Assembly (NCBI GenBank): GCA_964484505.1
Contig: CAZAFB010000003.1
Location: forward strand, 37,044-101,043
Reading direction: 5' to 3'
Origin: an uncultured Bdellovibrionales bacterium
GTDB lineage: Bacteria; Patescibacteriota; Minisyncoccia; Moranbacterales; GWC2-37-73
Length of the DNA stretch: 64,000 bases
How positions within the stretch are numbered: the stretch's first letter is position 1; each line of letters begins with the position of its first letter. Position numbers and translations under genes: made by a program. The notes beneath the pieces were generated by a model that made no database searches, was not told where the DNA came from, and saw only the letters and a list, made by a program, of their open reading frames with translations. This document shows positions 1 to 64,000 of the stretch, one piece after another.

Positions 1-843
1 TCTACCGAAGCTCAACAACAAAATGTAGAAACTACTCAAGAGATTTCGCACGAGCCGACTATCTTTGCGGAGCCGATTTTTCACGTGGGAAGCTTCACTA
101 TTACCAATTCTTTGATTATGAGCTGGGTTACTGTCGCTATTTTGGCGACTTTTTTTGTGCTTGTTGGAAAGAATCTCAAGAAGGTTCCGGGAAAGTTGCA
201 AACCGTTTTTGAAATCATTTTGGAACAAGCGCTGAATATGGCTGACACGGTCACGGGAGAAAGAAAAAAAACCTTGCGTTTTCTGCCGATTGCCCTGACC
301 CTTTTCTTGTTCATCTTGGTCAATAATTGGCTGGGACTTTTGCCGGGAGTCGGCACTATCGGTTTCAACGAAGTTGAGGAAGGACATCATGTTTTCGTGC
401 CGCTTCTGCGCGGCGGAACGGCCGATCTTAACACGACTTTGGCGTTTGCACTTTTCACGGTTATTGCGTCGCATATTTTCGGAGTGATTACAATCGGAGT
501 TTGGCATCATCTGAACAAATTCATCAATATTAAAGCGATTGCGGAGATACCAAAGAAAGTTAAAAAGGATCCGACGATTGTGATGGTGAATCCTATCAAA
601 GTGTTTGTTGGCTTGATTGAGGTGGTGAGCGAGATTGCAAAAGTCGCATCGTTGAGCCTTCGACTTTTTGGAAATATTTTTGCCGGGGAAGTTTTGCTTG
701 CCTCGATGATGGCTATTTTTGCATACCTGCTGCCACTGCCGTTCATGTTTTTGGAAATCATCGTGGGAATCGTGCAGGCATTGGTATTTGCGATTTTGAC
801 ACTGGCGTTTTTGAGCATAGCAACGACGGCGGAAGAACATTAA
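1..843 (+). CDS. atpB: ATP synthase F0 subunit a, 5' end probably outside the window. The reading frame is open from position 1.
   Basis: Translation carries the subunit-a hallmark LSLRLFGNIFAGE and multiple TM helices. It is the first gene of the atp operon. Confidence 0.9.
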   Translation, partial: STEAQQQNVETTQEISHEPTIFAEPIFHVGSFTITNSLIMSWVTVAILATFFVLVGKNLKKVPGKLQTVFEIILEQALNMADTVTGERKKTLRFLPIALTLFLFILVNNWLGLLPGVGTIGFNEVEEGHHVFVPLLRGGTADLNTTLAFALFTVIASHIFGVITIGVWHHLNKFINIKAIAEIPKKVKKDPTIVMVNPIKVFVGLIEVVSEIAKVASLSLRLFGNIFAGEVLLASMMAIFAYLLPLPFMFLEIIVGIVQALVFAILTLAFLSIATTAEEH

Positions 844-940
844 AAGAACCACTGATTAGCACATGAACACACATGATTTCACTGATATAAATACAAATCA
901 TGTGTAATCAGGATAATCAAGTGTTAATCAGTGGTTCTGA
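844..940. repeat. Palindromic element family A, gene-less copy 1. Termini are AGAACCACTGATTAGCACATG and its reverse complement.
   Basis: Left end AGAACCACTGATTAGCACATG and right end TTAATCAGTGGTTCT are an imperfect inverted repeat. The same termini occur at 2421 and 15122/15609. Confidence 0.6.
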
Positions 941-997
941 TAATTAATTTAACGCATACACTATTTCTGCTCCCAAAACGAGAGAAAGCAGGGATAA

Positions 998-1237
<240 letters not shown>

Positions 1238-1378
1238 GTGTTTTCTTACGACTTCTTGTTTATTGCAGGAAGTCGGAATGAGGGCAATTATAAAAATATT
1301 TTGAGAAAAAGAACAATGAACAAAGAACAGTGAACAGAGATATTGTTCATTGATCACTGTTCATTGATCACTGATTTT

Positions 1379-1867
1379 ATGGAAGAATTAATAAAAACAT
1401 TTCACATCGATTGGAAACTGATCATTGCGCAATTGGTTAATTTCGCCATTGTGCTTTTCGTGCTGTATAAATTCGCCTATGGTCCGATGATGAAATTGAT
1501 GGACGAGCGTACGAAAAAGATCGACAAGGGACTCAAAGATGCTGAAAACTCACACAAAAAACTTCAGGAAATCGCCGAAAAGGAAAAGGCCGTATTGGTT
1601 GAAGCGAGAAAGCAAGCGCAGGAAATAGTTGCCAAGGCCGAGGCTGCCGCATCAAAGACCAAAGATGAAATTATTGCCGAATCAAAACAGCAGGCGCAAA
1701 AGATTTTGGACGACACTGCCAAAAAGATCGAAATGGAAAAGAACCAAATGCTCGCAGAAGTGAAAACGCAAGTCGCGGAATTGGTGGTTGCAGCGACAGG
1801 GAAGGTTATTGATGAGAAGGTGGACGGGGAGAAGGATAGAAAAATAATTGAAGGAGTGTTGGGATAG
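1379..1867 (+). CDS. atpF: ATP synthase F0 subunit b
   Basis: N-terminal TM helix followed by a long charged coiled-coil (AEAAASKTKDEIIAESKQQAQKIL). The ATG at 1379 is preferred over the upstream in-frame start, which lies in a repeat. Confidence 0.8.
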   Translation: MEELIKTFHIDWKLIIAQLVNFAIVLFVLYKFAYGPMMKLMDERTKKIDKGLKDAENSHKKLQEIAEKEKAVLVEARKQAQEIVAKAEAAASKTKDEIIAESKQQAQKILDDTAKKIEMEKNQMLAEVKTQVAELVVAATGKVIDEKVDGEKDRKIIEGVLG

Positions 1868-1892
1868 ACTAGTATAATCGATTATTTTATAA

Positions 1893-2010
1893 TTTCAAAT
1901 TCACCAAATTACCTAATTCACCTAATAAAATTTCAAATGACCAAATATTTAGCATTTATGAATTTGGCATTTTATTAGGTGAATTAGATGAATTAGAAAT
2001 TAGGAATTTG
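1893..2010. repeat. Palindromic element family B, copy 1 (AATTCACCTAAT words followed by ATTAGGTGAATT)
   Basis: Arms of about 45 bp form a long hairpin between atpF and atpH. A near-identical element sits at 7061-7220. Confidence 0.65.
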
Positions 2011-2015
2011 TTACA

Positions 2016-2417
2016 ATGAAAATCACCACCAAACAATACGCGCAAACATTACTTGACCTGACGGAAAATAAATCCGAGCAGGAGGTTTCTGCTATTGTTC
2101 AAAAATTTGCCGCAGTGTTGAAAAATGACGGGCAGCTCAAAAATGCGGGGAAGATTATGGAAAAGTTTTCGCAGTTGTATAATGCAAAGCACGAGATCGT
2201 TGAAGCGGAAGTGATAACAAGATTTGAAATGGGAGATGTCGAATTGAAAAAGATTGAGGATTTTATTGAGGAAAAATATAAGGCTGAAAAAGTTGAAATA
2301 AGAAATGTTGTTGATGAGAAGATTAAGGGAGGGATTGTGATAAAAGTTGGGGATGAAGTGATTGATGGGTCGGTAAGCGCACAGTTAAAAAAATTGAAGA
2401 GGGAGTTGGTAAAATAA
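2016..2417 (+). CDS. atpH: ATP synthase delta (OSCP) subunit, short form
   Basis: Its position between atpF and atpA and an OSCP-like helical N-terminus. 133 aa. Confidence 0.7.
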   Translation: MKITTKQYAQTLLDLTENKSEQEVSAIVQKFAAVLKNDGQLKNAGKIMEKFSQLYNAKHEIVEAEVITRFEMGDVELKKIEDFIEEKYKAEKVEIRNVVDEKIKGGIVIKVGDEVIDGSVSAQLKKLKRELVK

Positions 2418-2420
2418 ATC

Positions 2421-2513
2421 AGAACCACTGATTAGCACATGATTTTTCTGATTACACATGATTGATTTTTATCAGTGAAATCATGTGTGTTCATGTGATA
2501 ATCAGTGGTTTGG
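2421..2513. repeat. Palindromic element family A, gene-less copy 2
   Basis: AGAACCACTGATTAGCACATGA at the left and TAATCAGTGGTTTGG at the right. Internal words are shared with copy 1 (CATGTGTAATCAG, TCACTGATA). Confidence 0.6.
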
Positions 2514-3007
2514 AATGACAGAAAGAGAAGTTCTTTTGAAAAAAATAAACGTCCGCATTCCAGCTTTCCGGAATGGGACGTTTACATAACAGGACGATCT
2601 TGCTATCGCTAGTCTGTCAAAAACCTATACTTTGCGAGAAGACGGAAAGCTGATGCAATGATCAATGTGAGGACAACGGTAGTCACGCATGTTTGAATGT
2701 GGGATCCGGTTGAAAGGTAGATTGATGGTGAAACTGTGGTGCTTATCGCTACTCCTCGTAGCAGGTTCATGGTTTCCTCCCTATGGTGCGTGTATAGTAG
2801 TTGAACATTGTCAACCGTCAACTATACACCCAAATTAACAATTTGTCAACCATCGAATTCTGATTATTGCATTATTGCCTTAAATAAGCCATAATTTAGT
2901 AATGAGGATTTAATTAAAAAACAGAAAGATACAGAATGAAGCAGAAAGACACAGAAATCATAAATTCCGTGTAGCTGTGTTATTCCGTAGTAAATCTGTG
3001 TAATTCC

Positions 3008-4522
3008 GTGAAATATATGAACAAAGACTACATCATTGATCAATTAAAAAAACAGATCGAAGGCTTCAAGACTGAGGCGACAACTGAGCAGGTTGGGAAA
3101 GTTATTGAGGTGGGAGACGGAGTGGCACGCATCTCGGGTCTTAGCAATCTTATGGCCTCAGAGATGGTAGAGTTCCCGAATGGGGAAATCGGCGTGGCGC
3201 TTAATCTTGAAGAAGATCGCGTCGGTGCGATGGTGCTTGGTGATTATCTCGGTATCAAAGAGGGCGATGAAGTGAAAGCGACCGGTAAAATACTTTCCAT
3301 CCCGGTCGGTGAAGGAATGATTGGACGTGTGATTGATCCGCTTGGAGCACCAGTAGATGGCAAGGGTGATATAAAATCAGATGCATATTATCCAGTAGAG
3401 AAGATTGCTCCCGGCGTAATTACTCGTAAGTCGGTGCATCAACCGGTGCAAACCGGTATCAAAGCGATCGATGCCTTGATTCCAATCGGACGTGGACAGC
3501 GTGAATTGATCATCGGCGATCGTCAGACTGGAAAGACTGCTGTGGCGATTGATACCATCATCAACCAGAAAGGGCAGAACATGAAATGTATCTATGTTGC
3601 GATCGGGCAGAAGGAATCGAAAATTGCCAGAATTTTGGGCGAACTTGAAAAGAACGGTGCGATGGAATATACGACAATTGTTGTGGCTGGCGCTTCGGAC
3701 AGTGCGGCTCTTTCCTACATTGCTCCTTATTCAGGTTGTGCACTCGGTGAATATTTTATGGACAAAGGTGAGGACGTGCTTATTGTGTTTGATGATCTTT
3801 CCCGCCATGCATGGGCATATCGTCAAATTTCTTTGATCTTGAAACGCCCACCAGGACGCGAGGCATATCCGGGAGATGTTTTCTATTTGCACTCACGCCT
3901 TTTGGAGCGCTCTGCTAAGCTTAATGAAAATTTCGGCGGCGGTTCGATGACAGCGCTGCCGATCATTGAAACGCAGGCAGGTGACGTATCCGCATATATT
4001 CCGACCAATGTTATTTCCATTACTGACGGACAAATTTTCTTGGAAACGGATTTGTTCTACAAAGGAGTACGTCCGGCATTAAATGTGGGTATTTCCGTTT
4101 CACGTGTGGGAGGAGATGCACAGATCAAAGCGATGAAGAAAGTTGCCGGAAAACTCAAATTGGAACTTGCACAGTTCCGCGAACTCGAAGCGTTTGCGCA
4201 ATTCGGATCCGATCTTGATGAAAAAACTCGCATCCAGATTGAACGCGGACGCCGCACAGTGGAAGTTTTGAAGCAAGGACAATATGAACCGATGGCAGTT
4301 GAACACCAAGTGGCTATTCTCTATGCTCTCATAAACGGCTTCATGGATGATGTGGCAATAGATAAAATTAAGGAATGGGAAAATGACTTCCATAAATATC
4401 TCGACACGCAAGCGAAAGAAGTCTTGTCGCTAATTACCGAAAAGAAAGAATTGAGCGAGGAAGTTGTGGCGGCACTGGAGAAAGCGATTAAGGAGTTTAA
4501 AGAGATATATCAAACGAATTAA
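3008..4522 (+). CDS. atpA: ATP synthase F1 alpha subunit
   Basis: Walker A motif GDRQTGKT in a 504 aa alpha-subunit homolog. Confidence 0.95.
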
Positions 4523-4609
4523 CACGAATTGATGACGAATGAAAACGAATCACGAATTCGTGTTTCGTGGAAATTCGTTCATACATTCGTGAAAATTTGT
4601 CAAAAATAA

Positions 4610-7003
<2,394 letters not shown>

Positions 7004-7060
7004 GTTGGATAAAATAATTAAGCGTATTTATTAAAAACGCTAAATTTATAATCAGTGTAT

Positions 7061-7220
7061 TTTGAATTCAAAATTCACCTAATTGCCTAATTCACCTAAT
7101 AAAATTTCAAATAATCAAATAAGACATATTTTAGATATTTGTGAATTTGGCATTTTATTAGATGAATTAGGTGAATTAGAAATTTGGTGAATTTGTAAAA
7201 ATGAATTTGGAATTATAAAC
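7061..7220. repeat. Palindromic element family B, copy 2
   Basis: AAATTCACCTAATTGCCTAATTCACCTAATAAAATTTCAAAT is followed by ATTTGGCATTTTATTAGATGAATTAGGTGAATT. It lies between atpD and atpC. Confidence 0.65.
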
Positions 7221-7225
7221 TTTAT

Positions 7226-7666
7226 ATGTCCGGACAAAAAATCAAATTCAAAATTGTTACTCCCGAAAAAACCGTCTTTGAGTCCGAAATTGACCAAGCC
7301 ACTTTACCCGTGACCGACGGGGAGGTGACTATTTTGCCGAATCATCGAAGCTATATTGCTTCGCTTAAGGCTGGTGAAATCATGCTTAAAACTGGTGGCA
7401 AAGAGACCTTGATGGCGACATCGGGTGGTTTTGTGGAATTTTCCAGCAATACATTGGTAGTGCTTGCGGATACGGCCGAGGCTGCAGGAGAAATAGATAT
7501 CAAAAGAGCGGAGGAAGCTATCAAACGTGCCGAAGAGCTTAAGAAAGAAAGAGTTACGATGGATGACATGGAATATGCACGCGTGGCGGCAGCGATCGAA
7601 AAAGAAACAGCGCGTATCAAAGTGGCGAGAAAACATAGGACGAAGCATAATATACAAATCGATTAA
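7226..7666 (+). CDS. atpC: ATP synthase F1 epsilon subunit
   Basis: Beta-sandwich N-terminus (KIVTPEKTVFESEIDQATLPVTDGEVTIL) plus a C-terminal helical hairpin. Confidence 0.9.
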   Translation: MSGQKIKFKIVTPEKTVFESEIDQATLPVTDGEVTILPNHRSYIASLKAGEIMLKTGGKETLMATSGGFVEFSSNTLVVLADTAEAAGEIDIKRAEEAIKRAEELKKERVTMDDMEYARVAAAIEKETARIKVARKHRTKHNIQID

Positions 7667-7818
7667 CCCTACAAATCTACAAATCAATTACCCGCATACC
7701 GGCGAGGCAGGCAAATATACAAATGTGCAAATACAGAAACTAGCGTTTTTGATAACGTTTATGATGTGTTTGTAAATTTGTATATTTGTATAAATTTGTA
7801 ATTTGTAGAACTAAAAAT

Positions 7819-8265
7819 ATGAAAATTCCCTTCAAATTTAAAAACATCCACAGTTGTGAAGCGGTAGTGCTCACTTGCATCGACTTCCGCTTTTGGCGGG
7901 AAACGCTGGAATTCATTGAACAAGAATTGAAACTTACGACATTTGATTTCCCTTCTCTTCCAGGTAGTGCAAAAGCTATTAATGAGTGTGTGAAGAATGG
8001 CGATTTGGCTATGTCTTGCATAAGCGTTCCTTGTGACCTGCACCACGCTAAAAAAATTGTGATTGTGAATCATGAGGATTGTGGTGCCTATGGTGGCTCG
8101 AAAAAATTTGAAGGCGACAAGATTGCGGAGCAGGCTTTTCATGAAATGGAATTGCGCAAAGCCAAGGACGCGATTTTGAGCAAATATCCGGAAAAAGAGG
8201 TAGTTTTAGTTTATGTAAAATTGGTTGATGATGGTGAAACTATAGAATTTGTGGGGGTTGACTAG
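7819..8265 (+). CDS. Small beta-class carbonic anhydrase-like protein
   Basis: Motifs C-I-D-F-R and H-E-D-C-G-A-Y-G-G match the beta-CA zinc ligand pattern (CxDxR ... HxxC). It is short, about 149 aa. Confidence 0.5.
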   Translation: MKIPFKFKNIHSCEAVVLTCIDFRFWRETLEFIEQELKLTTFDFPSLPGSAKAINECVKNGDLAMSCISVPCDLHHAKKIVIVNHEDCGAYGGSKKFEGDKIAEQAFHEMELRKAKDAILSKYPEKEVVLVYVKLVDDGETIEFVGVD

Positions 8266-8364
8266 ACATCGATTTCGTGTATAATATTTAGGCTGTTTGC
8301 TTCTAGCATGCAGCCTTTATTGTTTCGAGAGTTCTTTTAACCCCAGCAAAAGGAGGATACAAAG

Positions 8365-8640
8365 TTGAACATTATTGAAGATGGAAAGAAGAGAGTGGTA
8401 ATTTTCTGTTTCAATGGAACCGAATACGGTCCTGTTGTCAGGAAAGAAATGGAAGTATTGGGTTTCTCTGTTATGATGTACTATGAAAATGCCGCACCGG
8501 AAGTTATCATGGCTGCAATTGAACAATTGCATCCCGTGGATAATCTCGATGTGGGCTTCGTGGTCGTATATCACAAAAAAATGGGAAAAAAATCGCTCCT
8601 TTTAAGAAGGAGTGTGAGGGAAAAAAAGTTGTTTTTGTGA
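8365..8640 (+). CDS. Hypothetical small protein with a TTG start
   Basis: ORF preceded by AAAGGAGG. No recognisable domain. Confidence 0.3.
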   Translation: MNIIEDGKKRVVIFCFNGTEYGPVVRKEMEVLGFSVMMYYENAAPEVIMAAIEQLHPVDNLDVGFVVVYHKKMGKKSLLLRRSVREKKLFL

Positions 8641-8775
8641 GTACGAACGCCAGTAAATAGAATTTTGGCGTTCAAATTGGGGCGTGGTTTGAAAACAGAC
8701 CGCGCTCTTTTATTTTTTTCAAAAAGTGTTGTATAATTAAAATAACTTAAAACTTTCGAAATAAAAACTATAAAC

Positions 8776-8912
8776 AAAAATATGCCCGGTAGTGAAAATT
8801 CAAAAATAATCGCAGGAGCACGAAATTTTTGTATTATTGAATAAATTTTTAAATAAAAAATAAACAAATGAAATACTTTTGGGCAAAGCCCATTTGAATT
8901 TCTACTACCGGG
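8776..8912. repeat. Family C element with 20-bp terminal inverted repeats (CCCGGTAGTGAAAATTCAAA ... TTTGAATTTCTACTACCGGG) ending 1 nt before the ATG
   Basis: The two ends are near-perfect reverse complements. The last 41 nt are identical to the copy at 47857-47985. It contains a GGGCAAAGCCC mini-hairpin. Confidence 0.65.
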
Positions 8913-8913
8913 T

Positions 8914-10017
8914 ATGGAAACAACAAAAAAAATTCTTAAGATTGCTTTGATTATCATCATTGCGATTGTTTTGGCGTTCGCATTACTTCTGGCTTTGCGT
9001 GTTGCCAAAAACGAGAAGGGCGGTTCGCAAACGGGATATGATTCCGCTGGAACAATGCCGATGTCGATAGACGCGGGCAGAAGCATGATGGGCATTGAAA
9101 ACGGCGAAGGGATGGCTGATTTCAATATGCCAAACCCTGCATTGCAAGAAAGTGCTGCGATGCCTGCGCAGAAAGGAGAAGTTGTGGCGAGAGATGTGCA
9201 AGTCGCAGAGAAAAAAATCATCAAAGACGGATATATAAATGCCCAAGTGGATAATGCTGACAATGCAGCCAGGGATATTTCCGGAATTGCCAAACGTTTG
9301 GGCGGTGATGTCGAATCGATGAATTTCCGCAAGACCGCACAGAACGTAAAAAGCGGCACGATTGTCGTACGTGTTCCGTTTATCAATTTCGATACGGCTT
9401 TTGAAGAAATCAAGCAAGTTGCAACATTGGTCAGGAGCGAATCGGCTAATGCGCAAGATGTGACCAGTCAAGTTGCCGATTTGGAAGCTCGCCTCAAAAA
9501 CAAGCAGGCTGAAGAAGAATCTTTTCAGCAAATTTTGGATAATACGAACGGCAAGACCGAAGATGTTTTGATGGTAACGCAAGAACTATCTCGCGTACGC
9601 GGGGAAATTGAACAACTTGAAGCGCAGAAGAAATATCTTGCATCGCAAACGGATATGTCCACGATCACGGCAAATATTTCCGAAGATGTGACGGTTGGCA
9701 CCGCGACCTCCTGGAGGCCATGGCAGATTGCCAAGACTGAATTCGCCAGCATGCTTAAAGATTTGCAAAAATTGATTGGAGCATTGATTGTGATTGTTGT
9801 TCGTCTCACTCCGATACTCCTGGTGTTTATTCTGTTCTTCCTGATTGTTTTTTGGGTAGTGAAAGCTATTATTAAATCAATTTTTTGGAAAAAGAAGCAA
9901 AAGGAGATGCAACAAAAAACAGAAGAACCGATAACTCCTGCTGGCCCTGAGTCGATAAAGAAAGCTCCACGCACAAGAACGATAGCTGCAAGACGTATTA
10001 TTTCACGAAAAAAGTAA
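8914..10017 (+). CDS. DUF4349-like membrane protein (N-terminal TM, central domain, C-terminal TM)
   Basis: This architecture and central region are typical of DUF4349 proteins. Confidence 0.6.
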   Translation: METTKKILKIALIIIIAIVLAFALLLALRVAKNEKGGSQTGYDSAGTMPMSIDAGRSMMGIENGEGMADFNMPNPALQESAAMPAQKGEVVARDVQVAEKKIIKDGYINAQVDNADNAARDISGIAKRLGGDVESMNFRKTAQNVKSGTIVVRVPFINFDTAFEEIKQVATLVRSESANAQDVTSQVADLEARLKNKQAEEESFQQILDNTNGKTEDVLMVTQELSRVRGEIEQLEAQKKYLASQTDMSTITANISEDVTVGTATSWRPWQIAKTEFASMLKDLQKLIGALIVIVVRLTPILLVFILFFLIVFWVVKAIIKSIFWKKKQKEMQQKTEEPITPAGPESIKKAPRTRTIAARRIISRKK

Positions 10018-10065
10018 CTCGCCAATGCAGAGCTAATCAAGAGCGAATAGGTGTTAATTTATATA

Positions 10066-10100
10066 AGAGCGGGTGATGAGCCCGCTTTTTTACTCGCTCT
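10066..10100 (+). terminator. Rho-independent terminator
   Basis: AGAGCGGGTGATGAGCCCGCTTTTTTACTCGCTCT: a GC stem followed by a T-run. Confidence 0.7.
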
Positions 10101-10265
10101 TACAAAATGTATGTTTTCAAGACGGTCGTCATCTCAGCATAAGTTATAATTTATAAGCTGAGCGGGATATTAAGTATCCAAACTGGGCATTTATGTCTGA
10201 ACAGGAAGTGTGCTGAAATTGCAGTGTTGAATTTGACCTTATTATAGCCAAAAATCAAGCTACCA

Positions 10266-10294
10266 TTGACTTTTTGGCTTTTTTGTGCTAAAAT
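10266..10294 (+). promoter_or_regulatory. Sigma70-type promoter TTGACT-N17-TAAAAT
   Basis: Exact -35 TTGACT, a 17-nt spacer and -10 TAAAAT about 100 nt upstream of the 10397 ORF. Confidence 0.6.
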
Positions 10295-10396
10295 AGATGG
10301 TCATGGGATTGTCCCGTGGCGTGTATTATATCAAAGGTCATTTGGACTTAGCCAAAGGGCCTCGGGTCCTTTGAAAACTAAATATGGAGGTGGGTT

Positions 10397-11080
10397 ATGG
10401 CAATCGCCAAGTTTATGCTCGAAGCTTTGGGCGAGGGAGCTTTCCTGCAGGTTTTAAAGAAAGCATGGGGTTGGGCAAAGAAAATATGGCTTGCCTTTGG
10501 AATTGGAGCTAGTGCAAAGGATGAAATTTCCAAGCGACTGGTTGGTTCGAAAGGTTGGGAAGATGAAAATTTCTTTGCGCTTGATCTTGCGGAGGCTAAC
10601 CTTTCCGCGGATAAGAAAAAAATGATTTGCGATGCGGTAAGAATGGTTGAACAATATGATGATGTTTCTGGCACTCAATGGGCCAAAAACTTTCGCATAA
10701 TTGTGACCATTCGAGACAGAGAGCCAAGTCCTGCTGGAATAAGGTCTGGTACAATTATTCTTCAAGATCTTGGCTCGACTTGCAATAGTGTGCAAGAAGT
10801 TTTTTGTCATATTATTGCATTTGGTATTTCTCAAGACCCTTCTTCGACATTGGAGAAGTTTATAAATTTTTCCAAAACTTCCGTTTGGCCATTTATTAGT
10901 GAAAAGGCGGGCGGAGTTCGCGATGCTCTTGATTCTGGCGTAACAAGGCTGGAAAATTTGCGGCGTGACATCGAGGAAGATGAAAGAACTGAAATGATAA
11001 GGGTAAGCCGTATAGCTGATCCTAAGAAAAGGGTAGTTGCAAAAGCTTGGAATTGGCTATCAAAATACATTTTCAACTAA
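10397..11080 (+). CDS. Hypothetical protein, first gene of a G+C-richer cassette
   Basis: Strong SD (TGGAGGTG) before the ATG. No recognisable domain. Confidence 0.5.
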   Translation: MAIAKFMLEALGEGAFLQVLKKAWGWAKKIWLAFGIGASAKDEISKRLVGSKGWEDENFFALDLAEANLSADKKKMICDAVRMVEQYDDVSGTQWAKNFRIIVTIRDREPSPAGIRSGTIILQDLGSTCNSVQEVFCHIIAFGISQDPSSTLEKFINFSKTSVWPFISEKAGGVRDALDSGVTRLENLRRDIEEDERTEMIRVSRIADPKKRVVAKAWNWLSKYIFN

Positions 11081-11095
11081 TAAAAGGAGGCTGTC

Positions 11096-12172
11096 ATGAT
11101 AGGAAGATTTTTTGCAACGATGTTTTTTTTGGCCAACAGGGAAGTAGAAAGGATGCGCAGGTGTTTGGTTGCAGTGTTTTTCGCAACCATTCTCGGCACT
11201 ATCCCAATCCTGCTTTTTCACCCGAAAATCGGTGTTTGTTTGTGGATAACTCTCGTGCCGCTGATTTTCTCGGCGTACAAACTTTTTTCCATCCGCCGCT
11301 TTATCTTTGCCGATATCGCTGGCGAGGTTTTGGAAGCGCTTCATATGCGGGTTGATGATCCGGCGAATCCAAATCCATCGACTAGTATAGTTGACAATAA
11401 GTTCATCCGAATTTATTTGTCGATAATCTCTGGCATTTTTGCCGCTCAAGTGGGATTATTCCTGCTTCTCCCGCTCTATGTTAATTATACAGTGGGAGGG
11501 TTCACTGCACTGATTCTTATTGCCATGATTTCGGCACTGATGATTATTGCAAGCCACGGATTTTTTGCCAGGACATACATGGCACTCGCGGGAATCGCTT
11601 GTGTTGTATATGTGATTGGGCTGGTGCTGTATCTGTTTCCGCAGATATCGTACTACTTGCCACTCAGTAGAATTAATGTTATATCCGTTTCGTCTGCCAA
11701 AATCATTCGAGAAACGGATGAGTTGCGCAAGCAACAAATTGAGACCCTTAACAACGGCAGGTTAAGGGCCATAATGGAATGGCAACGTGAAAATCCTACA
11801 AAGGACTTGCCTGAAGAATATAAGCAAGTCCAAGAAGCTGCGGGAAAAGGGGTGACCGTCGAGCAGTATTGGCAGCAAAAAGCTGTGGCGGCAGAAACTG
11901 CTAAGAAAGCAGCGGAAAAGGCTGATGCTGATCGAAAATTGGCTGAGGCTAAGGCCAAGGCTGATCGGGAGGATATTGAGAGGGAGGCGGCGAAGATCGA
12001 GCAGGAAAGAAACGCCGCCAAAAACCCAATCCAGGAGACGCCGGAAGAACTTCGGCGTCGCCTGAAGGCCATCCAAAGGGCGAAGGAATTGAGGCCCGGC
12101 CCTGATGGTTTATACCATATCGGGGGCGGGGTTCCGCAACCGAAACCTCCTGTAGCAGTGTATGTAGATTAA
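11096..12172 (+). CDS. Hypothetical multi-pass membrane protein with a C-terminal Ala/Lys/Glu-rich coiled-coil and a Pro-rich tail
   Basis: 4-5 hydrophobic helices, then AKKAAEKADADRKLAEAKAKADRED, ending PQPKPPVAVYVD. SD AAGGAGG. Confidence 0.5.
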   Translation: MIGRFFATMFFLANREVERMRRCLVAVFFATILGTIPILLFHPKIGVCLWITLVPLIFSAYKLFSIRRFIFADIAGEVLEALHMRVDDPANPNPSTSIVDNKFIRIYLSIISGIFAAQVGLFLLLPLYVNYTVGGFTALILIAMISALMIIASHGFFARTYMALAGIACVVYVIGLVLYLFPQISYYLPLSRINVISVSSAKIIRETDELRKQQIETLNNGRLRAIMEWQRENPTKDLPEEYKQVQEAAGKGVTVEQYWQQKAVAAETAKKAAEKADADRKLAEAKAKADREDIEREAAKIEQERNAAKNPIQETPEELRRRLKAIQRAKELRPGPDGLYHIGGGVPQPKPPVAVYVD

Positions 12173-12635
12173 AACACTGCTAAGTGAAAAATTGAGGCGT
12201 GGGAGATGTTAACTGACATCGACCGCGCCTTTTATTTTGCAAAGAAATTTCTTGAATTTCTTTGCACGCGGACAGATGCGGACGAGACGCAGAATTACGC
12301 GGAAAAATATCAAAACCGATTCGAATCTACGAATATCCGCAAATAAACTAAAAATGCAAAATACTTCGATACTCGAAAGTATCAAAGTATTTGACCAATT
12401 TATTTTTGAAGAAATTTTTTGATAAAAAAACAAAGCCATATGGCCTTGTCCTTATGTGCCGCGGGAGAGACATCTCACTCGCTCTGACTTTCAGTCTGAG
12501 CTCTTTGAAAACCCACGGTTTTCAAGACTTTCCTTCACGGGAAAACTCAGGTTTTCCCGACCCCTTTCCTGGTTCGAGTCTCCAAAGAAATAAAATTTAA
12601 AAGCCAACTATAAATAGTTGGCTTTTAAATTTCAG

Positions 12636-12719
12636 TACCGCGGGAGAGACTCGAACTCTCATGATATTGCTATCGCTGGATTTTGAGTCCAGTGCGTCTA
12701 CCAGTTCCGCCACCGCGGC
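12636..12719 (-). tRNA. tRNA-Leu(CAA), type II with a long variable arm
   Basis: Manual fold: acceptor GCCGCGG/CCGCGGT, D-loop GAACTGGTAGA, anticodon stem CTGGA/TCCAG with loop CTCAAAA, variable arm GATAGCAATATC, T-arm GAGAG-TTCGAGT-CTCTC. Confidence 0.75.
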
Positions 12720-12866
12720 GAGTATTGATATTTAGGCTATTCCAAGCCTTTTTACCTCTATATGATAAACGATTGAAAAGAGATTGTCAATGTGATAATA
12801 TAGATACGCGGTTAAGGTTATGGTAACGAGGCCAGTATCGTAAAAGGGTGATGATAACACGTCAAA

Positions 12867-13271
12867 ATGCAAGAACCAAAACAAACAATTAAAAGTTTTC
12901 GTGATTTGGAAGTTTATAGAAATACATATGATGCTAGTATTGTGGTTATGAAAGAAATAGTGCCGTTGCTTCCGGATTCGGAAAAATATGATCTTAAAGA
13001 TCAATTATCCAGATCAAGCAAAGCTGTTCCGCGGCTCATTGCTGAGGGTTATGCAAAAAGACATCAGAAAGCAGGATTCCAAAAATATCTAGACGATGCC
13101 ATGGGAGAATGCAATGAGACCATAGTTGGACTTGAACAATGTTGTGATATTTATGATATCAATAAAGAAAAATGCCAAAAATTAATTGACACATATGATA
13201 AGTCTGGAAGACAATTATACAGATTGTCAGAAGCATGGAGTCGATTTAAAGACGGAAGACGTAACCATTAA
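12867..13271 (+). CDS. Four-helix-bundle protein (23S rRNA intervening-sequence protein family)
   Basis: FRDLEVYR ... DLKDQLSRSSKAVPRLIAEGYAKRHQKAGFQKYLDDAMGECNETIVGLE matches the IVS four-helix-bundle family. It is flanked by an imperfect inverted repeat, GGTTATGGTAACGAG and ATCGTTACCGTTACCC. Confidence 0.7.
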   Translation: MQEPKQTIKSFRDLEVYRNTYDASIVVMKEIVPLLPDSEKYDLKDQLSRSSKAVPRLIAEGYAKRHQKAGFQKYLDDAMGECNETIVGLEQCCDIYDINKEKCQKLIDTYDKSGRQLYRLSEAWSRFKDGRRNH

Positions 13272-13313
13272 ACGAAACGGGCATCGTTACCGTTACCCTT
13301 TGACGAAGCAAGT

Positions 13314-14084
13314 ATGGCTAAGATAATTTCACTCATCAATCAAAAAGGCGGAGTGGGGAAGACGACCACTGCCATAAATCTCGCAACTTATTTGGCGGAT
13401 GCCGGTAAGCTTGTTTTGCTCGTTGATCTTGATCCGCAGGGGAATGCCTCCTCTGGACTGGGCATTGATGTGCGCAGCGTAACCCAGGGCCTCTATCATG
13501 CCATCATTGGTACTTGTAACCCCCATGATGTAATTGTGAGAATGAAAGAAATCGGACATGACATCATTCCAGCAACTCAGGATTTAGCAGGGGCGGGTGT
13601 TGAATTGGTGCACTATGACAATCGCGAGTTCAAACTATATGACGTGCTCAGACAAATCCGCACCGAATATGACTACATTATCATCGACAGTCCGCCTAGC
13701 TTAGGACTCCTAACCATAAACGGTTTGGTGGCGAGCGACGCAGTGATCATCCCGGTGCAGACAGAATACTTTGCTTTGGAAGGATTGAGTCAACTTTTAC
13801 AAACCATACAGCTCGTGCAACAGCATTTGCAACCGAAACTGGAAATTATGGGCGCAGTGCTCACTATGTATGACCGAAGGAATCGTTTGTCGCGCCAAGT
13901 GGTCAAGGAAATGCGAGAGCATTTTCCGGGGCATGTTTTTGATAGTGTGATTCCGCGCTCTGTTCGTCTAGCGGAAGCACCAAGCTATGGAAAATCCATT
14001 CTTAATTTCGATAGCCTTTCCAAAGGCGCAAGATCTTACAAGGCTTTAGTGAGGGAGATATTGGAAAAAGACAGTAATAAGTGA
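13314..14084 (+). CDS. parA: Chromosome partitioning ATPase ParA/Soj
   Basis: Deviant Walker A KGGVGKTTTAINLA. Confidence 0.9.
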   Translation: MAKIISLINQKGGVGKTTTAINLATYLADAGKLVLLVDLDPQGNASSGLGIDVRSVTQGLYHAIIGTCNPHDVIVRMKEIGHDIIPATQDLAGAGVELVHYDNREFKLYDVLRQIRTEYDYIIIDSPPSLGLLTINGLVASDAVIIPVQTEYFALEGLSQLLQTIQLVQQHLQPKLEIMGAVLTMYDRRNRLSRQVVKEMREHFPGHVFDSVIPRSVRLAEAPSYGKSILNFDSLSKGARSYKALVREILEKDSNK

Positions 14085-14213
14085 TTTTTTTATAGTACTT
14101 TCTCTACGAAGTGCGAACAGGTACGAATGTACAAATGTGTTTATCGATGTTTCGTAATTTCGTATGGTTCATAATTCATAGAGTGAAAATTTAACTATTC
14201 AAAACTATTTTCT

Positions 14214-15137
14214 ATGGCTGCTCAAAATTTTGGTCTCGGCAGGGGATTATCATCACTTATACCTAACGCAGGCACTGCGCCACAGACAGATGCGCCGGTA
14301 GGAAAACGTCCCGTGATCGGCGAAGATGATTCGATTCGCGGTGACAAATATGTCGTGGAAATCGATATTGACTCAATTGTGCCAAATCCGCAACAGCCGC
14401 GCATCCGTTTTGACGAGGAAAAATTGGCCGACCTGGCTTCATCAATCAAAACACATGGAATCATTCAGCCGTTAATAGTAAGTCGCGATGGCAATCAATA
14501 TGAAATTATTGCCGGTGAGCGTCGTTATCAGGCGAGCAAAATTGCCGGACTGAAGAAATTGCCGGTGATTGTTCGTGAAGCCGGGGAATTAGAGAAGCTT
14601 GAGTTGGCGATAATCGAAAATATTCAACGTCATGACCTTAATGCAATTGAAGAGGCGAAAGCATATCAAAAATTGATAGATGAATACCAAATGAATCAGG
14701 AGGAGGTTGCTTTCAAGATGGGGAAGAGTCGCAGCTTGGTAGCTAATAAAGTGCGTTTGTTGTCGCTGCCTGTGGAAATTCAACGGGCGCTTATTGAAGG
14801 CAGGATTACCGAGGGTCATGCAAAGGCGATTTTGGCAATTTCCAACCCTGAAAAACAACGCGCTCTATATGAACTTATTCTCAGAGATAATTTGACCGTA
14901 CGCCAAACTGAAGACAAGACCAAAGATATTTCGGTCAAACCGCATAAACGTGTCGTCAATGTCGACCCTGCATTAAAAGAAATTGAAGAAACTCTGATTG
15001 GCGCTCTTGGCACGAAAGTTAAAATTTCCAAAGCCGGCAATGGCGGGAAAATCGTGATTGAATATTATTCGCAAGAAGATTTGGATGCGCTACTAAATAA
15101 GATACGAACCACTGAAAATATAAGAACCACTGATTAG
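14214..15137 (+). CDS. parB: Chromosome partitioning protein ParB/Spo0J
   Basis: GLGRGLSSLIP, the ParB box IAGERRYQASKIAG and an HTH. The last codons and the TAG stop lie inside the repeat-family-A terminus. Confidence 0.9.
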   Translation: MAAQNFGLGRGLSSLIPNAGTAPQTDAPVGKRPVIGEDDSIRGDKYVVEIDIDSIVPNPQQPRIRFDEEKLADLASSIKTHGIIQPLIVSRDGNQYEIIAGERRYQASKIAGLKKLPVIVREAGELEKLELAIIENIQRHDLNAIEEAKAYQKLIDEYQMNQEEVAFKMGKSRSLVANKVRLLSLPVEIQRALIEGRITEGHAKAILAISNPEKQRALYELILRDNLTVRQTEDKTKDISVKPHKRVVNVDPALKEIEETLIGALGTKVKISKAGNGGKIVIEYYSQEDLDALLNKIRTTENIRTTD

Positions 15138-15619
15138 CACGTGATTAAAATGATTGCACTGATCATAAATGCAGCATGAAAAAATATGTTGATGACAAAT
15201 ATTATAAATCTGAAGTAACCGGCAGCATAATTAACTGCGCGCAGAGAGTTCATCGCGAGCTAGGCAATGGATTCCAAGAAGTCATTTATCAAAAAGCTTT
15301 AGAAATAGAACTAAAACGTGCTGGCCTAAAGTTTGAACGAGAAAAGGAGATGGCTATTTATTATGAAAACGAACTCATCGGAACCAGGAGAGTTGATTTT
15401 CTTGTTGATAAGGATATTATGGTTGAACTAAAAGCAACTACAAAACTGGAAGACGTCAATGTGGCACAACTCATAAACTATATAGAGGCATATAAGGTAA
15501 AAGTAGGCCTGCTTATAAACTTCGGCTCAAAAAGTTTGGAAGTGAAACGTTATGTAAAATGATCCCTATCACGTGTAATCAGGGAAATCAGTGCTAATCA
15601 GTGGTTCTCTAGTGGTTCT
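15122..15619. mobile_element. Family A element carrying a GxxExxY (PD-(D/E)xK-like) gene between 21-bp terminal inverted repeats
   Basis: Left end AGAACCACTGATTAGCACGTG (15123-15143). Right end CAGTGCTAATCAGTGGTTCTC (15589-15609), plus a partial second copy TAGTGGTTCT. 19 of 21 positions match as a reverse complement. Confidence 0.55.
15176..15562 (+). CDS. GxxExxY family protein (PD-(D/E)xK nuclease-like fold)
   Basis: NGFQEVIYQKALEIELKRAGLKFEREKEMAIYYENELIGTRRVDFLVDKDIMVELKA ... GLLINFG matches the GxxExxY family. Confidence 0.75.
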   Translation: MKKYVDDKYYKSEVTGSIINCAQRVHRELGNGFQEVIYQKALEIELKRAGLKFEREKEMAIYYENELIGTRRVDFLVDKDIMVELKATTKLEDVNVAQLINYIEAYKVKVGLLINFGSKSLEVKRYVK

Positions 15620-17093
15620 TTTTCAGCGCTCTTCTTATGTGGGATTTTGCCACAGAAGTGCGCGCGAACTTAAGCCAGTCGCCATTGGGCGATTTTCTAT
15701 CTTTGGAAGTTATAATCTCGATCACTTGTCCGTTTTTGATGATGTGATCCAATGGTATCATCTTCCCGTCAGCCTTGGCGCCGACCGTGTGGTGTCCGAT
15801 TTCGCTGTGGATGGCATAGGCGAAATCTATAGCGGTGGCTTCCTCCGGAAGATCGATAATATCGCCGCGGGGAGTGAATGCAAAAATGTGATTGCGAAAA
15901 AAATCTATTTTCAAGGTTTCCAAAAATTCTTGATCATCTCGACCTATTTCCGTTTGCCACTCACGCAATTGTTTGACCCAAACCAATTCTTTTTCGGTAA
16001 CAAGCGGCTTTTTGCTCATGAATAAAATATTTTTCCAGCTTTTTTTGGCTTTTTCACTATAAATCCAATGTGCTGCAATACCGAACTCGGCTTCATCATG
16101 CATTTTCTGAGTGCGTATTTGTACTTCCAAAATTCTGCCTTCCGGACCGAAAATAGTGGTGTGAATGGATTGATATCCATTTGGTTTAGGCAGGGATATA
16201 TAGTCCTTTATTCTACCGATCATGGGGCGATATTTTTTGTGAACTATGCCCAACGCCTCATAACAATCAGTAACTTCCGGTACTATTATGCGCACTGCTG
16301 AAAGGTCATAAATTCTGTTTATATCCATGTCGTGCTTCTTGAGTTTTTCAAAGAGACTATAGAGACTTTTGGCTCTCCCGTGAATTTCCAAGACGCTTAT
16401 ACCAGCATTGGCCAATTCTTTGCGAAGCTGTTTGATCGCCTGATTCACATAAACCTCTCGCTCCTTGTAACTTTTTTTAACCAATTCCTCGGCGTAGACA
16501 TAATTTTCATGGTCAAGATATTTAAAAGAAAGGTCTTGCAATTGAGTTTTGATTTCGCCGATTCCCAAACGGTTTGCCAGGGGCACAAAAACTTCCATGG
16601 TCTCGCGGGCGATGCGCTGCTGTTTTTCCGGGGGGTTGTGTTCCAGTGTCCGCATGTTGTGCAGGCGATCCGCCAGTTTTATGATAACGACTCGGATATC
16701 CGCAGCCATGGCCAAAAACATTTTGCGCAGATTTTCCAAAAAATATTCTTCATGGGAACCACGCAATTTCAATTTGCCCAATTTGGTTACGCCGTCAACC
16801 ATGTGAGAGATTTCACTATCGAAATTCCTTTCAATTTCTTCCAGAGTATATGCTGTATCTTCGGGAACATCATGAAGTAATCCAGCAGCTATTGTTTTAG
16901 CTCCCATACCTATTTCAGCCAGAATTTTCGCTGTTGCCAGGGGATGTTGAATATAGTCGTCGCCACTGCGTCTTTTTTGACCGCAGTGCGCTTTTTTGGC
17001 AACCTCAAAAGCCTTGCGGATTAAGGCATCTTTTTGCTTGTCCAAAGGGAATTTAAACGCTTTGATAATATCTTCAATGACTAATTGCTTCAT
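15609..17093 (-). CDS. Bifunctional (p)ppGpp synthetase/hydrolase, RelA/SpoT family, no ACT domain
   Basis: HD domain (HDVPED), synthetase domain and TGS domain. The stop codon lies in the family A repeat. Confidence 0.9.
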   Translation of the reverse strand: MKQLVIEDIIKAFKFPLDKQKDALIRKAFEVAKKAHCGQKRRSGDDYIQHPLATAKILAEIGMGAKTIAAGLLHDVPEDTAYTLEEIERNFDSEISHMVDGVTKLGKLKLRGSHEEYFLENLRKMFLAMAADIRVVIIKLADRLHNMRTLEHNPPEKQQRIARETMEVFVPLANRLGIGEIKTQLQDLSFKYLDHENYVYAEELVKKSYKEREVYVNQAIKQLRKELANAGISVLEIHGRAKSLYSLFEKLKKHDMDINRIYDLSAVRIIVPEVTDCYEALGIVHKKYRPMIGRIKDYISLPKPNGYQSIHTTIFGPEGRILEVQIRTQKMHDEAEFGIAAHWIYSEKAKKSWKNILFMSKKPLVTEKELVWVKQLREWQTEIGRDDQEFLETLKIDFFRNHIFAFTPRGDIIDLPEEATAIDFAYAIHSEIGHHTVGAKADGKMIPLDHIIKNGQVIEIITSKDRKSPNGDWLKFARTSVAKSHIRRALKKNH

Positions 17094-17257
17094 ACAAAAA
17101 TACTGCAATTAAAAGCTGGCTCGTCTTTAGTATAGAGGATAAATCTTCAAATGGCTACCATCGGCAATAAAATTAGGAGTTACGTGTTATAATAAATTTC
17201 AAACAAATATTATTTTTTGCTGAAATTTTAAAAATTAAAACGAGCAGATCCTAAAAA

Positions 17258-17290
17258 TAAAAAACCGACCCGTGAGAGATCGGTAAAAAA
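17258..17290 (-). terminator. Terminator downstream of topA (hairpin ACCGATCTCTCACGGGTCGGT followed by a T-run on the minus strand)
   Basis: On the minus strand the stem precedes TTTTTTATTTTT. On the plus strand it is followed by an A-run, so it could be bidirectional. Confidence 0.5.
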
Positions 17291-17304
17291 TATTTTTTAG
17301 AACA

Positions 17305-19542
17305 TCAACTTTCTTTTTCGTAGGAGCATTCTTTGTTGGAACATTTGATTTTGCCTTTTGGTGCAAATCCCAAAGGTTGGCCGCACTGGGGGCAAAGTTC
17401 TCCTGTCGGCTTGTTCCACATCACGAAATCGCAAGCGGGATATTTATTACAGCCATAGAATGTCTTGCCTTTTTTGGATTTACGCGCGATGACATCACCT
17501 TCTTTGCATTTAGGGCATTTGAGACCGGTCTTCTGCTCAATCTTCATGATGTTCTTGCATTCCGGATATTTACTGCAACCCAAAAATGAGCCGAAACGTC
17601 CACGCTTGACCACCATCGGTGCGCCACATTTGTCGCAGACAATGCCGGAATTTTCTTCATCCTCCTTTTTTTCCTCAGCGGTCTTTTCTGTATATTTGCA
17701 AGTGGGATAGTTGGTGCAAGCGATGAATTTGCCGAAGCGCCCATATTTGAGCACCAAATCACCGCCACATTCAGGACATTTGCGATCAAGTTTTTCCTCC
17801 TCTTTTTTAACGGTTTTGGTTTTTTCCTCCAATCTTTCGTGGAACGGCTCATAAAAATCTCGCACCACGGGAACCCATTTTTTGTTGCCTTCAGCGATTT
17901 CATCAAAATCCTGTTCAAGTGTTGCAGTGAAGCCAGTATCCACTATCTGAGGAAAATGTTCCACCAGCATATCGTTCACCAAAAAACCGATTTCCAAAGG
18001 GAAGAGTCTTTTCTCTTCATTTTTTTCCACATATTTGCGGTCGATGATCGTGGAAATGGTTGGCGCATATGTGGAAGGTCTGCCGATACTGTTTTCTTCC
18101 AAAACTTTCACCAAGGTTGCTTCACTGTAGCGAGGTGGGGCTTGAGTGAATTTTTGGTTGGGAATTATTTCTTTGGCAGTCAAGGCGTCGCCTTTTTTGA
18201 GCTCTGGCAAAAACGCTTCGGCGCTCTGGGCGCGACCCTCATATATTTTGAGAAAGCCGTCAAAAATGACGGTACTGCCATTGGCGCGCAGCAGATAATT
18301 ATTTTCAGAAGTTTTGGCTGTGATGTCTGCTTTCACCGATTTCAATTTGGCCGGCTGCATTTGGCAGGCAAGCGTGCGGTTCCAAATGAGCTTATATAAT
18401 TTGTATTGGTTTGGTTCCAGAAGCGGCATTAGTTCGTCGGGATTTTTTTCCGGGTATGTCGGGCGGATCGCTTCGTGCGCTTCCTGAGCGGATTTTGATT
18501 TATTTTTGTAATAGCGCGGCGCTTCCAAAGCATAGTTTTTGCCAAACTCTTTTTCAATCGTCTTTTTGGCATTGACTAGAAATTCCAAGGAAAGATTGAG
18601 ACTGTCCGTACGCATGTAGGTGATAAAACCCTCTTCGTATAATCTTTGTGCGATGGACATGGTTTGCTTAGCGGAAAAGCCATGGGTATTTATGGCAGCT
18701 TGCTGCAAGGTGGAAGTGGTGAAAGGCGCTGGCGGGGTGCGCAGAGTTTCTTTCTCCTCGACATTTTCAACGGAGTAGCTTGCTTTTTCCAGCTCAGCCA
18801 CTATTTTTTCAGCATCTTTTTGGTTGGCAATGATGCTTTTTTTGGTTTTATAATCGCCGGCAAAAAGTTTGAGCGTCACAGTCTGTTCTGTTTTTTCTCC
18901 ATTTTGCTCGACAAGGTTGGATTCAAAAGATTCTTCATTCTTGAGCAATTTGGCAGTAATAGTCCAGTATTCCTCCTTATTGAATTTTTCAATTTCACGT
19001 TCTCGTTCCACGATCAAGCGCAGAGCGACTGATTGCACGCGTCCGGCGCTGAGACCACGGCGCACTTTTTTCCAAAGAAAGGGCGATAATTCATAACCGA
19101 AAAGGCGGTCCAACACTCGCCTTGCTTGCTGAGCGTCGACCAAATTGAGGTCGATCTCCCTTGGGTTTTCCAAAGCTTTTTCAATTGCACTCTTGGTGAT
19201 TTCATGAAAAACGATGCGTGAAAAAGGCTTTTTGTTTTTTTTCTTGAGATCGAGAGCTTCCACCAAATGCCAAGAAATCGCTTCTCCTTCACGGTCTTCG
19301 TCGGATGCCAGAATGACTTCCTCGGCTTTTTCCAAACCTTTCTTGAGTTCGGTTACTTTTTTACGCGCAGCCATCGGCACGATATATCGTGGCGTAAATT
19401 CATGCTCAATATCGATGCCCATTTCGCTCTTGGGCAGATCGCGCACGTGTCCAAATGATGATTTGACCAAATAATCCTTCTTGTTCAGGAATTTGGTAAT
19501 GGTTTTGGCTTTGGTTGGGGATTCGACAATTACGAGCTTCAT
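17305..19542 (-). CDS. topA: DNA topoisomerase I with C-terminal C4 zinc ribbons
   Basis: Toprim N-terminus MKLVIVESPTKAKTI and several CxxC...CxxC zinc-ribbon repeats at the C-terminus. Confidence 0.95.
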   Translation of the reverse strand: MKLVIVESPTKAKTITKFLNKKDYLVKSSFGHVRDLPKSEMGIDIEHEFTPRYIVPMAARKKVTELKKGLEKAEEVILASDEDREGEAISWHLVEALDLKKKNKKPFSRIVFHEITKSAIEKALENPREIDLNLVDAQQARRVLDRLFGYELSPFLWKKVRRGLSAGRVQSVALRLIVEREREIEKFNKEEYWTITAKLLKNEESFESNLVEQNGEKTEQTVTLKLFAGDYKTKKSIIANQKDAEKIVAELEKASYSVENVEEKETLRTPPAPFTTSTLQQAAINTHGFSAKQTMSIAQRLYEEGFITYMRTDSLNLSLEFLVNAKKTIEKEFGKNYALEAPRYYKNKSKSAQEAHEAIRPTYPEKNPDELMPLLEPNQYKLYKLIWNRTLACQMQPAKLKSVKADITAKTSENNYLLRANGSTVIFDGFLKIYEGRAQSAEAFLPELKKGDALTAKEIIPNQKFTQAPPRYSEATLVKVLEENSIGRPSTYAPTISTIIDRKYVEKNEEKRLFPLEIGFLVNDMLVEHFPQIVDTGFTATLEQDFDEIAEGNKKWVPVVRDFYEPFHERLEEKTKTVKKEEEKLDRKCPECGGDLVLKYGRFGKFIACTNYPTCKYTEKTAEEKKEDEENSGIVCDKCGAPMVVKRGRFGSFLGCSKYPECKNIMKIEQKTGLKCPKCKEGDVIARKSKKGKTFYGCNKYPACDFVMWNKPTGELCPQCGQPLGFAPKGKIKCSNKECSYEKES

Positions 19543-19672
19543 AATGCTAATTGTTGCTAATGATAAATACGAATGAACGCTAATAATATATGCTAATTAT
19601 TGCAAATAAATAAATGTGAATGAGTTTACTTTTCAGCAGCTTTTGTGTTTATGATTTGCGAAAATTAGCATG

Positions 19673-20752
19673 CTAGAGTCTGATGAAATTATGCCCACCC
19701 ATATCTTTTACCGCTCCTTGCATTTCCAAAATGGAGAGCGCAGAAATGACAGTCGATGTCTCCAGTTTAGAGAGTTTGATTATTCTGTCAACGTGAACGG
19801 GTTCAGAAGAAAGTGTCTCATATATTTTTTGATGCTCTTTGTTTTCAAATTCGCGCTTTTCAGTAGGTGGAATAATATCTGCACTACCCAAGGAAAATTC
19901 TTCCAAAATATCATTGGCACAAGTCACTATTTTTGCACCGTTTTTGAGTAGAAAATGTGTGCCGAAACTTTGCGGAGAAAGGATTGAACCGGGAACTGCG
20001 AAAACTTCTCTCCCGTTTTCCAAAGCATGATTTGCAGTAATAAGACTGCCGCTGCCTTCTGCCGCTTCAATAACTATTGTACCCGCAGTCATGCCAGCCA
20101 TGATACGGTTACGAGCAGGGAAAGAGCCATTGGTGGGTGGTGTGGGCACGGGATGTTCACTTATGATTGCGCCGCCATTAGCGATTATTTCATCGCCCAA
20201 ATTGGCATTGGAGCGAGGAGTTATATTATCGCGATCGACACTACTGCCAAGTACGGCAACAGTTAGTCCGTTTGCAGCAAGCGTACCGCGGTGCGACTCG
20301 GCATCGATACCGAGAGCCAAGCCACTGACTACGATTATTCCGGCGCCGGCCAATTCATGAGAAAGTGTTTTAGCGACGTGCAGGCCATATGATGTGCAAT
20401 TGCGAGATCCTACGATGGCAAGCATTTTTCCACCCAATACCGATGCATCACCTCGTATATATAATAGGTAGGGAGGATTATGAATATGCTTAAGCAGGGG
20501 AGGATAATCCGCATCTTTTATTGTTATGATTTTGATTTCCGCTTGTTCATTTCTTGCCCACAATTCGTCGACATCCATCTTTGCACGTTCTTTTACTATA
20601 TTTTCCGCGATTTTTGCGGTGATGCCCGATTTCTCGAGCTCAACAAAATCAGCAACCCAAGCAGATTGGGCGGAGGGGAAATAGCTCATGAGCAAAGTCA
20701 GCTTTTGCGAACCGACGCCGGAAATGAAGTTGAGAGCATTTAAATATTTCAT
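19673..20752 (-). CDS. dprA: DNA processing protein DprA/Smf
   Basis: Rossmann-like DprA core (GLALGIDAESHRGTLA) and a C-terminal winged-helix domain. Confidence 0.85.
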   Translation of the reverse strand: MKYLNALNFISGVGSQKLTLLMSYFPSAQSAWVADFVELEKSGITAKIAENIVKERAKMDVDELWARNEQAEIKIITIKDADYPPLLKHIHNPPYLLYIRGDASVLGGKMLAIVGSRNCTSYGLHVAKTLSHELAGAGIIVVSGLALGIDAESHRGTLAANGLTVAVLGSSVDRDNITPRSNANLGDEIIANGGAIISEHPVPTPPTNGSFPARNRIMAGMTAGTIVIEAAEGSGSLITANHALENGREVFAVPGSILSPQSFGTHFLLKNGAKIVTCANDILEEFSLGSADIIPPTEKREFENKEHQKIYETLSSEPVHVDRIIKLSKLETSTVISALSILEMQGAVKDMGGHNFIRL

Positions 20753-20950
20753 AAACCGATCCGAAACTACGAATTATAGCCTAATCTACGAATAGAAAGC
20801 CTTTTTGCTGGGAAACTTAACATGGGAATAATTAATAAAAACTTTGTATTTTGTTTGGTTATTTCCAACTATACCACAAACAGGCAAAAACTCATTGTTT
20901 GGAATGAGTTTCTGTTGTATAATTAAATTACTTATATTTGAGTGAAAAAT

Positions 20951-21355
20951 ATGCCCCAAAAAAATAAAGCATCCGTATTAGTCTACTCACTGGTTATTCT
21001 TTCGGTGATGCTTTTAATAGCGCTTGCAATGACGACTTCTTCGATAACAGATCTTACGACCTATCAAACTTCTGCAAAATCTAACCAGGCCCTCCAGGTT
21101 GCGGATAGCGGTTTGAACAAAGCTGCAACTTTCATCAAAGAAAATGCAACTGGTAAAATCAAGGATTTGGGAGCTTGCACGGAAGGGAAAGTCATCTTTG
21201 ATATAGCGGGAGGAAAATGTGAGATCACTTTCTATGATTCTGCAGGAAGTCTCATAAAAAATTGTGAAACCCCTTGTTTTTCCGTGGCCAGGATAAAGTC
21301 TATCGGAAAATTCGGAGGAACGGCCAGAGCTCTGGATGTACAAGCTTTTCATTGA
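20951..21355 (+). CDS. Type IV pilus minor pilin-like protein with a PilX N-terminal-like domain
   Basis: Hydrophobic N-terminal helix (VLVYSLVILSVMLLIALAMTTSS), then SNQALQVADSGL resembling the PilX_N motif QAxxxAEAGL. Divergent from dprA. Confidence 0.45.
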   Translation: MPQKNKASVLVYSLVILSVMLLIALAMTTSSITDLTTYQTSAKSNQALQVADSGLNKAATFIKENATGKIKDLGACTEGKVIFDIAGGKCEITFYDSAGSLIKNCETPCFSVARIKSIGKFGGTARALDVQAFH

Positions 21356-21365
21356 TTGGCAAAAT

Positions 21366-21935
21366 CTATTCTGAAAAAGTGTTGCTGATTTTCTCAGTTA
21401 ACGATAAAGTAGCGGCTAATTCTTCTTCTGAAAAATCCTTAAGTACAAACACGTCTCCTGTCATGGTGCGTGTTTTTTTGCGTTCTGTTCCTTCAATGCC
21501 GATGCGGATGCGCTTGAATTGTTGCGTGCCCAGATGATCTACAATAGATTGTACGCCATTGTGACCGCCAGCAGAGACATCGGTTGAAATTTTGAAAGCC
21601 CCAAGATCTATATCAAGATCGTCATGAACAACAACAATGTCATCCGGGGATAATTTATAAAAATCCATAATTGCTCGCACAACTTGTCCTGAGCGGTTCA
21701 TGAATGATTGAGGCTTGACCAAGATGTAATGCTCTCCGAAGGTTGATCCTTCAGATTCCGAAGGTTCAACCTTCGGAAGTACACCTTCAGACAACTCGGC
21801 GTTGAATTTGTTGCTGAATTGAAATTCAGGCAGATCCCACTTTTTTCTCAATTCATCAAGTACGATGAATCCCGCATTGTGTCGGGTTTTTTCATATTGC
21901 TTGCCGGGATTGCCGAGACCGATTATTAGTTTCAT
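21366..21935 (-). CDS. pth: Peptidyl-tRNA hydrolase
   Basis: MKLIIGLGNPG ... TRHNAGF. Confidence 0.9.
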   Translation of the reverse strand: MKLIIGLGNPGKQYEKTRHNAGFIVLDELRKKWDLPEFQFSNKFNAELSEGVLPKVEPSESEGSTFGEHYILVKPQSFMNRSGQVVRAIMDFYKLSPDDIVVVHDDLDIDLGAFKISTDVSAGGHNGVQSIVDHLGTQQFKRIRIGIEGTERKKTRTMTGDVFVLKDFSEEELAATLSLTEKISNTFSE

Positions 21936-22079
21936 AGTTCTATAAATTACAAATTGTTTACAAATTATTCTATATTAAGTATCCTTTTATATCTTACACC
22001 TTGTGATGTTATATTTACCAGTAAGGCAAGGTCGGTGGCATCTTTTTTGTATATTTGTATTGATTTGTAATTTGTAGGT

Positions 22080-23696
22080 TCATTCGTCCTGGGCTTTGTT
22101 GAATTCCTCAATAGTGTTCTCCTCATATCCATAAGTATCCGCCAAATCTTTGCCTAGCACAATAATGAAATCATAATTATTTTTTATTTCTACGGGATTA
22201 TCCGTTGAGAGCTTGGCAGGAAGTTTTTTGGTCAGCTCATCCAAGGTGAATAGTTTTTGTCCCGAGGTGTTGTCTTGAACAAATGAATCATCTTGTTCGG
22301 CTTTTGTTTTTTCGTTTTCTATAATGACATTTTTCATGTTCAATCTGCCTTCAAGAAGGGAATTTATTTTTTGAGGCAGGGAATGGTCACCGCTGCGGTT
22401 GATGATTGCGAGGGAAGCGTCTTCATTGGCGATATTCTCTTGTCTTTTTTTCAAAATGTCTTGGTTAAAAATATTTTGTGCCAATTCTTGGATTTCACTA
22501 TAATTGCCAACTCTTGGGATAAGAATGAAAGCATTGACTCCACCCAGCTCGACATGCGAGACCTTCAGCAAGCTTTCCGGCTTCCAAGCGTCCACAACTG
22601 CGTTGGTGATGTTTTGCATATCAACCATGCGTGAAAGTTTCAAAAATTGTTCCATTTCTTCCAAAGATAAATCTGTTTTGATATTATTTCCCACTGAATT
22701 CAGAATGGCGTTAATGGTAAGCGGATTTAACAATGTTTGCGCGGAAAAAATTTTATTTTTTACTGCTTGGATAACTTGCTGCTGTCTTTTGGCGCGACCG
22801 AAATCGCCTTGCGGATCGTCATGGCGTTCGCGCACATACTTGAGCGCCGTTGCTCCGTCCAAATCCTGAAGTCCCTTGTCCAATTTGAAAGTTTCATAAC
22901 TGTAGTTTGGACCGGGATAGCGCGTATCATAGATATCGCGCTCTACGGTAACCTTTATTCCACCGATTTTATCAATCACTTGGGTGAACGCATCGAAATC
23001 AACAACAGCGTAATAATGCATTTCAAGTCCTGTTATTTCAGCCACTGCTTGCTTCGCATAATCAGCATTTTTATCTTCCGCAAGACTGATTTGATAAACA
23101 CTGTTGAGTTTGGTATGAATTTGCGAATGGCCCAGTTTTACATATAAGTCGCGGGGCAGTGAAAGCAAGGCCACCTTTTTGTTTTGGGTATCTATGCTCA
23201 TGATCATTATTGTGTCCGTAAGATTCTTGCCTGGTTTCTTTTCACCGGCAGCTCCCAGAAGCAGGATATTGATCCGTCCTTCGTCATATCCGCGCAGAGT
23301 CATCTTGGTATCGTCAGCGCCAAGTAGGGAGGACATGGTACCCCGTACATTTTCCGAAAATGAGCCGTTATGTTGTGAGACGGAAATCTTTTTGCCGGTA
23401 GAATATGTTTTCCAGACAAGAAATCCCGCGCTGATGATTGCAAAAAACAATAATAGTACAAAAAAAAGTAAGCTTAATTTGCGCACAATCTTCTTATTTT
23501 TTGGCGCTGGCTTTTGGGATATAATTCCATATTCTTTTTTTAGTGCCTCTCTTGCTCTCATTTCTGTATCCCGAATATTTTGATCAGCTGTTTGATTGAA
23601 ATTTTTTGGGGTATCAGAAAGAGCCGTATTTGTCGGACGGCTTGGCAGTGGGTGTGCTATTTTTCTTTGTTGAGGCTGTCTGCGTACGATATCCAT
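22080..23696 (-). CDS. LytR-CpsA-Psr (LCP) family cell envelope protein with a cytoplasmic tail, TM and C-terminal extension
   Basis: LCP core INILLLG ... DTIMIMSID ... LLSLPRDLYV. Confidence 0.8.
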   Translation of the reverse strand: MDIVRRQPQQRKIAHPLPSRPTNTALSDTPKNFNQTADQNIRDTEMRAREALKKEYGIISQKPAPKNKKIVRKLSLLFFVLLLFFAIISAGFLVWKTYSTGKKISVSQHNGSFSENVRGTMSSLLGADDTKMTLRGYDEGRINILLLGAAGEKKPGKNLTDTIMIMSIDTQNKKVALLSLPRDLYVKLGHSQIHTKLNSVYQISLAEDKNADYAKQAVAEITGLEMHYYAVVDFDAFTQVIDKIGGIKVTVERDIYDTRYPGPNYSYETFKLDKGLQDLDGATALKYVRERHDDPQGDFGRAKRQQQVIQAVKNKIFSAQTLLNPLTINAILNSVGNNIKTDLSLEEMEQFLKLSRMVDMQNITNAVVDAWKPESLLKVSHVELGGVNAFILIPRVGNYSEIQELAQNIFNQDILKKRQENIANEDASLAIINRSGDHSLPQKINSLLEGRLNMKNVIIENEKTKAEQDDSFVQDNTSGQKLFTLDELTKKLPAKLSTDNPVEIKNNYDFIIVLGKDLADTYGYEENTIEEFNKAQDE

Positions 23697-23799
23697 ATAT
23701 CTATGTTATCTCAGCAACAATTCCCAGTCAAAGAGACTATTGCGTCAGGCTTTGGAAAATGGTATGATATGCGTATTGACATTAAATATTGGCTTAAAT

Positions 23800-24429
23800 A
23801 TGGAAAAAAACGAGATAAATGTGGCTGTGGATAAGACAGAGCAGCTTTATTATGGGGTTGGTAATTTTCTTTGGGAAGTAGTCAAGGTTTTTTTCTGGGC
23901 ATTGGTTATTATAATGCCTATAAGGATTTTTCTTTTCCAGCCTTTTTTTGTGCAAGGAGCGAGTATGGAACCTAACTTTGACGACGGTGATTATCTGATC
24001 GTGAATGAATTGGGATACAAAAAGACCACAGTCGGAACAGGTTTTGCTGATTTTTTTACAGTCACTCCCTTCAAGGAGTTGGAGCGCGGCGATATTGTTG
24101 TTTTCAAATATCCCAAGAATCCGCAGCAATATTTTATCAAGCGCATTATCGCTCTTCCGGGAGAGAAGATCCAGATCAGTGCTGGCAAAGTAATTATATT
24201 CAATAGTCAAAATCCCGAAGGACTTGCTTTGGATGAAAGTTATTTGTCAGAGGGCCTAGAGACAACTCCGGAAATTGCTCGCACGCTTTCTGATAGTGAA
24301 TATTTTGTAATGGGTGATAATCGAAAGGCGAGTCATGATTCCAGAGCCTGGGGTCCGCTTCCAAAAGACATGGTTATAGGAAAAGTTCTTTTGCGTGCCT
24401 GGCCTGTTAATAAGGCTAACATTTTTTGA
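23800..24429 (+). CDS. lepB: Signal peptidase I
   Basis: Catalytic boxes GASMEP, GDIVVF, RIIALPGE and GDNRKASHDSR. The upstream in-frame extension from 23740 is less likely. Confidence 0.85.
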   Translation: MEKNEINVAVDKTEQLYYGVGNFLWEVVKVFFWALVIIMPIRIFLFQPFFVQGASMEPNFDDGDYLIVNELGYKKTTVGTGFADFFTVTPFKELERGDIVVFKYPKNPQQYFIKRIIALPGEKIQISAGKVIIFNSQNPEGLALDESYLSEGLETTPEIARTLSDSEYFVMGDNRKASHDSRAWGPLPKDMVIGKVLLRAWPVNKANIF

Positions 24430-24556
24430 TGTATCAGTTTTTTTCAGGAGAAATATAGAGTCCGAGAATTTGCACATTTACCAGCAATATATTCAGTAAT
24501 AAACCTATCCCTCATGAATCTTAGACCTCTTGTCTTTGACGCAGGATCGATAGTTT

Positions 24557-26002
24557 GTGATCAGGATTATGACGCCCAAGAAATCAGCTAAGAAGCAAGC
24601 ATCCTTAAAAGCCAAAACGACAGCAAAGAAGGCTGTTGTCAAATCTGTGTCTGCCAAAAAGAGAGTGAAGAAAAATTTTGAAAAGCAAGGAAATCCCTTA
24701 GTCGAAATAATGCTTCAACCGCCGCGTGGAATGCGCGACCTGCTTCCTGGCGAACAACCATATTGGAATCAAATTCGTCGTGTTACTCAGCGTATGGCTT
24801 TGGAATATGGATTTTCCAGAATAGATTTGCCGGTTGTTGAATATGCCAACTTGTTTGTGCGTTCCATAGGCGAGGGGACAGATATTATCGACAAGGAGAT
24901 GTATATTTTCAATACCAAGGGAGGCGACAGGGTTGCGCTTCGCCCGGAATTTACTGCTGGCATAGCTCGTGCTTATATTCAGCACGGGATGAATGTTTTG
25001 CCAAAGCCGGTAAAACTTTTTTCGACCGGACAAGTATATCGCTACGATCGTCCTCAAGAGGGTCGCTATAGAGAGCACTGGCAAGCTAATTTTGATGTTT
25101 TTGGCGAACAAGACGCGATACTTGATGCCCAAGTGATCCAAATGGCTCACCGGGTGGTTACAGGTCTTGGAATCAAAAATATCGAGTTTCAGGTCAATTC
25201 CATCGGTTGTCCCAAATGTCGCAAGGAATATCAAGATCTGCTTGTGGCATATTTTGAATCAAAAAAACAAAAACTTTGTCTGAATTGCAAAAAACGTCTG
25301 GAAACAAATCCCCTGCGCATTTTAGATTGCAAAGAAGACAAATGTATGCAGGTTGCGGCAAGTGCCCCGCAATCGATAGATCATCTTTGCGCAGAATGTC
25401 GTACTCATTTCAAAAATCTGTTGGAATATCTTGACGAACTTGATTTGCCTTATGTCATAAATCCTCGTTTGGTGCGCGGTCTGAGTTATTATACTAAAAC
25501 TGTTTTTGAAGTATGGTCTGTTGATGAAGAGGGTAGAAAATATTCCTTTGGCGGTGGGGGCAGATATGATCACCTTGTCGAACATATAGGGGGTGAACAT
25601 ACGCCGGCAATCGGTTTCGGTTTAGGAATGGATCGCTTGGTAAATGAAATGAAGAGAGTTCATGCTAAATTCTATGTTGAACCTAAGCCGCGGATATTCT
25701 TGGCGCAGCTTGGTGATTTGGCCAAGAAAAAAAGCTTAAGGTTGTTTGCCGAGCTTCAAAAAAACGGCATTCTTGCCGCGGAAAGTTTTGGCAGAGGGTC
25801 GCTCAAATCACAGCTTCGTGTTGCTGATAAGTTGGGGGTGGAAATAACCCTGATTGTCGGACAGAAAGAAGCTTTGGATGGAACTGTAATCATCAAAGAC
25901 ATGGTTAGCGGCACTCAAGAAACCGTTTCTAACGAAAAAATTGTTAATATGGTAAGGAAACTTCTTAAAAATAATAATGTTGTGGTTTCCCACAACTCAT
26001 AA
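24557..26002 (+). CDS. hisS: Histidyl-tRNA synthetase with a Lys/Ala-rich N-terminal extension
   Basis: Class II HisRS motifs (GMRDLLP, RPEFTAG, YRYDRPQEGR) after an approximately 50 aa KKxA tail. Confidence 0.9.
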   Translation: MIRIMTPKKSAKKQASLKAKTTAKKAVVKSVSAKKRVKKNFEKQGNPLVEIMLQPPRGMRDLLPGEQPYWNQIRRVTQRMALEYGFSRIDLPVVEYANLFVRSIGEGTDIIDKEMYIFNTKGGDRVALRPEFTAGIARAYIQHGMNVLPKPVKLFSTGQVYRYDRPQEGRYREHWQANFDVFGEQDAILDAQVIQMAHRVVTGLGIKNIEFQVNSIGCPKCRKEYQDLLVAYFESKKQKLCLNCKKRLETNPLRILDCKEDKCMQVAASAPQSIDHLCAECRTHFKNLLEYLDELDLPYVINPRLVRGLSYYTKTVFEVWSVDEEGRKYSFGGGGRYDHLVEHIGGEHTPAIGFGLGMDRLVNEMKRVHAKFYVEPKPRIFLAQLGDLAKKKSLRLFAELQKNGILAAESFGRGSLKSQLRVADKLGVEITLIVGQKEALDGTVIIKDMVSGTQETVSNEKIVNMVRKLLKNNNVVVSHNS

Positions 26003-26066
26003 ATAAAAAAACAGAACCTTGTGCGCCTGGTTTGTGGATCATGCGCCTGGCGTTTTGGAAAAACGT

Positions 26067-26420
26067 ATGCAGTGCATTTTTTGCAAAATCGCCTCCAAAG
26101 AAGTCCCTGCGGACATAGTCTGGGAAGATGATGATGTGGTGGCTTTTCACGACATCAAAGCATTGGCCCCGGTCCACATACTGGTCATTCCCAAGAAACA
26201 TTTTTCCAGCCTTAATGATATAACCGACAATGATAAGGCACTCATGGGAAAACTGATGATTAGCGCTCAAAAAGTTGCTGAAAAAATGGGGATTGCCAAA
26301 GAGGGATATAAATTTTTAATAAGAGTTGGCCAACATGGTGGTCAGGAAGTGGATCATCTGCATATCCACATAATCGGTGGAACCCAACTGTTTGAGGAAA
26401 TTCATCCTCTGTTGCAGTAA
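26067..26420 (+). CDS. HIT family histidine triad protein
   Basis: HLHIHII motif. Confidence 0.8.
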   Translation: MQCIFCKIASKEVPADIVWEDDDVVAFHDIKALAPVHILVIPKKHFSSLNDITDNDKALMGKLMISAQKVAEKMGIAKEGYKFLIRVGQHGGQEVDHLHIHIIGGTQLFEEIHPLLQ

Positions 26421-26560
26421 TTTTGACTTATTATCGCTGTCATGTTATGGTAAGGCAAAGCCGGCCTAGGAATTGGGAGAGTTTTGACTTTCGCCAGGTT
26501 TGCGCTTATAAAAGGCTAATTATCAATTTTTTTGATAAAATTTTAGAGGGGAGGTTTTAT

Positions 26561-26815
26561 ATGATTGAAGTAAAAAAGAAGGATAGGGAAACCGCTGAAA
26601 GTTTGATTAGGCGCTTTTCAAGGCGTATCCAACAAAGCGGCGTTTTGGTAAGAGCTCGCAAAACCAGGTTCCGCACGGAGGAAAAAAGTAAGCGTGAAAA
26701 GAGACAAGAAGCTCTATACAAAGTCAAAATTCGTAAAGAAATAGACAAGCTTAAGAAATTAGGTAAGTTTGACGATGAAGCTTTGCGAAATATCAAACGC
26801 AAAATGGGCGAATAA
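26561..26815 (+). CDS. rpsU: 30S ribosomal protein S21
   Basis: MIEVKKKDRETAESLIRRFSRRIQQSGVLVRARKTRFRTEEKSKREKR is S21-like. Confidence 0.75.
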   Translation: MIEVKKKDRETAESLIRRFSRRIQQSGVLVRARKTRFRTEEKSKREKRQEALYKVKIRKEIDKLKKLGKFDDEALRNIKRKMGE

Positions 26816-26893
26816 AATAGGTTGCGAATCAGTGCGAATGTAATGCATATGCTAATATTTGCGAATCATTCATTCGCATCAATTTGTATCTTT

Positions 26894-27352
26894 ATGACTA
26901 TAAAGAATAAAATCCAAGAAGATCTTAAAGCGGCAATGAAATCGGGCGATAGCTTTCGTCGCGATGTTTTGCGCTTGCTGGATAGTGCTATCAAGAATGT
27001 GGAAATAGAAAAGAAAAAACGCGAAGAAGGATTGAGTGAAGAAGAGGTTATAGAAGTCATTTCCAGGGCGGTAAAACAAAGACAAGACAGCATCAAACAA
27101 TATAATGATGGCGGGCGAGGAGACTTGGCCGAGAAAGAACAAAAAGAACTTGATATAATCATGGAATATATGCCGGAGCAGCTTTCCGAAGATGAAATCG
27201 AAAAGATCGTTGCGGAAACTATTTCCCAAGTGGGAGTTTTGTCGCCTGCTGATATGGGCAAGGTCATGAGTATGGTGATGGCGAAGTTGAAAGGAAAGGC
27301 TGATGGTAACGTTGTGCGCGACATAGTTCAGAAAAAATTGGCGGCAAAATAA
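26894..27352 (+). CDS. GatB/YqeY domain protein
   Basis: IKNKIQEDLKAAMKSGD ... MGKVMSMVMAKLKGKADG. Confidence 0.8.
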   Translation: MTIKNKIQEDLKAAMKSGDSFRRDVLRLLDSAIKNVEIEKKKREEGLSEEEVIEVISRAVKQRQDSIKQYNDGGRGDLAEKEQKELDIIMEYMPEQLSEDEIEKIVAETISQVGVLSPADMGKVMSMVMAKLKGKADGNVVRDIVQKKLAAK

Positions 27353-27354
27353 GC

Positions 27355-27825
27355 ATGACTATATCTGTAAATAAAAGGATTTGCAAATTGGAAGTACAGG
27401 TAAATAATTGTACGGATTATAATTTTTCTAAAAGGCAAATTAGGGATGTCTGCCGCAAAGCGATTGATTTGTATCGCGCTCATAATGCAGGAAAGGAAGA
27501 ATTTTCCATAAGCATTGCTTTGGTAGGGCAGAATGAGATGCGAAAGTTGAACAGAAATTTTAGAAAAAAAGACAAGGTAACGGACGTGCTTTCATTTTGC
27601 GAAGAGGAATCTATCCCTGATATCATAGAAGAGGGACAAAAAAAATATTTGGGTGAAATAATATTATGTCCTTCATATATCGATAACGACACTCAATTTT
27701 TTGTGGCTCTCGCTCATGGCACTCTCCATCTCTTGGGCGCAAGGCATGGCAAAAAAATGTTTGCAATTCAGGAGGAAGCCGGATCTTCCATAATAAAAAA
27801 AGTATCAAAAAACAAAGATGAATGA
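27355..27825 (+). CDS. ybeY: Endoribonuclease YbeY
   Basis: HGTLHLLG zinc-binding motif. Confidence 0.8.
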   Translation: MTISVNKRICKLEVQVNNCTDYNFSKRQIRDVCRKAIDLYRAHNAGKEEFSISIALVGQNEMRKLNRNFRKKDKVTDVLSFCEEESIPDIIEEGQKKYLGEIILCPSYIDNDTQFFVALAHGTLHLLGARHGKKMFAIQEEAGSSIIKKVSKNKDE

Positions 27826-28210
27826 AGAGATAAGGAAATTCAACAGAAGTGTTTCACATGCCGTTGATGGATTGGTTTATGCTCTCAAACATGAGCGCAA
27901 TTTTCGTGTCGAAATTGTGATTGCGGCGGTGGTATTGTTTCTGATTTTTGTTTTTAAAGTGAAAAATTGGGAGGCTATAGTTTTGATTCTGATGATTTTG
28001 GGCGTGCTTGTGGCAGAACTAACAAACACCGTCCTGGAAAGGGTTGTGGATATGCTTAAACCGAAAATTCATCCCTACGCCAGACTTATCAAGGACATTA
28101 TGGCTGCGGTGGTACTTCTCACTTCGGTAGTTTCGGCGGTTGTAGGTGTGATAATTTTTTATCCGTATATTCGTGATTTGATTGTGATTTTTTTCAATGG
28201 CAAATTATAA
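27818..28210 (+). CDS. dgkA: Diacylglycerol/undecaprenol kinase family membrane protein
   Basis: Three TM helices and DgkA-like conserved residues (ELTNTVLERVVDM). Confidence 0.75.
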   Translation: MNEEIRKFNRSVSHAVDGLVYALKHERNFRVEIVIAAVVLFLIFVFKVKNWEAIVLILMILGVLVAELTNTVLERVVDMLKPKIHPYARLIKDIMAAVVLLTSVVSAVVGVIIFYPYIRDLIVIFFNGKL

Positions 28211-28284
28211 TTCTGATTCGAACAAATTTTTGCTATAATAAAAAGTACGTGTCTGGTTACCGGTAAAAAACAAAAAAACGAAAA

Positions 28285-29544
28285 TTGATCATGGAAAAGA
28301 TAAATCCCATAGTTGGCATAGATATAGGCTCTTCTTCAGTCCGCACCATAATTGCGGACATTGGTCGTGGTGATACTGATCCCAGGGTGATTGGTATCGG
28401 CATAGAATCTTCAGTGGGAATAAGGCGTGGCTCTGTGGTTGATGTTACTGAAGTGGTTAAGTGCATCAATGCTTCAGTGGAAGCAGCGGAAAGAATGGCA
28501 GGAATAGCCGTGGAAGACGCTTTGGTTAGCATAGGTGGTACAGGTATAGTCTTTCAATATGCCAAGGGCGTCGTGGCAGTGGCTAAGGCTGACGGGGAAG
28601 TAACGGAAGAAGATTTGAATAGGGCTATAAGTGAGGCGCAGGTTTTTCAAGTTCCTGCCAATAATGAAATATTGCATGTGATACCGCGTAGTTTCAGATT
28701 GGATGATCAGGATGGTATCAGGGATCCCGTGGGAATGAAAGGAGTGCGTCTGGAAGTGGATGCTTTGATAATCCAAAGCAATTCTTCCCAAATAAAGAAT
28801 CTTACCAAATGCGTGTATCAATCAGGCATAGAAATAGCCGACATGGTGCTTTCTCCTTTGGCAGCTTCTCGGGCAGTGCTGACCAAAAAACAAAAAGAAT
28901 TGGGAGTGGCTTTGGTTAATATTGGTGGCGGAACCACCTCGTTGGCCATATATGAGGAAGGTGATCTTTTACATACGACTATTCTCCCAGTTGGAGCGGG
29001 GCACATAACTAATGATATTGCTATTGGTTTGCGTACATCAATTGAAGTTGCTGAGCGTGTAAAATTGGAATTCGGCGCAGCTTGCCCGGATTATGTGGAT
29101 AAAAAAGAAGAAATTGACCTTTCATTGATTGATTCCGGGGAAGAGGGCGTGGTCTCGCGACATCATGTTTCTGAAATAATCGAGGCCAGGCTGGAAGAAC
29201 TTTTTGAACTGGTCCATGCCGAATTGCGCTCGGCCGGCAAAGCCGGGCTTCTTCCCGCGGGAATAGTGCTTACTGGCGGAGGGGCGAAGATGCCACATAT
29301 TGTGGAACTTGCCAAAGAAAAATTGAAATTACCCATGCAAGTCGGTTTTCCGCAGGGTTTGGGTGGAATTTTGGATAAAGTTGACGACCCATCTTTCACA
29401 ACCGCTGCCGGTCTTGTCCTTTGGGGAGCAGACCAGGGGTCTTCAAAACATGCGTCGCAATCCGGAATGACTAAAATGTTTTCTAAAAATGCCGGTGAAA
29501 CAATGGATACATTCAGGAAATTGATGAAAAAGTTCCTGCCCTGA
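28285..29544 (+). CDS. ftsA: Cell division protein FtsA
   Basis: Actin-fold ATPase, GIDIGSSSVR. Confidence 0.9.
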   Translation: MIMEKINPIVGIDIGSSSVRTIIADIGRGDTDPRVIGIGIESSVGIRRGSVVDVTEVVKCINASVEAAERMAGIAVEDALVSIGGTGIVFQYAKGVVAVAKADGEVTEEDLNRAISEAQVFQVPANNEILHVIPRSFRLDDQDGIRDPVGMKGVRLEVDALIIQSNSSQIKNLTKCVYQSGIEIADMVLSPLAASRAVLTKKQKELGVALVNIGGGTTSLAIYEEGDLLHTTILPVGAGHITNDIAIGLRTSIEVAERVKLEFGAACPDYVDKKEEIDLSLIDSGEEGVVSRHHVSEIIEARLEELFELVHAELRSAGKAGLLPAGIVLTGGGAKMPHIVELAKEKLKLPMQVGFPQGLGGILDKVDDPSFTTAAGLVLWGADQGSSKHASQSGMTKMFSKNAGETMDTFRKLMKKFLP

Positions 29545-29700
29545 GCGCGATTTACCTTATTTGACATGAGTATAGTTGACGTGATACATTTAGGTACTAG
29601 AGAAAAAAACAAAAACTTCCAAAAATAAAACAAAAATAGATGCAAAGAGTTTGCTAACTATTTTTCATATTGATCAGGAGAATTTTGATCAGGAAACCCT

Positions 29701-30957
29701 ATGGCTGAAATAAAACCAGACATTGAAACATTTGCACGCATAAAAGTAGTCGGAGTCGGAGGTTCTGGCGGTAATGCTTTGAGCCGGATGATCGATGCAA
29801 AGATAAAAGGAGTTGAATATGTGGCGATCAACACTGATGCGCAGGCTTTGCATCACTCCAAAGCTTCGGAAAAGGTACATATAGGCAAAAACCTAACCAA
29901 AGGATTGGGAGCAGGAATGAATCCGGAAGTGGGAAGGCAGGCTGCCGAAGAGAATCGTGAGGAAATTCAAGAAGTGCTCAAGGGAGCAGATATGGTTTTT
30001 GTAACTTGTGGTTTGGGTGGAGGAACGGGAACCGGAGCGGCTCCTGTGGTTGCTGAGACTGCTAAAGAGTTAGGTGCACTCACAGTGGCTGTTGTCACCA
30101 AGCCTTTTTCTTTTGAAGGAGCGCAAAGGCGTGCTATCGGTGAAGAAGGTTTGCAGAATCTCAAAGATCGCGTTGATACTTTGATTACAATTCCTAATGA
30201 CAAATTGCTTTCCATTATTGATCGCAAGACAACCTTAATCAGCGCTTTTCGCATCGTGGATGATATCCTAAGACAAGGTGTGCAGGGAATTTCTGATTTG
30301 ATCACAAAGCCCGGAATTGTTAATGTAGACTTTGCCGATGTTCGCGCAATTATGCAAGACAGTGGCTCGGCCCTCATGGGAATCGGCATTGCCAGTGGTG
30401 AAAGTCGTGCTTCCGAAGCTGCCAAAGCGGCAATTAATAGTCCACTTCTGGAACTTTCTGTTGATGGAGCGAAGGGAGTACTTTTCAATATTTCTGGTTC
30501 CAGTGATCTGACGATGTTGGAAATAAACGAAGCTGCCAATATTATCACTGAAAGCATTGATCCGAACGCAAAAGTTATTTTCGGTGCGGTTGTTGATGAT
30601 CAGGTTAAGAAAGGCGAGATTCATATCACGGTGGTGGCAACAGGCTTTGATGCCGAAAGGGAAGCAAGGAAAGAAAATCTTTTGGTAAATCGTGTTTCTC
30701 CGAAGTCGCAAGTTGCTCAGGTTCAGCAGCAGACATATACAGCTCCGGCCTATTCTGAAGAAAAGGTTCAGTCGGTTGCTGCAAAAGAGGAACTCGAAGA
30801 TAAAATAACTTTTCCAACCAAGAGAATACTTGAGCCGAAAATGATTATTGAAGAGAAGATTCAGCCTCGTCCGATTGCACCGGTCGCGCAGACTCAAGAA
30901 CCGGAAGAAGAGGAATTGGAAATCCCAGCATTTATTAGAAGAAAAATGCAGAAATAA
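29701..30957 (+). CDS. ftsZ: Cell division GTPase FtsZ
   Basis: Tubulin signature GGGTGTG. Confidence 0.95.
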
Positions 30958-30986
30958 CTTTCAACTTACAATTTACAATAAATGAC

Positions 30987-31010
30987 AAAAGCGGGGCATC
31001 CGCTTTTTTG
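30987..31010 (+). terminator. Rho-independent terminator after ftsZ
   Basis: AAAAGCGGGGCATCCGCTTTTTTG. Confidence 0.75.
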
Positions 31011-31137
31011 TTTGCTGCCTGCAGTGAACCCCTGTGGCTTGCTGTGCATAACTAAGCGCTTCTTTGATGAAATAGTTTGGTATATAATGTATTTGTGGTC
31101 TAAATAAAAATATTTAGAGAAAAATTAAACCAAAAAT

Positions 31138-33126
31138 ATGAAAATCAAAATTGTGTGCTTGGCTTTTGCTTTGGTGTTCTTCGCTACAGCAATAAATGCC
31201 GAGGAAATTTCCGATAGCACAAGCGAAAATGTCAAAGAAGGATATGTCGTGCCGGTAATCGTATCTTCTGCCAGTGCAGAAATGCAGGAAGGGAATATTG
31301 CTAAGATTAATTTTAGTGTCAAAAATAGTGGAAAGGAAGCGCAGCGTTTCAGATACAGCACAAATGTCTTGAATGTTAATGGCGATGGTGTTGAACTTTA
31401 TGATCAAAAAAAGTTTGACGAGTTAGTGTTTCTGTTTCCCGGAGAAAACAAAGATTTACAGTTTGAATATGCTTTTTCAGAAAAAGGAAAGCTTGGTAAT
31501 TCTTTTACAGTGAAGATCATTTTGGAAGACTCAAATGGAAAGATTTTGGATATGTATAATGCTGGTATCATTAATTGGGAACCAAAAGAAAAACAAGTCG
31601 TAACAAATAATTCCAATATTGAAAAGAAAGAATCAAGCCTAATGCAAAAGGCTTCGATTGCATTTATTTTTGTTACAGTATTTCTGATAATGTTAGTTTT
31701 ATTTTTGAGGAAAAAAATGGCAAACAGAGCCGCATTGTTCTTGTTTTTTGTCCTTTGCAGTATGCTTCATTTCCAAAAAGCTCAAGCAGTGACTGTAAGT
31801 AGCGGTAGCGGCAGCGTTACCTTTACCTCGTATACCAGGGCTGATGCTTGTCCCAACCCTGGTCCGTTTGTGTGTGTGGCCTCTGGAGTTACTTATAACA
31901 ACGGTCTTGATTATAACTACAGAACAACATCCACGGCCACCATTCCTGGTTATAAGAGGGGTCGTGCGGCAATATACATAGGAACCGAAGCTTCAATTAT
32001 TGACAGTGCAAATCCGATTAATGGAACATACTCGCCACCTACAAGCACTACGCAATTTATAAACAGTGAACCGCCAATTTCTTATTCGGTCACATTTAAT
32101 GGGCAAACCAAGACGGTATTTACAAATGCTACGGCAAGATTTGAATATTGTGGTTCAGGAGCATCCGGATGCGATAATCCCGTTTATTATAATTATGCTT
32201 CTTTTACTTTACCCGCATCTCCAGGTATATATAATGCAAGTTACACCGCTTCATATAATGGCAGGACCAGCAGCGGCACTTTTCCGATAGCCGTAGTTTC
32301 CGAACTTTCAGGAGCTTGTGATAATGGTCCGAATGGCCAAAATAGTGGGGTTCCAAAGTCTACAGCACCAACGTCCTTTTGCAGTTCTGGTTTTTATAAT
32401 AATGATCTTATTTCCAATGCAACCACTTGGAATTGGAGATGTTATGGAGGACTTTCAGTCAATGGCGCAACTGTTGATGCAAACAACCTAGGCGTTTTTG
32501 CAAACTGTAGCGCGAACAAGATCGTGTATAGTTGTACGGCAGGTGCCAGCACGGCAAATGCTGATCCTTGCACGGGTGATAATACAGGCCTTTCGGCCAA
32601 TACTCCGAACACTCTGGTTTCTGCTTGTGGCGTTCCTAAATGTGAATATACCTGTCGTTCAGGATTCACCCTTTATTCCGGAGCTTGCAGAAATATTTGT
32701 GGAAGTGCTAATGGAGGTACTTATTCAACGGCTCCCGCAACAAATCTTTGCGGAACAGGGAGCTCTATCATCGGTACGGTTACTGATTCTGGAACCAATT
32801 GGACTTGGACGTGTGCTGGAACAAGCGATGGCAGGATGAGAAATTGCAGTGCTATAAAAGGAGCTTGTGTTGTGAGCTATAGTGATTATCAGTGCACATA
32901 TAACGATTCAGTCGATTGTCTTGATGAGGCAAATTGTGAACAAACAAATCACAAAACCGTCAATGCATGTTCTGCCCAAAATAGTTGCACTTCTGGTTAT
33001 GATTTACTTACTCCTGCAGATTGCAACAATAACGGAGTCGCTTGTGCGAACAATGACCAAACATGTCCGGATTGTGCGCCAAGCGATCCCACGGGAGAAA
33101 ATGTTTATCGTGAAGTAGCACCATAG
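31138..33126 (+). CDS. Large Cys-rich surface protein, paralog A. Signal peptide, N-domain, TM helix, RKK, internal signal-peptide-like helix, then a Cys/Thr/Ser/Gly-rich C-domain.
   Basis: N-terminal Sec signal (AINA/EE). Mid-protein ASIAFIFVTVFLIMLVLFLRKK-MANRAALFLFFVLCSMLHFQKAQA. The C-domain carries repeated [ST]APxxxLC...TW[TN]WxC boxes and the conserved tail TCPDC...NVYREVAP. Confidence 0.6.
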   Translation: MKIKIVCLAFALVFFATAINAEEISDSTSENVKEGYVVPVIVSSASAEMQEGNIAKINFSVKNSGKEAQRFRYSTNVLNVNGDGVELYDQKKFDELVFLFPGENKDLQFEYAFSEKGKLGNSFTVKIILEDSNGKILDMYNAGIINWEPKEKQVVTNNSNIEKKESSLMQKASIAFIFVTVFLIMLVLFLRKKMANRAALFLFFVLCSMLHFQKAQAVTVSSGSGSVTFTSYTRADACPNPGPFVCVASGVTYNNGLDYNYRTTSTATIPGYKRGRAAIYIGTEASIIDSANPINGTYSPPTSTTQFINSEPPISYSVTFNGQTKTVFTNATARFEYCGSGASGCDNPVYYNYASFTLPASPGIYNASYTASYNGRTSSGTFPIAVVSELSGACDNGPNGQNSGVPKSTAPTSFCSSGFYNNDLISNATTWNWRCYGGLSVNGATVDANNLGVFANCSANKIVYSCTAGASTANADPCTGDNTGLSANTPNTLVSACGVPKCEYTCRSGFTLYSGACRNICGSANGGTYSTAPATNLCGTGSSIIGTVTDSGTNWTWTCAGTSDGRMRNCSAIKGACVVSYSDYQCTYNDSVDCLDEANCEQTNHKTVNACSAQNSCTSGYDLLTPADCNNNGVACANNDQTCPDCAPSDPTGENVYREVAP

Positions 33127-33156
33127 ATAAAACTGCACATAAAAATAGTCTACACA

Positions 33157-33190
33157 CAAAAGCGGGGTGACCCGCTTTTGTCGTCTTTTG
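33157..33190 (+). terminator. Rho-independent terminator
   Basis: AAAAGCGGGGTGACCCGCTTTTGTCGTCTTTTG. Confidence 0.65.
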
Positions 33191-33308
33191 CATGCAATGA
33201 ACCCTTGCGGTTTGCTGTGGATAACTCGTTAACTTTTTTTTCGCAGCCTTTTGTTGTATAATAAGCCTATAATAATAAAAAAATATTTATAAAAAATAAA
33301 CCAAAATT

Positions 33309-36086
33309 ATGAAAACAAAAATACTTTGGCTGGTTTTTGCTGCCGCTCTCTTTGTGGCACAAAACAATGTTTTGGCTGAAGAGAAACTTTCCGATGAACA
33401 AATCAGGGCCGACATGGAAGCTAAAATGAAGAATCAGTACGGAGACTTGGTGAAGCTGAACACTGACCAGCAGGGTCAAGCAACAAAAATAGCCTCGACA
33501 GATGTTTACAACGTCCAAATTTTGGAAAATAACGGGACGGAAGCTACTGTCGGTTTTGATGTCTACAATAAAGAAGGCATCCAATCCCAGATAAAATATG
33601 CTGCCAAATTATTTAAGGAAACGGAAAACAGCTCGCAGCTTGTTGATTTCAAAGTATATGACGAGTTGTTATCAGTTGGCAACGAGGAACAGATTCATAG
33701 AGAAATAAGGTATGAACTGCCTAATTATTTGAATGGTAAATTTAAATTGTATGTGGAATTGCAAAACAGTGAGGGCATGCTCCTTTCTCTTTCGCCGGCA
33801 GGTGATGTAGATTTGAAGCCTGCTAATGGGTACATTTCCATCGATGAAAGCAGTTGCTATCTTTTCATCGGAGAGGATAGCCAAAATAAATATAATCTTG
33901 TTCAGGGCGTAGACGTGGCTTCTTCCGAGAAACTCACATTGAATTGTGATATTGAGAACAAAGCCGGAGCTGAAAAAACCCTGACCCCAAATATCTCGTC
34001 ATATTACAGAAATATTTTTGGTGAAAAGAGATCTTCGGCTGATTTGGATAACATTATTCTTGAATCAGGCAAAAAAGTGGAAAAGCAGTTCGTCATTCCC
34101 AAGCCTGAAGCGCCCCAAGCTTATGATACTGTCCTTTCTTTGGTTGGCGAGGATGGGAAAATAGCCTCAAATAAAATTATTGTTCATTATGTGGTCCAGG
34201 GTCCCAGTGGAACTATTCAAAACATTATATTTGACAAAGACAAGTATCTCAAAGGAGAAGTTTCCAAGATAAATTTTGCATATTTTGACAGTGCTGACAG
34301 TTTCACTGGTTCTCGCGCTGGCACGGCGAATATAAAAGAAGCGGTTGCTTTTATAAAAATTGCTGACGGCTTTGGCAAGTCATGTGGAAAAATGGTTGAA
34401 AAAAACATTGAAAAAAGCAACGGACTCATCAGTGCAGATTATTCAATGGAAAAAGATTGCAATTACCCGCAAGCTGAAATAACGGTCAAGGATCCGGAAG
34501 GACGTGTTTTGGCGCAGACAATCTTTAAAATGAAAACAGATAACTTGGAGCATGAAAGTGAAGTGTCGAAACTGTCTGAAACGGTAGCCTCCAAGAAATT
34601 ATTGCTTATTGTTTTAATCATCTTGCTTGCAATATCTTTGGCGATAGTTTTCACAGTAAGATCAAGAAAAGCGAAGATAGCATCCCTCGCGTTGTTTCTA
34701 GCTGGAAATATGTTTTTATTGGGAGCAGGAAAAGCAAGTGCTGACAGCTACACGCTGAGCATGCATTATTATGTCTATGGCTATTCTTGTCCAGTTTCCG
34801 TTGAATGTCATAAGGCCCCAATAAATCTGTCTTCTCGCTTGGCTGCTGACCATATTAATTTCGGAAGTTGTACTTATACTGCGATACATGAATCCAATGA
34901 GACAATGAATGGAAGTTTTGTTGTGCCACCGACTGTTGCTCCCGGAGCTACTTTTCCTGTAACGGTTGGCTTATACAATCCTAAGTGCGTAAATACTGTT
35001 CCTGTGCAAGTCACTGTTGCCGGTTATGTGCCAAACGGATTCGGTAATTTTGACAAAGAAGTAACATTCTTCGGTACCAGCTGGGCTCAGCGAGCAGAGG
35101 ATGGACTTGTCATTGCAGGAGGAACTTCCGTCAGTAAAACGATCAACGCCATTGCACCGAATACCCCGGGTGATTACATTGTGAGATTTTATGTATTCGG
35201 TTCTCCTGATCCTGATAGTGTATATAATGCGTTTAAGAACTGTGGTGCTCATCCTCAATTGAGTGGGGCAATCAGTGCAACTGCTACAATAATAGATGTG
35301 AAATATAAAGTTGTTGTTCCTACTCCAGTAAATGGTGTTTGTGGATCATCTAACGGAGGATCATTTACTACGGCTCCAACAAGCGGACTTTGCAATACAA
35401 CCGCTACGACTCCAACAGTGGCAGATAGCGGTACTTCTTGGACATGGAAATGTACGGGAAGCGGAGGGGGAACAGATGCATCTTGTAGTGCAAGTAAATT
35501 AGCAGCTTCTTGCACCGGCTCCGTTCCGACAAACGCGGGTGCATATGATGCCGAAGAAAGCAGTGGCTTGGCTGTTAGTACCTCTTGGGCATATTCAGCT
35601 ACTGATACAGCGACAAAATGTCAATACAGGTGCACTGCCGGAAGTTGGATGGGTTCTTATTGCGGCTACAATTGCGGTGGGTCAATTCCGACCAATGGTC
35701 AATCATATGGCGCAACTGAGACCTCGAGCATATTTTCTCCAACTTCATGGTCTTATTCCGGATCGAACACTGCAACTAAATGCCAATTTTACTGTCAGGC
35801 AGGCACAAGCTGGGATGGTTCCGGTTGTGTAAATGGAAGTTGTACCTACAGCGGGCATACTTGTAGCTACAGCAATTCCGTAGATTGTTCAGACTCTGCT
35901 AATTGCGGACAAACCAACAATCAAACAGCATTTTGCTTGGCCGCAAACAGTTGCACGGGCAGCACGGATACGTTATCTGCAGCAGCTTGCACTGCCGCGG
36001 GAGTTTCATGTTCTGACAAAACTGAAACTTGTCCGGCATGCAGCGGAGGATCTGGTGATAATACGTATAGGGAAGTGCTGCCATAA
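33309..36086 (+). CDS. Large Cys-rich surface protein, paralog B, with the same domain grammar and a longer N-domain
   Basis: Signal peptide, about 440 aa N-domain, TM LLLIVLIILLAISLAIVFTV, RSRKAK, IASLALFLAGNMFLLGAGKASA, then a Cys-rich domain ending TCPACSGGSGDNTYREVLP. Shares the CGSxNGG...SGTxWTWxC box with paralog A. Confidence 0.6.
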   Translation: MKTKILWLVFAAALFVAQNNVLAEEKLSDEQIRADMEAKMKNQYGDLVKLNTDQQGQATKIASTDVYNVQILENNGTEATVGFDVYNKEGIQSQIKYAAKLFKETENSSQLVDFKVYDELLSVGNEEQIHREIRYELPNYLNGKFKLYVELQNSEGMLLSLSPAGDVDLKPANGYISIDESSCYLFIGEDSQNKYNLVQGVDVASSEKLTLNCDIENKAGAEKTLTPNISSYYRNIFGEKRSSADLDNIILESGKKVEKQFVIPKPEAPQAYDTVLSLVGEDGKIASNKIIVHYVVQGPSGTIQNIIFDKDKYLKGEVSKINFAYFDSADSFTGSRAGTANIKEAVAFIKIADGFGKSCGKMVEKNIEKSNGLISADYSMEKDCNYPQAEITVKDPEGRVLAQTIFKMKTDNLEHESEVSKLSETVASKKLLLIVLIILLAISLAIVFTVRSRKAKIASLALFLAGNMFLLGAGKASADSYTLSMHYYVYGYSCPVSVECHKAPINLSSRLAADHINFGSCTYTAIHESNETMNGSFVVPPTVAPGATFPVTVGLYNPKCVNTVPVQVTVAGYVPNGFGNFDKEVTFFGTSWAQRAEDGLVIAGGTSVSKTINAIAPNTPGDYIVRFYVFGSPDPDSVYNAFKNCGAHPQLSGAISATATIIDVKYKVVVPTPVNGVCGSSNGGSFTTAPTSGLCNTTATTPTVADSGTSWTWKCTGSGGGTDASCSASKLAASCTGSVPTNAGAYDAEESSGLAVSTSWAYSATDTATKCQYRCTAGSWMGSYCGYNCGGSIPTNGQSYGATETSSIFSPTSWSYSGSNTATKCQFYCQAGTSWDGSGCVNGSCTYSGHTCSYSNSVDCSDSANCGQTNNQTAFCLAANSCTGSTDTLSAAACTAAGVSCSDKTETCPACSGGSGDNTYREVLP

Positions 36087-36108
36087 GGGTAAAAAATTAC
36101 TTTGCTTT

Positions 36109-36146
36109 GACACTCGATGCTCCCAAGAGACATCGAGTGTCTGTTT
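36109..36146 (+). terminator. Rho-independent terminator (11-bp perfect stem GACACTCGATG / CATCGAGTGTC)
   Basis: Hairpin followed by TGTTT. Confidence 0.6.
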
Positions 36147-36415
36147 AAGGATATTAAATCGGGGTTGTTAACTGTGGATAACTATAAAAAAAGGCTTTAT
36201 TAAGGGAAAATAATCTCTTATCTTTAGGTTAACTTTGCTAATGTTGACAAGTTTTGGCTTGTTTGATATCATATCCATACGTTCTAAAAAACAATATAAC
36301 GCAAAGATAGATACAAGAGGTTTGCCAAGGTGATTGCAAGCATTTGGATAGAATTCCGGCGAGTCACCCTCTCTTTTTGGGTTGGCGTTAAACAGACAAT
36401 ATTTTGCAATAAAAT

Positions 36416-36634
36416 ATGAGTTCAAACAAAGAACTGATCAAACTGGAAGGAACTGTAGTGGAGACGTTGCCAAGCACTACTTTTCGCGTGAAATTGGACA
36501 ACGGGCATGAAGTCTTGGCGCACATTTCAGGAAGGATGCGAGTGAATTATATCCGCTTGCTTCCTGGTGATAGGGTGCTGCTGGAAATGAGCCCCTATGA
36601 TTTAACCAAGGGGAGAGTGATTCAACGAATGTAA
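36416..36634 (+). CDS. infA: Translation initiation factor IF-1
   Basis: S1-like OB fold; 72 aa. Confidence 0.9.
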
Positions 36635-36729
36635 AATTAAAGGAAAAACGCAGAAGAAAACAGAAAAACACAGAGACACAGAATTTCAGTGTCATTCTGC
36701 AAGCTTCTGTGTAATTCTGTAATAGCTAT

Positions 36730-36843
36730 ATGAAAGTACGAGCATCAGTGAAAAAAATATGTGCCAAGTGCAAGATAGTAAAGCGCAGAGGAAAACTCTA
36801 TGTGATTTGCGTTACTCCTAAGCACAAGCAACGCCAAGGATAA
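36730..36843 (+). CDS. rpmJ: 50S ribosomal protein L36
   Basis: Manual translation [37 protein letters not shown], 37 aa with the C-x2-C...C...H zinc ribbon. It is below the ORF-track length cutoff. Confidence 0.85.
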
Positions 36844-36951
36844 AAATCGCGAATTGACGCAAATGGAATCGCGAATAATCGCGAATATATCAGCGGTGGT
36901 TATTAGTGAATATTGGAGATAAATTAGTGTAAATTAGTGATTTATAAAATT
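36844..36951 (+). repeat. r-protein leader repeat copy 1 (CGCGAAT and AATTAGTG words)
   Basis: AATCGCGAAT x3, then ATAAATTAGTGTAAATTAGTGATTTATAAAATT immediately before the rpsM ATG. Confidence 0.7.
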
Positions 36952-37338
36952 ATGGTACGTATCGCAGGAATAAATTTGCCGGACGAAAAGCGCATTGACA
37001 TCGCGCTTACCTATATATACGGCATCGGAGACACGACAAGTAATCGCATTTTGGAAGGTTTGGGAATCGACAAGTCTTTGCGCACCAAGGATCTGAGCGC
37101 TGACCAAGCAAACAAGATCCGCGAAGAGGTGGAAAAGAAATATCGCGTGGAAGGAGAACTCAAACATGAGGTAAAGATGAACATCAAACGTCTCAAGGAA
37201 ATTGGTTGCTATCGTGGCTCACGCCATCAGAAAGGTCTTCCGGTAAACGGACAGCGCACCAAAACCAATAGTCGCACCGTTCGCGGTAATGTTCGTCGCA
37301 CGATGGGAAGCGGCCGCAGATCGGAATCTAAGACATAA
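36952..37338 (+). CDS. rpsM: 30S ribosomal protein S13
   Basis: MVRIAGINLP N-terminus. Confidence 0.9.
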   Translation: MVRIAGINLPDEKRIDIALTYIYGIGDTTSNRILEGLGIDKSLRTKDLSADQANKIREEVEKKYRVEGELKHEVKMNIKRLKEIGCYRGSRHQKGLPVNGQRTKTNSRTVRGNVRRTMGSGRRSESKT

Positions 37339-37445
37339 TGATAAAAATCGCGAATCGACTCTAATATAGTCTCGAATAATCGCGAATGTTTTATTAGGGA
37401 TAATTAGTGAATTAATTCGTGTTGATTAGAGATTCATATCATCAT
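37339..37445 (+). repeat. r-protein leader repeat copy 2
   Basis: AAATCGCGAATCGACTCTAATATAGTCTCGAATAATCGCGAATG ... ATAATTAGTGAATTAATTCGTGTTGATTAGAGATTC. Confidence 0.7.
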
Positions 37446-37925
37446 ATGGCAGAAGAAAATAAGACAACAGAAGAAGTGATGGAAAAAGTCGAGGTTGCAA
37501 CCGAAGCTCCTGCTGAAGAAATTCAGACTCAGGAAACTGCTGCGGAAGCTAAGAAAAAAAAGAAGAAGCTCAAAAGGCAAATTTTGAAGGGGCAGGCTCA
37601 TATCCATTGCACATACAATAACACCAAGGTTGCTTTGTCTGACATTAATGGTTCTATTCTTGGCTGGTCAAGTTCCGGCCTGCTCGGTTTCAAAGGAGCA
37701 AAGAAAGCTACTCCCTATGCTGCAGCGCAGGTGGTTGCCGATGTGTCGGAAAAGGTGAAGAAATATGGCTTACAAGAATTGGAAGTATATGTGAAAGGTG
37801 TCGGTAGCGGAAGAGAATCTTCAATTAGAGCTTTGGCTAACCGCGGTTTTGAACTGGTTTCAATCAAGGACATTACTCCGATCCCGCACAACGGATGTAA
37901 GGCAAAGAAACCTCGTAGAGTCTAG
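37446..37925 (+). CDS. rpsK: 30S ribosomal protein S11 with a Glu/Lys-rich N-terminal extension
   Basis: S11 core HIHCTYNNTKVALSD ... GFKGAKKATPYAA after an approximately 45 aa acidic/K-rich tail. Confidence 0.9.
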   Translation: MAEENKTTEEVMEKVEVATEAPAEEIQTQETAAEAKKKKKKLKRQILKGQAHIHCTYNNTKVALSDINGSILGWSSSGLLGFKGAKKATPYAAAQVVADVSEKVKKYGLQELEVYVKGVGSGRESSIRALANRGFELVSIKDITPIPHNGCKAKKPRRV

Positions 37926-38032
37926 AGGATATCAGTCGCGAATCGACACTAATTAGTCTCGAATAATCGCGAATGTGAATTTATTAGAGATAATTAGTGA
38001 TAAATTAGTGTAAATTAGAGATTTATAACATT
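37926..38032 (+). repeat. r-protein leader repeat copy 3
   Basis: GGATATCAGTCGCGAATCGACACTAATTAGTCTCGAATAATCGCGAATG ... GATAAATTAGTGTAAATTAGAGATTTATAACATT, then ATG. Confidence 0.7.
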
Positions 38033-38665
38033 ATGGCACGTGATTTAGGATCAAAATGCAAGAAATGCCGTCGCGCATCAGAAAAACTCTTCCTTAAGGG
38101 TGAACGTTGTGCTTCTCCCAAGTGCGCTATGGTCAGAAGGCCATATGCTCCGGGAGCGCATGGTAAAAGTGTTTCCAGAGGCGCAAGTGAATATGGCAAA
38201 CAGTTGGCAATGAAACAAAAAATCAAGCGCATCTATGGTGTGCTCGAAAGGCAATTCCGCAAGCATTATGAAGAAATCAGCGGCAAGCAAGGAGTTACCG
38301 GTGATTTGCTCATGGCTCGTTTGGAAATGCGTCTCGATAATGTGGTTCGCCGCATGGGATTTGCCAGCGCGCCGTCACTTGCAAGACAGTTGGTTAATCA
38401 TGGATCATTCATGGTTAACGGCAAGCGTGTCACTATTCCTTCCTATGAAGTGAAAATCGGTGATGTTATCTCCATCAATCCTTTGAAAGCTGAGAATGTA
38501 TATTTCAATAATCAAAAACAGTGGATCCAAAATAAAAAGGATGTTCCAGCTTGGCTTCTGCTGGATGGTGCGAAATTGGAAGGAAAAATCGTGTCTGTTC
38601 CAAGTCGCGAGGATGTAGGCGTGCACGTCGATCCTCAGATGGTAGTTGAATATTATTCTCGCTAA
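38033..38665 (+). CDS. rpsD: 30S ribosomal protein S4
   Basis: N-terminal zinc knuckle CKKCRR ... CASPKC and S4 domain. Confidence 0.9.
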   Translation: MARDLGSKCKKCRRASEKLFLKGERCASPKCAMVRRPYAPGAHGKSVSRGASEYGKQLAMKQKIKRIYGVLERQFRKHYEEISGKQGVTGDLLMARLEMRLDNVVRRMGFASAPSLARQLVNHGSFMVNGKRVTIPSYEVKIGDVISINPLKAENVYFNNQKQWIQNKKDVPAWLLLDGAKLEGKIVSVPSREDVGVHVDPQMVVEYYSR

Positions 38666-38739
38666 ATTTTTACTACAAACTAACTTCATAAGTAAACGTG
38701 TTCTTTGCGCCTGGGCGCGATCAGCATGTTCCAAAGGCT

Positions 38740-39720
38740 ATGCAGGGAGTATCGCTTCCTCAAAAACCAAAGTATATTCCTGTCGATGACCACAGCGGCA
38801 AGTTTGAAATCCTCGGATGCTATCCGGGATATGGCGCTACCTTGGGTAACGCCCTTCGTCGTGTGCTGCTCTCTTCTTTGGAAGGGGCTGCTGTCACTTC
38901 AGTTAAGATCAAAGGTGTTTCCCATGAATTTTCCACCATTAGTGGTGTAATGGAAGATGTGGTTCAGATTGTGCTTAATCTCAAAAAAATTCGCTTTAAG
39001 ATGTATTCAGACGAGCCGGTGAAAGTTTCTCTCAAATCAAAAGGGGAAGGTCCGGTGACTGCAGGCAGCATTGTTTGCCCTTCCAGCGTGGAAGTGGTAA
39101 ATGGCGAACAAATAATCGCAACCGTTACTGACAAGAAGACTGAACTGGAGATGGAATTGGAAGTAGGTAAGGGCTTGGGATATATTCCAATTGAACAACA
39201 GGAACGCCCGGATAAGGAAATCGGAGTTATTGCAATCGACGCGGTGTACACCCCGATTCGTCGTGTAAATTATGAAGTTGAGAACATGCGTGTAGGAAAG
39301 CGCACTGATTTCAATAAGATAACCTTGGAAATCGTAACCGATGGCAGCATTACGCCAGAAGAAGCGTTCGATAAGTCCGTGAGGATACTGATCGAGCAAT
39401 TCTCGACGCTGGCTCAAATCGAAGTCGTTTCCGAGAAGGCTGAAGAGGAAGAAGAAGTTAAAGAAGCAGAAGCAGTGAAAGAAACATCTTCTGAAAAAAA
39501 AGAGGAAGAGCAGGAGGATCCGCTGAAGCTAAAACTTGTTGATCTGAAGGGAATTTCCACCCGTACGGCAAATGTCCTGGAAATCCACAAGATCGTCAAG
39601 ATCAAGGACGTGGTCAAATTCACTGAAGAAAAACTTCTCGAACTGGAAGGAATGGGAGAGAAGGGAGCCAAGGAAATCAAGAAGGCGATTGGTGAATTCG
39701 GTCTTACATTAAAGCAATAA
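38740..39720 (+). CDS. rpoA: DNA-directed RNA polymerase alpha subunit
   Basis: Alpha NTD (GYGATLGNALRRVLLSS) and CTD. The 38740 start is chosen in frame with the longer ORF. Confidence 0.9.
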   Translation: MQGVSLPQKPKYIPVDDHSGKFEILGCYPGYGATLGNALRRVLLSSLEGAAVTSVKIKGVSHEFSTISGVMEDVVQIVLNLKKIRFKMYSDEPVKVSLKSKGEGPVTAGSIVCPSSVEVVNGEQIIATVTDKKTELEMELEVGKGLGYIPIEQQERPDKEIGVIAIDAVYTPIRRVNYEVENMRVGKRTDFNKITLEIVTDGSITPEEAFDKSVRILIEQFSTLAQIEVVSEKAEEEEEVKEAEAVKETSSEKKEEEQEDPLKLKLVDLKGISTRTANVLEIHKIVKIKDVVKFTEEKLLELEGMGEKGAKEIKKAIGEFGLTLKQ

Positions 39721-39835
39721 GGATATAAATCGCGAATCGACGCGGATTTAATCCCGAATTATCGCGAATAGCGATGCGAATTGATTCATTAGAGATTATT
39801 AGCGATAAATTAGTGTTGATTAGGGATTTAATTAT
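39721..39835 (+). repeat. r-protein leader repeat copy 4
   Basis: GGATATAAATCGCGAATCGACGCGGATTTAATCCCGAATTATCGCGAATAGCG ... GATAAATTAGTGTTGATTAGGGATTTAATTAT. Confidence 0.7.
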
Positions 39836-40201
39836 ATGAAACATAGAGTAACAGGAAGAAAATTTAGCAGAAAGAAAGGTCCGCGTGAGGCGATGATCAA
39901 GACTTTGCTCGGTAGCATTATTGTGCGTGAGCGCGTTACTACCACTGAGGCGAAAGCCAAGGAAGCAAAGCCAAAAATTGATCGTTTGATCACCAAAGCG
40001 AAAAAAATGAAAGCCGATCCAGCTAAGAGCACCGCAGTGATTCGCGATTTGCGTAAGCACTTGCCTTTGCCTGCTGTGAAGAAGCTTTCCGGAGAATTCC
40101 TGGATCGTTTCCGGGCTCGCCAAAGTGGCTATACCAGAATAACCAAGCTGGAGCAAAGAAAAAGCGATGGCGCAAGAATGGCCGTGATAGAATTCGTTTA
40201 A
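39836..40201 (+). CDS. rplQ: 50S ribosomal protein L17
   Basis: MKHRVTGRKFSRKKGPREAM. Confidence 0.9.
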   Translation: MKHRVTGRKFSRKKGPREAMIKTLLGSIIVRERVTTTEAKAKEAKPKIDRLITKAKKMKADPAKSTAVIRDLRKHLPLPAVKKLSGEFLDRFRARQSGYTRITKLEQRKSDGARMAVIEFV

Positions 40202-40308
40202 GATCGCGAATGATCACGAATAAAATTTCGCGAATTTACACGAATGACTTGCTGAAATTATTCGAGATTATTAATGATAAATTAGTGTAAATTAGCGAAT
40301 AAATTAAT
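40202..40308 (+). repeat. r-protein leader repeat copy 5 (more diverged)
   Basis: GATCGCGAATGATCACGAATAAAATTTCGCGAATTTACACGAATG ... GATAAATTAGTGTAAATTAGCGAATAAATTAAT. Confidence 0.65.
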
Positions 40309-40695
40309 ATGAAGAGACAATATCATTTATTTGATGCGAAAGGGAAGAGGCTGGGAAGACTGGCTACTGAAATCGCAACCGTTTTGAGCGGCAAAGGAAA
40401 AGTTGACTTTACCCCGCATATTGACGGAGGAGACACTGTGGTTGTGATTAATGCAGCTGAAATTGCAGTTACCGGAAACAAGATGACCGACAAGATATAT
40501 CACAGTTTCAGCGGTTATCCGGGTGGAATCACTTCAATCGCGCTGCGCGACCTGCTCAAGAAGGATGCTCGCAAAGTGATTCAAAACGCAGTATATGGCA
40601 TGCTTCCGAAAAACAAATTGCGCGACAAGATGATGACGCGTTTGTTTGTCTACGCTGATAGCGAGCACAAGCATGGAATAGACATTACACATTAA
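40309..40695 (+). CDS. rplM: 50S ribosomal protein L13
   Basis: L13 fold; 128 aa. Confidence 0.9.
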   Translation: MKRQYHLFDAKGKRLGRLATEIATVLSGKGKVDFTPHIDGGDTVVVINAAEIAVTGNKMTDKIYHSFSGYPGGITSIALRDLLKKDARKVIQNAVYGMLPKNKLRDKMMTRLFVYADSEHKHGIDITH

Positions 40696-40802
40696 GGATA
40701 TGAATCGCTAATCGACACGAATTTTATCTCGAATAATCGCGAATGAAATTCATTAGAGAAAATTAGCGATAAAATTAGCGTAAATTAGAGATTTATAACA
40801 TT
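40696..40802 (+). repeat. r-protein leader repeat copy 6
   Basis: GGATATGAATCGCTAATCGACACGAATTTTATCTCGAATAATCGCGAATG ... GATAAAATTAGCGTAAATTAGAGATTTATAACATT, then ATG. Confidence 0.7.
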
Positions 40803-41288
40803 ATGGCAGTAAAAGCAGTAAAAAAAGTTGAGAAAAAAGATGCGCCAAAGGCGGCGAAAACGGTAAAGGCGTCAGCAGCTTCTTCCAAAGAGAAATATTT
40901 TGCCGGTGTTGGAAGACGCAAAGCTTCCGTAGCGCAGGTCCGCATATATCAGCAAGAAGGTTCCGGCGAGGCTGATGTGATGATCAATGACCGCAAGATG
41001 AAAGACTATGTTCCCATGGTTAATTTGCAAACAACCGTGCTTGCACCAATGAGAGTGACTGGCACATTTGGCAAATTCCGCATGAGCGTGGTTGTTCGCG
41101 GTGGCGGTTTCAATGGACAAGCTGAAGCGATCCGCTTGGGACTTTCCCGCGCGCTGGTGGCATATGACGAAGCGCTCAAAAAAACGCTTCGTGACAATGG
41201 TTTCCTTACCCGCGATTCCCGCGCCGTAGAACGCAAGAAGCCGGGTCTCAAGAAGGCAAGACGTGCTCCACAGTGGGCTAAAAGATAG
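40803..41288 (+). CDS. rpsI: 30S ribosomal protein S9 with a Lys/Ala-rich N-terminal extension
   Basis: S9 core GGGFNGQAEAIRLGLSRAL ... KKARRAPQWAKR after an approximately 30 aa KxxA tail. Confidence 0.9.
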   Translation: MAVKAVKKVEKKDAPKAAKTVKASAASSKEKYFAGVGRRKASVAQVRIYQQEGSGEADVMINDRKMKDYVPMVNLQTTVLAPMRVTGTFGKFRMSVVVRGGGFNGQAEAIRLGLSRALVAYDEALKKTLRDNGFLTRDSRAVERKKPGLKKARRAPQWAKR

Positions 41289-41401
41289 AATATCTTTCAG
41301 CACAGTGTGGAAAGGAAAGGGGTCGGGAAAACCTGGGTTTTCCCGTGGCGGAAGTACTGAAACCGCTGGGTTTCAGGGAGCGAAGCGACTCCACAGTGGG
41401 C
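41279..41401. repeat. Hairpin-rich insert at the 3' end of rpsI, bounded by the 13-bp direct repeats CTCCACAGTGGGC
   Basis: Direct repeats at 41266-41278 and 41389-41401. Between them lie GGGAAAACCTGGGTTTTCCC and CTGAAACCGCTGGGTTTCAG hairpins. The 38-bp core recurs at 12533-12570 in inverted orientation. Confidence 0.55.
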
Positions 41402-41496
41402 GAAGCGTTAGGATACGAATTTTCGCGAATTGGGAAACGAATGTTCACGAATCGCGAATTTCACGAATACTCAGCAATACCAAGATTTATATACAA

Positions 41497-41523
41497 AAAA
41501 CGCCTTATTTGGGCGTTTTTTGG
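41497..41523 (+). terminator. Rho-independent terminator closing the r-protein cluster
   Basis: AAAACGCCTTATTTGGGCGTTTTTT. Confidence 0.75.
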
Positions 41524-41532
41524 CGTTTATGA

Positions 41533-41561
41533 TTGACTTTTTCACCAGATAGGTGTATAAT
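41533..41561 (+). promoter_or_regulatory. Sigma70-type promoter TTGACT-N17-TATAAT
   Basis: Perfect -35 and -10 with a 17-nt spacer about 80 nt upstream of the 41640 ORF. The ATTGACTTTTT context is the same as the promoter at 10266. Confidence 0.65.
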
Positions 41562-41639
41562 ACTAAGTCGCATAAAAACGGCATTTAGTGCCTTAAAAAT
41601 CCAAAGTCGGCGGACTGAAAACGCAGAAGGAGGATTCAA

Positions 41640-42242
41640 ATGAAAAGAACTAGAAGGACCAAACTTGAGATGGGGATGAAAAATGATATCCAAAGAGCTG
41701 GCGTGGTTTTTTCCTTGTATGGGACATTAATTCAGTTTATTGAAAGAATGGCTGATTTATTGGCAAAAAGCAAAACAGACGTTGTCTTATTGAAAGATAT
41801 TATTCCTGAAAAAAACGATCAAGCGACCATTTTCAGAATGATGAAAGAAGTTAATTTACCAGGCTGTGCGATTGATTTTATTGCTTGGATTAATCTGGCG
41901 AAAGTAGTAACGGATAATTGGAAAGATCTCGTCAGTAGTGATATTGTCCAGGTTTTTAAAAATATTATTGTTCATCCCAGCGTAAAGAAAACGGACATGG
42001 TAAATATACTACATTTATTTTGTTCCAACAGCTTAATGTTTTATCACTACTTGAACTTTGAGATTCAAAAAAGATTATTCCCGTTCGAAGGATTCGAGGA
42101 ATTGGATGAGAATTCTCTTATGACACTGATTAGACTCAGTGGTTTGGCTTCCAAATATAAAGAGTTGTTTTTCTGGGAGCAAAGAAATGGCAGGAAACAT
42201 CCTGCTCGCGATATGATATTGGAGGATATATTGAAGGGATAA
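41640..42242 (+). CDS. Hypothetical protein
   Basis: Strong SD GAAGGAGG. No recognisable domain. Has its own consensus promoter and terminator. Confidence 0.5.
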   Translation: MKRTRRTKLEMGMKNDIQRAGVVFSLYGTLIQFIERMADLLAKSKTDVVLLKDIIPEKNDQATIFRMMKEVNLPGCAIDFIAWINLAKVVTDNWKDLVSSDIVQVFKNIIVHPSVKKTDMVNILHLFCSNSLMFYHYLNFEIQKRLFPFEGFEELDENSLMTLIRLSGLASKYKELFFWEQRNGRKHPARDMILEDILKG

Positions 42243-42265
42243 ACCCTTGTTGATACATTGGATTT

Positions 42266-42306
42266 ATTAAAGGCTGCAGTCTTAAGGGATTCGCAGCCTT
42301 TTTCAT
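42266..42306. terminator. Bidirectional terminator-like hairpin (AAAGGCTGCAGTC ... GCAGCCTTTTT)
   Basis: Stem GGCTGC / GCAGCC, with a T-run on the plus strand and an A-run before the stem. Confidence 0.5.
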
Positions 42307-42385
42307 CGGTTCTTCTTTCATTGGGAGTGTGTGTGGAGGTTCAACCTCCATAAGGGAGGTTGAACTTCCTAAACGGAAGTATTTA

Positions 42386-43843
42386 TTAAAACCCAAGTAT
42401 TCCTGTTTTCTCAGGGAAGGTGATTGATTGAATGGTGACAATGCCGGCGCTATTTTTGTCGGTGAAATATAAATTGCCGTCCGAATGATTGCTGACCAAA
42501 TGTGTCGAGTCTGCGGAAATATCCAAAACATCTTCCATGGTGCGGTGGTCGCGCGGATCAAGCTCAATAACTTTTATTTTCTTGCCGGTGGCAAAGATTA
42601 TATGTTCGTAGTCTTTGGTCCATTGAACATCAACAACAGGTTCGGAAAAACGGGTGACAGTGGCTAATTCATTTTTCATGCGAGTTGGTTGAACTTCCCA
42701 TTTTCGGCTAAAATAAGCTAAAATTTCGTTGTCGCTCCAAAAAAGAATTTTTTTGCCATCATTTGAAAATTGTGCGCCCCGGATCTTTCCCGGCATCTTG
42801 CGGAAATATGTATCCAGCTCCCCTTTATTATAAACATAAAAATCACCACTTCGGTTCAGATAGGTAATTCGATCTTTGTCATATACGATTATTTGATATG
42901 AAGTGTCGGACATTTCAGCTGGTCCGGATGTCGTGATTTGTTCGGGATTCGAAGAACCGGTCATGTTGGTACGATAAATGATTCCTCCCGGCAATTGCAT
43001 GTAATATAGGCCGCTTGAAGAAAGATCATAACTGGCGATGCCGGAAACCAGGGTCGTTATGCTTTGGGGGTTATCCAAATCGACGCGGTATAAAGTGTCT
43101 CCGTCCATATAGAAAAGAGCGTTTTTGGTGTCAGGATCCCAGCGCACATGGGAGATGTTATTTGTATTCACGATGTCTTTAAGGTCAATCGTTTCTCCGG
43201 TTTCTGTGGTTTCAATGAAATAATGTTTGGTTCCGTCGTTTTTGATTGTAGGTATGATTAGGCGGTGGGCTTGTGGTGACCACTCGATATTTTCTTTTTC
43301 ATCGTTAGTAAAAACATATTCCTTGGAGGAAAAAATGTTTTTGGCGATTTGTTCTTCCGAATCCAATAAACCAACTAAAAATTCCTCGTCCTTTTTCTGC
43401 GTGAAGGCGATTAAATCATTTTTTGGCGAGATGAAGATTTTTCCTGATTGCGTAGCATCATAGGATATGCGGTCATAAGAATCACGCACAAGCATGATGT
43501 TCCAAAACTCAGTCGATATGCCGCTGTGCACATCGATGCGTTTGGACCATGGCTTGAACCCGGAGGCACTGACGGTAACCTCATATTCGCCAGGTTTGAC
43601 GCCGTCAATGTGATATGAATTATTGAGACGATTGAGTTTTTTGGAGGGAATAGGGACGCCATTGATGGCAACGTCGACGGTTTGAGGAAGAGTTTTTAGG
43701 CTGACGGAGCCGCCATAGATAAAAACCCCTTTGCCAAAGCTGTAACGATAGCCAAAGGCGTAGGAGATTATCAACGTGGAAACGATGAAAAAGACCGCTA
43801 CAAGGGTCCAAAAGAAGATAAATTTTCCTTTTTCTGGTGTCAT
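42386..43843 (-). CDS. Membrane-anchored PEGA-domain protein with a TolB-like beta-propeller region
   Basis: N-terminal TM. PEGA-like GEYEVTVSASGFKPWSKRIDV. Repeated propeller-like blades (FSNDGKKILFWSDNEI, EWSPQAHRLI). Confidence 0.55.
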   Translation of the reverse strand: MTPEKGKFIFFWTLVAVFFIVSTLIISYAFGYRYSFGKGVFIYGGSVSLKTLPQTVDVAINGVPIPSKKLNRLNNSYHIDGVKPGEYEVTVSASGFKPWSKRIDVHSGISTEFWNIMLVRDSYDRISYDATQSGKIFISPKNDLIAFTQKKDEEFLVGLLDSEEQIAKNIFSSKEYVFTNDEKENIEWSPQAHRLIIPTIKNDGTKHYFIETTETGETIDLKDIVNTNNISHVRWDPDTKNALFYMDGDTLYRVDLDNPQSITTLVSGIASYDLSSSGLYYMQLPGGIIYRTNMTGSSNPEQITTSGPAEMSDTSYQIIVYDKDRITYLNRSGDFYVYNKGELDTYFRKMPGKIRGAQFSNDGKKILFWSDNEILAYFSRKWEVQPTRMKNELATVTRFSEPVVDVQWTKDYEHIIFATGKKIKVIELDPRDHRTMEDVLDISADSTHLVSNHSDGNLYFTDKNSAGIVTIQSITFPEKTGILGF

Positions 43844-43953
43844 AATTATGTGGTAATGATAGGATATTTTGGTATATTTGTCCAGAAACCAAAAAATCCC
43901 TTTCGGGATCTTACGGGGCCTGCCACGTGGCGAGCGAAGCGAGTTTTACGGGG

Positions 43954-44026
43954 TGCGCCCACCAGGACTCGAACCTGGGACCGTTTGCTTAAAAGGCAAC
44001 TGCTCTACCAACTGAGCTATAGGCGC
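43954..44026 (-). tRNA. tRNA-Lys(TTT)
   Basis: Manual fold of the reverse complement: acceptor GCGCCTA/TGGGCGC, D-arm GCTC-AGTTGGTA-GAGC, anticodon loop CTTTTAA, T-arm CCAGG-TTCGAGT-CCTGG. Confidence 0.8.
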
Positions 44027-44162
44027 AAAAAATACCAACTGCTTGTCCCGTGGTCCGACCTGTCGGACTTTACGGGAAGCTATAGGCGCATATCTGAAAA
44101 TCAAGATAACACAATCAATTATATCCGATTTTCGCAATCGGTCAATAGTTTCCAAAAATTCC

Positions 44163-44660
44163 TTATTTTCCCCTCTTATTGACTATTATAACAAAAAATA
44201 GCGGAATAACCATCCAGGCGACGCGCGCCCAAGGAGAGGTGAAATATTGCAAGGAATCTATGGAAACATATTTGACGATTTCCTTTTGGGGAATGTAGGT
44301 GAAGGCTATGCTTGCCAAAAGTCCGATTTCCAAAAAGCTTATCAAAAAAACTTCCCAATAAGGTAATCCGCTGCCTGAAATATGAATATCAAAGAGATAT
44401 TTCTCCATCAAAAACAAGACGATAATCGCAATGGCAAAAACCATGATTGCGGTATATTTTCCCATGTCCGGAACCACGGATGGCAAAACTTGCAACAGGG
44501 CCAGAGAAATATAGATATTTATGAGCATGTTATAGAGCCTGAAGCGTCCAACCAACAGCCAAAACACCGTACTGATAATCAAGATTGCTACCGCAAGGGT
44601 TATGAGTTCGCCTGTTGATGTCGAAAGCCCAAGCGATGCATAGAGTGCTTCCAATTTCAT
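44163..44660 (-). CDS. Hypothetical integral membrane protein
   Basis: About 5 predicted TM helices. No recognisable motif. Confidence 0.45.
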   Translation of the reverse strand: MKLEALYASLGLSTSTGELITLAVAILIISTVFWLLVGRFRLYNMLINIYISLALLQVLPSVVPDMGKYTAIMVFAIAIIVLFLMEKYLFDIHISGSGLPYWEVFLISFLEIGLLASIAFTYIPQKEIVKYVSIDSLQYFTSPWARVAWMVIPLFFVIIVNKRGK

Positions 44661-44770
44661 ATCTTTTTTATTATGAAGAATATCTTTCCATAGTATACAT
44701 TCTTATGCACAAGTTGAGAAGATGTTCCGATGGCTTTTGTTGATTTCTTTTTGTGTGCTATTATTTGGTT

Positions 44771-45832
44771 ATGAAAAAGATATATTTATTAGGCAGTATA
44801 TTTGCCGCAACAATGTTACTTTCCGGTTGTTCTTTGATTCCAGGTGGTTCAGGAACCTCAACTTCCGGAACTTCGGCAGCCAACTTTTTTGTCTCCGGGG
44901 ATGGTGGCGCAACTTGGAATCCGAAAGTTAAGGTTGATGAAAAGAAGAGCATTACTGCAGCTGATATTTTGACGATTGCCGCGCATCCGACTGATTCCAG
45001 CATTATTTATGCCGGCACGATGAGCAATGGCTTGCTCAAAAGCACGGACGGCGCCGAGACTTGGCAAGTGGAATCTTTCGCCCAAAAAGCCTATGCGATT
45101 TCATTTGATCCTCAAAAACCGAATATCATATATGCGGCCGGAGTATATAATAAGAGGGGAAAAATATTCAAAAAGGAAGGCGAAGGGGAATGGAAAGAAA
45201 TATATACCGAGCCCGCCGAAGGCACATTTGTCGCTTCTTTGGCAGTCGATCAATCAAACAGCGACTATATTTATGCCGGCACTTCCGATGGCGTAATTAT
45301 CAAATCAACAGATGCGGGAAAGACGTGGAAAAATCTAAAAAAGGTCGACGGACCGGTAACGAGTATTGTTTTCGATGCAGGAGGAGGACCACATCTGTAT
45401 TTTGGCATTTTCCAACAAGGAGTATTGGAAACGCTTGATGGCGGTAATGAAATAGTGGACATGACATCAAAAGAAGGGGTTATATCCGGAATCTCTGGGA
45501 AAGATGTATATTCCGTAGTGGCAGATCCTATCGTTAAAAATGTATTGTATGTGGGGACAGATAAGGGAGTGGTTAAAGTAACCGAAGGCGGTAAAAAATG
45601 GGAGTCGCTTAATGTAATTGCCAGCAGCGAAGGATTTGCAATTCGTGGGCTTGCAATAAATCCCAAGAATAACAAGGAAATTATCTATGTCGCAGCAAGA
45701 GCGATATATCGCACGATTGATGGAGGAGTGAAATGGTCCACTTATCAACTGGATACCAAAAAAGGAGTAGGTGTGATAAAATTCAGTCCGGCAGATTCGC
45801 AAAAAGTATATATGGGATTGAGGAATATTTGA
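44771..45832 (+). CDS. Lipoprotein with BNR/Asp-box repeats (beta-propeller, sialidase/Ycf48-like fold)
   Basis: Lipobox LLSGCS. Repeated S-x-D-G-G-x-T-W motifs (SGDGGATWN, STDGAETWQ, STDAGKTWK, TIDGGVKWS). Confidence 0.6.
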   Translation: MKKIYLLGSIFAATMLLSGCSLIPGGSGTSTSGTSAANFFVSGDGGATWNPKVKVDEKKSITAADILTIAAHPTDSSIIYAGTMSNGLLKSTDGAETWQVESFAQKAYAISFDPQKPNIIYAAGVYNKRGKIFKKEGEGEWKEIYTEPAEGTFVASLAVDQSNSDYIYAGTSDGVIIKSTDAGKTWKNLKKVDGPVTSIVFDAGGGPHLYFGIFQQGVLETLDGGNEIVDMTSKEGVISGISGKDVYSVVADPIVKNVLYVGTDKGVVKVTEGGKKWESLNVIASSEGFAIRGLAINPKNNKEIIYVAARAIYRTIDGGVKWSTYQLDTKKGVGVIKFSPADSQKVYMGLRNI

Positions 45833-45882
45833 TCACAGTGATCAAGGAACAATAATACTAAATACTAAATACTAAACGAGGT

Positions 45883-46440
45883 ATGTATACACAAGTAATC
45901 GAAACTAAAAAAACTGATTTGGAAAAGGCGATTGAACATCTTCAAATTGAGTTGGGGAAGTTGAGAACGGGACGCGCGACGCCATCACTGGTGGAAGATT
46001 TGAAGGTTGATTATTATGGCACCAAAACCCCGCTAAAACAAATTGCTGCAATAAACACCCCCGAGCCTCGGACCATCATGATTCAACCATGGGATCGCGG
46101 CGCTTTGGTTTCAATTGAGTCGGCAATTCGTGAGTCTGACCTTGGCTTCAATCCTAATAATGATGGTATTGTTATCCGCATCAACATCCCAATGTTGACA
46201 GAGGAGCGTCGCAAGGATTTAGTGAAAGTTTTGAATCAAAAAGCCGAAGAATCGCGCATCGCCGTGCGTATGGTTCGAGAAGACGCGCTCAAAGAAATTC
46301 AAGACATGGAGAAGGCAGGCGATATTTCCGAGGATGACAAATTCAAAGGCAAAGATAAACTGCAGGAAATTATTGACCAATATAATAAAAAGATCGAAGA
46401 AATCAGAGCGAAGAAAGAGCAGGATATCATGACGGTGTAG
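45883..46440 (+). CDS. frr: Ribosome recycling factor
   Basis: RRF signature (LKVDYYGTKTPLKQIA ... EERRKDLVK). Confidence 0.9.
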   Translation: MYTQVIETKKTDLEKAIEHLQIELGKLRTGRATPSLVEDLKVDYYGTKTPLKQIAAINTPEPRTIMIQPWDRGALVSIESAIRESDLGFNPNNDGIVIRINIPMLTEERRKDLVKVLNQKAEESRIAVRMVREDALKEIQDMEKAGDISEDDKFKGKDKLQEIIDQYNKKIEEIRAKKEQDIMTV

Positions 46441-46555
46441 AATGCTCGCAACTTTATTTCCATATATTTCGTGCAACATATTTCTATATGTTTTTCGGGT
46501 GTTGGAAATAAATAGAAATACGAAGAAATAAGTAGAAATTAATTGTCAAAATGCA

Positions 46556-47710
46556 ATGTTGACCATCTTAGTTTTCATCATAATTCTCGGTTTTCTAGTA
46601 TTCGTGCATGAGCTCGGTCATTTTGCAGTGGCGCGAAGAAATGGAATCAAGGCTGAAGAATTCGGTTTTGGTTTCCCACCGCGCGCTTTGGGTGTGGTGA
46701 AGAATGACCAGACGGGGAAATGGGATTTTGTCTTGGGCAGAAAACATATTGAATCAAAAAATACTATCTATTCGATAAACTGGTTGCCAATCGGGGGTTT
46801 TGTGCGCATCAAAGGAGAAAATGGCGATGAGAAGGGCGAAGACAGCTTTGTTAGCAAGAGTCCTTGGGTTCGCAGTAAAGTTTTGATTGCAGGAGTGGTG
46901 ATGAATTTCATTTTCGCTTGGCTGTTGTTTTCTTTTGGATTCATGTTGGGAACGCCACAAGAAGTTGAAAATGCTAACGTCAAGGGGGCATATGTATTGA
47001 TCGAAAAGGTGGAGGATGGTTCTCCTGCGCAAAAAATGGGTCTGAAAATGGGAGATGTTATTGAAAAGAAACAAACCGGTCCGGATGGGAAAACATATAA
47101 TCTTGTGGGCGTTGAAGGCGTGCAGGAATTTATTGGTTCCAACGTGGGCAAGGAAATAAATCTCAACATAAAACGTGGCAAGGAAGAATTGGTCTTAAAA
47201 GGAATTCCTGAAATTATGCCAGAAAGCGGCAAGGGAAGGATTGGTGTCAGCTTAGCGCAAGTGGCCAAAGTTTCCTATTCTTTGTTTCCAGCACTCTGGA
47301 AAGGATTTGTGGAACTTGGTAATGTTTTCTTGATGATATTTATGGTGCTTAAGATGCTACTTTCCGGACAAGGTGGTGGCTTGGATGTTACCGGAGTTGT
47401 GGGAATCGCGGTCTATACCGGAGAAGTTATTCCCTTGGGATTGGCGCATATTCTGCGTTTTGCTGCAATATTAAGTGTAAATTTGGGAATTATCAACGCG
47501 CTACCTTTCCCGGCTCTGGATGGTGGACGTATTTTGTTTATAATTATCGAAAAAATCAAAGGTTCGCCTGTAAGTCAGAAATTAGAGCAAATATTCCACA
47601 CGGCAGGCTTTGCTATTTTGATCGGTTTGATGATATTTGTGACTTACCGCGATTTCTTGAAGTTTGATGTGATCGGTAATCTGGTAGGAAAAATAAAAGG
47701 CATTTTTTAG
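46556..47710 (+). CDS. rseP: Site-2 protease (RseP/M50 family) with a PDZ domain
   Basis: HELGH zinc motif in TM1, a PDZ domain, and the C-terminal LDGG motif. Confidence 0.85.
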   Translation: MLTILVFIIILGFLVFVHELGHFAVARRNGIKAEEFGFGFPPRALGVVKNDQTGKWDFVLGRKHIESKNTIYSINWLPIGGFVRIKGENGDEKGEDSFVSKSPWVRSKVLIAGVVMNFIFAWLLFSFGFMLGTPQEVENANVKGAYVLIEKVEDGSPAQKMGLKMGDVIEKKQTGPDGKTYNLVGVEGVQEFIGSNVGKEINLNIKRGKEELVLKGIPEIMPESGKGRIGVSLAQVAKVSYSLFPALWKGFVELGNVFLMIFMVLKMLLSGQGGGLDVTGVVGIAVYTGEVIPLGLAHILRFAAILSVNLGIINALPFPALDGGRILFIIIEKIKGSPVSQKLEQIFHTAGFAILIGLMIFVTYRDFLKFDVIGNLVGKIKGIF

Positions 47711-47803
47711 CTTAAAAAAGCTTATTTTGCTAGATATATACTACTATGTTGACAAAGTAGAAAAATCTGGTATTCTGGATACGTTACAAATGAACACTAA
47801 ATG

Positions 47804-47832
47804 CACCGCCCATGAGGCGGCGGCATTTTTTA
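47804..47832 (+). terminator. Terminator-like hairpin (CACCGCCCATGAGGCGGCGGCATTTTTT)
   Basis: GC stem and T-run. It is flanked by the 11-bp direct repeats AACACTAAATG at 47793 and 47833. Confidence 0.55.
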
Positions 47833-47856
47833 AACACTAAATGAGGGAAAAATATG

Positions 47857-47985
47857 CCCGGTAGTGAAAATTCAAAATAGTAATTTCGGGCATTTATAGT
47901 TTTACAAGCGTGATAAACGAAAGATAATCAGATAAAATATTAAAGGTTCTTTTGGGCAAAGCCCATTTGAATTTCTACTACCGGG
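47857..47985. repeat. Family C element, copy 2, ending 1 nt before the greA ATG
   Basis: Same 20-bp terminal inverted repeats and an identical 41-nt 3' segment (CTTTTGGGCAAAGCCCATTTGAATTTCTACTACCGGG) as 8776-8912. Confidence 0.65.
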
Positions 47986-47986
47986 T

Positions 47987-48442
47987 ATGGCAAGACTTAT
48001 TACCAAGGAAGGGTTGAAAAAACTGCAGGACGAATTGGAGCATCGCAAGATCCAAATCAGACAGGAAATAGCTAAGGCGATCAAAGAAGCCAAAGAACAA
48101 GGCGATCTTAGTGAAAATGCCGAATATTCCGAAGCTAAATCGCAGCAAAGTGAAAATGAAACTCGTATAGCTGAATTGGAAATGGCGATCAAAAACTCAC
48201 AGGTTGTGGAGAAGAGTGAACAGTCCGCCAATGTGGGAATTGGTTCGACTGTGACAGTCAAATTCAATGGCAGCGAGATGGATTTTGAAATCGTGGGATC
48301 AAATGAGGCTGATCCTGTGCAGCGAAAGATTTCCAATGAATCTCCTCTGGGCAAGGCCTTTATGGGACGCGCCAAGGGAGATGAGGTTGAAGTGGCTACT
48401 CCGAAGGGGATGATTAAATACAAAATCCTGAACGTGAAATAG
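47987..48442 (+). CDS. greA: Transcription elongation factor GreA
   Basis: N-terminal coiled-coil (LTKEGLKKLQDELEHRK, DLSENAEY) and C-terminal FKBP-like domain. Confidence 0.9.
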   Translation: MARLITKEGLKKLQDELEHRKIQIRQEIAKAIKEAKEQGDLSENAEYSEAKSQQSENETRIAELEMAIKNSQVVEKSEQSANVGIGSTVTVKFNGSEMDFEIVGSNEADPVQRKISNESPLGKAFMGRAKGDEVEVATPKGMIKYKILNVK

Positions 48443-48452
48443 ATTTACAGAT

Positions 48453-48482
48453 AGCGGCGCTCTCGGGGGCGTCGTTTTTTGT
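48453..48482 (+). terminator. Rho-independent terminator after greA
   Basis: GCGGCGCTCTCGGGGGCGTCGTTTTTTG. Confidence 0.6.
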
Positions 48483-48673
48483 TTGCCAAAACGCATATTT
48501 TGGCTTAAAATTAGGTCATGCTATTAAAAACTTACGCATTTACTCTCAAGTCAAAATGAGCCTCTATGCACTTTGACTATTAACATTTGCCAAAGAAGTG
48601 CAAAAACTCATTTCTTTGTTTCGAGCAAACGCGCAAGTTTTTAATTTGAATTTCTAAATCATAAAATATTTAT

Positions 48674-50131
48674 ATGATTCGCGAAGACATACTCCAAACC
48701 AAACTTGAAAAACTAAACAACATACGTGAGGCTGGCATGGATGCATATCCGGAAAAGACGATGCGTGATTTCAATAGTGCTCATGCCTTGAGTAAGTTCG
48801 ATGAACTTCAAGGAAAGTCGATAACGTTAGTTGGTCGGGTGCGTTCAATGCGTCCCATGGGTGGCTCTGCTTTTGCGCATATTGAAGATGAAAGTGGTAA
48901 GATTCAGTTGTTTCTCAATAAGAGCAATATGGATGAATCCTTGTTTAAAATATTCGTGAAGAATGTGGAACTTGGTGATTTTGTGCAAGTTAGTGGTGAA
49001 TTGTTTTTGACAAAGAGCGAAGAAAAATCTTTAAAAGTGACCGATTGGAAAATGCTTTCCAAAAACATGCGCCCTATTCCGACGGAGCATTTCGGTATCA
49101 AAGATGAAGAAGAACTTTTGCGTCGCAGATATCTTGATTTGATGACGAATGACGAGACGCGTGAAATGTTCCGTAAGAAAAATATTTTTTGGCAAACTGT
49201 GCGCAAACTCCTTAGCGAAGAAGGATTTTTGGAAGTTCAGACACCTGTACTTGAACATGTGCCTGGTGGCGCTGATGCCGAGCCATTTATTACACACCAT
49301 AATGCACTGGATCAGGATTTTTTTATGCGTATCTCTTTGGAGTTGGCTTTGAAGAGACTTTTGGTTGGCGGTTATGAAAAAGTTTTTGAAATCGGTCGCG
49401 TGTTTCGCAATGAGGGAATCGATCGTCAACATTTGCAAGAATTCGATCACATGGAATTCTATGCGGCATATTGGGATTTGGAAAAAGGCATGGAATTTTC
49501 GGAAAAGTTTTATCGCGAAATCGTGCTTGCAGTTCTGGGGTCATATCAACATAAATATGATGACGAGATAATCGATTGGGAAAAGCCGTTTCCGCGAGTC
49601 GATTATTTCGAAACTTTCAAAAAAGAAACTGGAATCGATTTATCCGAAGAAGTGACTGTTGAGCAGCTTCGCGCGAAGGCGGAGGAACTGGGAATTAAAT
49701 ATGACACGGCTGCCGGCAAAGGAAAGATGATTGATACGATTTATAAAAAAACCGTGCGCCAAAAAATGATCCAGCCTTGCATTTTGGTCGGACATCCTTT
49801 GGACATTTCTCCTTTGGCCAAGAAAGATCCGACAAATCCCAAAAAAGTTTTGCGTTTCCAAGTTGTTGCCGGTACGGCAGAGCTTTGCAATGCCTTTGCT
49901 GAACTAAATGACCCGATCGATCAAAGAGAGCGTTTTGAACAGCAGATGAAATTGCGTGAAGCGGGTGACGCGGAAGCGCAAATGATCGATGAGGATTTTG
50001 TGGAAGCACTGGAATATGGCATGCCGCCGGCATTCGGCTTCGGTTTTTCGGAGCGCTTCTTCTCATTTCTCATGAACCGCTCAATCCGCGAGACCGTTAT
50101 TTTTCCACCGATGAAGGAAAAAGGGGAATAA
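48674..50131 (+). CDS. lysS: Lysyl-tRNA synthetase (class II)
   Basis: OB anticodon-binding N-domain and class II motifs (FRNEG, GGADAEPF). Confidence 0.9.
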   Translation: MIREDILQTKLEKLNNIREAGMDAYPEKTMRDFNSAHALSKFDELQGKSITLVGRVRSMRPMGGSAFAHIEDESGKIQLFLNKSNMDESLFKIFVKNVELGDFVQVSGELFLTKSEEKSLKVTDWKMLSKNMRPIPTEHFGIKDEEELLRRRYLDLMTNDETREMFRKKNIFWQTVRKLLSEEGFLEVQTPVLEHVPGGADAEPFITHHNALDQDFFMRISLELALKRLLVGGYEKVFEIGRVFRNEGIDRQHLQEFDHMEFYAAYWDLEKGMEFSEKFYREIVLAVLGSYQHKYDDEIIDWEKPFPRVDYFETFKKETGIDLSEEVTVEQLRAKAEELGIKYDTAAGKGKMIDTIYKKTVRQKMIQPCILVGHPLDISPLAKKDPTNPKKVLRFQVVAGTAELCNAFAELNDPIDQRERFEQQMKLREAGDAEAQMIDEDFVEALEYGMPPAFGFGFSERFFSFLMNRSIRETVIFPPMKEKGE

Positions 50132-50133
50132 TA

Positions 50134-51228
50134 ATGAGTAGTATGAATATTGCAAAGCCAAGTGCGAAAATACTTTTTGTAACTAGGGGCAGATCATCGA
50201 GGGGTGGTCATGTGGTTTTAGTAAATATAGTCAGAGAATTGCGTAAAGAAGGGTATGATGTGACACTGACAGTCTTTGAATCAAAGAAGCAGATGAAGAA
50301 AGTTGTTCCATACTGGGAAAGTATGGACGTTAATTTTGTGGAAATTCCGCATTTGAAAGAACGAAATTCGGAACAAATTGAACATGTTAAAGCTATATCT
50401 AAATATATTCGGGAAAACGTGGATAGCTTTGATAAAATAATTTTAGACAGTTGGATTACAGCGTTGGCTGTGGCACGAGAATATATATTTTCAGACAAGA
50501 TATGGCAGCTCGTGCAAAGTGATCCTCTTTTTGTTCCAGAAAATGAATCAGTATTTTGGAAGGCGGAGTTGCTTGGTTTATTGCCGCTTACTCCTATGAA
50601 CAGAATCATTGTTTCTGAAACATTAGCAAAGCATCTTAGCAAAAGATATAAAAAAAAGTTCGAATATCTCAGTTTGTTTTTGGATGAGAATTATTTAAAA
50701 TGTAAATTTGATGTTGGGGAAAGTGAAATCTTGAAAATAGTTTCATCAAGTGCAACTTTTAATATCCCAACTAAGGGACTTGATTTTTTGTTGGATCAAT
50801 TGAAAAAAATTAAAGATTTTAAATTCGAGTTAACCCTTATTTCCGGGGAAAAAATAGAAAAAGATTTAAGCGAGTATCCTTTTCCTATTAAAATAACAAG
50901 TACGAAAAACTCACTTGAAATGGCTCAGGAACTTTGTAAGCACGATGTTTATGCAAATACATCAACAAAAGAATCTTTTTGTTTGGCACTTGCTGAAGCA
51001 ATCGCAATCGGAATGCCTGCAATTGCGCTTGATTCCATAGGAAATCGCGAATATATGGATGGAAATAATGCAATCTTCGTTGATAATCCTAAAGATTTTA
51101 TTACAGGACTTTTAAAAATGAAAGATGTAAAATTTAGGAAAGGGCTGAACGTAAAAGCAAGAGAAAGCATGAAAAAATACAAGATAAAAAACACAATCAA
51201 AGAATTTAAAAAAATCATTGAAATATAA
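50134..51228 (+). CDS. Glycosyltransferase family 1 (GT4-like)
   Basis: C-terminal GT-B signature ESFCLALAEAIAIGMPAIALDSIGNREY. Confidence 0.75.
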   Translation: MSSMNIAKPSAKILFVTRGRSSRGGHVVLVNIVRELRKEGYDVTLTVFESKKQMKKVVPYWESMDVNFVEIPHLKERNSEQIEHVKAISKYIRENVDSFDKIILDSWITALAVAREYIFSDKIWQLVQSDPLFVPENESVFWKAELLGLLPLTPMNRIIVSETLAKHLSKRYKKKFEYLSLFLDENYLKCKFDVGESEILKIVSSSATFNIPTKGLDFLLDQLKKIKDFKFELTLISGEKIEKDLSEYPFPIKITSTKNSLEMAQELCKHDVYANTSTKESFCLALAEAIAIGMPAIALDSIGNREYMDGNNAIFVDNPKDFITGLLKMKDVKFRKGLNVKARESMKKYKIKNTIKEFKKIIEI

Positions 51229-51329
51229 AAAAGTTTTATTTGTGTTGGAATGTGAATGAAGTAAAAATAAATTTTTATTTTAGAATCTGGTCATTATTAT
51301 GAGATAATGTCAAAATTCTACTACTGAAT

Positions 51330-51578
51330 ATGCAGTGTAAAAGAGAAGAGAATTTGGCGAATTGCCCATGCAGTTATCCTGACTGTCCGCGAAAGGGCAA
51401 GTGCTGTGATTGCGTGAGTCATCATCGGGAAAAGGGTGGGATCCCGGCGTGTTTTTTTCCGATTGAGGCGGAAACGGAAACAATGAATGATCGCAGCGTG
51501 GAAAGTTTCATCAAGGCGTATCAGAAATCAAAGGGAACGAATAATGCGGAGGTTCTTAATGTGGATGAAATTATCTGA
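51330..51578 (+). CDS. Small Cys-rich protein, putative metal-binding
   Basis: CPCSYPDCPRKGKCCDCVSHH cysteine cluster. Conserved-looking but of unknown function. Confidence 0.45.
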   Translation: MQCKREENLANCPCSYPDCPRKGKCCDCVSHHREKGGIPACFFPIEAETETMNDRSVESFIKAYQKSKGTNNAEVLNVDEII

Positions 51579-52725
51579 TTATACACGAATCTACAAATTA
51601 ACTGCGAATCTACAAATGAAAAATCTTTTGATAAAAGTGGCGATTTGGTTGGTGGTGGTGAATGTGTTTGCGTTTGCCGCGCTGAATCGTTTTAATCTTG
51701 AGCCTGACACGGCATATACTTGGATCACACCTTGGAGTTTTCCGGTGCCGCACGAATCAGGATTGGTGGACATGCATAATCGCTGGGATTCCTATTGGTA
51801 TCACGACATCGTGCAGAATGGCTATTATTCACGTGGTGATGGGCAATTAGCGAACGTGGTTTTCTTTCCGCTTTATCCATTCCTCATCAAAGTGATGATG
51901 CTTTTCACTTTTGGTAATTTTTCTTTGGCTGGGTGGCTCGTGAGCACCATTTTCCTTTTTCTTTCGTGCGCATATATCTATAAATTCGTCAAAGAATTTC
52001 ACAAAGATGTCGATCCGGAATTGCCGGTTTTGCTCATGCTCATTTTTCCGACAGCCTTTTTTCTGAATGTCATTTACACTGAATCGACTTTTTTGTTCAT
52101 GACGATCGCGACTTTTTACTGGGCATTCAAAAAGAATTTCAAACTAGCGGCATTGTTTGCATTTTTGGGCGCGCTGACTCACAGTAATGGCATGTTTTTG
52201 GCGCTGCCGGTTTTGTGGAAAATGTGGGAGAATGTCGGCTGGAAAAATTGGAAAAGCTTGCTTTCTTGGAAATCTTGGCCGATTTTAGTTGCACCATTGG
52301 GGACGTTTCTTTTCGTGGCATATGATTATTTGAAATTCAAAGATCCGATGCTGTTCTTCAAAATCCAGAGCGCTTGGGGAAGATCATTTTCCATCAATTG
52401 GGATCATTTCTCCCTTTTTTCACACCCGTCGATCACCAACATGTATATCGATATTGCGCTGGCAATATTCATTATTGCAGCGACAATATTGATTTGGAAA
52501 AAACTTTCGCCGCTTTATGCGCTGTTCATGTCCGCCACGCTGTTTGCGGCATTTTCATCCGGAACCTTGATGAGCGTGGGGAGGTATAGTCTGACAATGT
52601 TTCCACTTTTCATATTACTAGCCAAAATCAAAAATAAAAACGCCATGTTCGCCTGGTGTCTTATCTCAGGTTTGTTTTTCGCTCTGGATATTATTTTGTG
52701 GGTGAATAATTATTGGGCGGGGTAA
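51547..52725 (+). CDS. Integral membrane glycosyltransferase (GT-C, DUF2029/mannosyltransferase-like)
   Basis: Multiple TM helices; WDSYWYHDIVQNGY and FFPLYPF motifs typical of PIG-V/GT87-like GT-C enzymes. The start is uncertain (51547 to 51568). Confidence 0.5.
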   Translation, partial: RRFLMWMKLSDYTRIYKLTANLQMKNLLIKVAIWLVVVNVFAFAALNRFNLEPDTAYTWITPWSFPVPHESGLVDMHNRWDSYWYHDIVQNGYYSRGDGQLANVVFFPLYPFLIKVMMLFTFGNFSLAGWLVSTIFLFLSCAYIYKFVKEFHKDVDPELPVLLMLIFPTAFFLNVIYTESTFLFMTIATFYWAFKKNFKLAALFAFLGALTHSNGMFLALPVLWKMWENVGWKNWKSLLSWKSWPILVAPLGTFLFVAYDYLKFKDPMLFFKIQSAWGRSFSINWDHFSLFSHPSITNMYIDIALAIFIIAATILIWKKLSPLYALFMSATLFAAFSSGTLMSVGRYSLTMFPLFILLAKIKNKNAMFAWCLISGLFFALDIILWVNNYWAG

Positions 52726-52770
52726 AAATTAGCTTATAGCCTCACTAGCTTTTAGCTTTTAGAAAAATGT

Positions 52771-53439
52771 ATGAAGAAAGTTTCCAAAAAACTAATGGGG
52801 GATATTGAGGTGGAGGCAAAAAAATATTTTGAAGGTGCTAGTGGGTGCCATGATTGGTCGCATATTGAGCGTGTGCGAAAATTAGCCTTGCATATCGGAA
52901 AAAATGAAAAAGCGGATTTGGGAATTTTGGAAATTGCGGTATTACTTCATGATATCGGTCGCAAAGGAGAAATGAAGGCAAAAGGAATTTTTTGCCATGC
53001 AGAAGCTGGGGCGAGGACAGCTCGTAAAATTTTGAAGAAATACAAATTTAAAGAAGATCAAATTGAGAAAATCACACATTGTATTGAAGCGCATCGTTAT
53101 AGAAACGCTCATGTTCCACAAACAATTGAAGCCAAGGCTTTATATGATTCCGATAAACTGGATTCTATTGGTGCCATAGGTGTAGCGCGTGATTTTCTTT
53201 TTGCTGGAAATGCGGGATCAAATTGTTTGTATACGGGAAATGAAAAAAAATTGGCTAAAAGTGGCAAGGATTACTCATATACAAAAGAAGATTCTGCCAT
53301 TCTGGAATATGAAATAAAATTAAAGCGCATCAAAGACAAAATACTTACAAAAACAGGAAAGCAGATAGCCAAAGAGCGACATAAATTTATGAAGCAATAT
53401 TTCGAAAGATTTTGGAAAGAAGTTGAAGGTAAAATTTAA
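52771..53439 (+). CDS. HD-domain phosphohydrolase
   Basis: H ... HD motif (DWSHIERV ... LLHDIGR). Confidence 0.8.
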   Translation: MKKVSKKLMGDIEVEAKKYFEGASGCHDWSHIERVRKLALHIGKNEKADLGILEIAVLLHDIGRKGEMKAKGIFCHAEAGARTARKILKKYKFKEDQIEKITHCIEAHRYRNAHVPQTIEAKALYDSDKLDSIGAIGVARDFLFAGNAGSNCLYTGNEKKLAKSGKDYSYTKEDSAILEYEIKLKRIKDKILTKTGKQIAKERHKFMKQYFERFWKEVEGKI

Positions 53440-53451
53440 ATTTTAAAAAAC

Positions 53452-53686
53452 ATGCAAATCGAATACGAGGCTACGTTTTCTGATATCGATAAAGATGAAA
53501 TTCGCGGAAGATTAAAATCTGTCGGTGCCGAGTTAGTGAAGCCGGAATTTATGCAAAAGCGGTTTTTGGCGCGGTCGATCAGCAATACAAGGAAAAATAT
53601 GGCATTTCAGAAGAAATTATCAACAATGTGATTTTGGAAATAACGTTCAATGGTGAAAATCCGTTTGTCAAATTCAAAAAATAAAA
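53452..53686 (+). pseudogene. Possible frameshifted or truncated CYTH-like (CyaB/thiamine triphosphatase family) gene remnant
   Basis: MQIEYEATFSDIDKDEIRGRLKSVGAELVKPEFMQKR resembles a CYTH N-terminus (EIExKF). After a +1 shift the frame continues as VFGAVDQQYKEKYGISEEIINNVILEITFNGENPFVKFKK. The total is far shorter than a CYTH domain. Confidence 0.3.
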
Positions 53687-53689
53687 ATT

Positions 53690-54727
53690 ATGCGGAGGTT
53701 GAAACAGGGGGTGAGAGAAATTAAGCACGTTTTGGTAGAAAATAAAATTTTTAAGCGCCCTTTGATCAAAAGATTTTGCAGTAAGCGATTTATGCCGCTA
53801 CGCATTTTTTTAGTCGTAGTTGCTTGTTCTGTGGTCGCCTTTAGTTATCAGCAAAAAAATCTTGATACTATATATGCGAATTACCCATTACCTAAGCCGC
53901 AGGAAATCGTTTCCTATCCCGATGCAAAATTGTCTATTGGGCTGATCAATGACATTCATGCGCTAGCCAAAAGTTATGGCAAGGGATACATACTCTCACC
54001 AAGATATAAACTAACAGTGGAAGAATTCACAGAGACAATGCGCGATGATTTCAAGCCTGATTTCATGGTGGCAAATGGCGATGTGATTGATGGCACCTAT
54101 CAGGAACCGAACGAGGGCATGGCTATTCTTGGTATGCTCAAGACAATTTTTGAAAAGGCGGGAATGCCGGCATATTGGGTTATTGGAAATCACGATTTAC
54201 GCAGTCTCAGTGACGAGCAATGGTTGTCTGCATTAGAAATAGATTATTTAGACAAGGCTTTTTTCGTCGGTGATTACAAAATTATTCTGATGGATAGTCA
54301 ATATAGCTCTGGTGGAAGAATTGAGGGGGATGATGAAAAAAGTTCGGATGGTATTCTGTTTAGTGATAAACAGAAAAAATGGTTAGAAAAGGAGCTTCAA
54401 AATACTCGTAAAATTCCGGTCGTATTTATGCACAACCCGCCTTTTGAATATATAGATAATAAACCCTGCGGCGCCAGTGCCCAGGAAGCTGCTTATTTAC
54501 AGGATATGTTTGCGCGCTATCATGTAGCGGCGGTATTCGCGGGGCATATTGAAAAACTTTTTCACCAAAAGATTGGCGGGGTTGATTATTATGTTCTTCC
54601 TGGAATTAAAAAAAATGGTGTTTATTTTGGCACTTTTTCTGAAATAACAATGACGCGCAGGCACGCTGAAGTCGATCTGTTCTATCGCGATGCGGCTAAT
54701 AATGAGAAGATTGAGAGGGTGGAATAG
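53690..54727 (+). CDS. Calcineurin-like metallophosphoesterase
   Basis: GLINDIHA, GDVIDG, GNHD and GHIEK metal-binding motifs. Confidence 0.75.
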   Translation: MRRLKQGVREIKHVLVENKIFKRPLIKRFCSKRFMPLRIFLVVVACSVVAFSYQQKNLDTIYANYPLPKPQEIVSYPDAKLSIGLINDIHALAKSYGKGYILSPRYKLTVEEFTETMRDDFKPDFMVANGDVIDGTYQEPNEGMAILGMLKTIFEKAGMPAYWVIGNHDLRSLSDEQWLSALEIDYLDKAFFVGDYKIILMDSQYSSGGRIEGDDEKSSDGILFSDKQKKWLEKELQNTRKIPVVFMHNPPFEYIDNKPCGASAQEAAYLQDMFARYHVAAVFAGHIEKLFHQKIGGVDYYVLPGIKKNGVYFGTFSEITMTRRHAEVDLFYRDAANNEKIERVE

Positions 54728-54897
54728 ATTAGGGCTTATGCGTTTACCAATTTTTCAGGTGTTTCAAAAAGCTCCACTTTTTGAGTAGCTTATGCCTTGT
54801 CTAAAGTCGAGCTTTGGGCAAAGTCAGAATTTCTAAACATATAGGTGTTATATTCGTACATTTGTATTTTTGTAACATTTTGTAATTTTATAGAACA

Positions 54898-55305
54898 ATG
54901 AAAAGAGTTCTTGTTTTCGGCACGTTCGACATTTTCCACGAGGGACATCGTGATTTTTTGCGGCAGGCAAGAAAGTACGGCGATTTTTTGTGCGCCGTGG
55001 TGGCGCGCGATGCTACGGTGGTTGAAGTGAAAGGCATTCCGCCGCAAAATGACGAACAAATCAGACTTGCCACTTTGAAAAACAGTGGCTTGGTTGATGA
55101 AGTGATGTTGGGAAGTTTGGATGATAAATATGAAGTGATAAAAAAATATGCCCCGGATGTGATTTGTCTTGGTTATGATCAGAAATTTTTTATAGATAAT
55201 TTGCGAGGCAAACTAGATAAATTGGGCTTGCAAAATACGAAAATCATAAAATTGAAACCGTATCATCCAGAGGAATATAAATCTTCAAAATTAAGAAATC
55301 ATTGA
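54898..55305 (+). CDS. Cytidylyltransferase-like nucleotidyltransferase (HxGH superfamily)
   Basis: GTFDIFHEGH matches the (H/T)xGH nucleotidyltransferase motif. 135 aa. Confidence 0.6.
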   Translation: MKRVLVFGTFDIFHEGHRDFLRQARKYGDFLCAVVARDATVVEVKGIPPQNDEQIRLATLKNSGLVDEVMLGSLDDKYEVIKKYAPDVICLGYDQKFFIDNLRGKLDKLGLQNTKIIKLKPYHPEEYKSSKLRNH

Positions 55306-55466
55306 GAAGCGACTCTAATACGCGAATGCGTCACCCTAATGACTCGAATGCAAAATACGCATAATCTGCAAGACAAATGTGCGCGTACTTAAATGCTTTT
55401 ATGCTTGTATGATTGTATGTTTCATAAAAAGTGAAATATGAAAAAATTTTCTTTGTAGTATATGAC

Positions 55467-55603
55467 AGGTTCGTAGTTCAGTGGCAGAGCAGCATCCCGG
55501 GTGAAATGAAGAGTGGTTGATGGACAAAAAGGGGGAATTTAGATTGTCGAACAACCTCTCCGTGTGGGAAGCTACGTCGCTGGTTCGATTCCAGCCGAAC
55601 CAA
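55467..55603 (+). tRNA. tRNA-like gene interrupted by an insertion of about 70 nt in the anticodon region (intron-containing tRNA or disrupted pseudo-tRNA)
   Basis: Canonical 5' half (acceptor AGGTTCG, TA, D-arm GTTC-AGTGGCA-GAGC, A, GCATC) and canonical 3' half (GAAGC, var TACGTC, T-arm GCTGG-TTCGATT-CCAGC, acceptor CGAACCA, discriminator A). About 71 nt lie between the anticodon-stem halves. Confidence 0.4.
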
Positions 55604-55814
55604 CAATTTTAAACGGCATTCTTGCAGGGAGCCGTTTTTTGGCATAAAATAAGGATGTATATTCACCCCGTTAAATAATCCATAAATTCTTTCCAGGAAT
55701 ATATGGATTAAGATTTGATTGACGGGGCGCTGTATTCGTGTTTAAAATATTTTTAAAATTTATTTTTATAAGTTGCTTTCTTTTATAGAAATCAAATCTT
55801 ATTTAACAGGGTAA

Positions 55815-57146
55815 ATGTTAGACATCAAATTTATCAGGGAAAACAAGGAAAAAATCATGGAAGCTGCGATCAGGAAAAACATTGACCTGAACGTGGAAGC
55901 GCTTTTGGAAATTGACGCGCAAAGAGTTGCCTTGATGCAAGAAATCGAAGAACTTAATTCGCTCAAAAATGACATCAATGATTTGATCAAGCAATCGAAG
56001 GACGAAAGTGAGCGCGCAGAAATCATTGAAAAGGGTAAGGAAATAAAAGCAAAATTAGAAGAAAAAGAACCGCGCTACAAAGAAGTGAAACAAATGTTTG
56101 ACACGTTCATGGTGCAAGTGCCAAACATTATTTCTGAAGACACGCCAATTGGCAGGGGAGAGGAAGAAAATGTTGAAGTTGAAAAATGGGGCGAAGTTCC
56201 AAATTTTAATTTTACGCCAAAAGATCATATCCAGCTCGGAAAAGATTTGGACGTGTTGGATTTGGAAAAGGGTGCTAAAATTGCCGGATATCGGGGGTAT
56301 TATGTAAAGAACGAAGGCGTTTCTTTGATGATGGCGCTGATGATGTATGCCTTGAACAAGATGATAGAGAGGGGCTACACGCCGATGATTCCGCCGACAT
56401 TGGTAAAAGGATTCACCTTGTTCGGCACGGGATATTTCAAAGGATCTGAATATGATCCCAAGGATGACAATGTCTATCAGCTTGCCTCACGCGACGAAGA
56501 AGCTGACGGGAAAGAAACAAAAGAACGAAAATTTTTGGTGGGAACGGCGGAGCCTTCACTTTTGGCATATTTTTCAGACGAAGTTTTAAAAGAAGATCAA
56601 TTGCCGATCAAGGTTGCTGGATATTCGCAGTGCTATCGCTCCGAGATCGGTACATATGGCAAAGATACACGTGGCTTCTATCGTGTGCATGAATTTATGA
56701 AAGTGGAACAAGTCGTGCTGATGGCGGCGGATGAAAAGGAGTCGATCAAAATGCATGATGATATGTTTGCGATCTCCAAAGAGATTCATCAGGAACTTGG
56801 CTTGCCATATCGCGCTTTGCAAATTTGCTCAGGAGACATGTCTGCTGGAAAATATCGTGCGTTTGATATTGAAGCTTGGATGCCGGGACTCAATCGTTGG
56901 GGCGAAACGGGATCAGCTTCAAACTTTTTGGATTGGCAGGCGCGTCGTTTGAATGTGAAATATGTGGACAAAGATGGTAATCGCAAGCATGTCTATATGC
57001 TTAACAATACCGTGCTTCCTTCGCCGCGTCCGTTCATCGCGATTTTGGAAAACTTTCAACAAGCCGACGGCTCGGTTGTTATTCCGGAAGTTTTGAGGAA
57101 ATATATGCCGGGAGGGATGGAAAGAATTTTACCTAAAAAAGCCTAG
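55815..57146 (+). CDS. serS: Seryl-tRNA synthetase
   Basis: N-terminal coiled-coil arm and class II core. Confidence 0.9.
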   Translation: MLDIKFIRENKEKIMEAAIRKNIDLNVEALLEIDAQRVALMQEIEELNSLKNDINDLIKQSKDESERAEIIEKGKEIKAKLEEKEPRYKEVKQMFDTFMVQVPNIISEDTPIGRGEEENVEVEKWGEVPNFNFTPKDHIQLGKDLDVLDLEKGAKIAGYRGYYVKNEGVSLMMALMMYALNKMIERGYTPMIPPTLVKGFTLFGTGYFKGSEYDPKDDNVYQLASRDEEADGKETKERKFLVGTAEPSLLAYFSDEVLKEDQLPIKVAGYSQCYRSEIGTYGKDTRGFYRVHEFMKVEQVVLMAADEKESIKMHDDMFAISKEIHQELGLPYRALQICSGDMSAGKYRAFDIEAWMPGLNRWGETGSASNFLDWQARRLNVKYVDKDGNRKHVYMLNNTVLPSPRPFIAILENFQQADGSVVIPEVLRKYMPGGMERILPKKA

Positions 57147-57270
57147 TTTTGGAGTTATCCACAGAGAAAGGGTTGAGTGATTTTTGTTATAGTGATAAAA
57201 TATCACTATAATCCATAAAATATACCCCAGTTAAATGTTGTACTTCGTGCAATTTAACGGGGCAAGCAAC

Positions 57271-58095
57271 ATGGAAAACACAAAAATCGTTTTATTTAGA
57301 GGAAAGGGAATTAGAAAGACTATTTACAAAAATGAATGGTATTTCTCAGTCGTTGATATTATTGAATCTCTGACTGATTCAAAAAACGCTACAGATTATT
57401 TAAAAAAATTGCGCAAGAGAGATGTGGAAGTCGGATCGTACATAGGGACAAATTGTCCCCAGGTAGAAATGGAAACTGAAACTGGCAAAAAAAGAAAAAC
57501 ACTTGCGGGCAATGTTGAGCAGCTGTTTCGTATCATACAATCGATTCCATCGCCGAAAGCGGAACCAATCAAACGTTGGTTAGCAAAAACAGGATATGAA
57601 AGAATAGAGGAAATCGAAAATCCGGAATTGGCGACGAAGCGGACAAGGGTTCTGTATAAGCTCAAAGGATATTCGGATGATTGGATTGAAAAGCGGGTGC
57701 GGGGAATTGCAATTCGTGAAGAATTGACTGACGAATGGAAAAACCGCGGAGCTGACGAGCAAAGAGATTATGAAATTTTGACTGCGGAAATTTCCAAAGC
57801 TACTTTTGGGATTACGCCCAGTGAATACAAAAAACACAAGGGGCTGGAGCGTGAAAATTTGCGTGACCACATGGACGATTTCGAATTGATCTTCACAATG
57901 CTTGGTGAAAGATCAACCACGGAGATTCATCGCACGGAAAATTCGAAAGGTGTTGCAAAATTGAAGGCTGATGCCAAGGCAGGTGGAGATATTGCAGGTG
58001 GGGCGAGGAAAAAGTTGGAAAAAAGATTGGGCAGATCAATTGTTACTAAGGATAATTATCTCAAAAAACCTCAAAATAAGAAATTGTTGAAATAA
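57271..58095 (+). CDS. Bro-N domain protein (DinD/phage antirepressor-like N-terminus)
   Basis: KIVLFRGKGIRKTIYKNEWYFSVVDIIESLTDSKNATDYLKKLRKR resembles the Bro-N / DNA-damage-inducible protein D N-terminal domain. Confidence 0.5.
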   Translation: MENTKIVLFRGKGIRKTIYKNEWYFSVVDIIESLTDSKNATDYLKKLRKRDVEVGSYIGTNCPQVEMETETGKKRKTLAGNVEQLFRIIQSIPSPKAEPIKRWLAKTGYERIEEIENPELATKRTRVLYKLKGYSDDWIEKRVRGIAIREELTDEWKNRGADEQRDYEILTAEISKATFGITPSEYKKHKGLERENLRDHMDDFELIFTMLGERSTTEIHRTENSKGVAKLKADAKAGGDIAGGARKKLEKRLGRSIVTKDNYLKKPQNKKLLK

Positions 58096-58281
58096 AATAT
58101 GCAACTGGAAAACAACAATACAAAATTTCGAAGGATTGGTTAGACTATAAAATATGAATAAAATACGGAGCTAAAGATATGGTTCACATCCGGGTTTTCT
58201 GGTTGTAGAGTGTAGTAAAAAGGAGTATAATTTGGGCATGAGTCTACTTTGATTGTTTTGGCCGCAAGGGGGTTTCGAAGT

Positions 58282-59166
58282 ATGGAAAAAACAAACGATG
58301 TGGAAGAAGATTTCTATGCAGAAGCCTTTTCTCGCAACATTGGGCTGTTTTCTCCCAAAGAACAAGGTATTTTGCGGGAATCTACAGTTGCCATAGCTGG
58401 CTTGGGTGGCGTTGGTGGCAATTATTGTCTTAGTTTGGCGCGCACGGGAGTGGGCGGTTTTTCGCTTGCGGATTTTGACACTTTTGAACTTGCTAATACA
58501 AATAGGCAGGCCGGGGCTGACACTCAAAGCATGGGAAGAGAAAAATGTATCGTGATGGCGGAAAAGGTAAGGTTGATAAATCCACATGCCAGAATAAGGC
58601 AGTTCAACAAGGGAATAAGTAGTGAAAATGTGGACGAATTTCTTGAAGGCGCCAAAGTGGTTTTGGATGGGCTTGATTTTTTTGCCATAAGAGAAAGAGT
58701 GATGCTTTTCAAAAAGGCCAGGGAAAAAGGAATTTTTGCCATAACTTCTCCGCCAATTGGTTTTGGAGCCGCGCTTTTGGTTTTTGATCCCAAGGGCATG
58801 AATTTTGAGGAATATTTTGATATTTGTGATGGAATGGATGAAAAAGAAATGCTTTTTCGTTTTGGTTTGGGTTTGAGTCCTTCTCTGATTCAGCGAAAAT
58901 ATTTCAAGCCGGAATCGATTGATTTTTCTGGCAAAAAAACACCTTCACTTGGGATAGGTACCCAAGCCTGCAATAATTTAGTCTGTTGTGAAACAGCCAA
59001 GGTCATTTTGGGAAAAAGAGTACGTAGTGTGCCTTTTTCAACACACTTCGATCCATATGTACAAAAATACAAAAAAATAACACTCTGGGGCGGCAATCGT
59101 AATCCCAAACAATTGCTCAAGAGAATGATTTTTAGAAAAATTCTCAAGAAAAAAGGAATGATATGA
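58282..59166 (+). CDS. ThiF/MoeB/HesA-family E1-like adenylyltransferase
   Basis: VAIAGLGGVGGNYCLSLARTGVGGFSLADFDTFELANTNRQ (Rossmann GxGxxG and the conserved NRQ). Confidence 0.7.
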   Translation: MEKTNDVEEDFYAEAFSRNIGLFSPKEQGILRESTVAIAGLGGVGGNYCLSLARTGVGGFSLADFDTFELANTNRQAGADTQSMGREKCIVMAEKVRLINPHARIRQFNKGISSENVDEFLEGAKVVLDGLDFFAIRERVMLFKKAREKGIFAITSPPIGFGAALLVFDPKGMNFEEYFDICDGMDEKEMLFRFGLGLSPSLIQRKYFKPESIDFSGKKTPSLGIGTQACNNLVCCETAKVILGKRVRSVPFSTHFDPYVQKYKKITLWGGNRNPKQLLKRMIFRKILKKKGMI

Positions 59167-59795
59167 AGAAGAAATTCAAGAAAAAAATAGCCGATTTGTT
59201 CATCGCGTTTAATCAAATATTGGTTTATGTGATATTTTCCCGTCTTTTGCGCTATTATTTTCGTGCCAATAAAAAGGTCGCTGCTTCCATAGGGGAATTG
59301 AAAAAAGGATCCTTGATTGTCGCAAACCATCAATCAATTCTTGATCCCTTCATAATATTGTCGCACCTCCCTTTGAAATCTTTTTTGCGGACTATTCCGG
59401 TTAGATTTCCGACTAAGCATTCATATTACAAATACCTTCGTTTGCTGGCATTTGTGGGAGCATTTGATATTGGCGATCAAAACAGGGAACGCATGCTCGG
59501 CCTTTTTCGCACGCGACAATACCTTGTGGATGGCAAAAGCATCATGCTTTTTCCCGAAGGAAAGATCTGCACAAATGCGGAAGCTGGAATAGATGAATTT
59601 CAAAAAGGCATAACTTTTTTAACCGATGTGGCAAAAAACGTGCTTTTTGTGCGAATGGAAGGATTTCATCGTAGTGATTGGTTGAAGATCATGAAAAAGC
59701 GTAGAAGCATGGCTTTTAGTGAAATATGCCAGATGAAAGGAGAAAATAAAAATCCCGATGTATTAAAGGAATATATGGAGCAACTCTCTGTTTAA
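59163..59795 (+). CDS. Lysophospholipid acyltransferase (PlsC/LPLAT family)
   Basis: H(x)4D motif ANHQSILDP and the FPEGK motif. Confidence 0.6.
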   Translation: MKKKFKKKIADLFIAFNQILVYVIFSRLLRYYFRANKKVAASIGELKKGSLIVANHQSILDPFIILSHLPLKSFLRTIPVRFPTKHSYYKYLRLLAFVGAFDIGDQNRERMLGLFRTRQYLVDGKSIMLFPEGKICTNAEAGIDEFQKGITFLTDVAKNVLFVRMEGFHRSDWLKIMKKRRSMAFSEICQMKGENKNPDVLKEYMEQLSV

Positions 59796-59810
59796 AAGAA
59801 AATAGAGCAT

Positions 59811-60494
59811 ATGGTAGTGGCTGAATGTTTTTATGACAAAATCGATTTTCACGAAGCGCATCTTTCTCCAAGAGAAAAAGTCATTTTTAGTGGTGCAAAT
59901 AGGGACAAAAAGAGAACCTGGCTTTCCGGCAGGATCGCTGCAAAAAGAGCATTTCAAAAGCATGTGGCTTTGGAATTTGGGATAAGTCCCAAGTTGGAGG
60001 AAGTGGAAGTTTCTTGCGATATACATGGCAAGCCGAAAATTTCTTTTATTGATAACCATGACAAATTCGGCTCTTATTGCGAAACTGATTTATCGATAGC
60101 ACATGCGGACGGCCTGGCCATGGCTGCTGTTTCCAGAATTAAAGATTTCGGATTGGTCGGGATAGATATTGAAAAAAAACGGTTTTTTAAAACATCAATA
60201 GCCGATGCTTTTTTATCGGCGAATGAGCTTGATTTTATAGCTGATTCCGCAAATGATGGCGATATCCTCAAGACAGTTTTCTGGTGCATAAAGGAAGCCT
60301 ACTTGAAGGCCAAGGGAATAGGCTTGAGGCAACATCCCGCAACCATACAAGTTTCGTCGCCTCTTAGCGGCAAGGGAAAGGTGTTTGATGAAAAAGACTC
60401 TTCCGCGGAAGCTTTTTTTCATGTCTTCCGCTGCTATGAAGATTTTTTTGTGGCAATTGTAAACATAAAAAATAGGGAACAAATCAATTTATAA
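59811..60494 (+). CDS. 4'-phosphopantetheinyl transferase (Sfp-type)
   Basis: GIDIE and WCIKEAYLKAKG motifs. Confidence 0.7.
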   Translation: MVVAECFYDKIDFHEAHLSPREKVIFSGANRDKKRTWLSGRIAAKRAFQKHVALEFGISPKLEEVEVSCDIHGKPKISFIDNHDKFGSYCETDLSIAHADGLAMAAVSRIKDFGLVGIDIEKKRFFKTSIADAFLSANELDFIADSANDGDILKTVFWCIKEAYLKAKGIGLRQHPATIQVSSPLSGKGKVFDEKDSSAEAFFHVFRCYEDFFVAIVNIKNREQINL

Positions 60495-60505
60495 AATACG
60501 AAAGT

Positions 60506-60736
60506 ATGACAGACAATAGAGTATATGAAGTCATCATTGAAACGCTCGGCATAGACAGGGCTGCTTTTGATGAATTTTCTAAAATAGAGGATATCTGCAA
60601 GGATTCCATCCAGATATTTAGTTTAATTATGGCGTTTGAAAAGAAATTCGGACAAAAAGTTGATTATGATGATTTGGTGAATATTGAAACTGTGGGTGAT
60701 ATAATGAGATTGGTCGAAAGACTTGGAAATAAGTAG
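60506..60736 (+). CDS. Acyl carrier protein-like
   Basis: 76 aa four-helix protein with a DSI(Q) phosphopantetheine attachment-like site (KDSIQIFSLIMAFEKKFG). Confidence 0.65.
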   Translation: MTDNRVYEVIIETLGIDRAAFDEFSKIEDICKDSIQIFSLIMAFEKKFGQKVDYDDLVNIETVGDIMRLVERLGNK

Positions 60737-60903
60737 GGAATTTTTACAATATGTTATAAAACTAGAAGTTACGCATCTGCATAAATTTCAAGCAAATATA
60801 TATTTTTTGCTTGCCTTTCACGGCCGGCAGTGCGCAAAAATAATATTTGCTGAAATTTTGAAAATTCAAACGTGTAAGTTCTAAAAATATTTTTTACAAA
60901 AAT

Positions 60904-61674
60904 ATGGCAATTAAAAACCAAGCTATTTTTATAGGATTGCTTCTTCCGGTTTTGCTCTTGCTTTGCATGGCAATTTATGCCGGTTTTTTCAAAGATTTTG
61001 CTTTTAAGATTAAATACGGCTCCTATTCTTTTTTTGGCACCAAGGAGAAGATGAATGCGATTAATGTTGAGAGTATTGCAAAATCAAAAAAAGATAGAAC
61101 CAACGTGACTGTAGTTATTCATGGTGCTGGCGCTGAATATTATAAAGATGTTTATGGTACGGTAATTTGGCTAAAAGAGCAGGGGATGAATCCGATTTCA
61201 TTTGATTATGATTTCAGGGAAAGCCCTGATGTTTCAGCCGGGAGGCTCAAAAAATTTATTGAAGAAACATTGCTTGAAACAGGAAATGAAAAAGTCGATA
61301 TTCTCGGCATATGTTTGGGAGGCATGTTGGCAAAATATTATGCTCAGGAATATGGTGGTGCCTCCAGCATCAGGAAACTTGTTACGATAATTTCTCCTGC
61401 ATTGGTCATACCTGAAAAAGAACCGGCTTACATGTATGATAAATATTTTTCTTTCGACCCGGATCCTTGGAATGAAATATTGGTCAAATTGGAAAATATT
61501 AATCCGGTAGTTGATCATCTCTATTTGTATTGCAGAAAAGATTTGCTAGTCCCGAGTAAATATCAAAGAGCGGAAATCGGCAATTATTTCGGTTTTGATT
61601 GCGGACATGCCTTTATCAATACCAACCCGCAATTACTTCAAAAGGCCGGAGAATTTTTAGAGACACGAAAGTAA
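60904..61674 (+). CDS. Alpha/beta-hydrolase fold protein with Cys in the nucleophile elbow (G-I-C-L-G-G)
   Basis: N-terminal TM; HGAGAEYY followed by VDILGICLGG. This is a GxSxG-like elbow carrying Cys. Confidence 0.5.
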   Translation: MAIKNQAIFIGLLLPVLLLLCMAIYAGFFKDFAFKIKYGSYSFFGTKEKMNAINVESIAKSKKDRTNVTVVIHGAGAEYYKDVYGTVIWLKEQGMNPISFDYDFRESPDVSAGRLKKFIEETLLETGNEKVDILGICLGGMLAKYYAQEYGGASSIRKLVTIISPALVIPEKEPAYMYDKYFSFDPDPWNEILVKLENINPVVDHLYLYCRKDLLVPSKYQRAEIGNYFGFDCGHAFINTNPQLLQKAGEFLETRK

Positions 61675-61698
61675 AAAGGAAATTCAACGAATGATGAT

Positions 61699-62817
61699 AT
61701 GGAAAAATGGAAATCAATAAGGGATTTTTTAAACCACAAGCTGTATGTGTATTTTCTCAGGAGAATTTTTTTTCAGATAGATCCCGAGCGTATACATAAT
61801 ATTATGATATCTTTTGGGAATTTCTTGGGGAAATATTCCTCAACAAAGAGGGTAACTTCTTTATTCTTTGGTTATGAGAACGATTCTCTGAAACAGCATA
61901 TTTTAGGACTTGAATTTGCAAATCCCATTGGTCTGGCTGCGGGATTCGACAAGGATGTGCAACTGACCCAGATATTGTCCGAAGTCGGATTTGGTTTTAT
62001 GGAGGGAGGTTCGGTAACGGGAGAAAGTTGTGAGGGCAATCCCAAGCCCAGATTATGGAGACTGAAAGAATCCAAGAGCCTTTTGGTTTATTATGGCCTC
62101 AAGAACGAAGGTTGTGAGCGAATTGCTGGCAGGCTTAAAGGAAAAAAAATAATTTTTCCTTTGGGTATAAGTGTTGCAAAAACAAACAATGAAAAAACAG
62201 TTTCTCTGGAAGGAGGAATCGAAGATTATCTAAAAGCTTTTCGTGAGATGTCCGGGATTGCTGATTATATAACCATAAACATAAGTTGCCCGAATGCTTT
62301 TGGGGGCTGTCCGTTTACTAGCAGGGAATATTTGGAGGCATTGCTTTCGAAAATAAGTTCTGCTCGCAGCAGCAAGCCAATATTCCTAAAATTATCGCCA
62401 AATCTCACCAAAGAAGAACTGGATACGATTATTGAAGTTTCCGGAAGATATGGCATTGATGGTTTTGTGTGTAGCAATTTAACCAAAGACAGAAGAAATG
62501 GAAAAATAAAAGACCTTGGTTTCCCGGAAAAGGGTGGGATGAGCGGCAAGGTGGTGGAAGATCTTGCCGAAGAACAGATAAAGTATATCTTTTCCTTAAC
62601 CAAGGGGAGATTCGTCATTATCGGTTGTGGTGGTGTTTTTTGTGCCGAGGATGCCTATCGGAAGATTCGTTTGGGTGCTTCCTTGATTCAAATGATTACA
62701 GGAATGATTTATGAGGGTCCACAAGTTATCGGTCAGATAAACCGAGGTCTTGATCAATTGCTGAAAAAAGACGGTTTCGTTTCAATAAGTGAAGCGATCG
62801 GTGTTGATAATGAATAA
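61699..62817 (+). CDS. pyrD: Dihydroorotate dehydrogenase-like (class 2 PyrD family) flavoprotein
   Basis: NPIGLAAGFDKD ... GFGFMEGGSVT ... GNPKPRLWRL ... ITINISCPN are class 2 DHODH hallmarks. Confidence 0.7.
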   Translation: MEKWKSIRDFLNHKLYVYFLRRIFFQIDPERIHNIMISFGNFLGKYSSTKRVTSLFFGYENDSLKQHILGLEFANPIGLAAGFDKDVQLTQILSEVGFGFMEGGSVTGESCEGNPKPRLWRLKESKSLLVYYGLKNEGCERIAGRLKGKKIIFPLGISVAKTNNEKTVSLEGGIEDYLKAFREMSGIADYITINISCPNAFGGCPFTSREYLEALLSKISSARSSKPIFLKLSPNLTKEELDTIIEVSGRYGIDGFVCSNLTKDRRNGKIKDLGFPEKGGMSGKVVEDLAEEQIKYIFSLTKGRFVIIGCGGVFCAEDAYRKIRLGASLIQMITGMIYEGPQVIGQINRGLDQLLKKDGFVSISEAIGVDNE

Positions 62818-62820
62818 TTT

Positions 62821-63492
62821 ATGTCCAAGATAGACTTCTATTTGATGCGTTCTCAGAAAGGTCTTCAACAAGCTGCGGATCTGGTGCAGTTTGAATATGA
62901 AAAAGATGGATATGTAAAAGTTCTTGAAAAAGACGAGCGGGTGCCGATTTCAAAATATAACAAAGAATCAAGTTCCTTTACTTTTTTGGCGAAAAATGAA
63001 GAATTGGTTTTGGGTACGGTGAGTTTGGTTTGCGATGGAAAATTCGGAATTCCTTTGGATTCTATTTTTGCTCAGGAAATGCAGCTTTTGCGGGCGAAAG
63101 GAAAAAAGTGCGCTGAAATATCTCAGCTTGCCATCAGGCGCGATGCGGTCGATCTTCTTGGATTGAATCAACGAAAAATTCAAATGCTTTTACTTTTGCC
63201 TTTGTTTAAACTCGTTTTCTATTGTGCTAAAGCTTGTGAAATAGATACGCTTTGCATTACCATAAATCCCAAGCATGATAAATTTTATCTGGCTCTTGGC
63301 TTCGAGCCTCTCGGTGAAGAAAAAACATATGAAGCAGTTGGTGGTGCACCGGCGCTATTGAGAAAACTTGAACTTGATCGCGCCTCCGAAATGCAAGAAA
63401 ATATCGTGACGCGCGAGATTCTAAATGGACCTATAGAGTTCTCTTTCCTTGATAACAAAAATGATAAAGTTGTCTTTTCTCAAGGGTATTAA
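62821..63492 (+). CDS. GNAT-fold N-acyltransferase resembling N-acyl amino acid synthases (FeeM) and acyl-homoserine-lactone synthases
   Basis: The EISQLAIRRD and NPKHDKFYLALGFEPLG segments resemble E-x-SR-hxh and the C-terminal core of FeeM/LuxI-like enzymes. Judged from memory only. Confidence 0.4.
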   Translation: MSKIDFYLMRSQKGLQQAADLVQFEYEKDGYVKVLEKDERVPISKYNKESSSFTFLAKNEELVLGTVSLVCDGKFGIPLDSIFAQEMQLLRAKGKKCAEISQLAIRRDAVDLLGLNQRKIQMLLLLPLFKLVFYCAKACEIDTLCITINPKHDKFYLALGFEPLGEEKTYEAVGGAPALLRKLELDRASEMQENIVTREILNGPIEFSFLDNKNDKVVFSQGY

Positions 63493-63496
63493 TTTT

Positions 63497-64000
63497 TTAA
63501 CTTTTTGTTTTGAGCACTTCTGCAAGTTTTTTTCTTCCTGAATCAAGTGATGGTTTTTTGGCGTAGCCTATTCGGAAAAATGCTACAAAAACACCATTTT
63601 TTACGCCCTTGAATTTGCTTGAAAAATGATGATGTATTTTTTTTCTGATGTTTTCGTGCTTTTTAGATAGCCCGCCCTTGTGGAGTTGTCCATTGAGGAT
63701 AAAAGCGATGGGTCCGAAGAGTGGTTGCACGGAGATGCCTTGCTTGGAAAACTCCAGCCAAAGGGATTGCAAAAGTCTCCCACCCTCGGCATAAACATGA
63801 GGATGCCTCTCCAAAGGGGAAACTATCGCTACCAAGCCGGCGGACTTTCTGATTGTATTTCTGGTGTGTAAAACGGAACCTATCGCCAACATTTTCCAAA
63901 TCAAGGGAAATTTTGAAGCGGCGAATATGGCTGGCCTGAATAAATGCTTTTTTAATCCCAGTTCTAGACTGTCTATATGCAAGCCGTCAGCATGCTTTTT
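63497..64000 (-). CDS. Nitroreductase-family protein, C-terminal part. The N-terminus is outside the window.
   Basis: LLQSLWLEFSKQGISVQPL ... FFRIGYAKKP resembles the C-terminal half of FMN nitroreductases. The frame is open to the window edge. Confidence 0.4.
   Translation of the reverse strand, partial: KKHADGLHIDSLELGLKKHLFRPAIFAASKFPLIWKMLAIGSVLHTRNTIRKSAGLVAIVSPLERHPHVYAEGGRLLQSLWLEFSKQGISVQPLFGPIAFILNGQLHKGGLSKKHENIRKKIHHHFSSKFKGVKNGVFVAFFRIGYAKKPSLDSGRKKLAEVLKTKS

What the first reader, a model, noticed from the sequence alone, without database searches (positions are those of the whole stretch)
15122..15619. GxxExxY (PD-(D/E)xK) gene packaged between 21-bp inverted repeats whose gene-less copies punctuate the atp operon
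Three elements share the termini AGAACCACTGATTAGCACRTG and its reverse complement: 844-940, 2421-2513 and 15122-15619. The first two are about 95 bp and gene-less. The third carries a complete GxxExxY ORF. This looks like an autonomous element with MITE-like derivatives, and the encoded protein is a candidate mobilising nuclease. All copies sit exactly at gene 3' ends (atpB, atpH, parB, relA).
Basis: partly seen in the sequence, partly recalled or inferred. Interest (0 to 1): 0.7.

Follow-up and report, generated by a model that had tools for sequence, protein, structure and literature searches.

The report
Repeat-framed nuclease gene with hairpin derivatives
A tiny nuclease gene sits between two inverted repeat arms whose gene-less, hairpin-forming copies lie at gene ends in this and related bacteria. 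The same packaging recurs around this uncharacterised gene family in several bacterial phyla, which points to a small mobile or semi-domesticated DNA element that I could not find described.

Summary
Six arms of one repeat family form two gene-less hairpins (844-940, 2419-2513) and one unit carrying a 128-aa GxxExxY / PD-(D/E)xK gene (15106-15619). All abut gene 3' ends. The parB stop codon lies inside the left arm.

The pattern is general. In 80 metagenomic GxxExxY loci, 40 of 68 testable genes have flanking inverted repeats, against 1 of 73 control ORFs. Each arm has a conserved end box, TGTCTGAAYCAC, followed by about four GAT(T) iterons roughly 9 nt apart. Bacteroides and Thiosymbion show the same design.

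Several signs point to mobility:
- Four genomic contexts hold about 77%-identical gene units.
- The orthologous parB-relA site is empty in two relatives.
- Occupancy and orientation vary within atp operons.
- Thiosymbion short copies are internal deletions of the gene copy.

Other signs point to persistence: dN/dS is 0.016, another species has the gene at the same site, no target duplications were seen, and phages and nearly all plasmids lack the gene.

Best reading: a REPIN/RAYT-like or MITE-like system whose linked enzyme is a stand-alone PD-(D/E)xK nuclease. The nuclease's role is inferred, not shown. No description was found in the searchable literature.

The parts
844..940 (.). Gene-less hairpin copy 1, between atpB and atpE. 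Arms are about 845-888 (L-type) and 896-940 (R-type).
   Evidence: locate the arms. One search gives the fold (-40.1 kcal/mol, z -9.0). The copy is present in all 10 contigs of 91-100% identical strains.
2419..2513 (.). Gene-less hairpin copy 2, directly after atpH. It is inverted relative to copy 1. Arms are 2419-2463 (R-type) and 2471-2510 (L-type).
   Evidence: (I1/I2). In the 97%-identical strain L169 only the first arm is present, and the sequence beyond it differs.
15106..15116 (+). Remnant of a second, outer left arm. It lies inside the 3' end of parB.
   Evidence: Close strains L073-L075 and L187-L189 carry a complete 47-nt outer arm here. The window has a 29-nt deletion between CACTGA repeats, which lengthens ParB from 301 to 307 aa.
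15123..15165 (+). Left (upstream) arm of the gene-bearing unit: a terminal box followed by GAT(T) iterons (CACTGATT, CACGTGATT, AAAATGATT, GCACTGAT). It contains the parB stop codon TAG at 15135-15137.
   Evidence: Searches give the family-wide arm consensus.
15176..15562 (+). GxxExxY protein gene (128 aa), a stand-alone PD-(D/E)xK nuclease-fold protein. The motif is G32-x-x-E35-x-x-Y38, with D74, E84 and K86.
15566..15608 (-). Right (downstream) arm, in inverted orientation.
   Evidence: As RNA it can pair with the left arm over about 40 bp (-51.3 kcal/mol).
15609..15619 (-). The relA stop codon plus a 9-nt outer partial terminus (AGTGGTTCT), which encodes the last relA codons (AAG AAC CAC TAG).
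   Evidence: In L086 the relA stop lies inside a complete outer right arm.

Best explanation
The locus belongs to a widespread family of very compact units of about 450-600 bp, bounded by inverted repeats and not described in the literature I could search. Each unit is one stand-alone GxxExxY PD-(D/E)xK nuclease gene framed by two arms of about 45 nt. Each arm has a conserved terminal box ((T)TGTCTGAAYCAC; TC[A/T]GAACCAC in this lineage) followed by three to four GAT(T) iterons about 9-10 nt apart.

The 85-100-nt hairpins at 844-940 and 2419-2513 are gene-less left-arm-plus-right-arm derivatives of the same family. The relationship resembles MITEs to an insertion sequence, or REPINs to a RAYT.

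Shown:
- The gene and its arms travel together as a unit.
- Gene-less copies share the arms.
- Copies differ in position and orientation between relatives, and empty sites exist.
- The protein has a nuclease fold with an intact catalytic motif and is under strong purifying selection.

Inferred:
- The nuclease is the trans-acting factor that recognises the iteron arms, probably as several protomers on duplex DNA or on an extruded hairpin, and cuts at or near the terminal box. This would spread or maintain the gene-less copies.
- The gene copy itself rarely moves and is inherited vertically, as RAYTs are.
- The units survive only where they abut gene 3' ends. The terminus carries stop codons in two frames (TGA, TAG), so it can replace the last codons of a gene. 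At parB-relA it stands where relatives have an intrinsic terminator.
- Because they lie inside operons they are transcribed, and their stems probably affect mRNA processing or stability as a side effect or co-opted function.
For: Gene-arm linkage:
- About 77%-identical genes in four unrelated contexts are all framed by GTCTGAACCACTGATTA...TAATCAGTGGTTCAGAC.
- In 80 metagenomic loci with 40-78% identical proteins, 40 of 68 testable genes have flanking inverted repeats at least 10 points above the best of 20 shuffled-flank controls. Only 1 of 73 control ORFs in the same loci does.
- In the subset whose ends match the CTGAAYC-type box (27 units listed, 37), arm consensus and iteron statistics are consistent: 3.7 GAT per arm against 0.95 when shuffled, with modal spacing of 9 nt.
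- The same design appears in Thiosymbion (31% identity, same terminus) and in Bacteroides finegoldii (other iterons).

Derivatives:
- 46 paired gene-less hairpins occur in 72 genome loci plus the window.
- In Thiosymbion, three classes of short copy are internal deletions that keep the 5' and 3' ends of the gene.

Mobility or turnover:
- Family-A hairpins occupy different spacers of the atp operon in seven genomes, in both orientations at the same spacer.
- The parB-relA junction holds the unit in the window lineage and in L086. In L180 (ParB 79% identical) and L183 (73%) it holds only a plain terminator.
- The parB-terminus junction differs by 1 nt between the two occupied lineages.
- Strain L169 has a solo arm.

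Enzyme:
- D74, E84, K86 and E35 are invariant in 43 homologues.
- dN/dS is 0.016.

Sequence rather than pairing is conserved. Among 23 hairpins there are no compensatory changes, and the variable base in CAC[T/A]GATT changes six times without compensation. This fits protein-binding iterons.

Gene-end placement: 43 of 46 hairpins have an ORF stop within -30 to +60 nt of an end. Distances cluster at +3 to +7, at -9 (TGA in the terminus) and at -13 (TAG/TAA in the terminus).
Against: - No binding or cleavage data exist for any family member.
- No target-site duplication is visible at the 27 well-defined units listed, so a classical cut-and-paste signature is missing.
- The parB-relA gene copy is as conserved as its housekeeping neighbours: 73.6% against ParB 65.8% and RelA 71.5%. 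It sits at the same site in a distant species. Losses could therefore explain the empty sites as well as independent insertions.
- The gene is absent from 50,697 phage records and occurs in only 8 of 72,556 plasmids, which is unlike typical selfish elements.
- The window holds at least six other iteron-hairpin families with no cognate gene within 64 kb.
- Occupancy of the same spacers in several species could reflect selection for a hairpin function rather than mobility.
- The single contig suggesting in-situ inversion (L076) was not reproduced in the 13 other contigs of the locus that were examined.
Confidence: 0.5

Rival explanations
1. RNA-level packaging, not mobility. The arms are transcribed stems that insulate or process transcripts. 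A stem of about 40 bp around the ORF and about 25-40 bp in the gene-less copies could be an RNase III substrate or an mRNA stabiliser or attenuator. The gene-less copies would then be host regulatory hairpins kept by selection at operon junctions, and the nuclease would have an unrelated cellular role.
For: - The left and right arms can pair at -51.3 kcal/mol, and the predicted minimum-free-energy fold of the whole unit contains that long-range stem.
- The short copies fold at -40 kcal/mol.
- The copies lie inside the atp operon, where they must be co-transcribed.
- The same spacers (after atpH, after atpG) are occupied in several species.
- At parB-relA the unit stands where relatives have an intrinsic terminator.
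- The gene is under strong purifying selection and no target duplications were seen.
Against: - There is no covariation: 0 of 21 consensus pairs show compensatory change, and six uncompensated changes occur at one stem position.
- In many lineages the two arms match only in the end box and the GATT islands.
- Both orientations occur at the same spacer.
- The hairpins are not followed by a U-tract (reading). The consensus scan, run only on 14900-15800, calls no terminator at the arms of the gene-bearing unit.
- This reading does not explain deletion derivatives that retain gene fragments, tandem arms, replaced gene C-termini, or the four different genomic contexts.
- No Rfam family matches.
Confidence: 0.15
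2. Homing rather than transposition. The gene-less palindrome, with left and right arms contiguous, is the recognition site of the nuclease. Cleavage near its centre is repaired from a gene-bearing copy, with the arms as homology, so the gene is copied into pre-existing hairpins. The hairpins themselves spread by some other route.
For: - The gene sits exactly where the loop of the gene-less hairpin is, and the arms abut the start and stop codons.
- No target duplication is expected, and none is seen.
- The gene unit at parB-relA lies beside extra arms, as if it had landed within a cluster of arms.
Against: - Gene-less copies far outnumber gene copies: 46 hairpins against 1 gene copy with this terminus in the 72 genome loci.
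- No case was found of the same site holding a hairpin in one genome and a gene-bearing unit in another. The empty parB-relA sites hold ordinary terminators, not family-A hairpins.
- The Thiosymbion short copies are deletions of the gene copy, not virgin sites.
Confidence: 0.15
3. Passenger gene. The arms are recognised by an unlinked recombinase or transposase, or are copied by replication slippage or template switching at palindromes. GxxExxY would then be cargo with another function, for example repair, addiction or defence.
For: - No known transposase family is encoded.
- Other cargo occurs between family-A arms: terminator stem-loops in L059, L067 and L072, and unrelated 60-80-nt inserts.
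- Other hairpin families in the window have no linked gene.
- The fold is closest to Cas4.
Against: - The linkage is specific to this one protein family across phyla and across different iteron sequences: 59% against 1.4% of control ORFs.
- The terminal box is conserved even at 31% protein identity.
- No recombinase is consistently nearby in the contexts listed.
- There is no hit to defence-system models beyond a marginal Cas4b match, E 0.006.
Confidence: 0.15

Closest known systems
REPIN / RAYT systems (REP-associated tyrosine transposases; PMC3116915, PMC5581495, listed)
   Same: - Short palindromic repeats form roughly 100-nt hairpins dispersed in intergenic space at gene ends.
- One or a few protein genes are framed by the same repeats.
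- The gene is inherited vertically under purifying selection and is rare on plasmids.
- Repeats cluster in tandem or inverted arrays.
   Different: - The linked enzyme here is a 128-aa PD-(D/E)xK nuclease, not an HUH/Y1 (IS200/IS605-type) transposase.
- The arms are about 45-nt iteron arrays with a terminal box, not 20-40-nt REP stem-loops with a GTAG/CGTC head.
- At least two gene copies with the same arms occur in one MAG, RIFOXYA12_FULL_44_15.
Insertion sequence plus MITE pairs
   Same: - Terminal inverted repeats are shared by a gene-bearing copy and many short gene-less copies.
- Deletion derivatives retain the gene ends (Thiosymbion).
- Presence/absence differs between relatives.
   Different: - No target-site duplication was found.
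- The encoded protein belongs to no known transposase class.
- The unit (about 480 bp) is smaller than any insertion sequence I know of (own knowledge).
- The gene copy is a long-term resident at one site.
REP/BIME and other intra-operon palindromes as mRNA stabilisers (own knowledge of E. coli malE-malF)
   Same: Stable hairpins lie immediately after stop codons inside operons. This is the likely consequence for the atp transcripts here.
   Different: The function was not tested here, and both the sequence family and the linked gene differ.
Homing endonuclease genes
   Same: A small stand-alone nuclease gene interrupts a site that exists uninterrupted elsewhere. There is no target duplication.
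   Different: - The targets would be dispersed palindromic repeats, not a conserved host gene or an intron/intein.
- No filled-versus-hairpin allele pair was found.
[not shown]
   Same: The PD-(D/E)xK core fold and catalytic motif.
   Different: - There is no significant sequence match to any solved chain; best E is 0.1, to an unrelated protein.
- The Cas4 chains are 202-215 aa against 128 aa here, so the additional Cas4 elements (the Fe-S cluster module, own knowledge) are presumably missing; this was not examined.
- There is no CRISPR context.
ORF-containing intervening sequences of 23S rRNA (own recollection; PF05635 proteins)
   Same: A small ORF is enclosed by a long inverted-repeat stem. 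In L077 a PF05635 gene lies directly next to a GxxExxY unit.
   Different: None of the 40 GxxExxY loci scanned, nor the window, contains rRNA. This resemblance is a lead only.

Membership tests
GxxExxY protein family (TIGR04256 / Pfam PF13366 PDDEXK_3) | Profile match above the curated cut-off | tested here: met
   135.4 bits against a cut-off of 35, and 131.6 bits against a cut-off of 22. Both matches cover the full profile length.
GxxExxY protein family (TIGR04256 / Pfam PF13366 PDDEXK_3) | GxxExxY motif | tested here: met
   G32-F-Q-E35-V-I-Y38. G32, E35 and Y38 are invariant in 43 homologues.
PD-(D/E)xK nuclease superfamily | Alpha-beta-beta-beta-alpha-beta core fold | tested here: met
   [not shown]
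PD-(D/E)xK nuclease superfamily | Catalytic D...(D/E)xK residues present | tested here: met
   D74, E84 and K86 are invariant in 43 homologues. D74 and K86 are invariant in the five-sequence cross-phylum alignment, where position 84 is E or D.
PD-(D/E)xK nuclease superfamily | Nuclease activity | not testable with these tools
   No experimental data were found for any member.
Insertion sequence / MITE pair | Gene-bearing and gene-less copies share terminal inverted repeats | tested here: met
Insertion sequence / MITE pair | Short copies are internal-deletion derivatives of the long copy | tested here: inconclusive
   Met in Thiosymbion, with three deletion classes. In the window lineage the short copies are arms only, with no gene remnant.
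Insertion sequence / MITE pair | Target-site duplication | tested here: not met
   No direct repeat flanks the 27 units with clear ends that were listed.
Insertion sequence / MITE pair | Encodes a recognised transposase (DDE, HUH, Tyr, Ser, DEDD) | tested here: not met
   The only Pfam and NCBIfam hits are PDDEXK_3 and GxxExxY.
Insertion sequence / MITE pair | Presence/absence polymorphism at orthologous sites | tested here: met
   The parB-relA site is empty in L180 and L183 and filled in the window and L086. Occupied atp spacers differ between species. Strain L169 differs from the window.
REPIN / RAYT system | Dispersed extragenic palindromes plus a gene framed by the same repeats | tested here: met
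REPIN / RAYT system | The linked gene is an HUH/Y1 (IS200/IS605-like) transposase | tested here: not met
   The protein is PD-(D/E)xK.
REPIN / RAYT system | Vertical inheritance and purifying selection of the gene | tested here: met
   dN/dS is 0.016. The gene lies at the same site in a species with 66% ParB identity.
REPIN / RAYT system | REP head tetranucleotide (GTAG or CGTC; PMC3733652, as summarised in the abstract shown) | tested here: not met
   The ends read (T)TGTCTGAAYCAC or TCAGAACCAC.
23S rRNA intervening sequence with ORF | Located inside a 23S rRNA gene | tested here: not met
   No rRNA was found in the window or in the 40 GxxExxY loci scanned.
Integron cassette / attC | Core sites RYYYAAC / GTTRRRY at the cassette ends | tested here: not met
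   The ends read GTCTGAAC and GTTCAGAC, and the fourth base of GTTC is not a purine (reading). No integrase was seen among the neighbouring genes listed.
Intrinsic (Rho-independent) terminator | GC-rich stem followed by a U-tract | tested here: not met
   The scan of 14900-15800 calls no terminator at the arms of the gene-bearing unit. Reading shows no T-run after 940 or 2513.

The most novel reading that the evidence does not exclude
GxxExxY proteins would be the catalytic core of a previously unrecognised class of minimal mobile element, only about 0.5 kb long. In this class a stand-alone roughly 125-aa PD-(D/E)xK nuclease recognises iteron arrays in its own inverted-repeat arms and mobilises itself and MITE-like hairpin derivatives without target duplication. 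It would be a sixth enzymatic solution to transposition or homing, present across bacterial phyla: CPR, Bacteroidota and Gammaproteobacteria in the examples seen here. It would also assign a function to a family of about 18,000 clusters at 50% identity.
Probability: 0.3. Interest if true: 0.9.

Novelty: new variant of a known kind. Interest (0 to 1): 0.75.

Why it matters
GxxExxY/PDDEXK_3 is a large family: 18,203 clusters at 50% identity at E<=1e-3. It is listed as 'function unknown' in the only survey that mentions it (PMC3424549).

Two results give the family a concrete, testable hypothesis. The genes are systematically framed by iteron-bearing inverted repeats, and gene-less copies of those arms populate intergenic space. 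The arms are therefore the likely substrate of the protein.

If the nuclease drives the repeats, this is a new enzymatic class of repeat-mobilising system, parallel to RAYT/REPIN. It would also explain part of the dense hairpin content of streamlined CPR genomes.

There are practical consequences as well:
- The hairpins supply stop codons and rewrite the C-termini of essential genes such as parB and relA.
- They may stand in for terminators.
- They may also break assemblies, a possibility prompted by one unconfirmed contig (L076).

Annotation pipelines should therefore recognise them.

Tried and rejected
- **Chance.** Rejected: 0 matches expected against 6 observed.
- **A feature peculiar to this window.** Rejected by the genome and metagenome scans.
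- **Structure conserved by covariation.** The RNAalifold consensus of 23 hairpins shows no compensatory pairs. I therefore built no covariance model and make no claim of a conserved RNA structure.
- **Known RNA family.** No Rfam hit in the window apart from two tRNAs, and none in 40 loci. This also removes the 23S-IVS idea I had recalled from memory.
- **Target-site duplications.** None found.
- **Gene remnants in the 110-160-nt CPR hairpins.** Only chance-level matches of 11-16 nt.
- **More GxxExxY genes in the window, to pair with the other hairpin families.** None found.
- **Solved structure by sequence.** None.
- **Defence-system or phage-family membership.** Only marginal hits.
- **Phage or plasmid carriage.** 0 phage records and 8 plasmid records.
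- **Confirmation of the inverted junction seen in L076.** Six further contigs all show the standard order, so I treat it as unconfirmed.
- **Promoter in the left arm.** The conserved GATTAAAATGATT looks like a -10 box, but the consensus scan calls no promoter there. It stays a speculation.
- **Literature.** Searches for GxxExxY, PDDEXK_3, PF13366/TIGR04256, and PDDEXK with MITE found no functional study and no mention of flanking repeats.
Full report
**1. The observation**

The 21-mer terminus, allowing up to 3 mismatches, occurs six times: 845+, 918-, 2421+, 2492-, 15123+ and 15588-. None is expected in shuffles. An 11-nt core gives the same six sites against 0.72 expected. A profile of the arms finds exactly six arms (E 1e-11 to 1e-14) and one 10-nt remnant at 15106-15115.

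The arms are about 45 nt long, not 21. The two short copies have no ORF and fold into long hairpins, at -40.1 and -39.4 kcal/mol with z -9.0 and -5.6. Copy 2 is the reverse complement of copy 1. The two arms of an element therefore differ from each other ('L-type' and 'R-type'), and elements occur in both orientations within the same operon.

ORF 15176-15562 is a full-length GxxExxY / PDDEXK_3 protein.

The neighbours are atpB, atpE, atpF, atpH and atpA on one side of the window, and parA, parB, relA/spoT and topA on the other. The gene ends relate to the repeats as follows:
- The atpB stop ends 1 nt before the repeat.
- The atpH stop ends 3 nt before it.
- The parB stop TAG (15135-15137) is inside the left arm.
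- The relA stop lies 1 nt beyond the right arm, within a 9-nt partial extra terminus.

**2. Close strains**

Contigs of roughly 93-100% identical strains carry the same parB-[unit]-relA arrangement. In the approximately 93% identical group the left arm is present twice in tandem. The window has lost 29 nt of the outer copy between two CACTGA repeats, which extends ParB from 301 to 307 aa.

Between the window and that group the gene shows dN 0.007 and dS 0.443, a ratio of 0.016, which indicates strong purifying selection. One assembly has a Q39* nonsense change.

One contig (L076) joins the relA 3' end to the outer left arm, as if the unit were inverted. The 13 other contigs of the locus that I examined show the standard order, so I leave this unconfirmed.

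Hairpin copy 1 is present in all ten strain contigs recovered through AtpE. In strain L169 (97% identical), copy 2 is only a solo arm, and about 550 nt of the window (2464-3010) are replaced by 77 nt.

**3. The terminus elsewhere**

An 18-mer of the terminus hits 72 loci in the species-representative genomes. About 35 single hits would be expected by chance, by my own uniform-composition estimate. Most hits, however, lie in Moranbacteria/Parcubacteria MAGs. Together with the window they contain 46 paired hairpins of 60-170 nt.

Of the 46 hairpins, 43 have an ORF stop within -30 to +60 nt of an end. The distances are quantised:
- +3 to +7: the stop lies just outside the element.
- -9: the stop is the TGA of GAACCACTGA.
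- -13: the stop is the TAG/TAA of ...GATTAG.

The terminus therefore often supplies the stop codon of the neighbouring gene.

Six of these loci are atp operons of other species. Family-A hairpins sit in different spacers:

| Spacer | Genomes occupied |
|---|---|
| after atpB | window only |
| after atpF | L031 |
| after atpH | window, L013, L038, L045 |
| after atpG | L013, L026, L031, L045, L070 (not the window) |

Both orientations occur at the same spacer.

**4. The gene always comes with the arms**

Homologues 73-79% identical lie in four other contexts:
- next to a PF05635 gene between Fib_succ_major genes;
- after an ORF6N gene;
- between two giant LamG proteins;
- in UBA4824.

One further homologue lies again between parB and relA, in a species whose ParB is only 66% identical. 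Every one is framed by GTCTGAACCACTGATTA...TAATCAGTGGTTCAGAC, sometimes with extra tandem arms.

In that second parB-relA species, both convergent genes end in CAG AAC CAC TGA inside termini. The junction with parB is shifted by 1 nt relative to the window lineage.

**5. A property of the whole family**

A metagenome scan returned 80 loci with proteins 40-78% identical to the window protein. Among the 68 genes with enough flank to test, 40 have an inverted repeat across the gene scoring at least 10 points above the best of 20 shuffled controls. Only 1 of 73 other ORFs in the same loci does.

The arms read (T)TGTCTGAAYCAC.GATT followed by further GAT(T) boxes. There are 3.7 GAT per 50-nt arm against 0.95 after shuffling, and the spacing is 8-11 nt with a mode of 9. 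More distant proteins (40-47% identity) keep the iteron design but lose the CTGAAYC box.

Examples from other phyla:
- **Thiosymbion (Gammaproteobacteria) and an unclassified MAG.** The proteins are 31% identical, yet the terminus AGAACCACTGATTAACAC is the same. The shorter Thiosymbion copies are internal deletions of the gene copy, in three classes that retain 38-163 nt of one end and 40-55 nt of the other.
- **Bacteroides finegoldii.** The annotated GxxExxY gene after radA is framed by GTTCACCACAGAGGACGCAGAGGACACGGAGG / its complement. This is the same architecture with another iteron.

Gene-bearing units measure 452-605 bp. No target-site duplication is visible.

**6. Empty sites**

Orthologous parB-relA junctions were recovered through ParB homologues.

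| Locus | ParB identity | Spacer | Content |
|---|---|---|---|
| L180 | 79% | 35 nt | ordinary bidirectional terminator |
| L183 | 73% | 105 nt | ordinary terminator |

Neither has arms or the gene. Their ParB and RelA C-termini differ from the terminus-encoded ones in the occupied genomes.

The site is therefore polymorphic between species. Either the unit inserted twice at almost the same nucleotide, or it is old and was cleanly lost at least twice.

**7. The protein**

Other searches add little:
- No solved structure matches by sequence.
- No defence model matches beyond a marginal Cas4b hit.
- One PHROG of unknown function matches weakly.
- No phage record carries the gene, and only 8 plasmid records do, mostly megaplasmids.

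The family has 18,203 clusters at 50% identity at E<=1e-3. Nearly all of the best-scoring 150 are stand-alone proteins of about 125-160 aa.

**8. Structure or sequence?**

Aligning 23 family-A hairpins shows that the paired columns are simply the invariant ones. No pair shows compensatory change. The variable base in CAC[T/A]GATT changes six times without a matching change in the other arm. In many lineages the two arms agree only in the end box and the GATT islands.

What is conserved is therefore a set of sequence motifs at helical-repeat spacing, as expected for protein-binding iterons at element ends. It is not a base-paired structure.

Even so, the arms of this unit can pair as RNA over about 40 bp (-51.3 kcal/mol), and the short copies are very stable hairpins. 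Because they lie within operons, effects at the RNA level are likely but untested.

**9. Interpretation**

The evidence best fits a REPIN/RAYT-like or IS/MITE-like system whose linked enzyme is a PD-(D/E)xK nuclease. What is shown:
- linkage of gene and arms;
- shared ends between gene-bearing and gene-less copies;
- derivatives of the gene copy;
- positional and orientational turnover;
- a constrained nuclease-fold protein.

What is inferred is that the nuclease recognises and cuts the arms, and that it thereby spreads or maintains the copies.

The long residence and strong constraint of the parB-relA copy argue for a persistent, semi-domesticated lifestyle rather than a typical selfish insertion sequence. 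So do the lack of target duplications and the near-absence from plasmids and phages.

The rivals cannot be excluded without experiments. They are pure RNA-level packaging, homing into palindromes, and a passenger gene moved by an unlinked enzyme. The report weighs the evidence for and against each.

**10. Novelty**

Full-text searches found no functional study of the family and no mention of flanking repeats. The search terms were GxxExxY, PDDEXK_3, PF13366/TIGR04256, and PDDEXK with MITE. The one survey that lists PF13366 gives its function as 'Unknown'. The REPIN/RAYT literature describes the nearest analogue.

I rate this a new variant of a known kind. It would be categorically new if the nuclease is shown to be the mobilising enzyme.

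Noticed in passing
window 1873-2020 and 7047-7205; 7712-7792 (also about 22031 and 54846); 1309-1378; 4535-4578; 2920-3010; 19544-19671: At least six other families of intergenic hairpins are built of short iterons of about 9-11 nt (AATTCACCTAATT, TTTGTA, GAACA, ACGAAT, CAGAAAGA/ATTCCGTG, GCTAAT). Nearly every spacer of the atp operon holds one. None has a linked GxxExxY gene within the window.
   Followed up: partly
window 36835-40811: The ribosomal-protein/rpoA operon (rpsM, rpsK, rpsD, rpoA, rplQ, rplM, rpsI) has six copies of a roughly 110-nt two-arm repeat (AATCGCGAAT-type arm plus ATTAGTGAT-type arm). Each fills a whole spacer from stop codon to next start codon. The arms are 71-79% complementary.
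   Followed up: partly
window 8776-8920 and 47848-47993: Two copies (73% identical) of a roughly 145-nt element with its own 23-nt inverted repeat, ATGCCCGGTAGTGAAAATTCAAA / TTTGAATTTCTACTACCGGGTAT.
   Followed up: no
window 12509-12570 and 41313-41373: A 62-nt repeat in inverted orientation, 85% identical, with copies 28.7 kb apart (TTCCTTCACGGGAAAACTCAGGTTTTCCCGACC...). The first copy lies next to the tRNA gene at 12636-12719.
   Followed up: no
window 2513-3010 (ORF 2609-2821, minus strand): A roughly 500-nt insert sits between atpH and atpA. It has a terminator-like stem-loop (2549-2585), an antisense 70-aa ORF and a consensus promoter (TTGACA-17-TATAGT) on the minus strand. It is absent from the 97%-identical strain L169. 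Analogous antisense small genes, with unrelated proteins, sit between atpG and atpD in L013, L026, L031, L045 and L070.
   Followed up: partly
L187 2043-2613 (sample ERR14149396): The GxxExxY gene of an otherwise identical strain carries CAA>TAA (Q39*). This is either a tolerated knockout or a sequencing error.
   Followed up: partly
L076 1-700 (sample SRR26638131): The relA 3' end is joined directly to the outer left arm, which implies that the whole unit is inverted relative to relA. It is the only such contig among the 14 examined for this locus, so an assembly artefact is not excluded.
   Followed up: partly
L059 4544-4665; L067 5550-5668; L072 2104-2216: Family-A hairpins whose loops contain a canonical GC-rich terminator stem-loop with a T-tract. 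This cargo is something other than the nuclease gene.
   Followed up: no
L077 2955-3815: A GxxExxY unit ends 5 nt before the start codon of a PF05635 (23S_rRNA_IVP / bAvd-like four-helix-bundle) gene. Upstream of the unit lie ATTTGAC iterons that may belong to that second gene, which raises the possibility of a nested insertion.
   Followed up: no
L180 3395-3460: The bidirectional terminator at the empty parB-relA site (AAAAAAGAACCGC-TTTAAC-GCGGCTCTTCTTTTTT) resembles the element terminus AGAACCAC / GTGGTTCT. This may be chance, or it may hint that the units target or mimic terminator stems.
   Followed up: no
L055 1490-1607 (Treponema sp. MAG): Six tandem 20-nt repeats each match the 18-nt terminus with 0-2 mismatches. 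Their relation to the element family is unknown.
   Followed up: no
proteins P0244, P0266, P0271, P0279 and others: About a tenth of the best family representatives are 250-275-aa proteins with two GxxExxY domains in tandem. This is consistent with the protein acting as a dimer.
   Followed up: no

Follow-up and report, generated by a model that had tools for sequence, protein, structure and literature searches.

In monoderm bacteria, LPXTG sortase signals are short conserved C-terminal signatures shared within one organism by many surface proteins that are exported by Sec and otherwise unrelated, and combine a pentapeptide with a hydrophobic segment and a basic tail. PEP-CTERM, GlyGly-CTERM and PGF-CTERM signals, which belong to exosortase, rhombosortase and archaeosortase, respectively, consist of a motif, a TM helix and an Arg-rich end, and NCBIfam models exist for them. 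The T9SS C-terminal domain (Por_Secre_tail) of Bacteroidota is beta-rich, ~80 aa long and lineage-restricted, and occurs in diverse secreted proteins, at the extreme C-terminus and nowhere else, while PilY1/PilC-type tip adhesins are large non-pilin proteins with signal peptides that are encoded beside prepilin clusters. EGF-like and Sushi/CCP domains are units of 40–60 aa with four to six Cys residues that stand in tandem in extracellular proteins. CPR bacteria (Patescibacteria) are mostly uncultured epibionts, thought to attach to their hosts by surface proteins that are mostly annotated as 'hypothetical', and pili are their main surface appendage. Anaerobes are common among CPR bacteria, and in such organisms the formation of extracellular disulfides cannot be taken for granted.

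Here, we describe two adjacent ORFs, A and B, in a 64,000-nucleotide stretch of DNA (the window) from an uncultured bacterium of the Moranbacterales. The reading that we favour, with reasonable confidence, takes A and B to be fast-evolving paralogs, each a mosaic protein of the cell surface that is built from Cys-stabilised modules and ends in a tail that would serve as a sorting, retention or processing signal. Our description of the modules and their families is held with high confidence, and the assignment of the terminal tag as a sorting or retention signal is offered more tentatively, as a plausible proposal.

Architecture of A and B

From the N-terminus, A is composed of signal peptide, N-domain, TM hairpin, middle domain, Cys-box, KCEYxC repeat, Cys-box, C-terminal domain (CTD) and tail (Table 1). 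The first segment of its TM hairpin was located by TM prediction, and the second (AALFLFFVLCSMLHF) was identified by inspecting the sequence. The two proteins share three module types and the terminal tag, with two Cys-boxes and one KC[QE]YxC repeat in A, and one Cys-box and two repeats in B. Their C-terminal ~290 aa are 32% identical (E=6e-29), and the two CTDs 48% identical with 10 Cys aligned. When HMMs for the Cys-box and the CTD, trained solely on sequences from outside the window, were searched against its 514 six-frame ORFs, A and B were the sole matches; likewise, neither the [WYF]xE[VIL]xP end nor WxWxC occurs in any other ORF of the window.

Table 1 Features of the locus, in window coordinates (aa, residues of the encoded protein; iE, HMM match value)
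Feature	Position	Strand	Remarks
Terminator-like hairpin 3' of ftsZ	30987-31007		similar to the hairpin after A
ORF A	31138..33126	+	662 aa; predicted membrane-anchored surface protein; signal peptide, Cys-rich C-terminal half
A TM hairpin	31651..31785	+	aa ~172-216; two hydrophobic segments flanking RKKMANR
A Cys-box copy 1	32317..32514	+	aa 394-459; iE 5e-4
A KCEYxC repeat	32533..32688	+	6-Cys subtype; aa 466-517; iE 1.5e-15
A Cys-box copy 2	32698..32853	+	aa 521-572; iE 7.7e-12
A 10-Cys CTD	32866..33105	+	aa 577-656; HMM 8e-21
A terminal hexapeptide and stop codon	33106..33126	+	YREVAP
Terminator-like hairpin 3' of A	33156..33181	+	
ORF B	33309..36086	+	925 aa; same plan as A, longer N-terminal ectodomain
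B TM hairpin	34599..34742	+	aa ~431-478; flanking RSRKAK
B Cys-box	35340..35492	+	aa 678-728; iE 4.9e-15
B KCQ[YF]xC repeats (two)	35511..35828	+	4-Cys subtype; aa 735-785 (iE 1.3e-19) and aa 789-840 (iE 8e-13)
B 10-Cys CTD	35841..36065	+	aa 845-919; HMM 3.5e-27
B terminal hexapeptide and stop codon	36066..36086	+	YREVLP

The first-pass annotation had proposed Cys-box repeats and a common C-terminal module in both paralogs. Both ORFs exist and carry the repeats at the three sites listed in Table 1, and the common module is confirmed by the CTD identity, the 10 aligned Cys and the matches to the outside-trained HMM. The start given for the repeat region, 32600, lies too far downstream, since one of its own examples, APTSFCSSG...TWNWRC, is encoded upstream at 32365-32442. 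The C-terminal module had been put at ~90 aa and is rather a domain of ~80 aa followed by a 6-aa tail, and the Cys repeats had been described without separating the KC[QE]YxC repeat between the Cys-boxes and the CTD, which constitutes a third type.

Both proteins have a predicted N-terminal signal peptide, and the TM hairpin puts the parts N- and C-terminal to it outside the cell. Cys accounts for 3.4-4.5% of residues in A and B compared with 0-2% in nearly all other proteins of the window. From the signal peptides, the hairpin that places the Cys-rich half outside, and the Cys content, we infer that this half is extracellular. The second TM segment resembles a signal peptide, and A and B were therefore also considered as each an artefactual fusion of two genes; this was rejected because the same unbroken architecture is found in P0024, P0026-28, P0037, P0040, L024, L037 and L088.

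Three module families

The Cys-box is a unit of ~50 aa with four Cys in the spacing C-x16-C-x19-C-x10-C and a WxWxC motif, and is further marked by CG at its start and a conserved Pro ahead of the second Cys; C1, G2, C18, W36, C38 and C49 are invariant in alignment A3. Both proteins are members by the outside-trained HMM, including the first copy in A, which is degenerate with a long insert ahead of the fourth Cys. Tandem arrays of the Cys-box are present in 20 other proteins, one of them encoded on a non-CPR contig of 62.8% GC alongside LysR and AraC regulators; the family comprises P0001-P0020 and relatives. The Cys-box is a widespread bacterial repeat of extracellular proteins that is not CPR-specific. 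Its predicted structure is only moderately confident (pLDDT 67.8).

The KC[QE]YxC repeat occurs in two subtypes, with six Cys in A and four in B, which differ by two Cys that are jointly present or absent, as expected of a disulfide pair.

The CTD (~80 aa) contains nine invariant or near-invariant Cys and an optional first Cys, the core NCG..N / NSCTG, and a single CPxC motif. An exhaustive HMMER search of 1.84 billion representatives gave 30 matches, 28 of them real (clusters), and all real matches lie at the extreme C-terminus of the protein. The family comprises P0022-P0050, and A and B are members by the outside-trained HMM (Table 1). Only the exhaustive search recovered these relatives; word-indexed protein searches with the CTD, using a 2-sequence or a 29-sequence alignment, returned none. 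A search for related loci in genome contigs with alignment A1 gave no relative, and phage and plasmid collections had no tblastn match to the last 252 aa of B. In Candidatus Moranbacteria records, a cluster mate carries the label 'hypothetical protein' or 'xylosidase/arabinosidase'. The CTD is rare, beta-rich and lineage-restricted, being found in Moranbacteria-type genomes. The alignment shows no variation at E and P of the tail, and 27 of 29 members stop exactly at the Pro, while the linker between CTD and tail is variable (6-14 residues) and rich in Gly, Ser and Pro. The AF2 model of the CTD has a pLDDT of 83.8, with the core above 90 and the tail region at 60-66, and this drop suggests a flexible, exposed end.

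No Pfam or NCBIfam family accounts for the modules tested. A, B, canonical Cys-box proteins and CTD family members have no match in Pfam-A or NCBIfam, where for A and B the limit was set at E<=1, and a Pfam scan of 29 CTD and 34 Cys-box sequences gave just scattered single-member matches with E>0.01. PDB sequence profiles did not match the modules tested, and Foldseek comparison of the predicted CTD and Cys-box folds with the PDB returned nothing below E=1. The Cys-box is consequently a repeat that is not modelled in Pfam or NCBIfam. The KC[QE]YxC..G....G..C end looks like the C-terminal portion of the EGF and Sushi consensus patterns. The Cys-box, with its spacing and WxWxC, fits neither; EGF-like and Sushi models matched neither A nor B nor any of the 34 Cys-boxes, and the Cys-box protein P0003 reached only sub-threshold values for Sushi (E=0.0017, 19.1 bits, cut-off 20.7) and EGF_3 (E=0.22). 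The first-pass suggestion of one new disulfide-rich extracellular family, to be abandoned if a characterised family were matched, withstood these Pfam-A, NCBIfam, PDB and Foldseek comparisons as regards novelty, whereas the single family resolves into three independent modules and a hexapeptide. The proposed HMM searches beyond the window recovered relatives, the named CTD members being Moranbacteria.

The modules are probably disulfide-bonded. This has to be weighed against binding of a metal (Zn or Fe) by the conserved Cys, with the modules acting as metal-stabilised knuckles or redox/metal-binding units, a reading to which the CPxC motif, the scattered single-member near-matches to Pfam zinc-finger and zinc-ribbon models (E 0.01-0.1), and the probably anaerobic lifestyle of the hosts would lend themselves. 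However, each domain has one CxxC where zinc ribbons need two, every near-match is limited to 1 of 29 CTD members, the proteins are predicted to be extracytoplasmic, the Cys number four in the Cys-box and 10 in the CTDs of A and B, and the KC[QE]YxC subtypes differ by a Cys pair; metal binding is accordingly regarded as improbable.

The terminal hexapeptide

The tag consists of the last six residues, [W/Y/F]-x-E-V-x-P-COOH, and is a unit separate from the CTD. In A and B it ends proteins that bear signal peptides. As both are already membrane-anchored, a retention tag may be needless on them.

A DNA scan with the pattern W[KR]EVAP-TAA, which is biased to one variant of the tag, gave at least 124 matches, of which at least 82 terminate long ORFs, and none in viral contigs. 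Among the matches listed, the W[KR]EVAP ORFs come mostly from Patescibacteria genomes and have many unrelated final domains upstream of the tag; in the CPR-titled loci listed, ~55 of 60 matches are ends of long or locus-truncated ORFs, whereas 24 of the 28 listed loci titled clearly as other taxa have only ORFs of <=52 aa upstream, and these short-ORF matches are chance occurrences. Of the complete tagged proteins listed, 41/46 have a signal-peptide-like N-terminus compared with 76/276 control ORFs, and Cys makes up 4.1% of the listed tagged proteins compared with 0.94% of the controls. Among the 82 tagged ORFs listed, just two matched the CTD HMM, both weakly. Preceding the tag are a beta-helix-like 'RDLG..PAExFEYAPD' domain, PKD-like domains, Cys-boxes or varied Cys knots, and it terminates P0003 and P0005 as well. 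The tag appears to mark exported, Cys-rich surface proteins in Woese-, Curtiss-, Gottesman-, Moran- and Parcu-/Paceibacteria and in Saccharibacteria. Literature searches on the tail sequence, CPR sorting signals, Cys-rich CPR proteins and CPR sortases found nothing relevant, which is not proof that the tag has never been described.

Proposed role and alternatives

In the scheme that we propose, the signal peptide would export A and B, and the TM hairpin would then hold them in the membrane with both halves facing outward. The C-terminal half would form a string of small Cys-stabilised modules (Cys-box, KC[QE]YxC repeat and CTD), most likely rigid stalk or binding units that are probably cross-linked by disulfides, and we infer a role in surface adhesion or as a stalk. 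A short flexible linker would lead from the CTD to the invariant terminus [W/Y/F]-x-E-V-x-P-COOH, and the hexapeptide would be a Patescibacteria-wide tag on many unrelated Sec-exported Cys-rich proteins, read in trans by a surface component as a sorting, retention or processing signal, with LPXTG or the T9SS CTD as analogues in logic and not in sequence. It is conceivable, and put forward here as a tentative extension, that the tag constitutes a sorting or attachment signal of Patescibacteria that spans the phylum and has so far gone undescribed, a functional counterpart of LPXTG or the T9SS CTD that is a bare hexapeptide without a membrane segment and marks the exported, Cys-rich surface proteome, with a surface receptor, a transpeptidase or a pilus tip as its reader and the CTD of A and B as one carrier.

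The six residues may alternatively be a structural cap, i.e. the last strand or plug of the final domain, or a Pro-ended terminus resistant to carboxypeptidases, that no sorting or anchoring machinery reads. Two observations fit a cap: in the 'RDLG..PAE' family the conserved C-terminal domain runs into the tag without an obvious linker, and many Cys-rich ends have the tag only 2-4 residues after the last Cys. However, the final domains that it trails are of at least five unrelated kinds, which packing against each of them would hardly explain. The variable 6-14 residue linker and pLDDT of 60-66 at the CTD are as expected of a free peptide, and the invariant E and P with the near-invariant V and aromatic residue exceed the needs of protease protection. 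Clustering of the neighbours in the scanned loci brought out housekeeping genes and, near one tagged family, prepilin- and prepilin-peptidase-like genes, and no partner or cognate enzyme for the tag, which again is compatible with a cap; we consider a cap unlikely, if a serious candidate. The same neighbours bear on whether the tag docks secreted proteins on type IV pili, for instance by strand complementation with minor pilins in the manner of PilY1-type tip adhesins, an arrangement that could put many different adhesins or enzymes on display there. In the largest tagged family, prepilin-like genes adjoin the tagged gene in 6 of ~30 loci (L021, L078, L090, L092, L117, L119), compared with 3 of 55 for the other tagged proteins. 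Clusters of 5-7 such genes are present in L021, L092, L117 and L119, convergent to the tagged gene in L021, L117 and L119, and a prepilin-peptidase-like neighbour, identified by reading the sequence and not by family scan, recurs in five loci. Nevertheless, pilin genes are abundant in CPR genomes and give a high background rate, the association is limited to one family in one sub-lineage, no ORF of the window is prepilin-like, and TM-anchored A and B could not ride on a pilus unless cleaved. Docking on pili is hence rather improbable, marginally less so than metal binding by the modules, and the neighbour evidence is too weak to assign a mechanism to the tag.

Short ORF fragments with only the last 25-70 codons and the tag, as at the CPR loci L013, L031, L034, L051, L086, L087, L091 and L115, would also be expected if the tail were a DNA- or RNA-level element of gene ends (a mobile 3' cassette, recombination site or terminator-linked motif) rather than a product of selection on the peptide. 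Such an origin is disfavoured by codon variation, since V, A, P, K/R and E are encoded by all of their synonymous codons; 3' of the stop, information content is near zero, with no downstream DNA conservation, and the variants YREVLP, FIEVSP and WKEIAP keep the peptide pattern and not the DNA. We regard this origin as highly improbable.

Comparison with known sorting systems

The proposed sorting tag resembles LPXTG signals as a short C-terminal signature on many unrelated Sec-exported proteins, and the host envelope is likewise thought to be monoderm, however, there is no pentapeptide, hydrophobic segment or basic tail and the protein stops at Pro; A and B thus lack the C-terminal hydrophobic segment of LPXTG proteins and have no corresponding NCBIfam match. 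PEP-CTERM, GlyGly-CTERM and PGF-CTERM signals are set apart by the TM helix, which does not follow the motif here, and also gave no NCBIfam match. Compared with the T9SS CTD, the CTD described here shares the size, beta-rich character, C-terminal position and lineage restriction, but is Cys-knotted and rare (~28 clusters), the widely shared element being six residues long, and the host phylum has neither an outer membrane nor T9SS; the Por_Secre_tail HMM is absent from the Pfam/NCBIfam matches of A and B at E<=1, and the 29 CTDs show no consistent Pfam match. The likeness to PilY1/PilC-type adhesins, drawn from gene layout, concerns some loci of the 'RDLG..PAE' tagged family; A and B, TM-anchored and encoded beside ftsZ, fall outside it.

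From this locus come definitions of three domains that can be reused elsewhere, together with a simple terminal signature. Should the tag prove to be a genuine sorting or retention signal, a one-line rule would predict the CPR surface proteome, and the tag would point to new machinery for anchoring or display in a monoderm phylum for which the literature searches returned no such signal, whereas a mere structural cap would leave new but ordinary domain families.

Genomic context

A and B are conserved just downstream of ftsA-ftsZ, and the order ftsA-ftsZ-[B-like gene] is kept in five genomes. The terminator-like hairpin 3' of ftsZ argues against co-transcription of ftsA-ftsZ with the B-like gene. 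In P0051/P0022, an A-like signal peptide and tail are combined with B-like repeats.

Cysteine-rich modules of the two paralogues

The neighbouring genes ORF A and ORF B lie in tandem between ftsZ and infA/rpsM/rpsK/rpsD/rpoA, and both encode a signal peptide and, further in, a pair of hydrophobic segments flanking a short basic loop. By these sequence features both products are predicted to be exported and membrane-anchored, and the combination of signal peptide and hydrophobic pair implies an outward orientation for the Cys-rich C-terminal half as well as for the N-terminal domain. Among the ORFs of the window, only A and B combine a signal peptide with 3.4–4.5% Cys. Their C-terminal ~290 residues share 32% identity (BLASTP, E = 6e-29), and their N-terminal domains align weakly (E = 1e-5).

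Features of the ORF A/ORF B locus and of the related locus L006
Feature	Window or locus position	Protein position	Strand	Remarks
ftsA-ftsZ-[Cys-rich protein] block	28285-36086
ftsZ	29701-30957			one side of the A/B pair
Terminator-like hairpin after ftsZ	30987-31007
ORF A	31138-33126		+	662 aa
Hydrophobic pair, A		about 172-216
Cys-box, A		394-459		degenerate
KC[QE]YxC repeat, A	32533-32688	466-517		6-Cys subtype; iE 1.5e-15
Cys-box, A		521-572
Terminator-like hairpin after A	33156-33181
ORF B	33309-36086		+	925 aa; tandem with A
Hydrophobic pair, B		about 431-478
Cys-box, B		678-728
KC[QE]YxC repeats, B	35511-35828	735-785, 789-840		4-Cys subtype; iE 1.3e-19, 8e-13
L006 contig	1-16546 (L006)			35% GC
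P0043 gene	8001-8546 (L006)			181 aa

The first-pass annotation had described Cys-box repeats in both paralogues and a shared C-terminal module, possibly a new family. HMMs made exclusively from sequences outside the window were run on its 514 six-frame ORFs, and both the Cys-box model (4.9e-15, 7.7e-12 and 5e-4) and the C-terminal domain (CTD) model (3.5e-27 and 8e-21) match A and B alone. Both proteins carry the Cys-box, and in both a 10-Cys module plus YREV[AL]P forms the C-terminus. Because the externally built models single out A and B, and because a further module is found between Cys-boxes and CTD, the observation is real and far beyond chance; one of the examples quoted sits a little 5' of the interval's start at 32600. 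The suggestion of a possibly new family holds. What the finding comprises is a repeat that is widespread and unannotated, a second repeat, a CTD both rare and lineage-specific, and a Patescibacteria-wide hexapeptide. The three module families, none of them annotated, and the terminal tag differ from one another in distribution.

Searching with the last 252 residues of B retrieved 20 proteins, and in every one the match runs through the Cys-box (CGSSNG.....APT.NLC..G.AS.V.GSGPW.WSC.G..GG..ASCSA) alone; the same query found no relative in phage and plasmid collections. Many carriers have two to four tandem copies alongside CARDB, PKD, dockerin-like or pilin-like parts. CPR carriers include P0005 (ACD aquifer genome) and P0013 (Moraniibacteriota); P0002 is not CPR, since LysR and AraC regulators share its contig, which has 62.8% GC. 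The Cys-box of A, B and seven canonical carriers is recognised by no model of Pfam or NCBIfam, none of 34 individual repeats has a consistent Pfam match, and no sequence relative was found in the PDB. An AF2 model predicts a small three-stranded sheet at moderate confidence (pLDDT 67.8), for which Foldseek finds no match in the PDB.

The third module, the KC[QE]YxC repeat (C.G..P.N...GL...(W.Y)...KC[QE][YF].C..G....G..C), is placed between the Cys-boxes and the CTD, and its two subtypes differ by two cysteines lost together. Sushi and EGF models score only below threshold. The repeat was further found in P0003, P0028, P0037, L037, L052 and L106.

Gene order ftsA-ftsZ-[B-like gene] is shared by the window and related loci of other genomes (L003/L004, L007, L009 and L037). 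The window FtsZ is 75–84% identical to that of related loci (80% to Moranbacteria GW2011_GWE1_49_15, L037), which identifies the window as Moranbacteria-like. The B-like proteins at these loci are only 30–38% identical, against 75–84% for their FtsZ: the surface protein is fast-diverging. The order with a signal peptide/N-domain/TM-hairpin/Cys-rich protein after ftsZ is kept in at least five Moranbacteria-type genomes, and tandem paralogues also occur on L008 and on the L068/L024 contig.

The C-terminal domain and its mosaic carriers

Word-indexed searches with the CTD found nothing; exhaustive HMMER against 1.84 billion cluster representatives gave 30 matches at E ≤ 1e-3, two of which (P0032, P0047) were set aside as repetitive junk. 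In all 28 others the match occupies the extreme C-terminus. The alignment of 29 sequences has nine invariant or near-invariant Cys, with an extra first Cys in 22, and the consensus C..TYS.Y.C....S.DCS...NCG.TN..TA.C.A.NSCTG.TD..P.S.C...G..C...T..CP.C is followed by a variable linker of 6–14 residues and [W/Y/F/M]-x-E-V-x-P. The alignment-based AF2 model (pLDDT 83.8) shows a β-rich core, where pLDDT exceeds 90, and a tail of low confidence. Neither PDB sequence profiles nor Pfam matched the CTD, and Foldseek of the model against the PDB had no match under E = 1, with TM-scores that did not exceed 0.3.

The N-terminal parts preceding the CTD differ between carriers: the A/B architecture (P0024, P0026-28, P0037, P0040), 'GWLWGGS...GVGWIS' repeats (P0034, P0039, P0041, P0044) and 'CAANTC...GTK' repeats (P0029, P0036, P0042, P0045, P0048, P0049). 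P0051/P0022, from another sample, joins an A-like signal peptide and the exact last 20 residues of A to B-like repeats (69% identity), a case of module shuffling and evidence for recombination between A-type and B-type paralogues; the paralogues are mosaic. Candidatus Moranbacteria records list the cluster mate P0052 as 'hypothetical protein' or 'xylosidase/arabinosidase'. The smallest CTD protein, P0043, combines a lipoprotein-like signal with a single Cys-box, the CTD and a terminal WKEVAP. Five radical-SAM genes, together with an HxsD-like gene, immediately precede its gene, and a polyketide-synthase-like gene pair follows it, a neighbourhood unusual for a CPR-type protein.

Distribution of the terminal hexapeptide

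Since two Cys-box proteins without the CTD have tag-like ends (GNWQEVNP and ADWKEIKP), the GTDB collection (one genome per species) was scanned at the DNA level for W[KR]EVAP-TAA, which gave at least 124 matches in at least 120 loci. Among 124 matches listed, 82 end ORFs that are long (≥100 aa) or cut by the locus edge. In listed loci labelled CPR (Woese-, Curtiss-, Gottesman-, Chisholm-, Moran-, Parcu-/Paceibacteria, Saccharibacteria, 'Patescibacteria group'), about 55 of 60 are such ends. Where the label plainly names another taxon (Clostridia, Nonomuraea, Luteibacter, archaea and others), 24 of 28 listed loci have only 7–52 codons upstream, which is chance background. A further 26 listed loci, from assemblies labelled 'uncultured Gammaproteobacteria' or 'Bdellovibrionales', carry the protein families of the CPR loci, and these labels are probably wrong (CPR-type tagged families: L014, L016, L018, L020, L021, L046, L052, L053, L063, L066, L074, L076, L082, L092, L093, L095, L097, L098, L106, L119, L120, L127). 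Mean GC of the listed loci with long tagged ORFs is 43%.

A signal-peptide-like N-terminus is present in 41 of 46 complete tagged proteins listed (≥250 aa) versus 76 of 276 other ORFs of the same loci, and Cys content is 4.1% versus 0.94%. The CTD HMM matches just two of the 82 long tagged ORFs listed, weakly; elsewhere among the matches listed, the part before the tag is an 'RDLG..N.TTPAExFEYAPD' domain in about 29–40 proteins, a Cys knot of one kind or another in 31, a PKD-like domain in 5, or else a Cys-box or a B-repeat-like domain. In the fetched loci, relaxed variants (WKEIAP, WKEVQP, FREVAP, MREVAP, YKEVAP, WIEVAP) added 10 Cys-rich ORFs, and a single chance match occurred in 1840 ORFs of ≥100 aa. 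All synonymous codons are in use and there is no conservation 3' of the stop codon; it is thus the peptide that is under selection. Viral contigs contain no match to the DNA pattern, and literature searches for the motif or a CPR sorting signal found nothing.

One full B-like protein (1013 aa, Cys-box, WKEVAP end) is encoded in a 43% GC stretch of L084 (OY762209.1, 5.5 Mb, labelled Syntrophorhabdaceae), whose assigned family is not CPR; it could reflect chimeric assembly, contamination or horizontal transfer. L067 and L121 (Desulfurellales/Hippea) encode two long non-CPR proteins, homologous to each other, that end in ...GRDRVIEWKEVAP, either a coincidence or a tag outside Patescibacteria.

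Possible roles of the modules and the tag

The Cys-box has four Cys, the CTD of A and B ten, and the KC[QE]YxC subtypes differ by a joint pair, on which grounds the cysteines would form disulfides. The rival reading, that they bind metal, is less favoured as regards zinc ribbons, because there is a single CxxC. The likely role of the modules is as stalk or adhesion units.

Within the finding, the hexapeptide is of greatest interest, and its function is testable. Because the same six residues end many unrelated exported proteins across the phylum, we infer that the tag would act in trans, being read as a signal for sorting, retention or processing; in the CTD family it is preceded by a flexible linker. 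Its distribution pattern resembles that of LPXTG, PEP-CTERM and T9SS CTD signals, but the tag proteins show none of their defining features that could be tested: neither a TM segment nor a basic tail comes after the motif, no HMM matches, and the phylum is another. Alternatively, the tag might be a purely structural or protease-protective cap, or might serve pilus docking, as suggested by prepilin-like genes adjoining a tagged 'RDLG..PAE' gene in six of about 30 loci listed (L021, L078, L090, L092, L117, L119), with clusters of 5–7 such genes in four (L021, L092, L117, L119), convergent to the tagged gene in L021, L117 and L119; A and B, being TM-anchored, do not fit docking.

The 'RDLG..PAE' proteins themselves (500–1300 aa, signal peptide, '...RDLG..N.TTPAExFEYAPD..L.FP.....R..W[KR]EVAP') are the commonest tag-bearing family among the matches listed, have no Pfam or NCBIfam model, and, judged from gene context, may be pilus-associated adhesins. 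A prepilin-peptidase-like gene is recurrent near their genes. Short ORFs of 23–72 codons, sometimes two per locus, encode just the conserved C-terminal end of this family and the tag (L013, L031, L034, L051, L086, L087, L091, L115), and the Woesebacteria-type loci L076 and L125 share an identical 10-codon remnant, 'RFDCWREVAP', about 650 nt 3' of the full gene; both may be pseudogene fragments or cassettes.

Follow-up and report, generated by a model that had tools for sequence, protein, structure and literature searches.

Leaders of six ribosomal protein genes in a Candidatus Moranbacteria genome are probably ORF-less copies of a hairpin element associated with GxxExxY nucleases

Introduction

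In a Candidatus Moranbacteria genome, six related spacers of 107-115 nt lie before rpsM, rpsK, rpsD, rplQ, rplM and rpsI, and the question raised by this locus is what these leaders are and why one stands before each of these genes. A preliminary description of the 64-kb stretch of DNA analysed here (the window) had taken them to imply either regulation or processing of each gene, for example through an autoregulatory RNA motif or an RNase site, or a repeat family with a strong insertion preference.

Results

As shown in Table 1, each leader started at the stop codon of the upstream gene or 0-3 nt past it and ended at the ATG of the next, and the limits given for the array, 36844-40802, were exact. 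Six related leaders, one for each of the named genes, were confirmed. The similarity among them was far beyond chance: the 20-mer AAATTAGTGTAAATTAGAGA (with no more than three mismatches) was found five times against 0.01 expected. In addition, AATCGCGAAT was found 24 times against 9.7 expected, clustered at the leader locus, and the mean column identity in an alignment of the leader copies was 73%. The claim that rpoA alone lacks the element held for rpoA itself, but not for the word alone, since in this strain the hairpin before rpmJ, also a ribosomal protein gene of the operon, comes from a family other than that of the leaders (family 1). In five conspecific sister strains the same infA-rpmJ spacer is a seventh family-1 copy.

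All six leaders were located inside a single infA-rpsI transcription unit, every one in the sense orientation. A promoter scan of the leader region returned strong promoter-like sites only at 36244-36272 and 41533-41561 and none within the leaders, where the best site scored 9/12 (40198-40226); the region held fewer such sites than shuffled sequences. Shine-Dalgarno (SD) sequences were rare in this organism (about 5 of 67 genes), and the 3' end of the leaders was conserved and AU-rich (GAUUUAUAWCAUU-AUG). The half element that follows rpsI was kept in a genome that has family-1 leaders (L013) and was missing from one that lacks them (L011).

Table 1. Positions of the leaders, their neighbours and related elements in the window
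Feature	Position	Strand	Details
ORF-less copy, family of 15119-15612	844-945	+	between atpB and atpE; z -7.37
Second ORF-less copy, family of 15119-15612	2418-2515	+	directly after atpH; z -5.71
ORF-bearing sister-family element	15119-15612	+	GxxExxY gene 15176-15562 between arms AGAACCACTGATTAGCACGTGA... and ...AATCAGTGCTAATCAGTGGTTCT
Promoter-like site	36244-36272	+	TTGACA, 17 nt, TATCAT with TG; sole strong one upstream of leaders
infA-rpmJ spacer	36635-36729	+	other-family hairpin (ACAGAA / TTCTGT), z -5.09; related to element at 2915-3007
rpmJ	36730-36843		
Leader 1 (rpmJ stop to rpsM ATG)	36844-36951	+	108 nt; loop ~36888-36903; CGAAT-type words in 5' arm, ATTAG-type in 3' arm; MFE -25.9 kcal/mol, z -3.06
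rpsM	36952-37338		
Leader 2 (rpsM stop to rpsK ATG)	37339-37445	+	107 nt; z -0.53
rpsK	37446-37925		
Leader 3 (rpsK stop to rpsD ATG)	37926-38032	+	107 nt; arms 37930-37974 / 37983-38027, 45 nt, 71% complementary
rpsD	38033-38665		
rpoA spacer	38666-38739		74 nt; no family-1 element
rpoA	38740-39720		
Leader 4 (rpoA stop to rplQ ATG)	39721-39835	+	115 nt; longest loop among the six; MFE -27.8 kcal/mol
rplQ	39836-40201		
Leader 5 (rplQ stop to rplM ATG)	40202-40308	+	107 nt; most diverged of the six, nhmmer E 5e-17
rplM	40309-40695		
Leader 6 (rplM stop to rpsI ATG)	40696-40802	+	107 nt; z -3.07; arms 40693-40747 / 40749-40803, 55 nt, 75% complementary
rpsI	40803-41288		
Half element after rpsI (3' UTR)	41411-41463	+	six 5'-arm-type CGAAT words, no partner arm
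Terminator hairpin ending infA-rpsI unit	41494-41522	+	11-nt arms, 100% complementary, T-run

Each leader was an imperfect inverted repeat composed of four WCNCGAAT words, a variable loop of about 5 to 25 nt and four ATTAGNGW words, the words being 8 nt long and spaced 10-12 nt. When both strands were read, each arm carried one 8-mer, ATT(C/A)GNGA, with an unconstrained N, and the arms differed systematically, with the C type on the left and the A type on the right. The arms, terminal inverted repeats that could pair into a long stem, were 71-75% complementary over 45-55 nt, and across 37 copies 84-87% of the cells were paired in register, compared with 30-45% when the register was slid. The stem was weak (shuffle z -0.5 to -3.1): each pair of 8-nt words contained two mismatches, and a G·A mismatch in the words was conserved. 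The sense strand folded better than the antisense strand in 29 of 36 family-1 copies.

The idea of a structured leader backed by covariation found no support. In the 37 copies the covariation score was 0.066 and 0.064, against 0.059 and 0.062 in the respective shuffled controls, which is no excess, and the variable word positions, the sole ones free to vary within the words, were paired less often than in shuffles, in 8, 15, 7 and 3 copies, where the shuffle means were 8.0, 17.4, 12.8 and 4.8. A search of the window against Rfam 15 gave only two tRNAs at the gathering threshold and nothing meaningful at E values up to 5, with no family match for the leaders, and the 64-kb window contained no rRNA. 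The Alpha_RBS model (RF00140) scored 17.4 bits, below its gathering threshold of 38. An RNA helix under selection is not supported by these results; the conserved feature is the words, not the base pairs.

Orthologous leaders of the window and of the Kiruna bin were 0.80-0.83 identical, while for the same pair third-position identity at conserved residues was 0.42 and identity at fourfold sites 0.19-0.34. Conservation of both arms matched that of first and second codon positions, and silent sites were saturated. Among seven strains, 0 of 651 columns were variable.

Among about 20 other Patescibacteria loci, roughly 44 of 55 full ORF-less copies preceded ribosomal protein genes, nearly all of them sense-oriented and ending at the ATG. 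The S10/spc clusters, proposed as a place to look for the same leader, were positive in relatives: in one genome (L081) 11 of 15 S10/spc genes were preceded by a family-1 element, and further copies were present in L097, L090 and L048. The copies are a true family strongly tied to ribosomal protein genes, and of the options first proposed, a repeat family with a strong insertion preference lies closest to the evidence. Restriction to this locus or to ribosomal protein genes did not hold, as the family was present at other loci and ORF-less copies also preceded parB and mraY. At these six junctions a 94%-related genome (L011) carried word families that were entirely different, and another genome (L015) had short spacers.

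In four relatives (L049, L162, L164 and L165) the family-1 arms flanked an ORF for a GxxExxY protein, placed exactly at the loop position. The order in L049 was 5' arm, ORF, 3' arm and the nusB ATG, and in the other three the ORF lay between arms of 45-57 nt per side, which, joined in silico, folded to -39.1, -28.7 and -19.0 kcal/mol (L162, L164 and L165, respectively). These ORF-bearing elements were found in hydrogenase, mraY and rpmF-nusB contexts. The six window leaders carry no ORF, and the 64-kb window holds no GxxExxY gene of the family-1 type, its sole GxxExxY gene (15176-15562; PDDEXK_3, TIGR04256 match at 1e-39) belonging to another word family. That gene lies in an element (15119-15612) whose termini are shared by two ORF-less copies (844-945 and 2418-2515), as expected of a multi-copy MITE or REPIN repeat with a protein-coding counterpart. 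Both the S23p and the GxxExxY ORFs of the window were embedded in inverted repeats, and word arrays flanked both sides of all nine GxxExxY ORFs found in the examined loci of five phyla.

The GxxExxY protein has about 125 aa and a Cas4-like PD-(D/E)XK fold, with the D-ExK and GxxExxY residues invariant or nearly so. Its AF2 model (pLDDT 91) was closest to Cas4/RecB-type nucleases, and a survey of PD-(D/E)XK proteins lists PDDEXK_3 as of unknown function (PMC3424549). The genes scanned in the window, 64 kb of the genome, included no transposase or RAYT domain, and the GxxExxY nuclease was the sole candidate partner. Neither a target-site duplication nor a clean empty site came to light: no direct repeats flanked the copies, and the spacers of relatives were unrelated, whole spacers having been replaced. 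A related Moranbacteria contig (L164) carried an rnc gene.

Discussion

Our results favour, with somewhat better than even confidence, the explanation that each leader is an ORF-less copy of a hairpin element whose complete form carries a predicted GxxExxY nuclease gene in its loop, an architecture like that of the intervening sequences (IVS) of rRNA, here in the intercistronic spacers of mRNA. We assign the leaders to this element because the same arms flank GxxExxY ORFs in relatives, because a sister family is represented in the window both with and without an ORF, and because GxxExxY genes of other phyla are flanked by similar arrays. Since gene-less copies stand almost unchanged before most ribosomal protein genes of a group of ultra-small CPR bacteria, they look less like a classical regulatory leader than like a selfish element that became fixed in these operons.

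The element may have spread as a selfish unit that depends on transcription reading through strong, conserved operons, and the bias of ORF-less copies towards ribosomal protein genes would, by this argument, reflect conserved, highly transcribed flanks. The words would be sites at which the cognate nuclease, or some other conserved factor, recognizes DNA or the folded strand. Because lasting conservation of each copy is unexpected for a purely selfish relic, a step of domestication appears to be needed, in which the ORF-less copies would have been retained as working intercistronic spacers. Being co-transcribed, the leaders would form a hairpin of moderate stability, which RNase III probably cleaves as it does rRNA IVS, although the family-1 stem is weak and mismatched and may be a poor RNase III substrate, and the AU-rich 3' end could supply an SD-less initiation region for the downstream cistron. 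Today they may act in RNA processing, in coupling or in recognition by the nuclease.

A dedicated cis-regulatory RNA leader would account for several of these observations. One conserved factor, a ribosomal protein or another RNA-binding protein, would bind the words in the mRNA ahead of each ribosomal protein cistron and co-ordinate translation or stability, and the GxxExxY ORF would be a secondary insert in the host element. The placement of some 80% of full copies before ribosomal protein genes in many genomes, their almost uniform sense orientation, the coding-like conservation of the arms and the better folding of the sense strand agree with this explanation, but we consider it unlikely, as covariation and an Rfam match are absent, the same arms surround a nuclease ORF near hydrogenase, mraY and nusB genes while ORF-less copies precede parB and mraY, L011 has other word families at each of the six junctions, and analogous hairpins occur in other operons (atp, parAB). 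Autoregulation gene by gene, as first proposed, is likewise made unlikely by the identical arms around the nuclease ORF in those other contexts and by the hairpins of other families that fill the atp spacers.

Less probable still is translational coupling, in which the hairpin would join the stop codon to the next AUG and hide the initiation region, so that only a ribosome terminating upstream could open it or pass on to the next cistron, giving equimolar ribosomal proteins. The element does span exactly from stop to start, the sequence TAATGATAT at its 5' end has its reverse complement, ATATCATTA, immediately ahead of the start codon's 'TG', SD use is rare, and the RNA-unfolding model is established (PMC12548453). 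However, only about 77% of cells showed pairing in the basal helix and covariation was absent, coupling works best at short spacing and structure just past the stop correlated negatively with it (PMC12548453), and this explanation accounts neither for the conservation of words over pairs nor for the half element at 41411-41463 and the ORF-bearing forms. A DNA operator or promoter array, with eight ATTMGNGA sites on one helix face bound by a transcription factor or nucleoid protein and controlling each ribosomal protein gene, seems very improbable. The shared 8-mer in both arms, its 10-12 bp spacing and the free N are what such an array would show, but the leaders hold no promoter-like sites, the variation in loop length breaks the helical phasing between the arms, and a symmetric binder would have no need of the C-type/A-type asymmetry.

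As putative ORF-less copies of a nuclease element, the leaders share with the 23S rRNA IVS of Coxiella burnetii, Leptospira and Salmonella a hairpin with terminal inverted repeats in a highly transcribed, ribosome-related gene. The IVS loop may hold a small ORF, either TIGR02436 (S23p, a four-helix bundle) or GxxExxY, the latter being the one found in family-1 elements of relatives. The Coxiella IVS has terminal inverted repeats, an ORF in its loop, excision by RNase III and, in the 5' arm, a tandem heptamer, GACAGAT, whose number varies between strains; the origin and purpose of rRNA IVS and of their small ORFs (S23p, GxxExxY) were called unclear decades after their discovery (PMC4990558). 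Unlike these IVS, all copies here lie between protein-coding genes and none in an rRNA helix, the leaders lack an ORF and have weaker stems with periodic mismatches, RNase III excision is predicted only, and different species share conserved copies at orthologous sites.

The MITE-like REP/REPIN, ERIC and Correia elements are also imperfect palindromes of about 100 nt, with many copies and several families per genome, located in transcribed intergenic regions of operons and including non-autonomous partners of a protein-coding element. The leaders differ from them in having as candidate partner a Cas4-like PD-(D/E)XK nuclease, the window genes scanned including neither a RAYT nor an IS transposase, in the three to four tandem 8-nt words per arm at helical spacing, in the lack of a detected target-site duplication, and in filling the spacer exactly from stop to ATG, with about 80% associated with ribosomal protein genes. 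In the early mRNA of phage T7, related irregular RNase III processing hairpins lie between the cistrons of a polycistronic message. The leaders are likewise an intercistronic family, but they occur in a cellular host, are unrelated in sequence, are linked to a nuclease ORF, and their cleavage is putative. With autoregulatory leaders such as Alpha_RBS, an S4-binding pseudoknot at rpsM, they share the position before ribosomal protein cistrons of the alpha operon; known leaders of that kind, one per operon, imitate a site in rRNA and are backed by covariation, whereas these are repeated before nearly every cistron and show none. [quoted passage not shown]

The locus links a GxxExxY nuclease, arms of short words spaced at one helical turn, and ORF-less copies with coding-like conservation that precede almost all ribosomal protein genes in some CPR bacteria. 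It also offers concrete candidate substrates for two enzymes: the nuclease, with the words, and RNase III, with the hairpins. More speculatively, and with low confidence, GxxExxY nucleases and arrays of 8-nt words at helical spacing could form an undescribed protein-plus-repeat system across phyla, whose ORF-less arrays were recruited in Moranbacteria and relatives as a near-universal leader of ribosomal protein genes; a nuclease or binder recognizing the words and gating or processing all ribosomal protein mRNAs jointly would then constitute a new post-transcriptional regulon and, if true, would give the ORFs of rRNA IVS a function. Some of the most streamlined genomes known tolerate or need about 110 nt extra per cistron, and the repeats break assemblies within ribosomal protein operons that serve as phylogenetic markers.

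Related spacers in the infA-rpsI operon

The preliminary description reported a related element running up to the ATG of rpsM, rpsK, rpsD, rplQ, rplM and rpsI, with rpoA as the exception. We named the genes from Pfam labels on identical contigs; over the operon the window is identical to JGI contig Ga0248168_1000248, and homologues of its S4 protein carry the labels Candidatus Moranbacteria or Patescibacteria. Alignment of the six spacers (leaders 1-6) confirmed that they are related, with a mean column identity of 73% and shared motifs far above chance (5 matches versus 0.01 expected, and 24 versus 9.7 for a second motif). Each starts at the stop codon of the preceding gene or at most 3 nt from it and fills the gap up to the ATG, while rpoA does have a different spacer of 74 nt in its place.

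Coordinates of features in the window, unless a locus from a relative is named
Feature	Position	Remark
infA	36416-36634	
rpmJ	36730-36843	
rpsM	36952-37338	
rpsK	37446-37925	
rpsD	38033-38665	
rpoA	38740-39720	
rplQ	39836-40201	
rplM	40309-40695	
rpsI	40803-41288	
Leader 1	36844-36951	before rpsM
Leader 2	37339-37445	before rpsK
Leader 3	37926-38032	before rpsD
Leader 4	39721-39835	before rplQ
Leader 5	40202-40308	before rplM
Leader 6	40696-40802	before rpsI
Strong promoter-like site	36244-36272	before infA
Terminator	41494-41522	followed by a strong promoter-like site
rpoA spacer	38666-38739	
rpoA spacer, L013	6634-6720	
rpoA spacer, L015	6637-6726	
rpoA spacer, L016	6634-6734	
rpoA spacer, L104		86-nt gap
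Word hairpin	844-945	ORF-less copy, sister family
Word hairpin	1290-1385	
Word hairpin	1868-2015	
Word hairpin	2418-2520	ORF-less copy, sister family (2418-2515)
Word hairpin	2915-3007	
Word hairpin	4523-4585	
Word hairpin	7040-7189	
Word hairpin	7667-7800	
Word hairpin	14085-14213	
Word hairpin	19543-19672	(-)
Word hairpin	21936-22079	(-)
Word hairpin	46441-46555	
Word hairpin	54840-54897	
ORF-bearing copy, sister family	15119-15612	GxxExxY ORF in loop
IVS-like element	12810-13313	
23S rRNA IVS protein gene	12867-13271	TIGR02436
tRNA	12636-12719	
SD-bearing start	8365	
SD-bearing start	10397	
SD-bearing start	11096	
SD-bearing start	41640	
SD-bearing start	50134	
GC-rich 35-nt segment	41313-41347	
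GC-rich 35-nt segment	12536-12570	inverted
DnaA-box-like motif	31025-31054	approximate
DnaA-box-like motif	33197-33226	approximate
DnaA-box-like motif	36161-36183	approximate
DnaA-box-like motif	57154-57164	approximate

Conservation acts on the words and not on the helix

The leader copies are all imperfect inverted repeats whose two arms, 45-55 nt in length, show 71-75% complementarity. In an alignment of 37 copies, the 5' arm consisted of four WCNCGAAT words and the 3' arm of four ATTAGNGW words (family 1), spaced by 10, 12 and 10 nt in both arms; the loop varied in both length and sequence, and the 3' end was conserved as GATTTATAWCATT-ATG. The predicted RNA hairpins gained only moderately in stability over shuffled sequences (z −0.5 to −3.1). 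The fold obtained by RNAalifold from eight copies was partial and, because the words repeat, out of register; it was discarded, and the full hairpin was specified by hand for the pairing and covariation tests. In this hairpin 84-87% of the cells paired, as compared with 30-45% in slid registers; pairing equalled that of column-shuffled controls, and covariation over the 37 copies was no higher than in the shuffles, so the structured autoregulatory leader that the preliminary description proposed to check in this way was not upheld. The freely varying position of each word pair showed no covariation and paired less often than in shuffles, and all four word pairs retained a G·A mismatch, each in 24-29 of the 37 copies, showing that the words are conserved and the helix is not. 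No Rfam match to the leaders was found at the gathering threshold or at E values up to 5. Compared as a test of RNA-level structure, sense and antisense folding differed significantly in family 1 only, where the copies are non-independent, while hairpins built from other words showed no strand bias (10 versus 11).

Distribution in relatives

Seven strains of the window's species, 98.4-99.7% identical to one another, agree in all 651 leader columns. Hairpins of the same size, made of entirely different words, occupy the same six junctions in L011 (S4 94% identical); an 84% relative (L013) carries family 1 at three junctions, and a 75% relative (L015) has plain short spacers. We scanned species-representative genomes with a sequence pattern, followed this up with nhmmer, and detected family-1 copies in about 20 Patescibacteria loci; the pattern used on genome contigs was degenerate, with many single matches by chance, and the matches of the metagenome scan did not include the window's own contig. 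When we turned to the S10/spc cluster, as the preliminary description had suggested, the element was present before 11 of 15 genes (identities confirmed with Pfam) in the related genome Kiruna_bin-03023, and also before rpmJ, rpsK, rpsD and rpsI, with rpoA and rplQ lacking it. Of the 55 full copies without an ORF, about 44 stand directly before ribosomal protein genes, and nearly all are sense-oriented with their end at the ATG; mraY, parB and some unknown genes are among the exceptions. This association with nearly all ribosomal protein cistrons of a CPR lineage is conserved and unusual, and we found no description of such elements in the searchable literature on Patescibacteria/Moranbacteria intergenic repeats or on GxxExxY/PDDEXK_3.

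Four independent short-read assemblies of the window species (L005, L007, L008 and L010) all break at one point inside leader 3, their position 1 lying 27 nt before rpsD; the leader repeats fragment MAG assemblies inside a ribosomal protein marker operon.

The leaders as probable ORF-less members of a nuclease-associated element family

One sister family in the window (CACTGATTAGCACATGA...) has two ORF-less copies and one whose loop holds a 128-aa ORF, a GxxExxY protein (TIGR04256, PDDEXK_3). The protein retains the acidic and lysine catalytic residues, and its structure model (pLDDT 91) is closest to Cas4/RecB-type DNA nucleases; a PDB sequence search returned nothing significant. Family-1 arms enclose the same type of ORF elsewhere. 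The order is rpmF, 5' arm, GxxExxY ORF, 3' arm and nusB in L049, while the ORF-bearing element lies between rpmF and nusB-rnc in L164, between the NiFe hydrogenase large subunit gene and hypA in L162, and between a peptidase S11 gene and mraY in L165, the last three having 45-57-nt arms with family-1 words and a terminal GATTTATA..ATG. Similar word arrays flank all nine GxxExxY ORFs of the fetched loci (Planctomycetota, Bacteroidota, Verrucomicrobiota and Patescibacteria). The published Coxiella 23S rRNA IVS follows the same plan: inverted repeats form its ends, its loop contains an ORF, its 5' arm carries heptamers in tandem, and RNase III excises it (PMC4990558). Taken together, the family-1 arms around GxxExxY ORFs and the Coxiella plan indicate that the leaders belong, as copies without the ORF, to a family of IVS-like hairpins associated with a nuclease, a variant of IVS or MITE-like palindromic elements. 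The suggestion of a repeat family with insertion preference is supported, and its specific identity is that of GxxExxY-element arms without the ORF. TIGR arrays were excluded by definition.

The window also contains a gene for a four-helix-bundle '23S rRNA IVS protein', located between a tRNA gene and parA and surrounded by inverted repeats (GGTAACGA...CGTAAAAGGGTGA...CGTCAAA / TCGTTACCGTTACCCTTTGACG); this element is IVS-like but lies outside rRNA. Multi-copy hairpins with three words of the same type per arm occur in distant phyla, in Flavobacterium (L024, L042, L058, L059, L086, L102, L110, L126), where they look more numerous than the scan pattern should give by chance on a rough estimate, in Planctomycetota (L030, L036, L039, L060, L079, L023, L026) and in L061, L078, L066 and L131. 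Their arms read GCCACGAAT..CACGAAT..CACGAAT / ATTAGTG..ATTAGTG..ATTCGTGGC or, in a second type, GGAACACTAATC... / ...GATTAGTGTTCC, and some of them directly flank GxxExxY genes, in L042, L063, L131, L027, L029 and L128.

Continuing constraint and a possible role in expression

Orthologous leaders of the window and Kiruna_bin-03023 are 80-83% identical, flanking proteins being 62-77% identical and silent positions saturated (0.19-0.34 at fourfold sites, 0.42 at third positions of conserved residues). Within the window the leader paralogues (0.73) are less alike than these orthologues, so neither recent proliferation nor strong homogenisation explains their similarity, and strong concerted evolution is unsupported in this genome. 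Recent horizontal transfer of the leaders with their flanks is also unsupported, since identity at adjacent silent sites is only slightly raised (0.39-0.60) and stays far short of the 0.80-0.83 of the leaders themselves. A shared consensus seems to be maintained in every copy. This suggests that the leaders are still constrained, by a conserved partner acting in trans and/or by a role in the host; the cognate nuclease is the obvious candidate for such a partner.

Strong promoter-like sites lie only before infA and after the terminator, which places all six leaders inside a single transcription unit. No promoters or terminators were found within the leader region, and the alternative that the leaders supply internal promoters is not supported. 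We propose that they would be co-transcribed with the operon, that their moderately stable hairpin would be processed like an rRNA IVS, and that the end of the 3' arm may act as an SD-less initiation region. The last role fits an organism in which only about 5 of 67 gene starts in the window reach an anti-SD energy of −7 kcal/mol or better; with most window genes lacking an SD, its absence was ruled out as a special feature of the leaders. Translational coupling across the leader is a weaker alternative to this scheme. Strong GGAGG starts are found mostly before hypothetical genes.

Other hairpins and spacers in the window

Word hairpins are present at nearly every junction of atpBEFHAGDC and at parA-parB and dprA-topA, each family with its own word of 6-11 nt (for example AATTCACCTAA/TTAGGTGAATT, ACAAAT/ATTTGT, TACGAA/TTCGTA). 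In the window and relatives these form much stronger hairpins than family 1 (mean z about −3.9), 12 of 20 never being equalled in 200 shuffles, and most of those in the window are far more stable than shuffles. The longest atpF ORF opens with a TTG (1343), no ATG being present at that place, and its start is overlapped by one of these hairpins (1309-1378, GAACAATGAACAAAGAACAGTGAACA / TGTTCATTGATCACTGTTCATTGATC); either atpF may really begin further downstream, or the 3' arm of the hairpin may be part of the coding sequence. The atpA protein as delimited here matched no database record.

The infA-rpmJ spacer is exchanged as a block among conspecific strains: over window positions 36560-36760, the window has an ACAGAA/TTCTGT hairpin where five strains (L001, L003, L004, L006, L009) have a seventh family-1 copy. 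Divergence is locally raised (6.8% variable columns in infA and 4.4% in rpmJ, against <1% in other genes except rpsI, 2.9%), which suggests a recombination tract from a diverged lineage.

Upstream of infA, a 5' leader (36244-36415) is conserved in five genomes, one of them without hairpin spacers. Its promoter (TTGACA-17-TATCAT) is followed by ATACGYT and next by a stem (AGAGG...CCCTCT) and a T-run, which look attenuator-like. This 5' leader had no Rfam match and is a candidate for the true regulatory leader of the operon. The rpoA spacer, with a GC-rich hairpin and 74-101 nt long in most relatives examined, including one without word hairpins, looks like an older, separate leader; the S4-rpoA gap of L011 is only 30 nt.

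A GC-rich 35-nt segment (GGAAAGGGGTCGGGAAAACCTGGGTTTTCCCG...) occurs in two inverted copies, 97% identical, one in the structured 3' UTR after rpsI, where it is conserved in L013, and the other near the tRNA and IVS protein gene region. DnaA-box-like TGTGGATAA / TTATCCACA motifs occur at four places, two of them within a common motif, AACCC.TG.GG.TTGCTGTG.ATAACT, which is located directly 3' of terminator hairpins and upstream of genes for large proteins of 662 and 925 aa.

Follow-up and report, generated by a model that had tools for sequence, protein, structure and literature searches.

Integrative elements that use the 3' ends of genes, such as integrase islands, prophages and CIME, insert at a gene end and bring a replacement end with them, leaving the gene intact. 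The resident end is displaced as a direct repeat of variable length, and at tRNA genes this repeat commonly starts in or by the T loop. The 3' ends of tRNA genes, with crossover positions in the T loop, are the classical targets of integrases. A second group of systems, the attP(+) sites of CTX phage and IMEX and the attC sites of integrons, are small, non-coding, protein-less folds of a single strand, made duplex at the recombination site by a stem. The recombinases that use such hairpins, XerCD and IntI, require sequence or structure motifs of their own. The bridge (seek) RNAs of IS110/IS1111 combine a conserved scaffold with target-matched segments, one sense and one antisense. MITEs and the Correia/NEMIS, ERIC, RUP and REP/BIME repeats are small, non-coding, multi-copy and hairpin-forming, and they break assemblies. 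Finally, in the TR/VR pairs of diversity-generating retroelements (DGRs), which are common in Patescibacteria, a copy of a gene 3' end lies shortly downstream, beside a structured non-coding region. To our knowledge, almost nothing is known of the biology of mobile elements in Patescibacteria. The small element described here resembles each of these systems in many of the features just given; its own single-strand fold, with a stem at the recombination site, is putative.

A duplicated gene end and a shared core behind rpsI and tRNA-Leu

The window, that is the whole stretch of 64,000 nucleotides analysed here, had been read from its letters alone as containing a small insertion at the 3' end of rpsI, built around a repeat of the segment that encodes the last residues of S9. 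We found that this 13-nt segment, CTCCACAGTGGGC, indeed occurs exactly twice in the window, at 41266-41278 and again downstream at 41389-41401, both on the + strand. Such a pair is expected 0.04 times by chance, and two matches were obtained in none of 100 shuffles. A point missed in that sequence-only reading is that the right repeat extends as a synonymous version of the S9 C-terminus, GCG AAG CGT TAG compared to GCT AAA AGA TAG on the left, and both copies of the rpsI end read A-K-R-stop.

The reading had also reported that the reverse complement of a core lying between the repeats occurs at 12533-12570 with about 92% identity. This agrees with the 3 differences that we counted over the 38 nt. 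The segment GGAAAGGGGTCGGGAAAACCTGGGTTTTCCCGTG of the core is found at 41314-41347 (+) and, with one mismatch, at 12536-12569 (-), a match of which none is expected by chance. The 38-bp hairpin described earlier is present, and it is only part of a larger structure made of a target-specific closing stem, two conserved hairpins and a variable third. The fold of copy A, behind rpsI, comprises the closing stem P1 and the hairpins P2 and P3 (-41.8 kcal/mol, z = -2.7). Copy B, behind tRNA-Leu, has a 13-nt direct repeat of its own that had gone unnoticed, GTCTCTCCCGCGG at 12638-12650 and 12459-12471, for which 0.01 occurrences are expected. In its right copy the T loop is altered to GTGAGAT, a change that is recurrent in the family. 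A covariance model of the core detected two copies only in the window, at 84.4 and 75.5 bits; the next full-length match scored 10 bits, and weaker hits of about 18 bits are the antisense of the same two P2 hairpins. The segments 41289-41411 (+) and 12457-12634 (-) are shown to be two copies of one family of non-coding insertion elements (Table 1).

Table 1. Parts of the two element copies and their surroundings in the window.
Feature	Coordinates	Strand	Evidence and remarks
rpsI (ribosomal protein S9), target gene of copy A	40803..41288	+	ORF; Pfam PF00380 Ribosomal_S9, E 2.6e-41
Left gene-end copy (APQWAKR-stop)	41266..41288	+	exact repeat 41266-41278; remainder TAAAAGATAG probably element-borne
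Spacer, stop codon to 5' arm	41289..41299	+	resembles the spacers of loci L087 and L132
Copy A, 5' arm GCACAGTGTGGA	41300..41311	+	closing stem P1 with 3' arm, 10/12 pairs, MFE fold
Copy A, junction J1 AAGGAAAGGGGT	41312..41323	+	AAGGGGT invariant across the family
Copy A, hairpin P2, CGGGAAAAC-CTGG-GTTTTCCCG	41324..41345	+	97% of cells paired; compensatory changes in 6/9 pairs
Copy A, junction J2 TGGCGGAAGTA	41346..41356	+	GUG-NN-GGAA conserved
Copy A, hairpin P3, CTGAAACC-GCTG-GGTTTCAG	41357..41376	+	apical AAACCG..GGUUU conserved; compensatory changes in 8/8 pairs
Copy A, GGA, mini-hairpin GCGAAGC (variable P4 position), conserved GAC	41377..41389	+	
Right gene-end copy	41389..41411	+	3' arm of P1 at 41390-41401; probably the displaced resident gene end
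Resident rpsI terminator (hairpin and T run)	41495..41521	+	read by eye; not called by terminator scan
tRNA-Leu(CAA), target gene of copy B	12635..12719	-	ARAGORN; Rfam tRNA, 56.7 bits
Left copy of 13-nt repeat GTCTCTCCCGCGG	12638..12650	-	T-stem 3' strand and acceptor 3' strand of tRNA-Leu
Terminator-like hairpin between tRNA-Leu and copy B	12591..12634	-	20-pair stem and T run; probably element-borne
Copy B, 5' arm GGAGACTCGAACC	12571..12583	-	reverse complement of tRNA-Leu T arm; family pattern ggaTTCGAAC
Copy B, conserved core (J1, P2, J2, P3)	12502..12570	-	model R2, 75.5 bits, E 7e-22
Copy B, extra hairpin at variable P4 position, CTCAGACTGAAAGTCAGAG	12482..12500	-	
Copy B, 3' arm and right copy: CGAGTGAGATG, GTCTCTCCCGCGG (12459-12471), CA	12457..12481	-	
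Second terminator-like hairpin and T run, 3' of right copy	12424..12449	-	by eye; not called by terminator scan; probably the resident tRNA-Leu terminator

A widespread family with a conserved fold

We scanned the genomes of species representatives with a degenerate pattern derived from the two window copies. More than 119 loci were found among the matches listed, a number that is a lower bound. Nearly all hosts among these matches are Patescibacteria MAGs, from Parcubacteria, Saccharibacteria-labelled genomes, Kaiser-, Nomura-, Jorgensen-, Colwell- and Moranbacteria and other groups. By its S9 protein, the host of the window falls near Moranbacteria. The sequence-only reading had proposed a search for further copies of the core and an inspection of their flanks, and had named a lack of further copies, or copies without flanking duplications, as what would speak against it. 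Both further copies and duplications were found: an exact direct repeat of at least 11 nt is present in 72 of the 106 instances with full flanks and in none of the shuffles, so that objection does not arise. In 43 of the same 106 the 5' flank and the downstream region share an exact inverted repeat of 8 nt or more, compared to 6 in shuffles.

The elements are non-coding and roughly 110-190 nt in size. Their parts follow one another in the order gene 3' end (left copy), spacer, 5' arm, GGA-AAGGGGUC, P2, GUG-NN-GGAA, P3, P4, GAC and 3' arm. The spacer is often a terminator-like hairpin and the variable P4 is often the mini-hairpin GCGAAGC. The 5' arm is reverse-complementary to 12-20 nt close to the 3' end of the gene, and the 3' arm repeats the stretch matched by the 5' arm and continues to the gene end as the right copy. 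The strand of the element is always the strand of the upstream gene. The arrangement of tRNA, hairpin and element seen at copy B recurs in many family members.

When whole elements were aligned with MAFFT and folded with RNAalifold, P2 alone was recovered because of the length variation, and a core-only covariance model (R2) was used instead. This model gave 110 hits in 100 source sequences, extra diverged copies included. In the 110 aligned copies 89.9% of the cells are paired, compared to 77.1% in shuffles and at most 66.8% in slid controls of the core alignment. Double changes are found in 14 of the 17 pairs, and the 228 double-change cells, compared to an expectation of 71±7, were reached by none of 500 shuffles. 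Across P2 and P3 there are 24 G-U pairs and 4 A-C pairs, which indicates that the strand that folds is the sense strand, be it in an RNA or in single-stranded DNA. The P2 loop is GNRA-like in many copies, and the J2 dinucleotide covaries with the type of the P3 loop. The closing stem P1, predicted in the fold of copy A, is present family-wide as an inverted repeat, and the fold is on one strand.

Some loci carry more than one core. Locus L018 has three within 8 kb, L063 has tandem copies that have diverged from one another, and L083 and L038 have partial second copies that end exactly at the start of the core. In L094, L097 and L098 cores that have no arms lie inside tRNA arrays, between tRNA genes.

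Downstream of which genes the element lies was then tabulated for 122 instances. In 75 of them it is found 5-122 nt downstream of a tRNA gene on the same strand, with at least 34 isoacceptors represented. Most of the others lie behind the conserved protein genes rpsI, fusA, rplL, rpmG and pgk, which encode S9, EF-G, L7/L12, L33 and PGK. Occupied rpsI loci are those of the window, L014, L019, L069, L087 and L132-134. At tRNA targets the 5' arm ..GGATTCGAAC is complementary to the T loop together with the 3' strands of the T stem and acceptor stem, and the T loop of the right copy is often changed to GTGAGAT, which places a tandem G-A mismatch in the closing stem. The stem sequences equal those of diverse targets and no common site motif was seen.

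Neither window copy matched Rfam 15 at the gathering threshold or at E<=10, and in 20 related loci the gathering threshold returned tRNA, rRNA and RNase P only. A search of the literature, including the core sequence as a string, gave no description of the element in the portions of the sources that were available. The family is therefore apparently undescribed. A different core, of the GCCGGAGCGAUG type (L193, L205, L238, L165), has the same architecture. This suggests that the insertion mechanism is shared by more than one kind of small element.

The element is inserted and has spread between divergent hosts

In the closest relative found (L130/L131, S9 89% identical) rpsI is joined directly to the resident downstream sequence and terminator and there is no core. 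There rpsI ...GGGCAAAACGCTAG is followed by 3 nt, by GCAATACCAAG... and by the terminator, and in the window that sequence lies 3' of the element. The terminator at 41495..41521, 3' of the insertion, is homologous to the one directly behind rpsI in this relative. A reconstructed empty allele would read rpsI ...CCACAGTGGGCGAAGCGTTAG.... The core model found no core in the empty rpsI loci. L135 (70% identical) is likewise empty, and L132-134 (73% identical) carry the element. The empty site of the closest relative identifies copy A as an insertion. Together with the repeated family found among the matches listed, this upholds the earlier view of the locus as a small mobile insertion. The element is present in all contigs of the same species, several of which terminate inside it, as is expected for a repeat.

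An empty site for copy B was sought by way of the neighbouring 358-aa protein, whose relatives were not syntenic. A scan of metagenomes with the tRNA-Leu 3' end found about 113 of 120 loci empty, with sporadic occupation, and among these loci no unoccupied tRNA from a close relative of the window.

We then compared the window with L087, which also carries the element behind rpsI. The last 300 nt of rpsI are 70% identical between the two, and the third codon positions 45% identical. The cores are about 97% identical as judged by eye from the alignment, and the whole elements 84.4% identical as computed. Among the matching positions of these two cores are ones in stems and loops that are free to vary elsewhere in the family. 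Shared flanks are short: on the left no similarity precedes the 14-nt GCTCCACAGTGGGC, and about 13 nt are all that is common on the right. The start at GCTCCACAGTGGGC argues against ordinary homologous recombination and for an exchange within a site defined by the stem. These data show that close relatives differ in whether they have the element, and that near-identical copies reside in hosts with synonymous saturation of rpsI.

The repeats are gene ends of two different origins

Across the family the repeats range from 11 to about 85 nt and always correspond to the 3' end of the upstream gene. We compared the left and right copies codon by codon at the protein genes. The synonymous and non-synonymous codon differences were 3:0 at rpsI of the window, 3:0 at rpsI of L087, 3:1 at rpsI of L132, 2:1 at rpsI of L069, 5:0 at fusA of L007 (26 codons), 8:1 at rpmG of L086, 10:2 at pgk of L119 and 1:3 at L090, where the gene is unknown, or 35 synonymous and 8 non-synonymous codons in total. 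This ratio indicates that the two copies derive from two functional orthologues and not from neutral drift after a duplication at insertion.

The codon usage at rpsI assigns the two origins. The left copies of the window, L087 and L132/133 all read AAA AGA TAR, and the right copies that differ from the left (window, L087, L132) have CGY for that arginine, as does L130 in its empty allele; L133 and L014 show no difference between left and right. This pattern suggests that the distal part of the left copy travels with the element and that the resident end, displaced, is what now forms the right copy. At L132 a terminator came in with the left copy, and the resident one, a homologue of the terminator at the empty site, is retained on the right. 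The sequence comparisons thus show what appears to be a replacement gene end carried by the element; the resident end, shifted to the far side of the element, forms the second repeat.

In every case the duplication sets in at the stem, immediately behind the conserved GAC, and extends to the gene end, over 23 nt at rpsI, 49 at rpmG, 67 at pgk and about 85 at fusA. Its start at the stem indicates that the point of recombination is the stretch matched by the stem. The sequence-only reading had taken the direct repeats as created on insertion, in the manner of a target-site duplication. This part of it has to be abandoned, since the variable length of the repeats, their gene-end content and their synonymous divergence show that they are not target-site duplications.

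No helper enzyme, parent element or promoter is linked to the copies

The ORFs that overlap the element in the window are not conserved across the length variation of the family, and the element encodes no enzyme. We clustered all ORFs within ±3 kb of 119 loci against one another and found no enriched protein family or enzyme. A large serine recombinase is present in 3 of the 119 loci and a GIY-YIG protein in 3. No integrase, transposase, DEDD recombinase or reverse transcriptase is linked to the copies within ±3 kb. The core pattern gave 0 matches in viral contigs, and thus there is no sign of a phage-borne parent. No distant left repeats were found for copies that lack a near one, which indicates that these copies are not the ends of large islands.

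The GC skew is positive throughout the window; copy A runs with it and copy B against it. These opposite orientations argue against a replication-strand rule. No sigma-70-like promoter was found before copy A and only a weak 9-of-12 match before copy B. In many copies a terminator carried by the element lies upstream of the core.

Possible mechanisms of insertion

Our joint explanation of these findings, whose chance of being correct we put just short of even, is a family that carries a replacement gene end and is moved by recombination at the stem site with a recombinase supplied in trans. The supply in trans is proposed because the element encodes no recombinase. The mobile form would be a loop or circle of gene end, spacer, 5' arm and core, with the junction core-GAC-TCCACAGTGGGCTAAAAGATAGAATATC.... 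Recombination would take place within the segment that the closing stem delimits. In the folded single strand this segment would be made double-stranded by the 5' arm, as a mimic of the target duplex in the manner of the CTX-phage attP(+) or integron attC hairpins, and the conserved core would be the handle for the recombinase. A single-strand or Campbell-type exchange at this site would give the observed order of gene end, spacer, inverted arm, core and gene end. An inverted arm has a role only in a folded single strand, which is why we favour a site-specific exchange catalysed in trans at a site that a hairpin presents. Our data support recombination at the stem-matched site, and from it we infer the hairpin DNA substrate and the recombinase. 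The details (loop or circle, hairpin-presented site, recombinase in trans) have perhaps one chance in three. Motifs of the XerCD or IntI type are absent, no classical sequence-specific enzyme would fit targets so diverse, and how the 5' arm comes to match a new target is left unexplained by this mechanism.

A bolder version, which we regard as somewhat unlikely, makes the closing stem a programmable address. A protein-less hairpin element of about 150 nt, as RNA or single-stranded DNA, would have its sites set purely by base-pairing identity with 12-20 nt of a conserved gene, and would be inserted by novel Patescibacteria machinery acting in trans, with repair of the gene end. Several unrelated cores, this one and the GCCGGAGCGAUG type among them, would rely on that machinery alike.

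The GNRA-like P2 loops, the correlation of J2 with the P3 loop and the arm-less cores keep alive two readings in which the element acts as RNA. The first, which we consider unlikely, is a structured small RNA gene of host or phage, released from transcripts of tRNA and ribosomal-protein genes, read-through or polycistronic. The closing stem, which at tRNA targets is a 12-bp minihelix resembling the acceptor and T stems, would then serve processing or stability and the repeats would be by-products of its duplication beside the host gene. Strong covariation of P2 and P3, a core sequence conserved across many candidate phyla, the cores without arms between tRNA genes, the frequency of GNRA-like P2 loops and an orientation that is always that of an upstream, highly expressed gene are all consistent with such a gene. 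However, genomes differ in where they carry it (the sites include tRNA genes of at least 34 types as well as several protein genes), it is absent from the locus of the closest relative, and near-identical copies occur in hosts with saturated synonymous divergence. Nor would a small RNA gene lead us to expect a gene end replaced by a foreign, synonymously different copy, a terminator between the host gene and the element in many copies, or the lack of a promoter. RNA function and mobility are not mutually exclusive.

The second RNA reading is homing guided by RNA or driven by a ribozyme, either with the arms as guides, one per target strand, for an enzyme acting in trans (compare IS110/IS1111), or by reverse splicing followed by reverse transcription. 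It seems to us rather less probable still. We found neither a linked DEDD recombinase, reverse transcriptase or other enzyme, nor an Rfam ribozyme match, nor a promoter, and, where bridge RNAs have split guides, the two arms here match a single stretch and are paired to one another. What such homing would explain is the combination of a scaffold with variable target-matched arms, the fold of the sense strand, the high transcription of the targets and the coincidence of the recombination site with the arm-matched stretch.

General homologous recombination after DNA uptake, in which a double crossover through the gene and the gene-end repeat would need no dedicated enzyme, accounts for repeats of variable length, for precise loss, and for a left flank that belongs to the element beside a right flank that is resident. 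We consider it very improbable, because the flanks shared by the window and L087, the 14 nt of GCTCCACAGTGGGC and about 13 nt, are too short for efficient RecA action on both sides, and because the conserved core and the inverted 5' arm are left unexplained.

Still harder to sustain is a decayed tyrosine-integrase island or prophage in the gene 3' end, its attL and attR joined by an internal deletion. Replacement of the gene end follows the same principle there, but more than 100 independent copies share the same small core and size, there is no nearby integrase, no distant left repeat and no core in viral contigs, and an inverted 5' arm is not a feature of att sites. A hairpin transposon of MITE type, our rendering of the sequence-only reading, with a transposase making a 13-bp target-site duplication, has next to no probability left: it fits the 13-nt repeats at both window copies, but the repeats of the family measure 11-85 nt and are always gene 3' ends, the codon differences between copies are 35:8 in favour of synonymous ones, left copies cluster across hosts and no transposase is linked.

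Two further origins were tried and rejected. The differences between repeats are of all base types and not adenine-specific, and there is no reverse transcriptase cluster nearby, as would go with a diversity-generating retroelement. A fold-back (snap-back) origin of the 5' arm fails at copy B, where the left terminator's palindrome does not run on into the inverted arm.

Significance and comparison with known systems

If the stem truly addresses insertion, the element would be a natural, minimal, sequence-programmable DNA insertion system, and a sign of some hitherto unrecognised recombination activity in a large branch of the bacteria that is still little understood. Read conservatively, it is a new structured non-coding family, widespread and unmatched in Rfam 15. 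In either case the element explains pseudo 3' ends of tRNA and housekeeping genes as well as contig breaks in assemblies of Patescibacteria, and it documents horizontal exchange between divergent ultra-small bacteria at the resolution of a single gene.

The element completely shows the defining features of none of the families with which we compared it. In contrast to DGRs, its targets are housekeeping genes and tRNAs, there is no adenine bias and no reverse transcriptase lies nearby. Unlike MITE-type repeats, it makes no duplication of fixed length, lies at gene 3' ends only, has its target copied in both orientations and occurs in few copies per genome; the distinct terminal inverted repeats that define MITEs are missing, the right inverted arm being the repeat itself. 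IS110/IS1111 elements have an adjacent DEDD recombinase, guides split between internal loops and a 2-nt core, whereas here no such enzyme adjoins the copies, the arms form one terminal stem and a long gene-end duplication takes the place of the 2-nt core.

As in the integrative elements of gene 3' ends, we found insertion at the gene end, an end borne by the element and flanking repeats, but a cognate integrase was not found. Integrase islands and CIME measure kilobases, whereas the element measures 110-190 nt, has a structured core adjoined by an inverted copy of the target, and addresses dozens of targets as one family. Compared to attP(+) and attC it has no dif-like XerCD site or R/L-box motif, its stem is the target and differs by copy, its conserved multi-hairpin core lies outside the stem, and its single-stranded DNA form is putative. 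With these sites it shares a mismatched central part of the stem, which in the element is the tandem G-A where the T loop was, and integration of a fold of that kind gives the very order of parts that we observe.

A recurrent breakpoint at the start of the core

In two of the loci compared with the window, L083 and L038, we found that the spacer and 5' arm of the element are repeated once more, 3' of the right copy of the gene end. These extra segments end precisely at the core's opening bases (after GGGAAAGGGGG and AGGAAAA), and unrelated DNA follows on the truncated repeat. J1, the junction between the 5' arm and hairpin P2, is a recurrent breakpoint.

Features of the compared loci and of the window
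Feature	Sequence	Positions	Strand
Additional spacer and 5' arm, 3' of right copy	L083	2372-2425	
Additional spacer and 5' arm, 3' of right copy	L038	1500-1600	
200-aa ORF, a short way 3' of copy A (element behind rpsI)	window	41640-42242	+
(C)ACGAAT-like repeat-rich intergenic stretch, 62 nt, 3' of right rpsI copy	window	41404-41465	
Other (C)ACGAAT-like repeat-rich intergenic stretches	window	40700-40760, 40215-40245, 4523-4591, 12300-12340	
Genes of PF05635 (23S rRNA intervening-sequence protein / Avd-like) and PDDEXK_3 families, near copy B (element behind tRNA-Leu)	window	12867-13271 and 15176-15562	

Surroundings of the two window copies

No Pfam family was found for the 200-aa ORF. A strain whose S9 protein is identical (L122) has two different ORFs in its place, and L130, the closest relative, whose rpsI site is empty, has a short one. 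Because of these exchanges the locus adjoining the rpsI insertion is hypervariable. The 62-nt stretch is found in the relatives with an occupied site (L132-134) and is missing from L130. CACGAAT itself occurs 19 times versus 9.75±3.2 expected, and its occurrences are clustered. The PF05635 and PDDEXK_3 families are both common in Patescibacteria, and we saw no connection of the genes near copy B to the element.

Public contigs of the window's species end inside copy A (L127, L128, L129) or start in or near tRNA-Leu/copy B (L138-L141). Same-species contigs are thus broken in or beside both elements, and therefore the element family causes assembly breaks.

Other contexts and a second core type

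In six loci (L028, L033, L041, L068, L117 and L008) many hairpin repeats of the GGAGG/CCTCC type, such as gtctcccttaggagggag, surround the core; the arms are short (CCCGU/ACGGG) and a gene-end repeat is not clear. These cores may stand in another context or belong to a repeat array. Cores lacking arms lie between the tRNA genes of tRNA arrays in L094, L097 and L098. A large serine recombinase gene is convergent on the array in L094 and L097, and L094 additionally carries a GIY-YIG gene. A tRNA cluster that is mobile or of phage origin may be present here.

Small hairpin inserts of other kinds, with partial tRNA-end repeats, were observed in L171, L235, L252 and L267. Behind tRNA-Leu in four metagenome loci (L193, L205, L238 and L165) we found a different conserved core, GCCGGAGCGAUG...CCGCGAGGCGGUGGC...AAAAUUUUCGGAAGAAAAUUUU, in the same architecture as the window element: tRNA, terminator, inverted arm GAGACGAGAAC, core and right copy of the tRNA 3' end.
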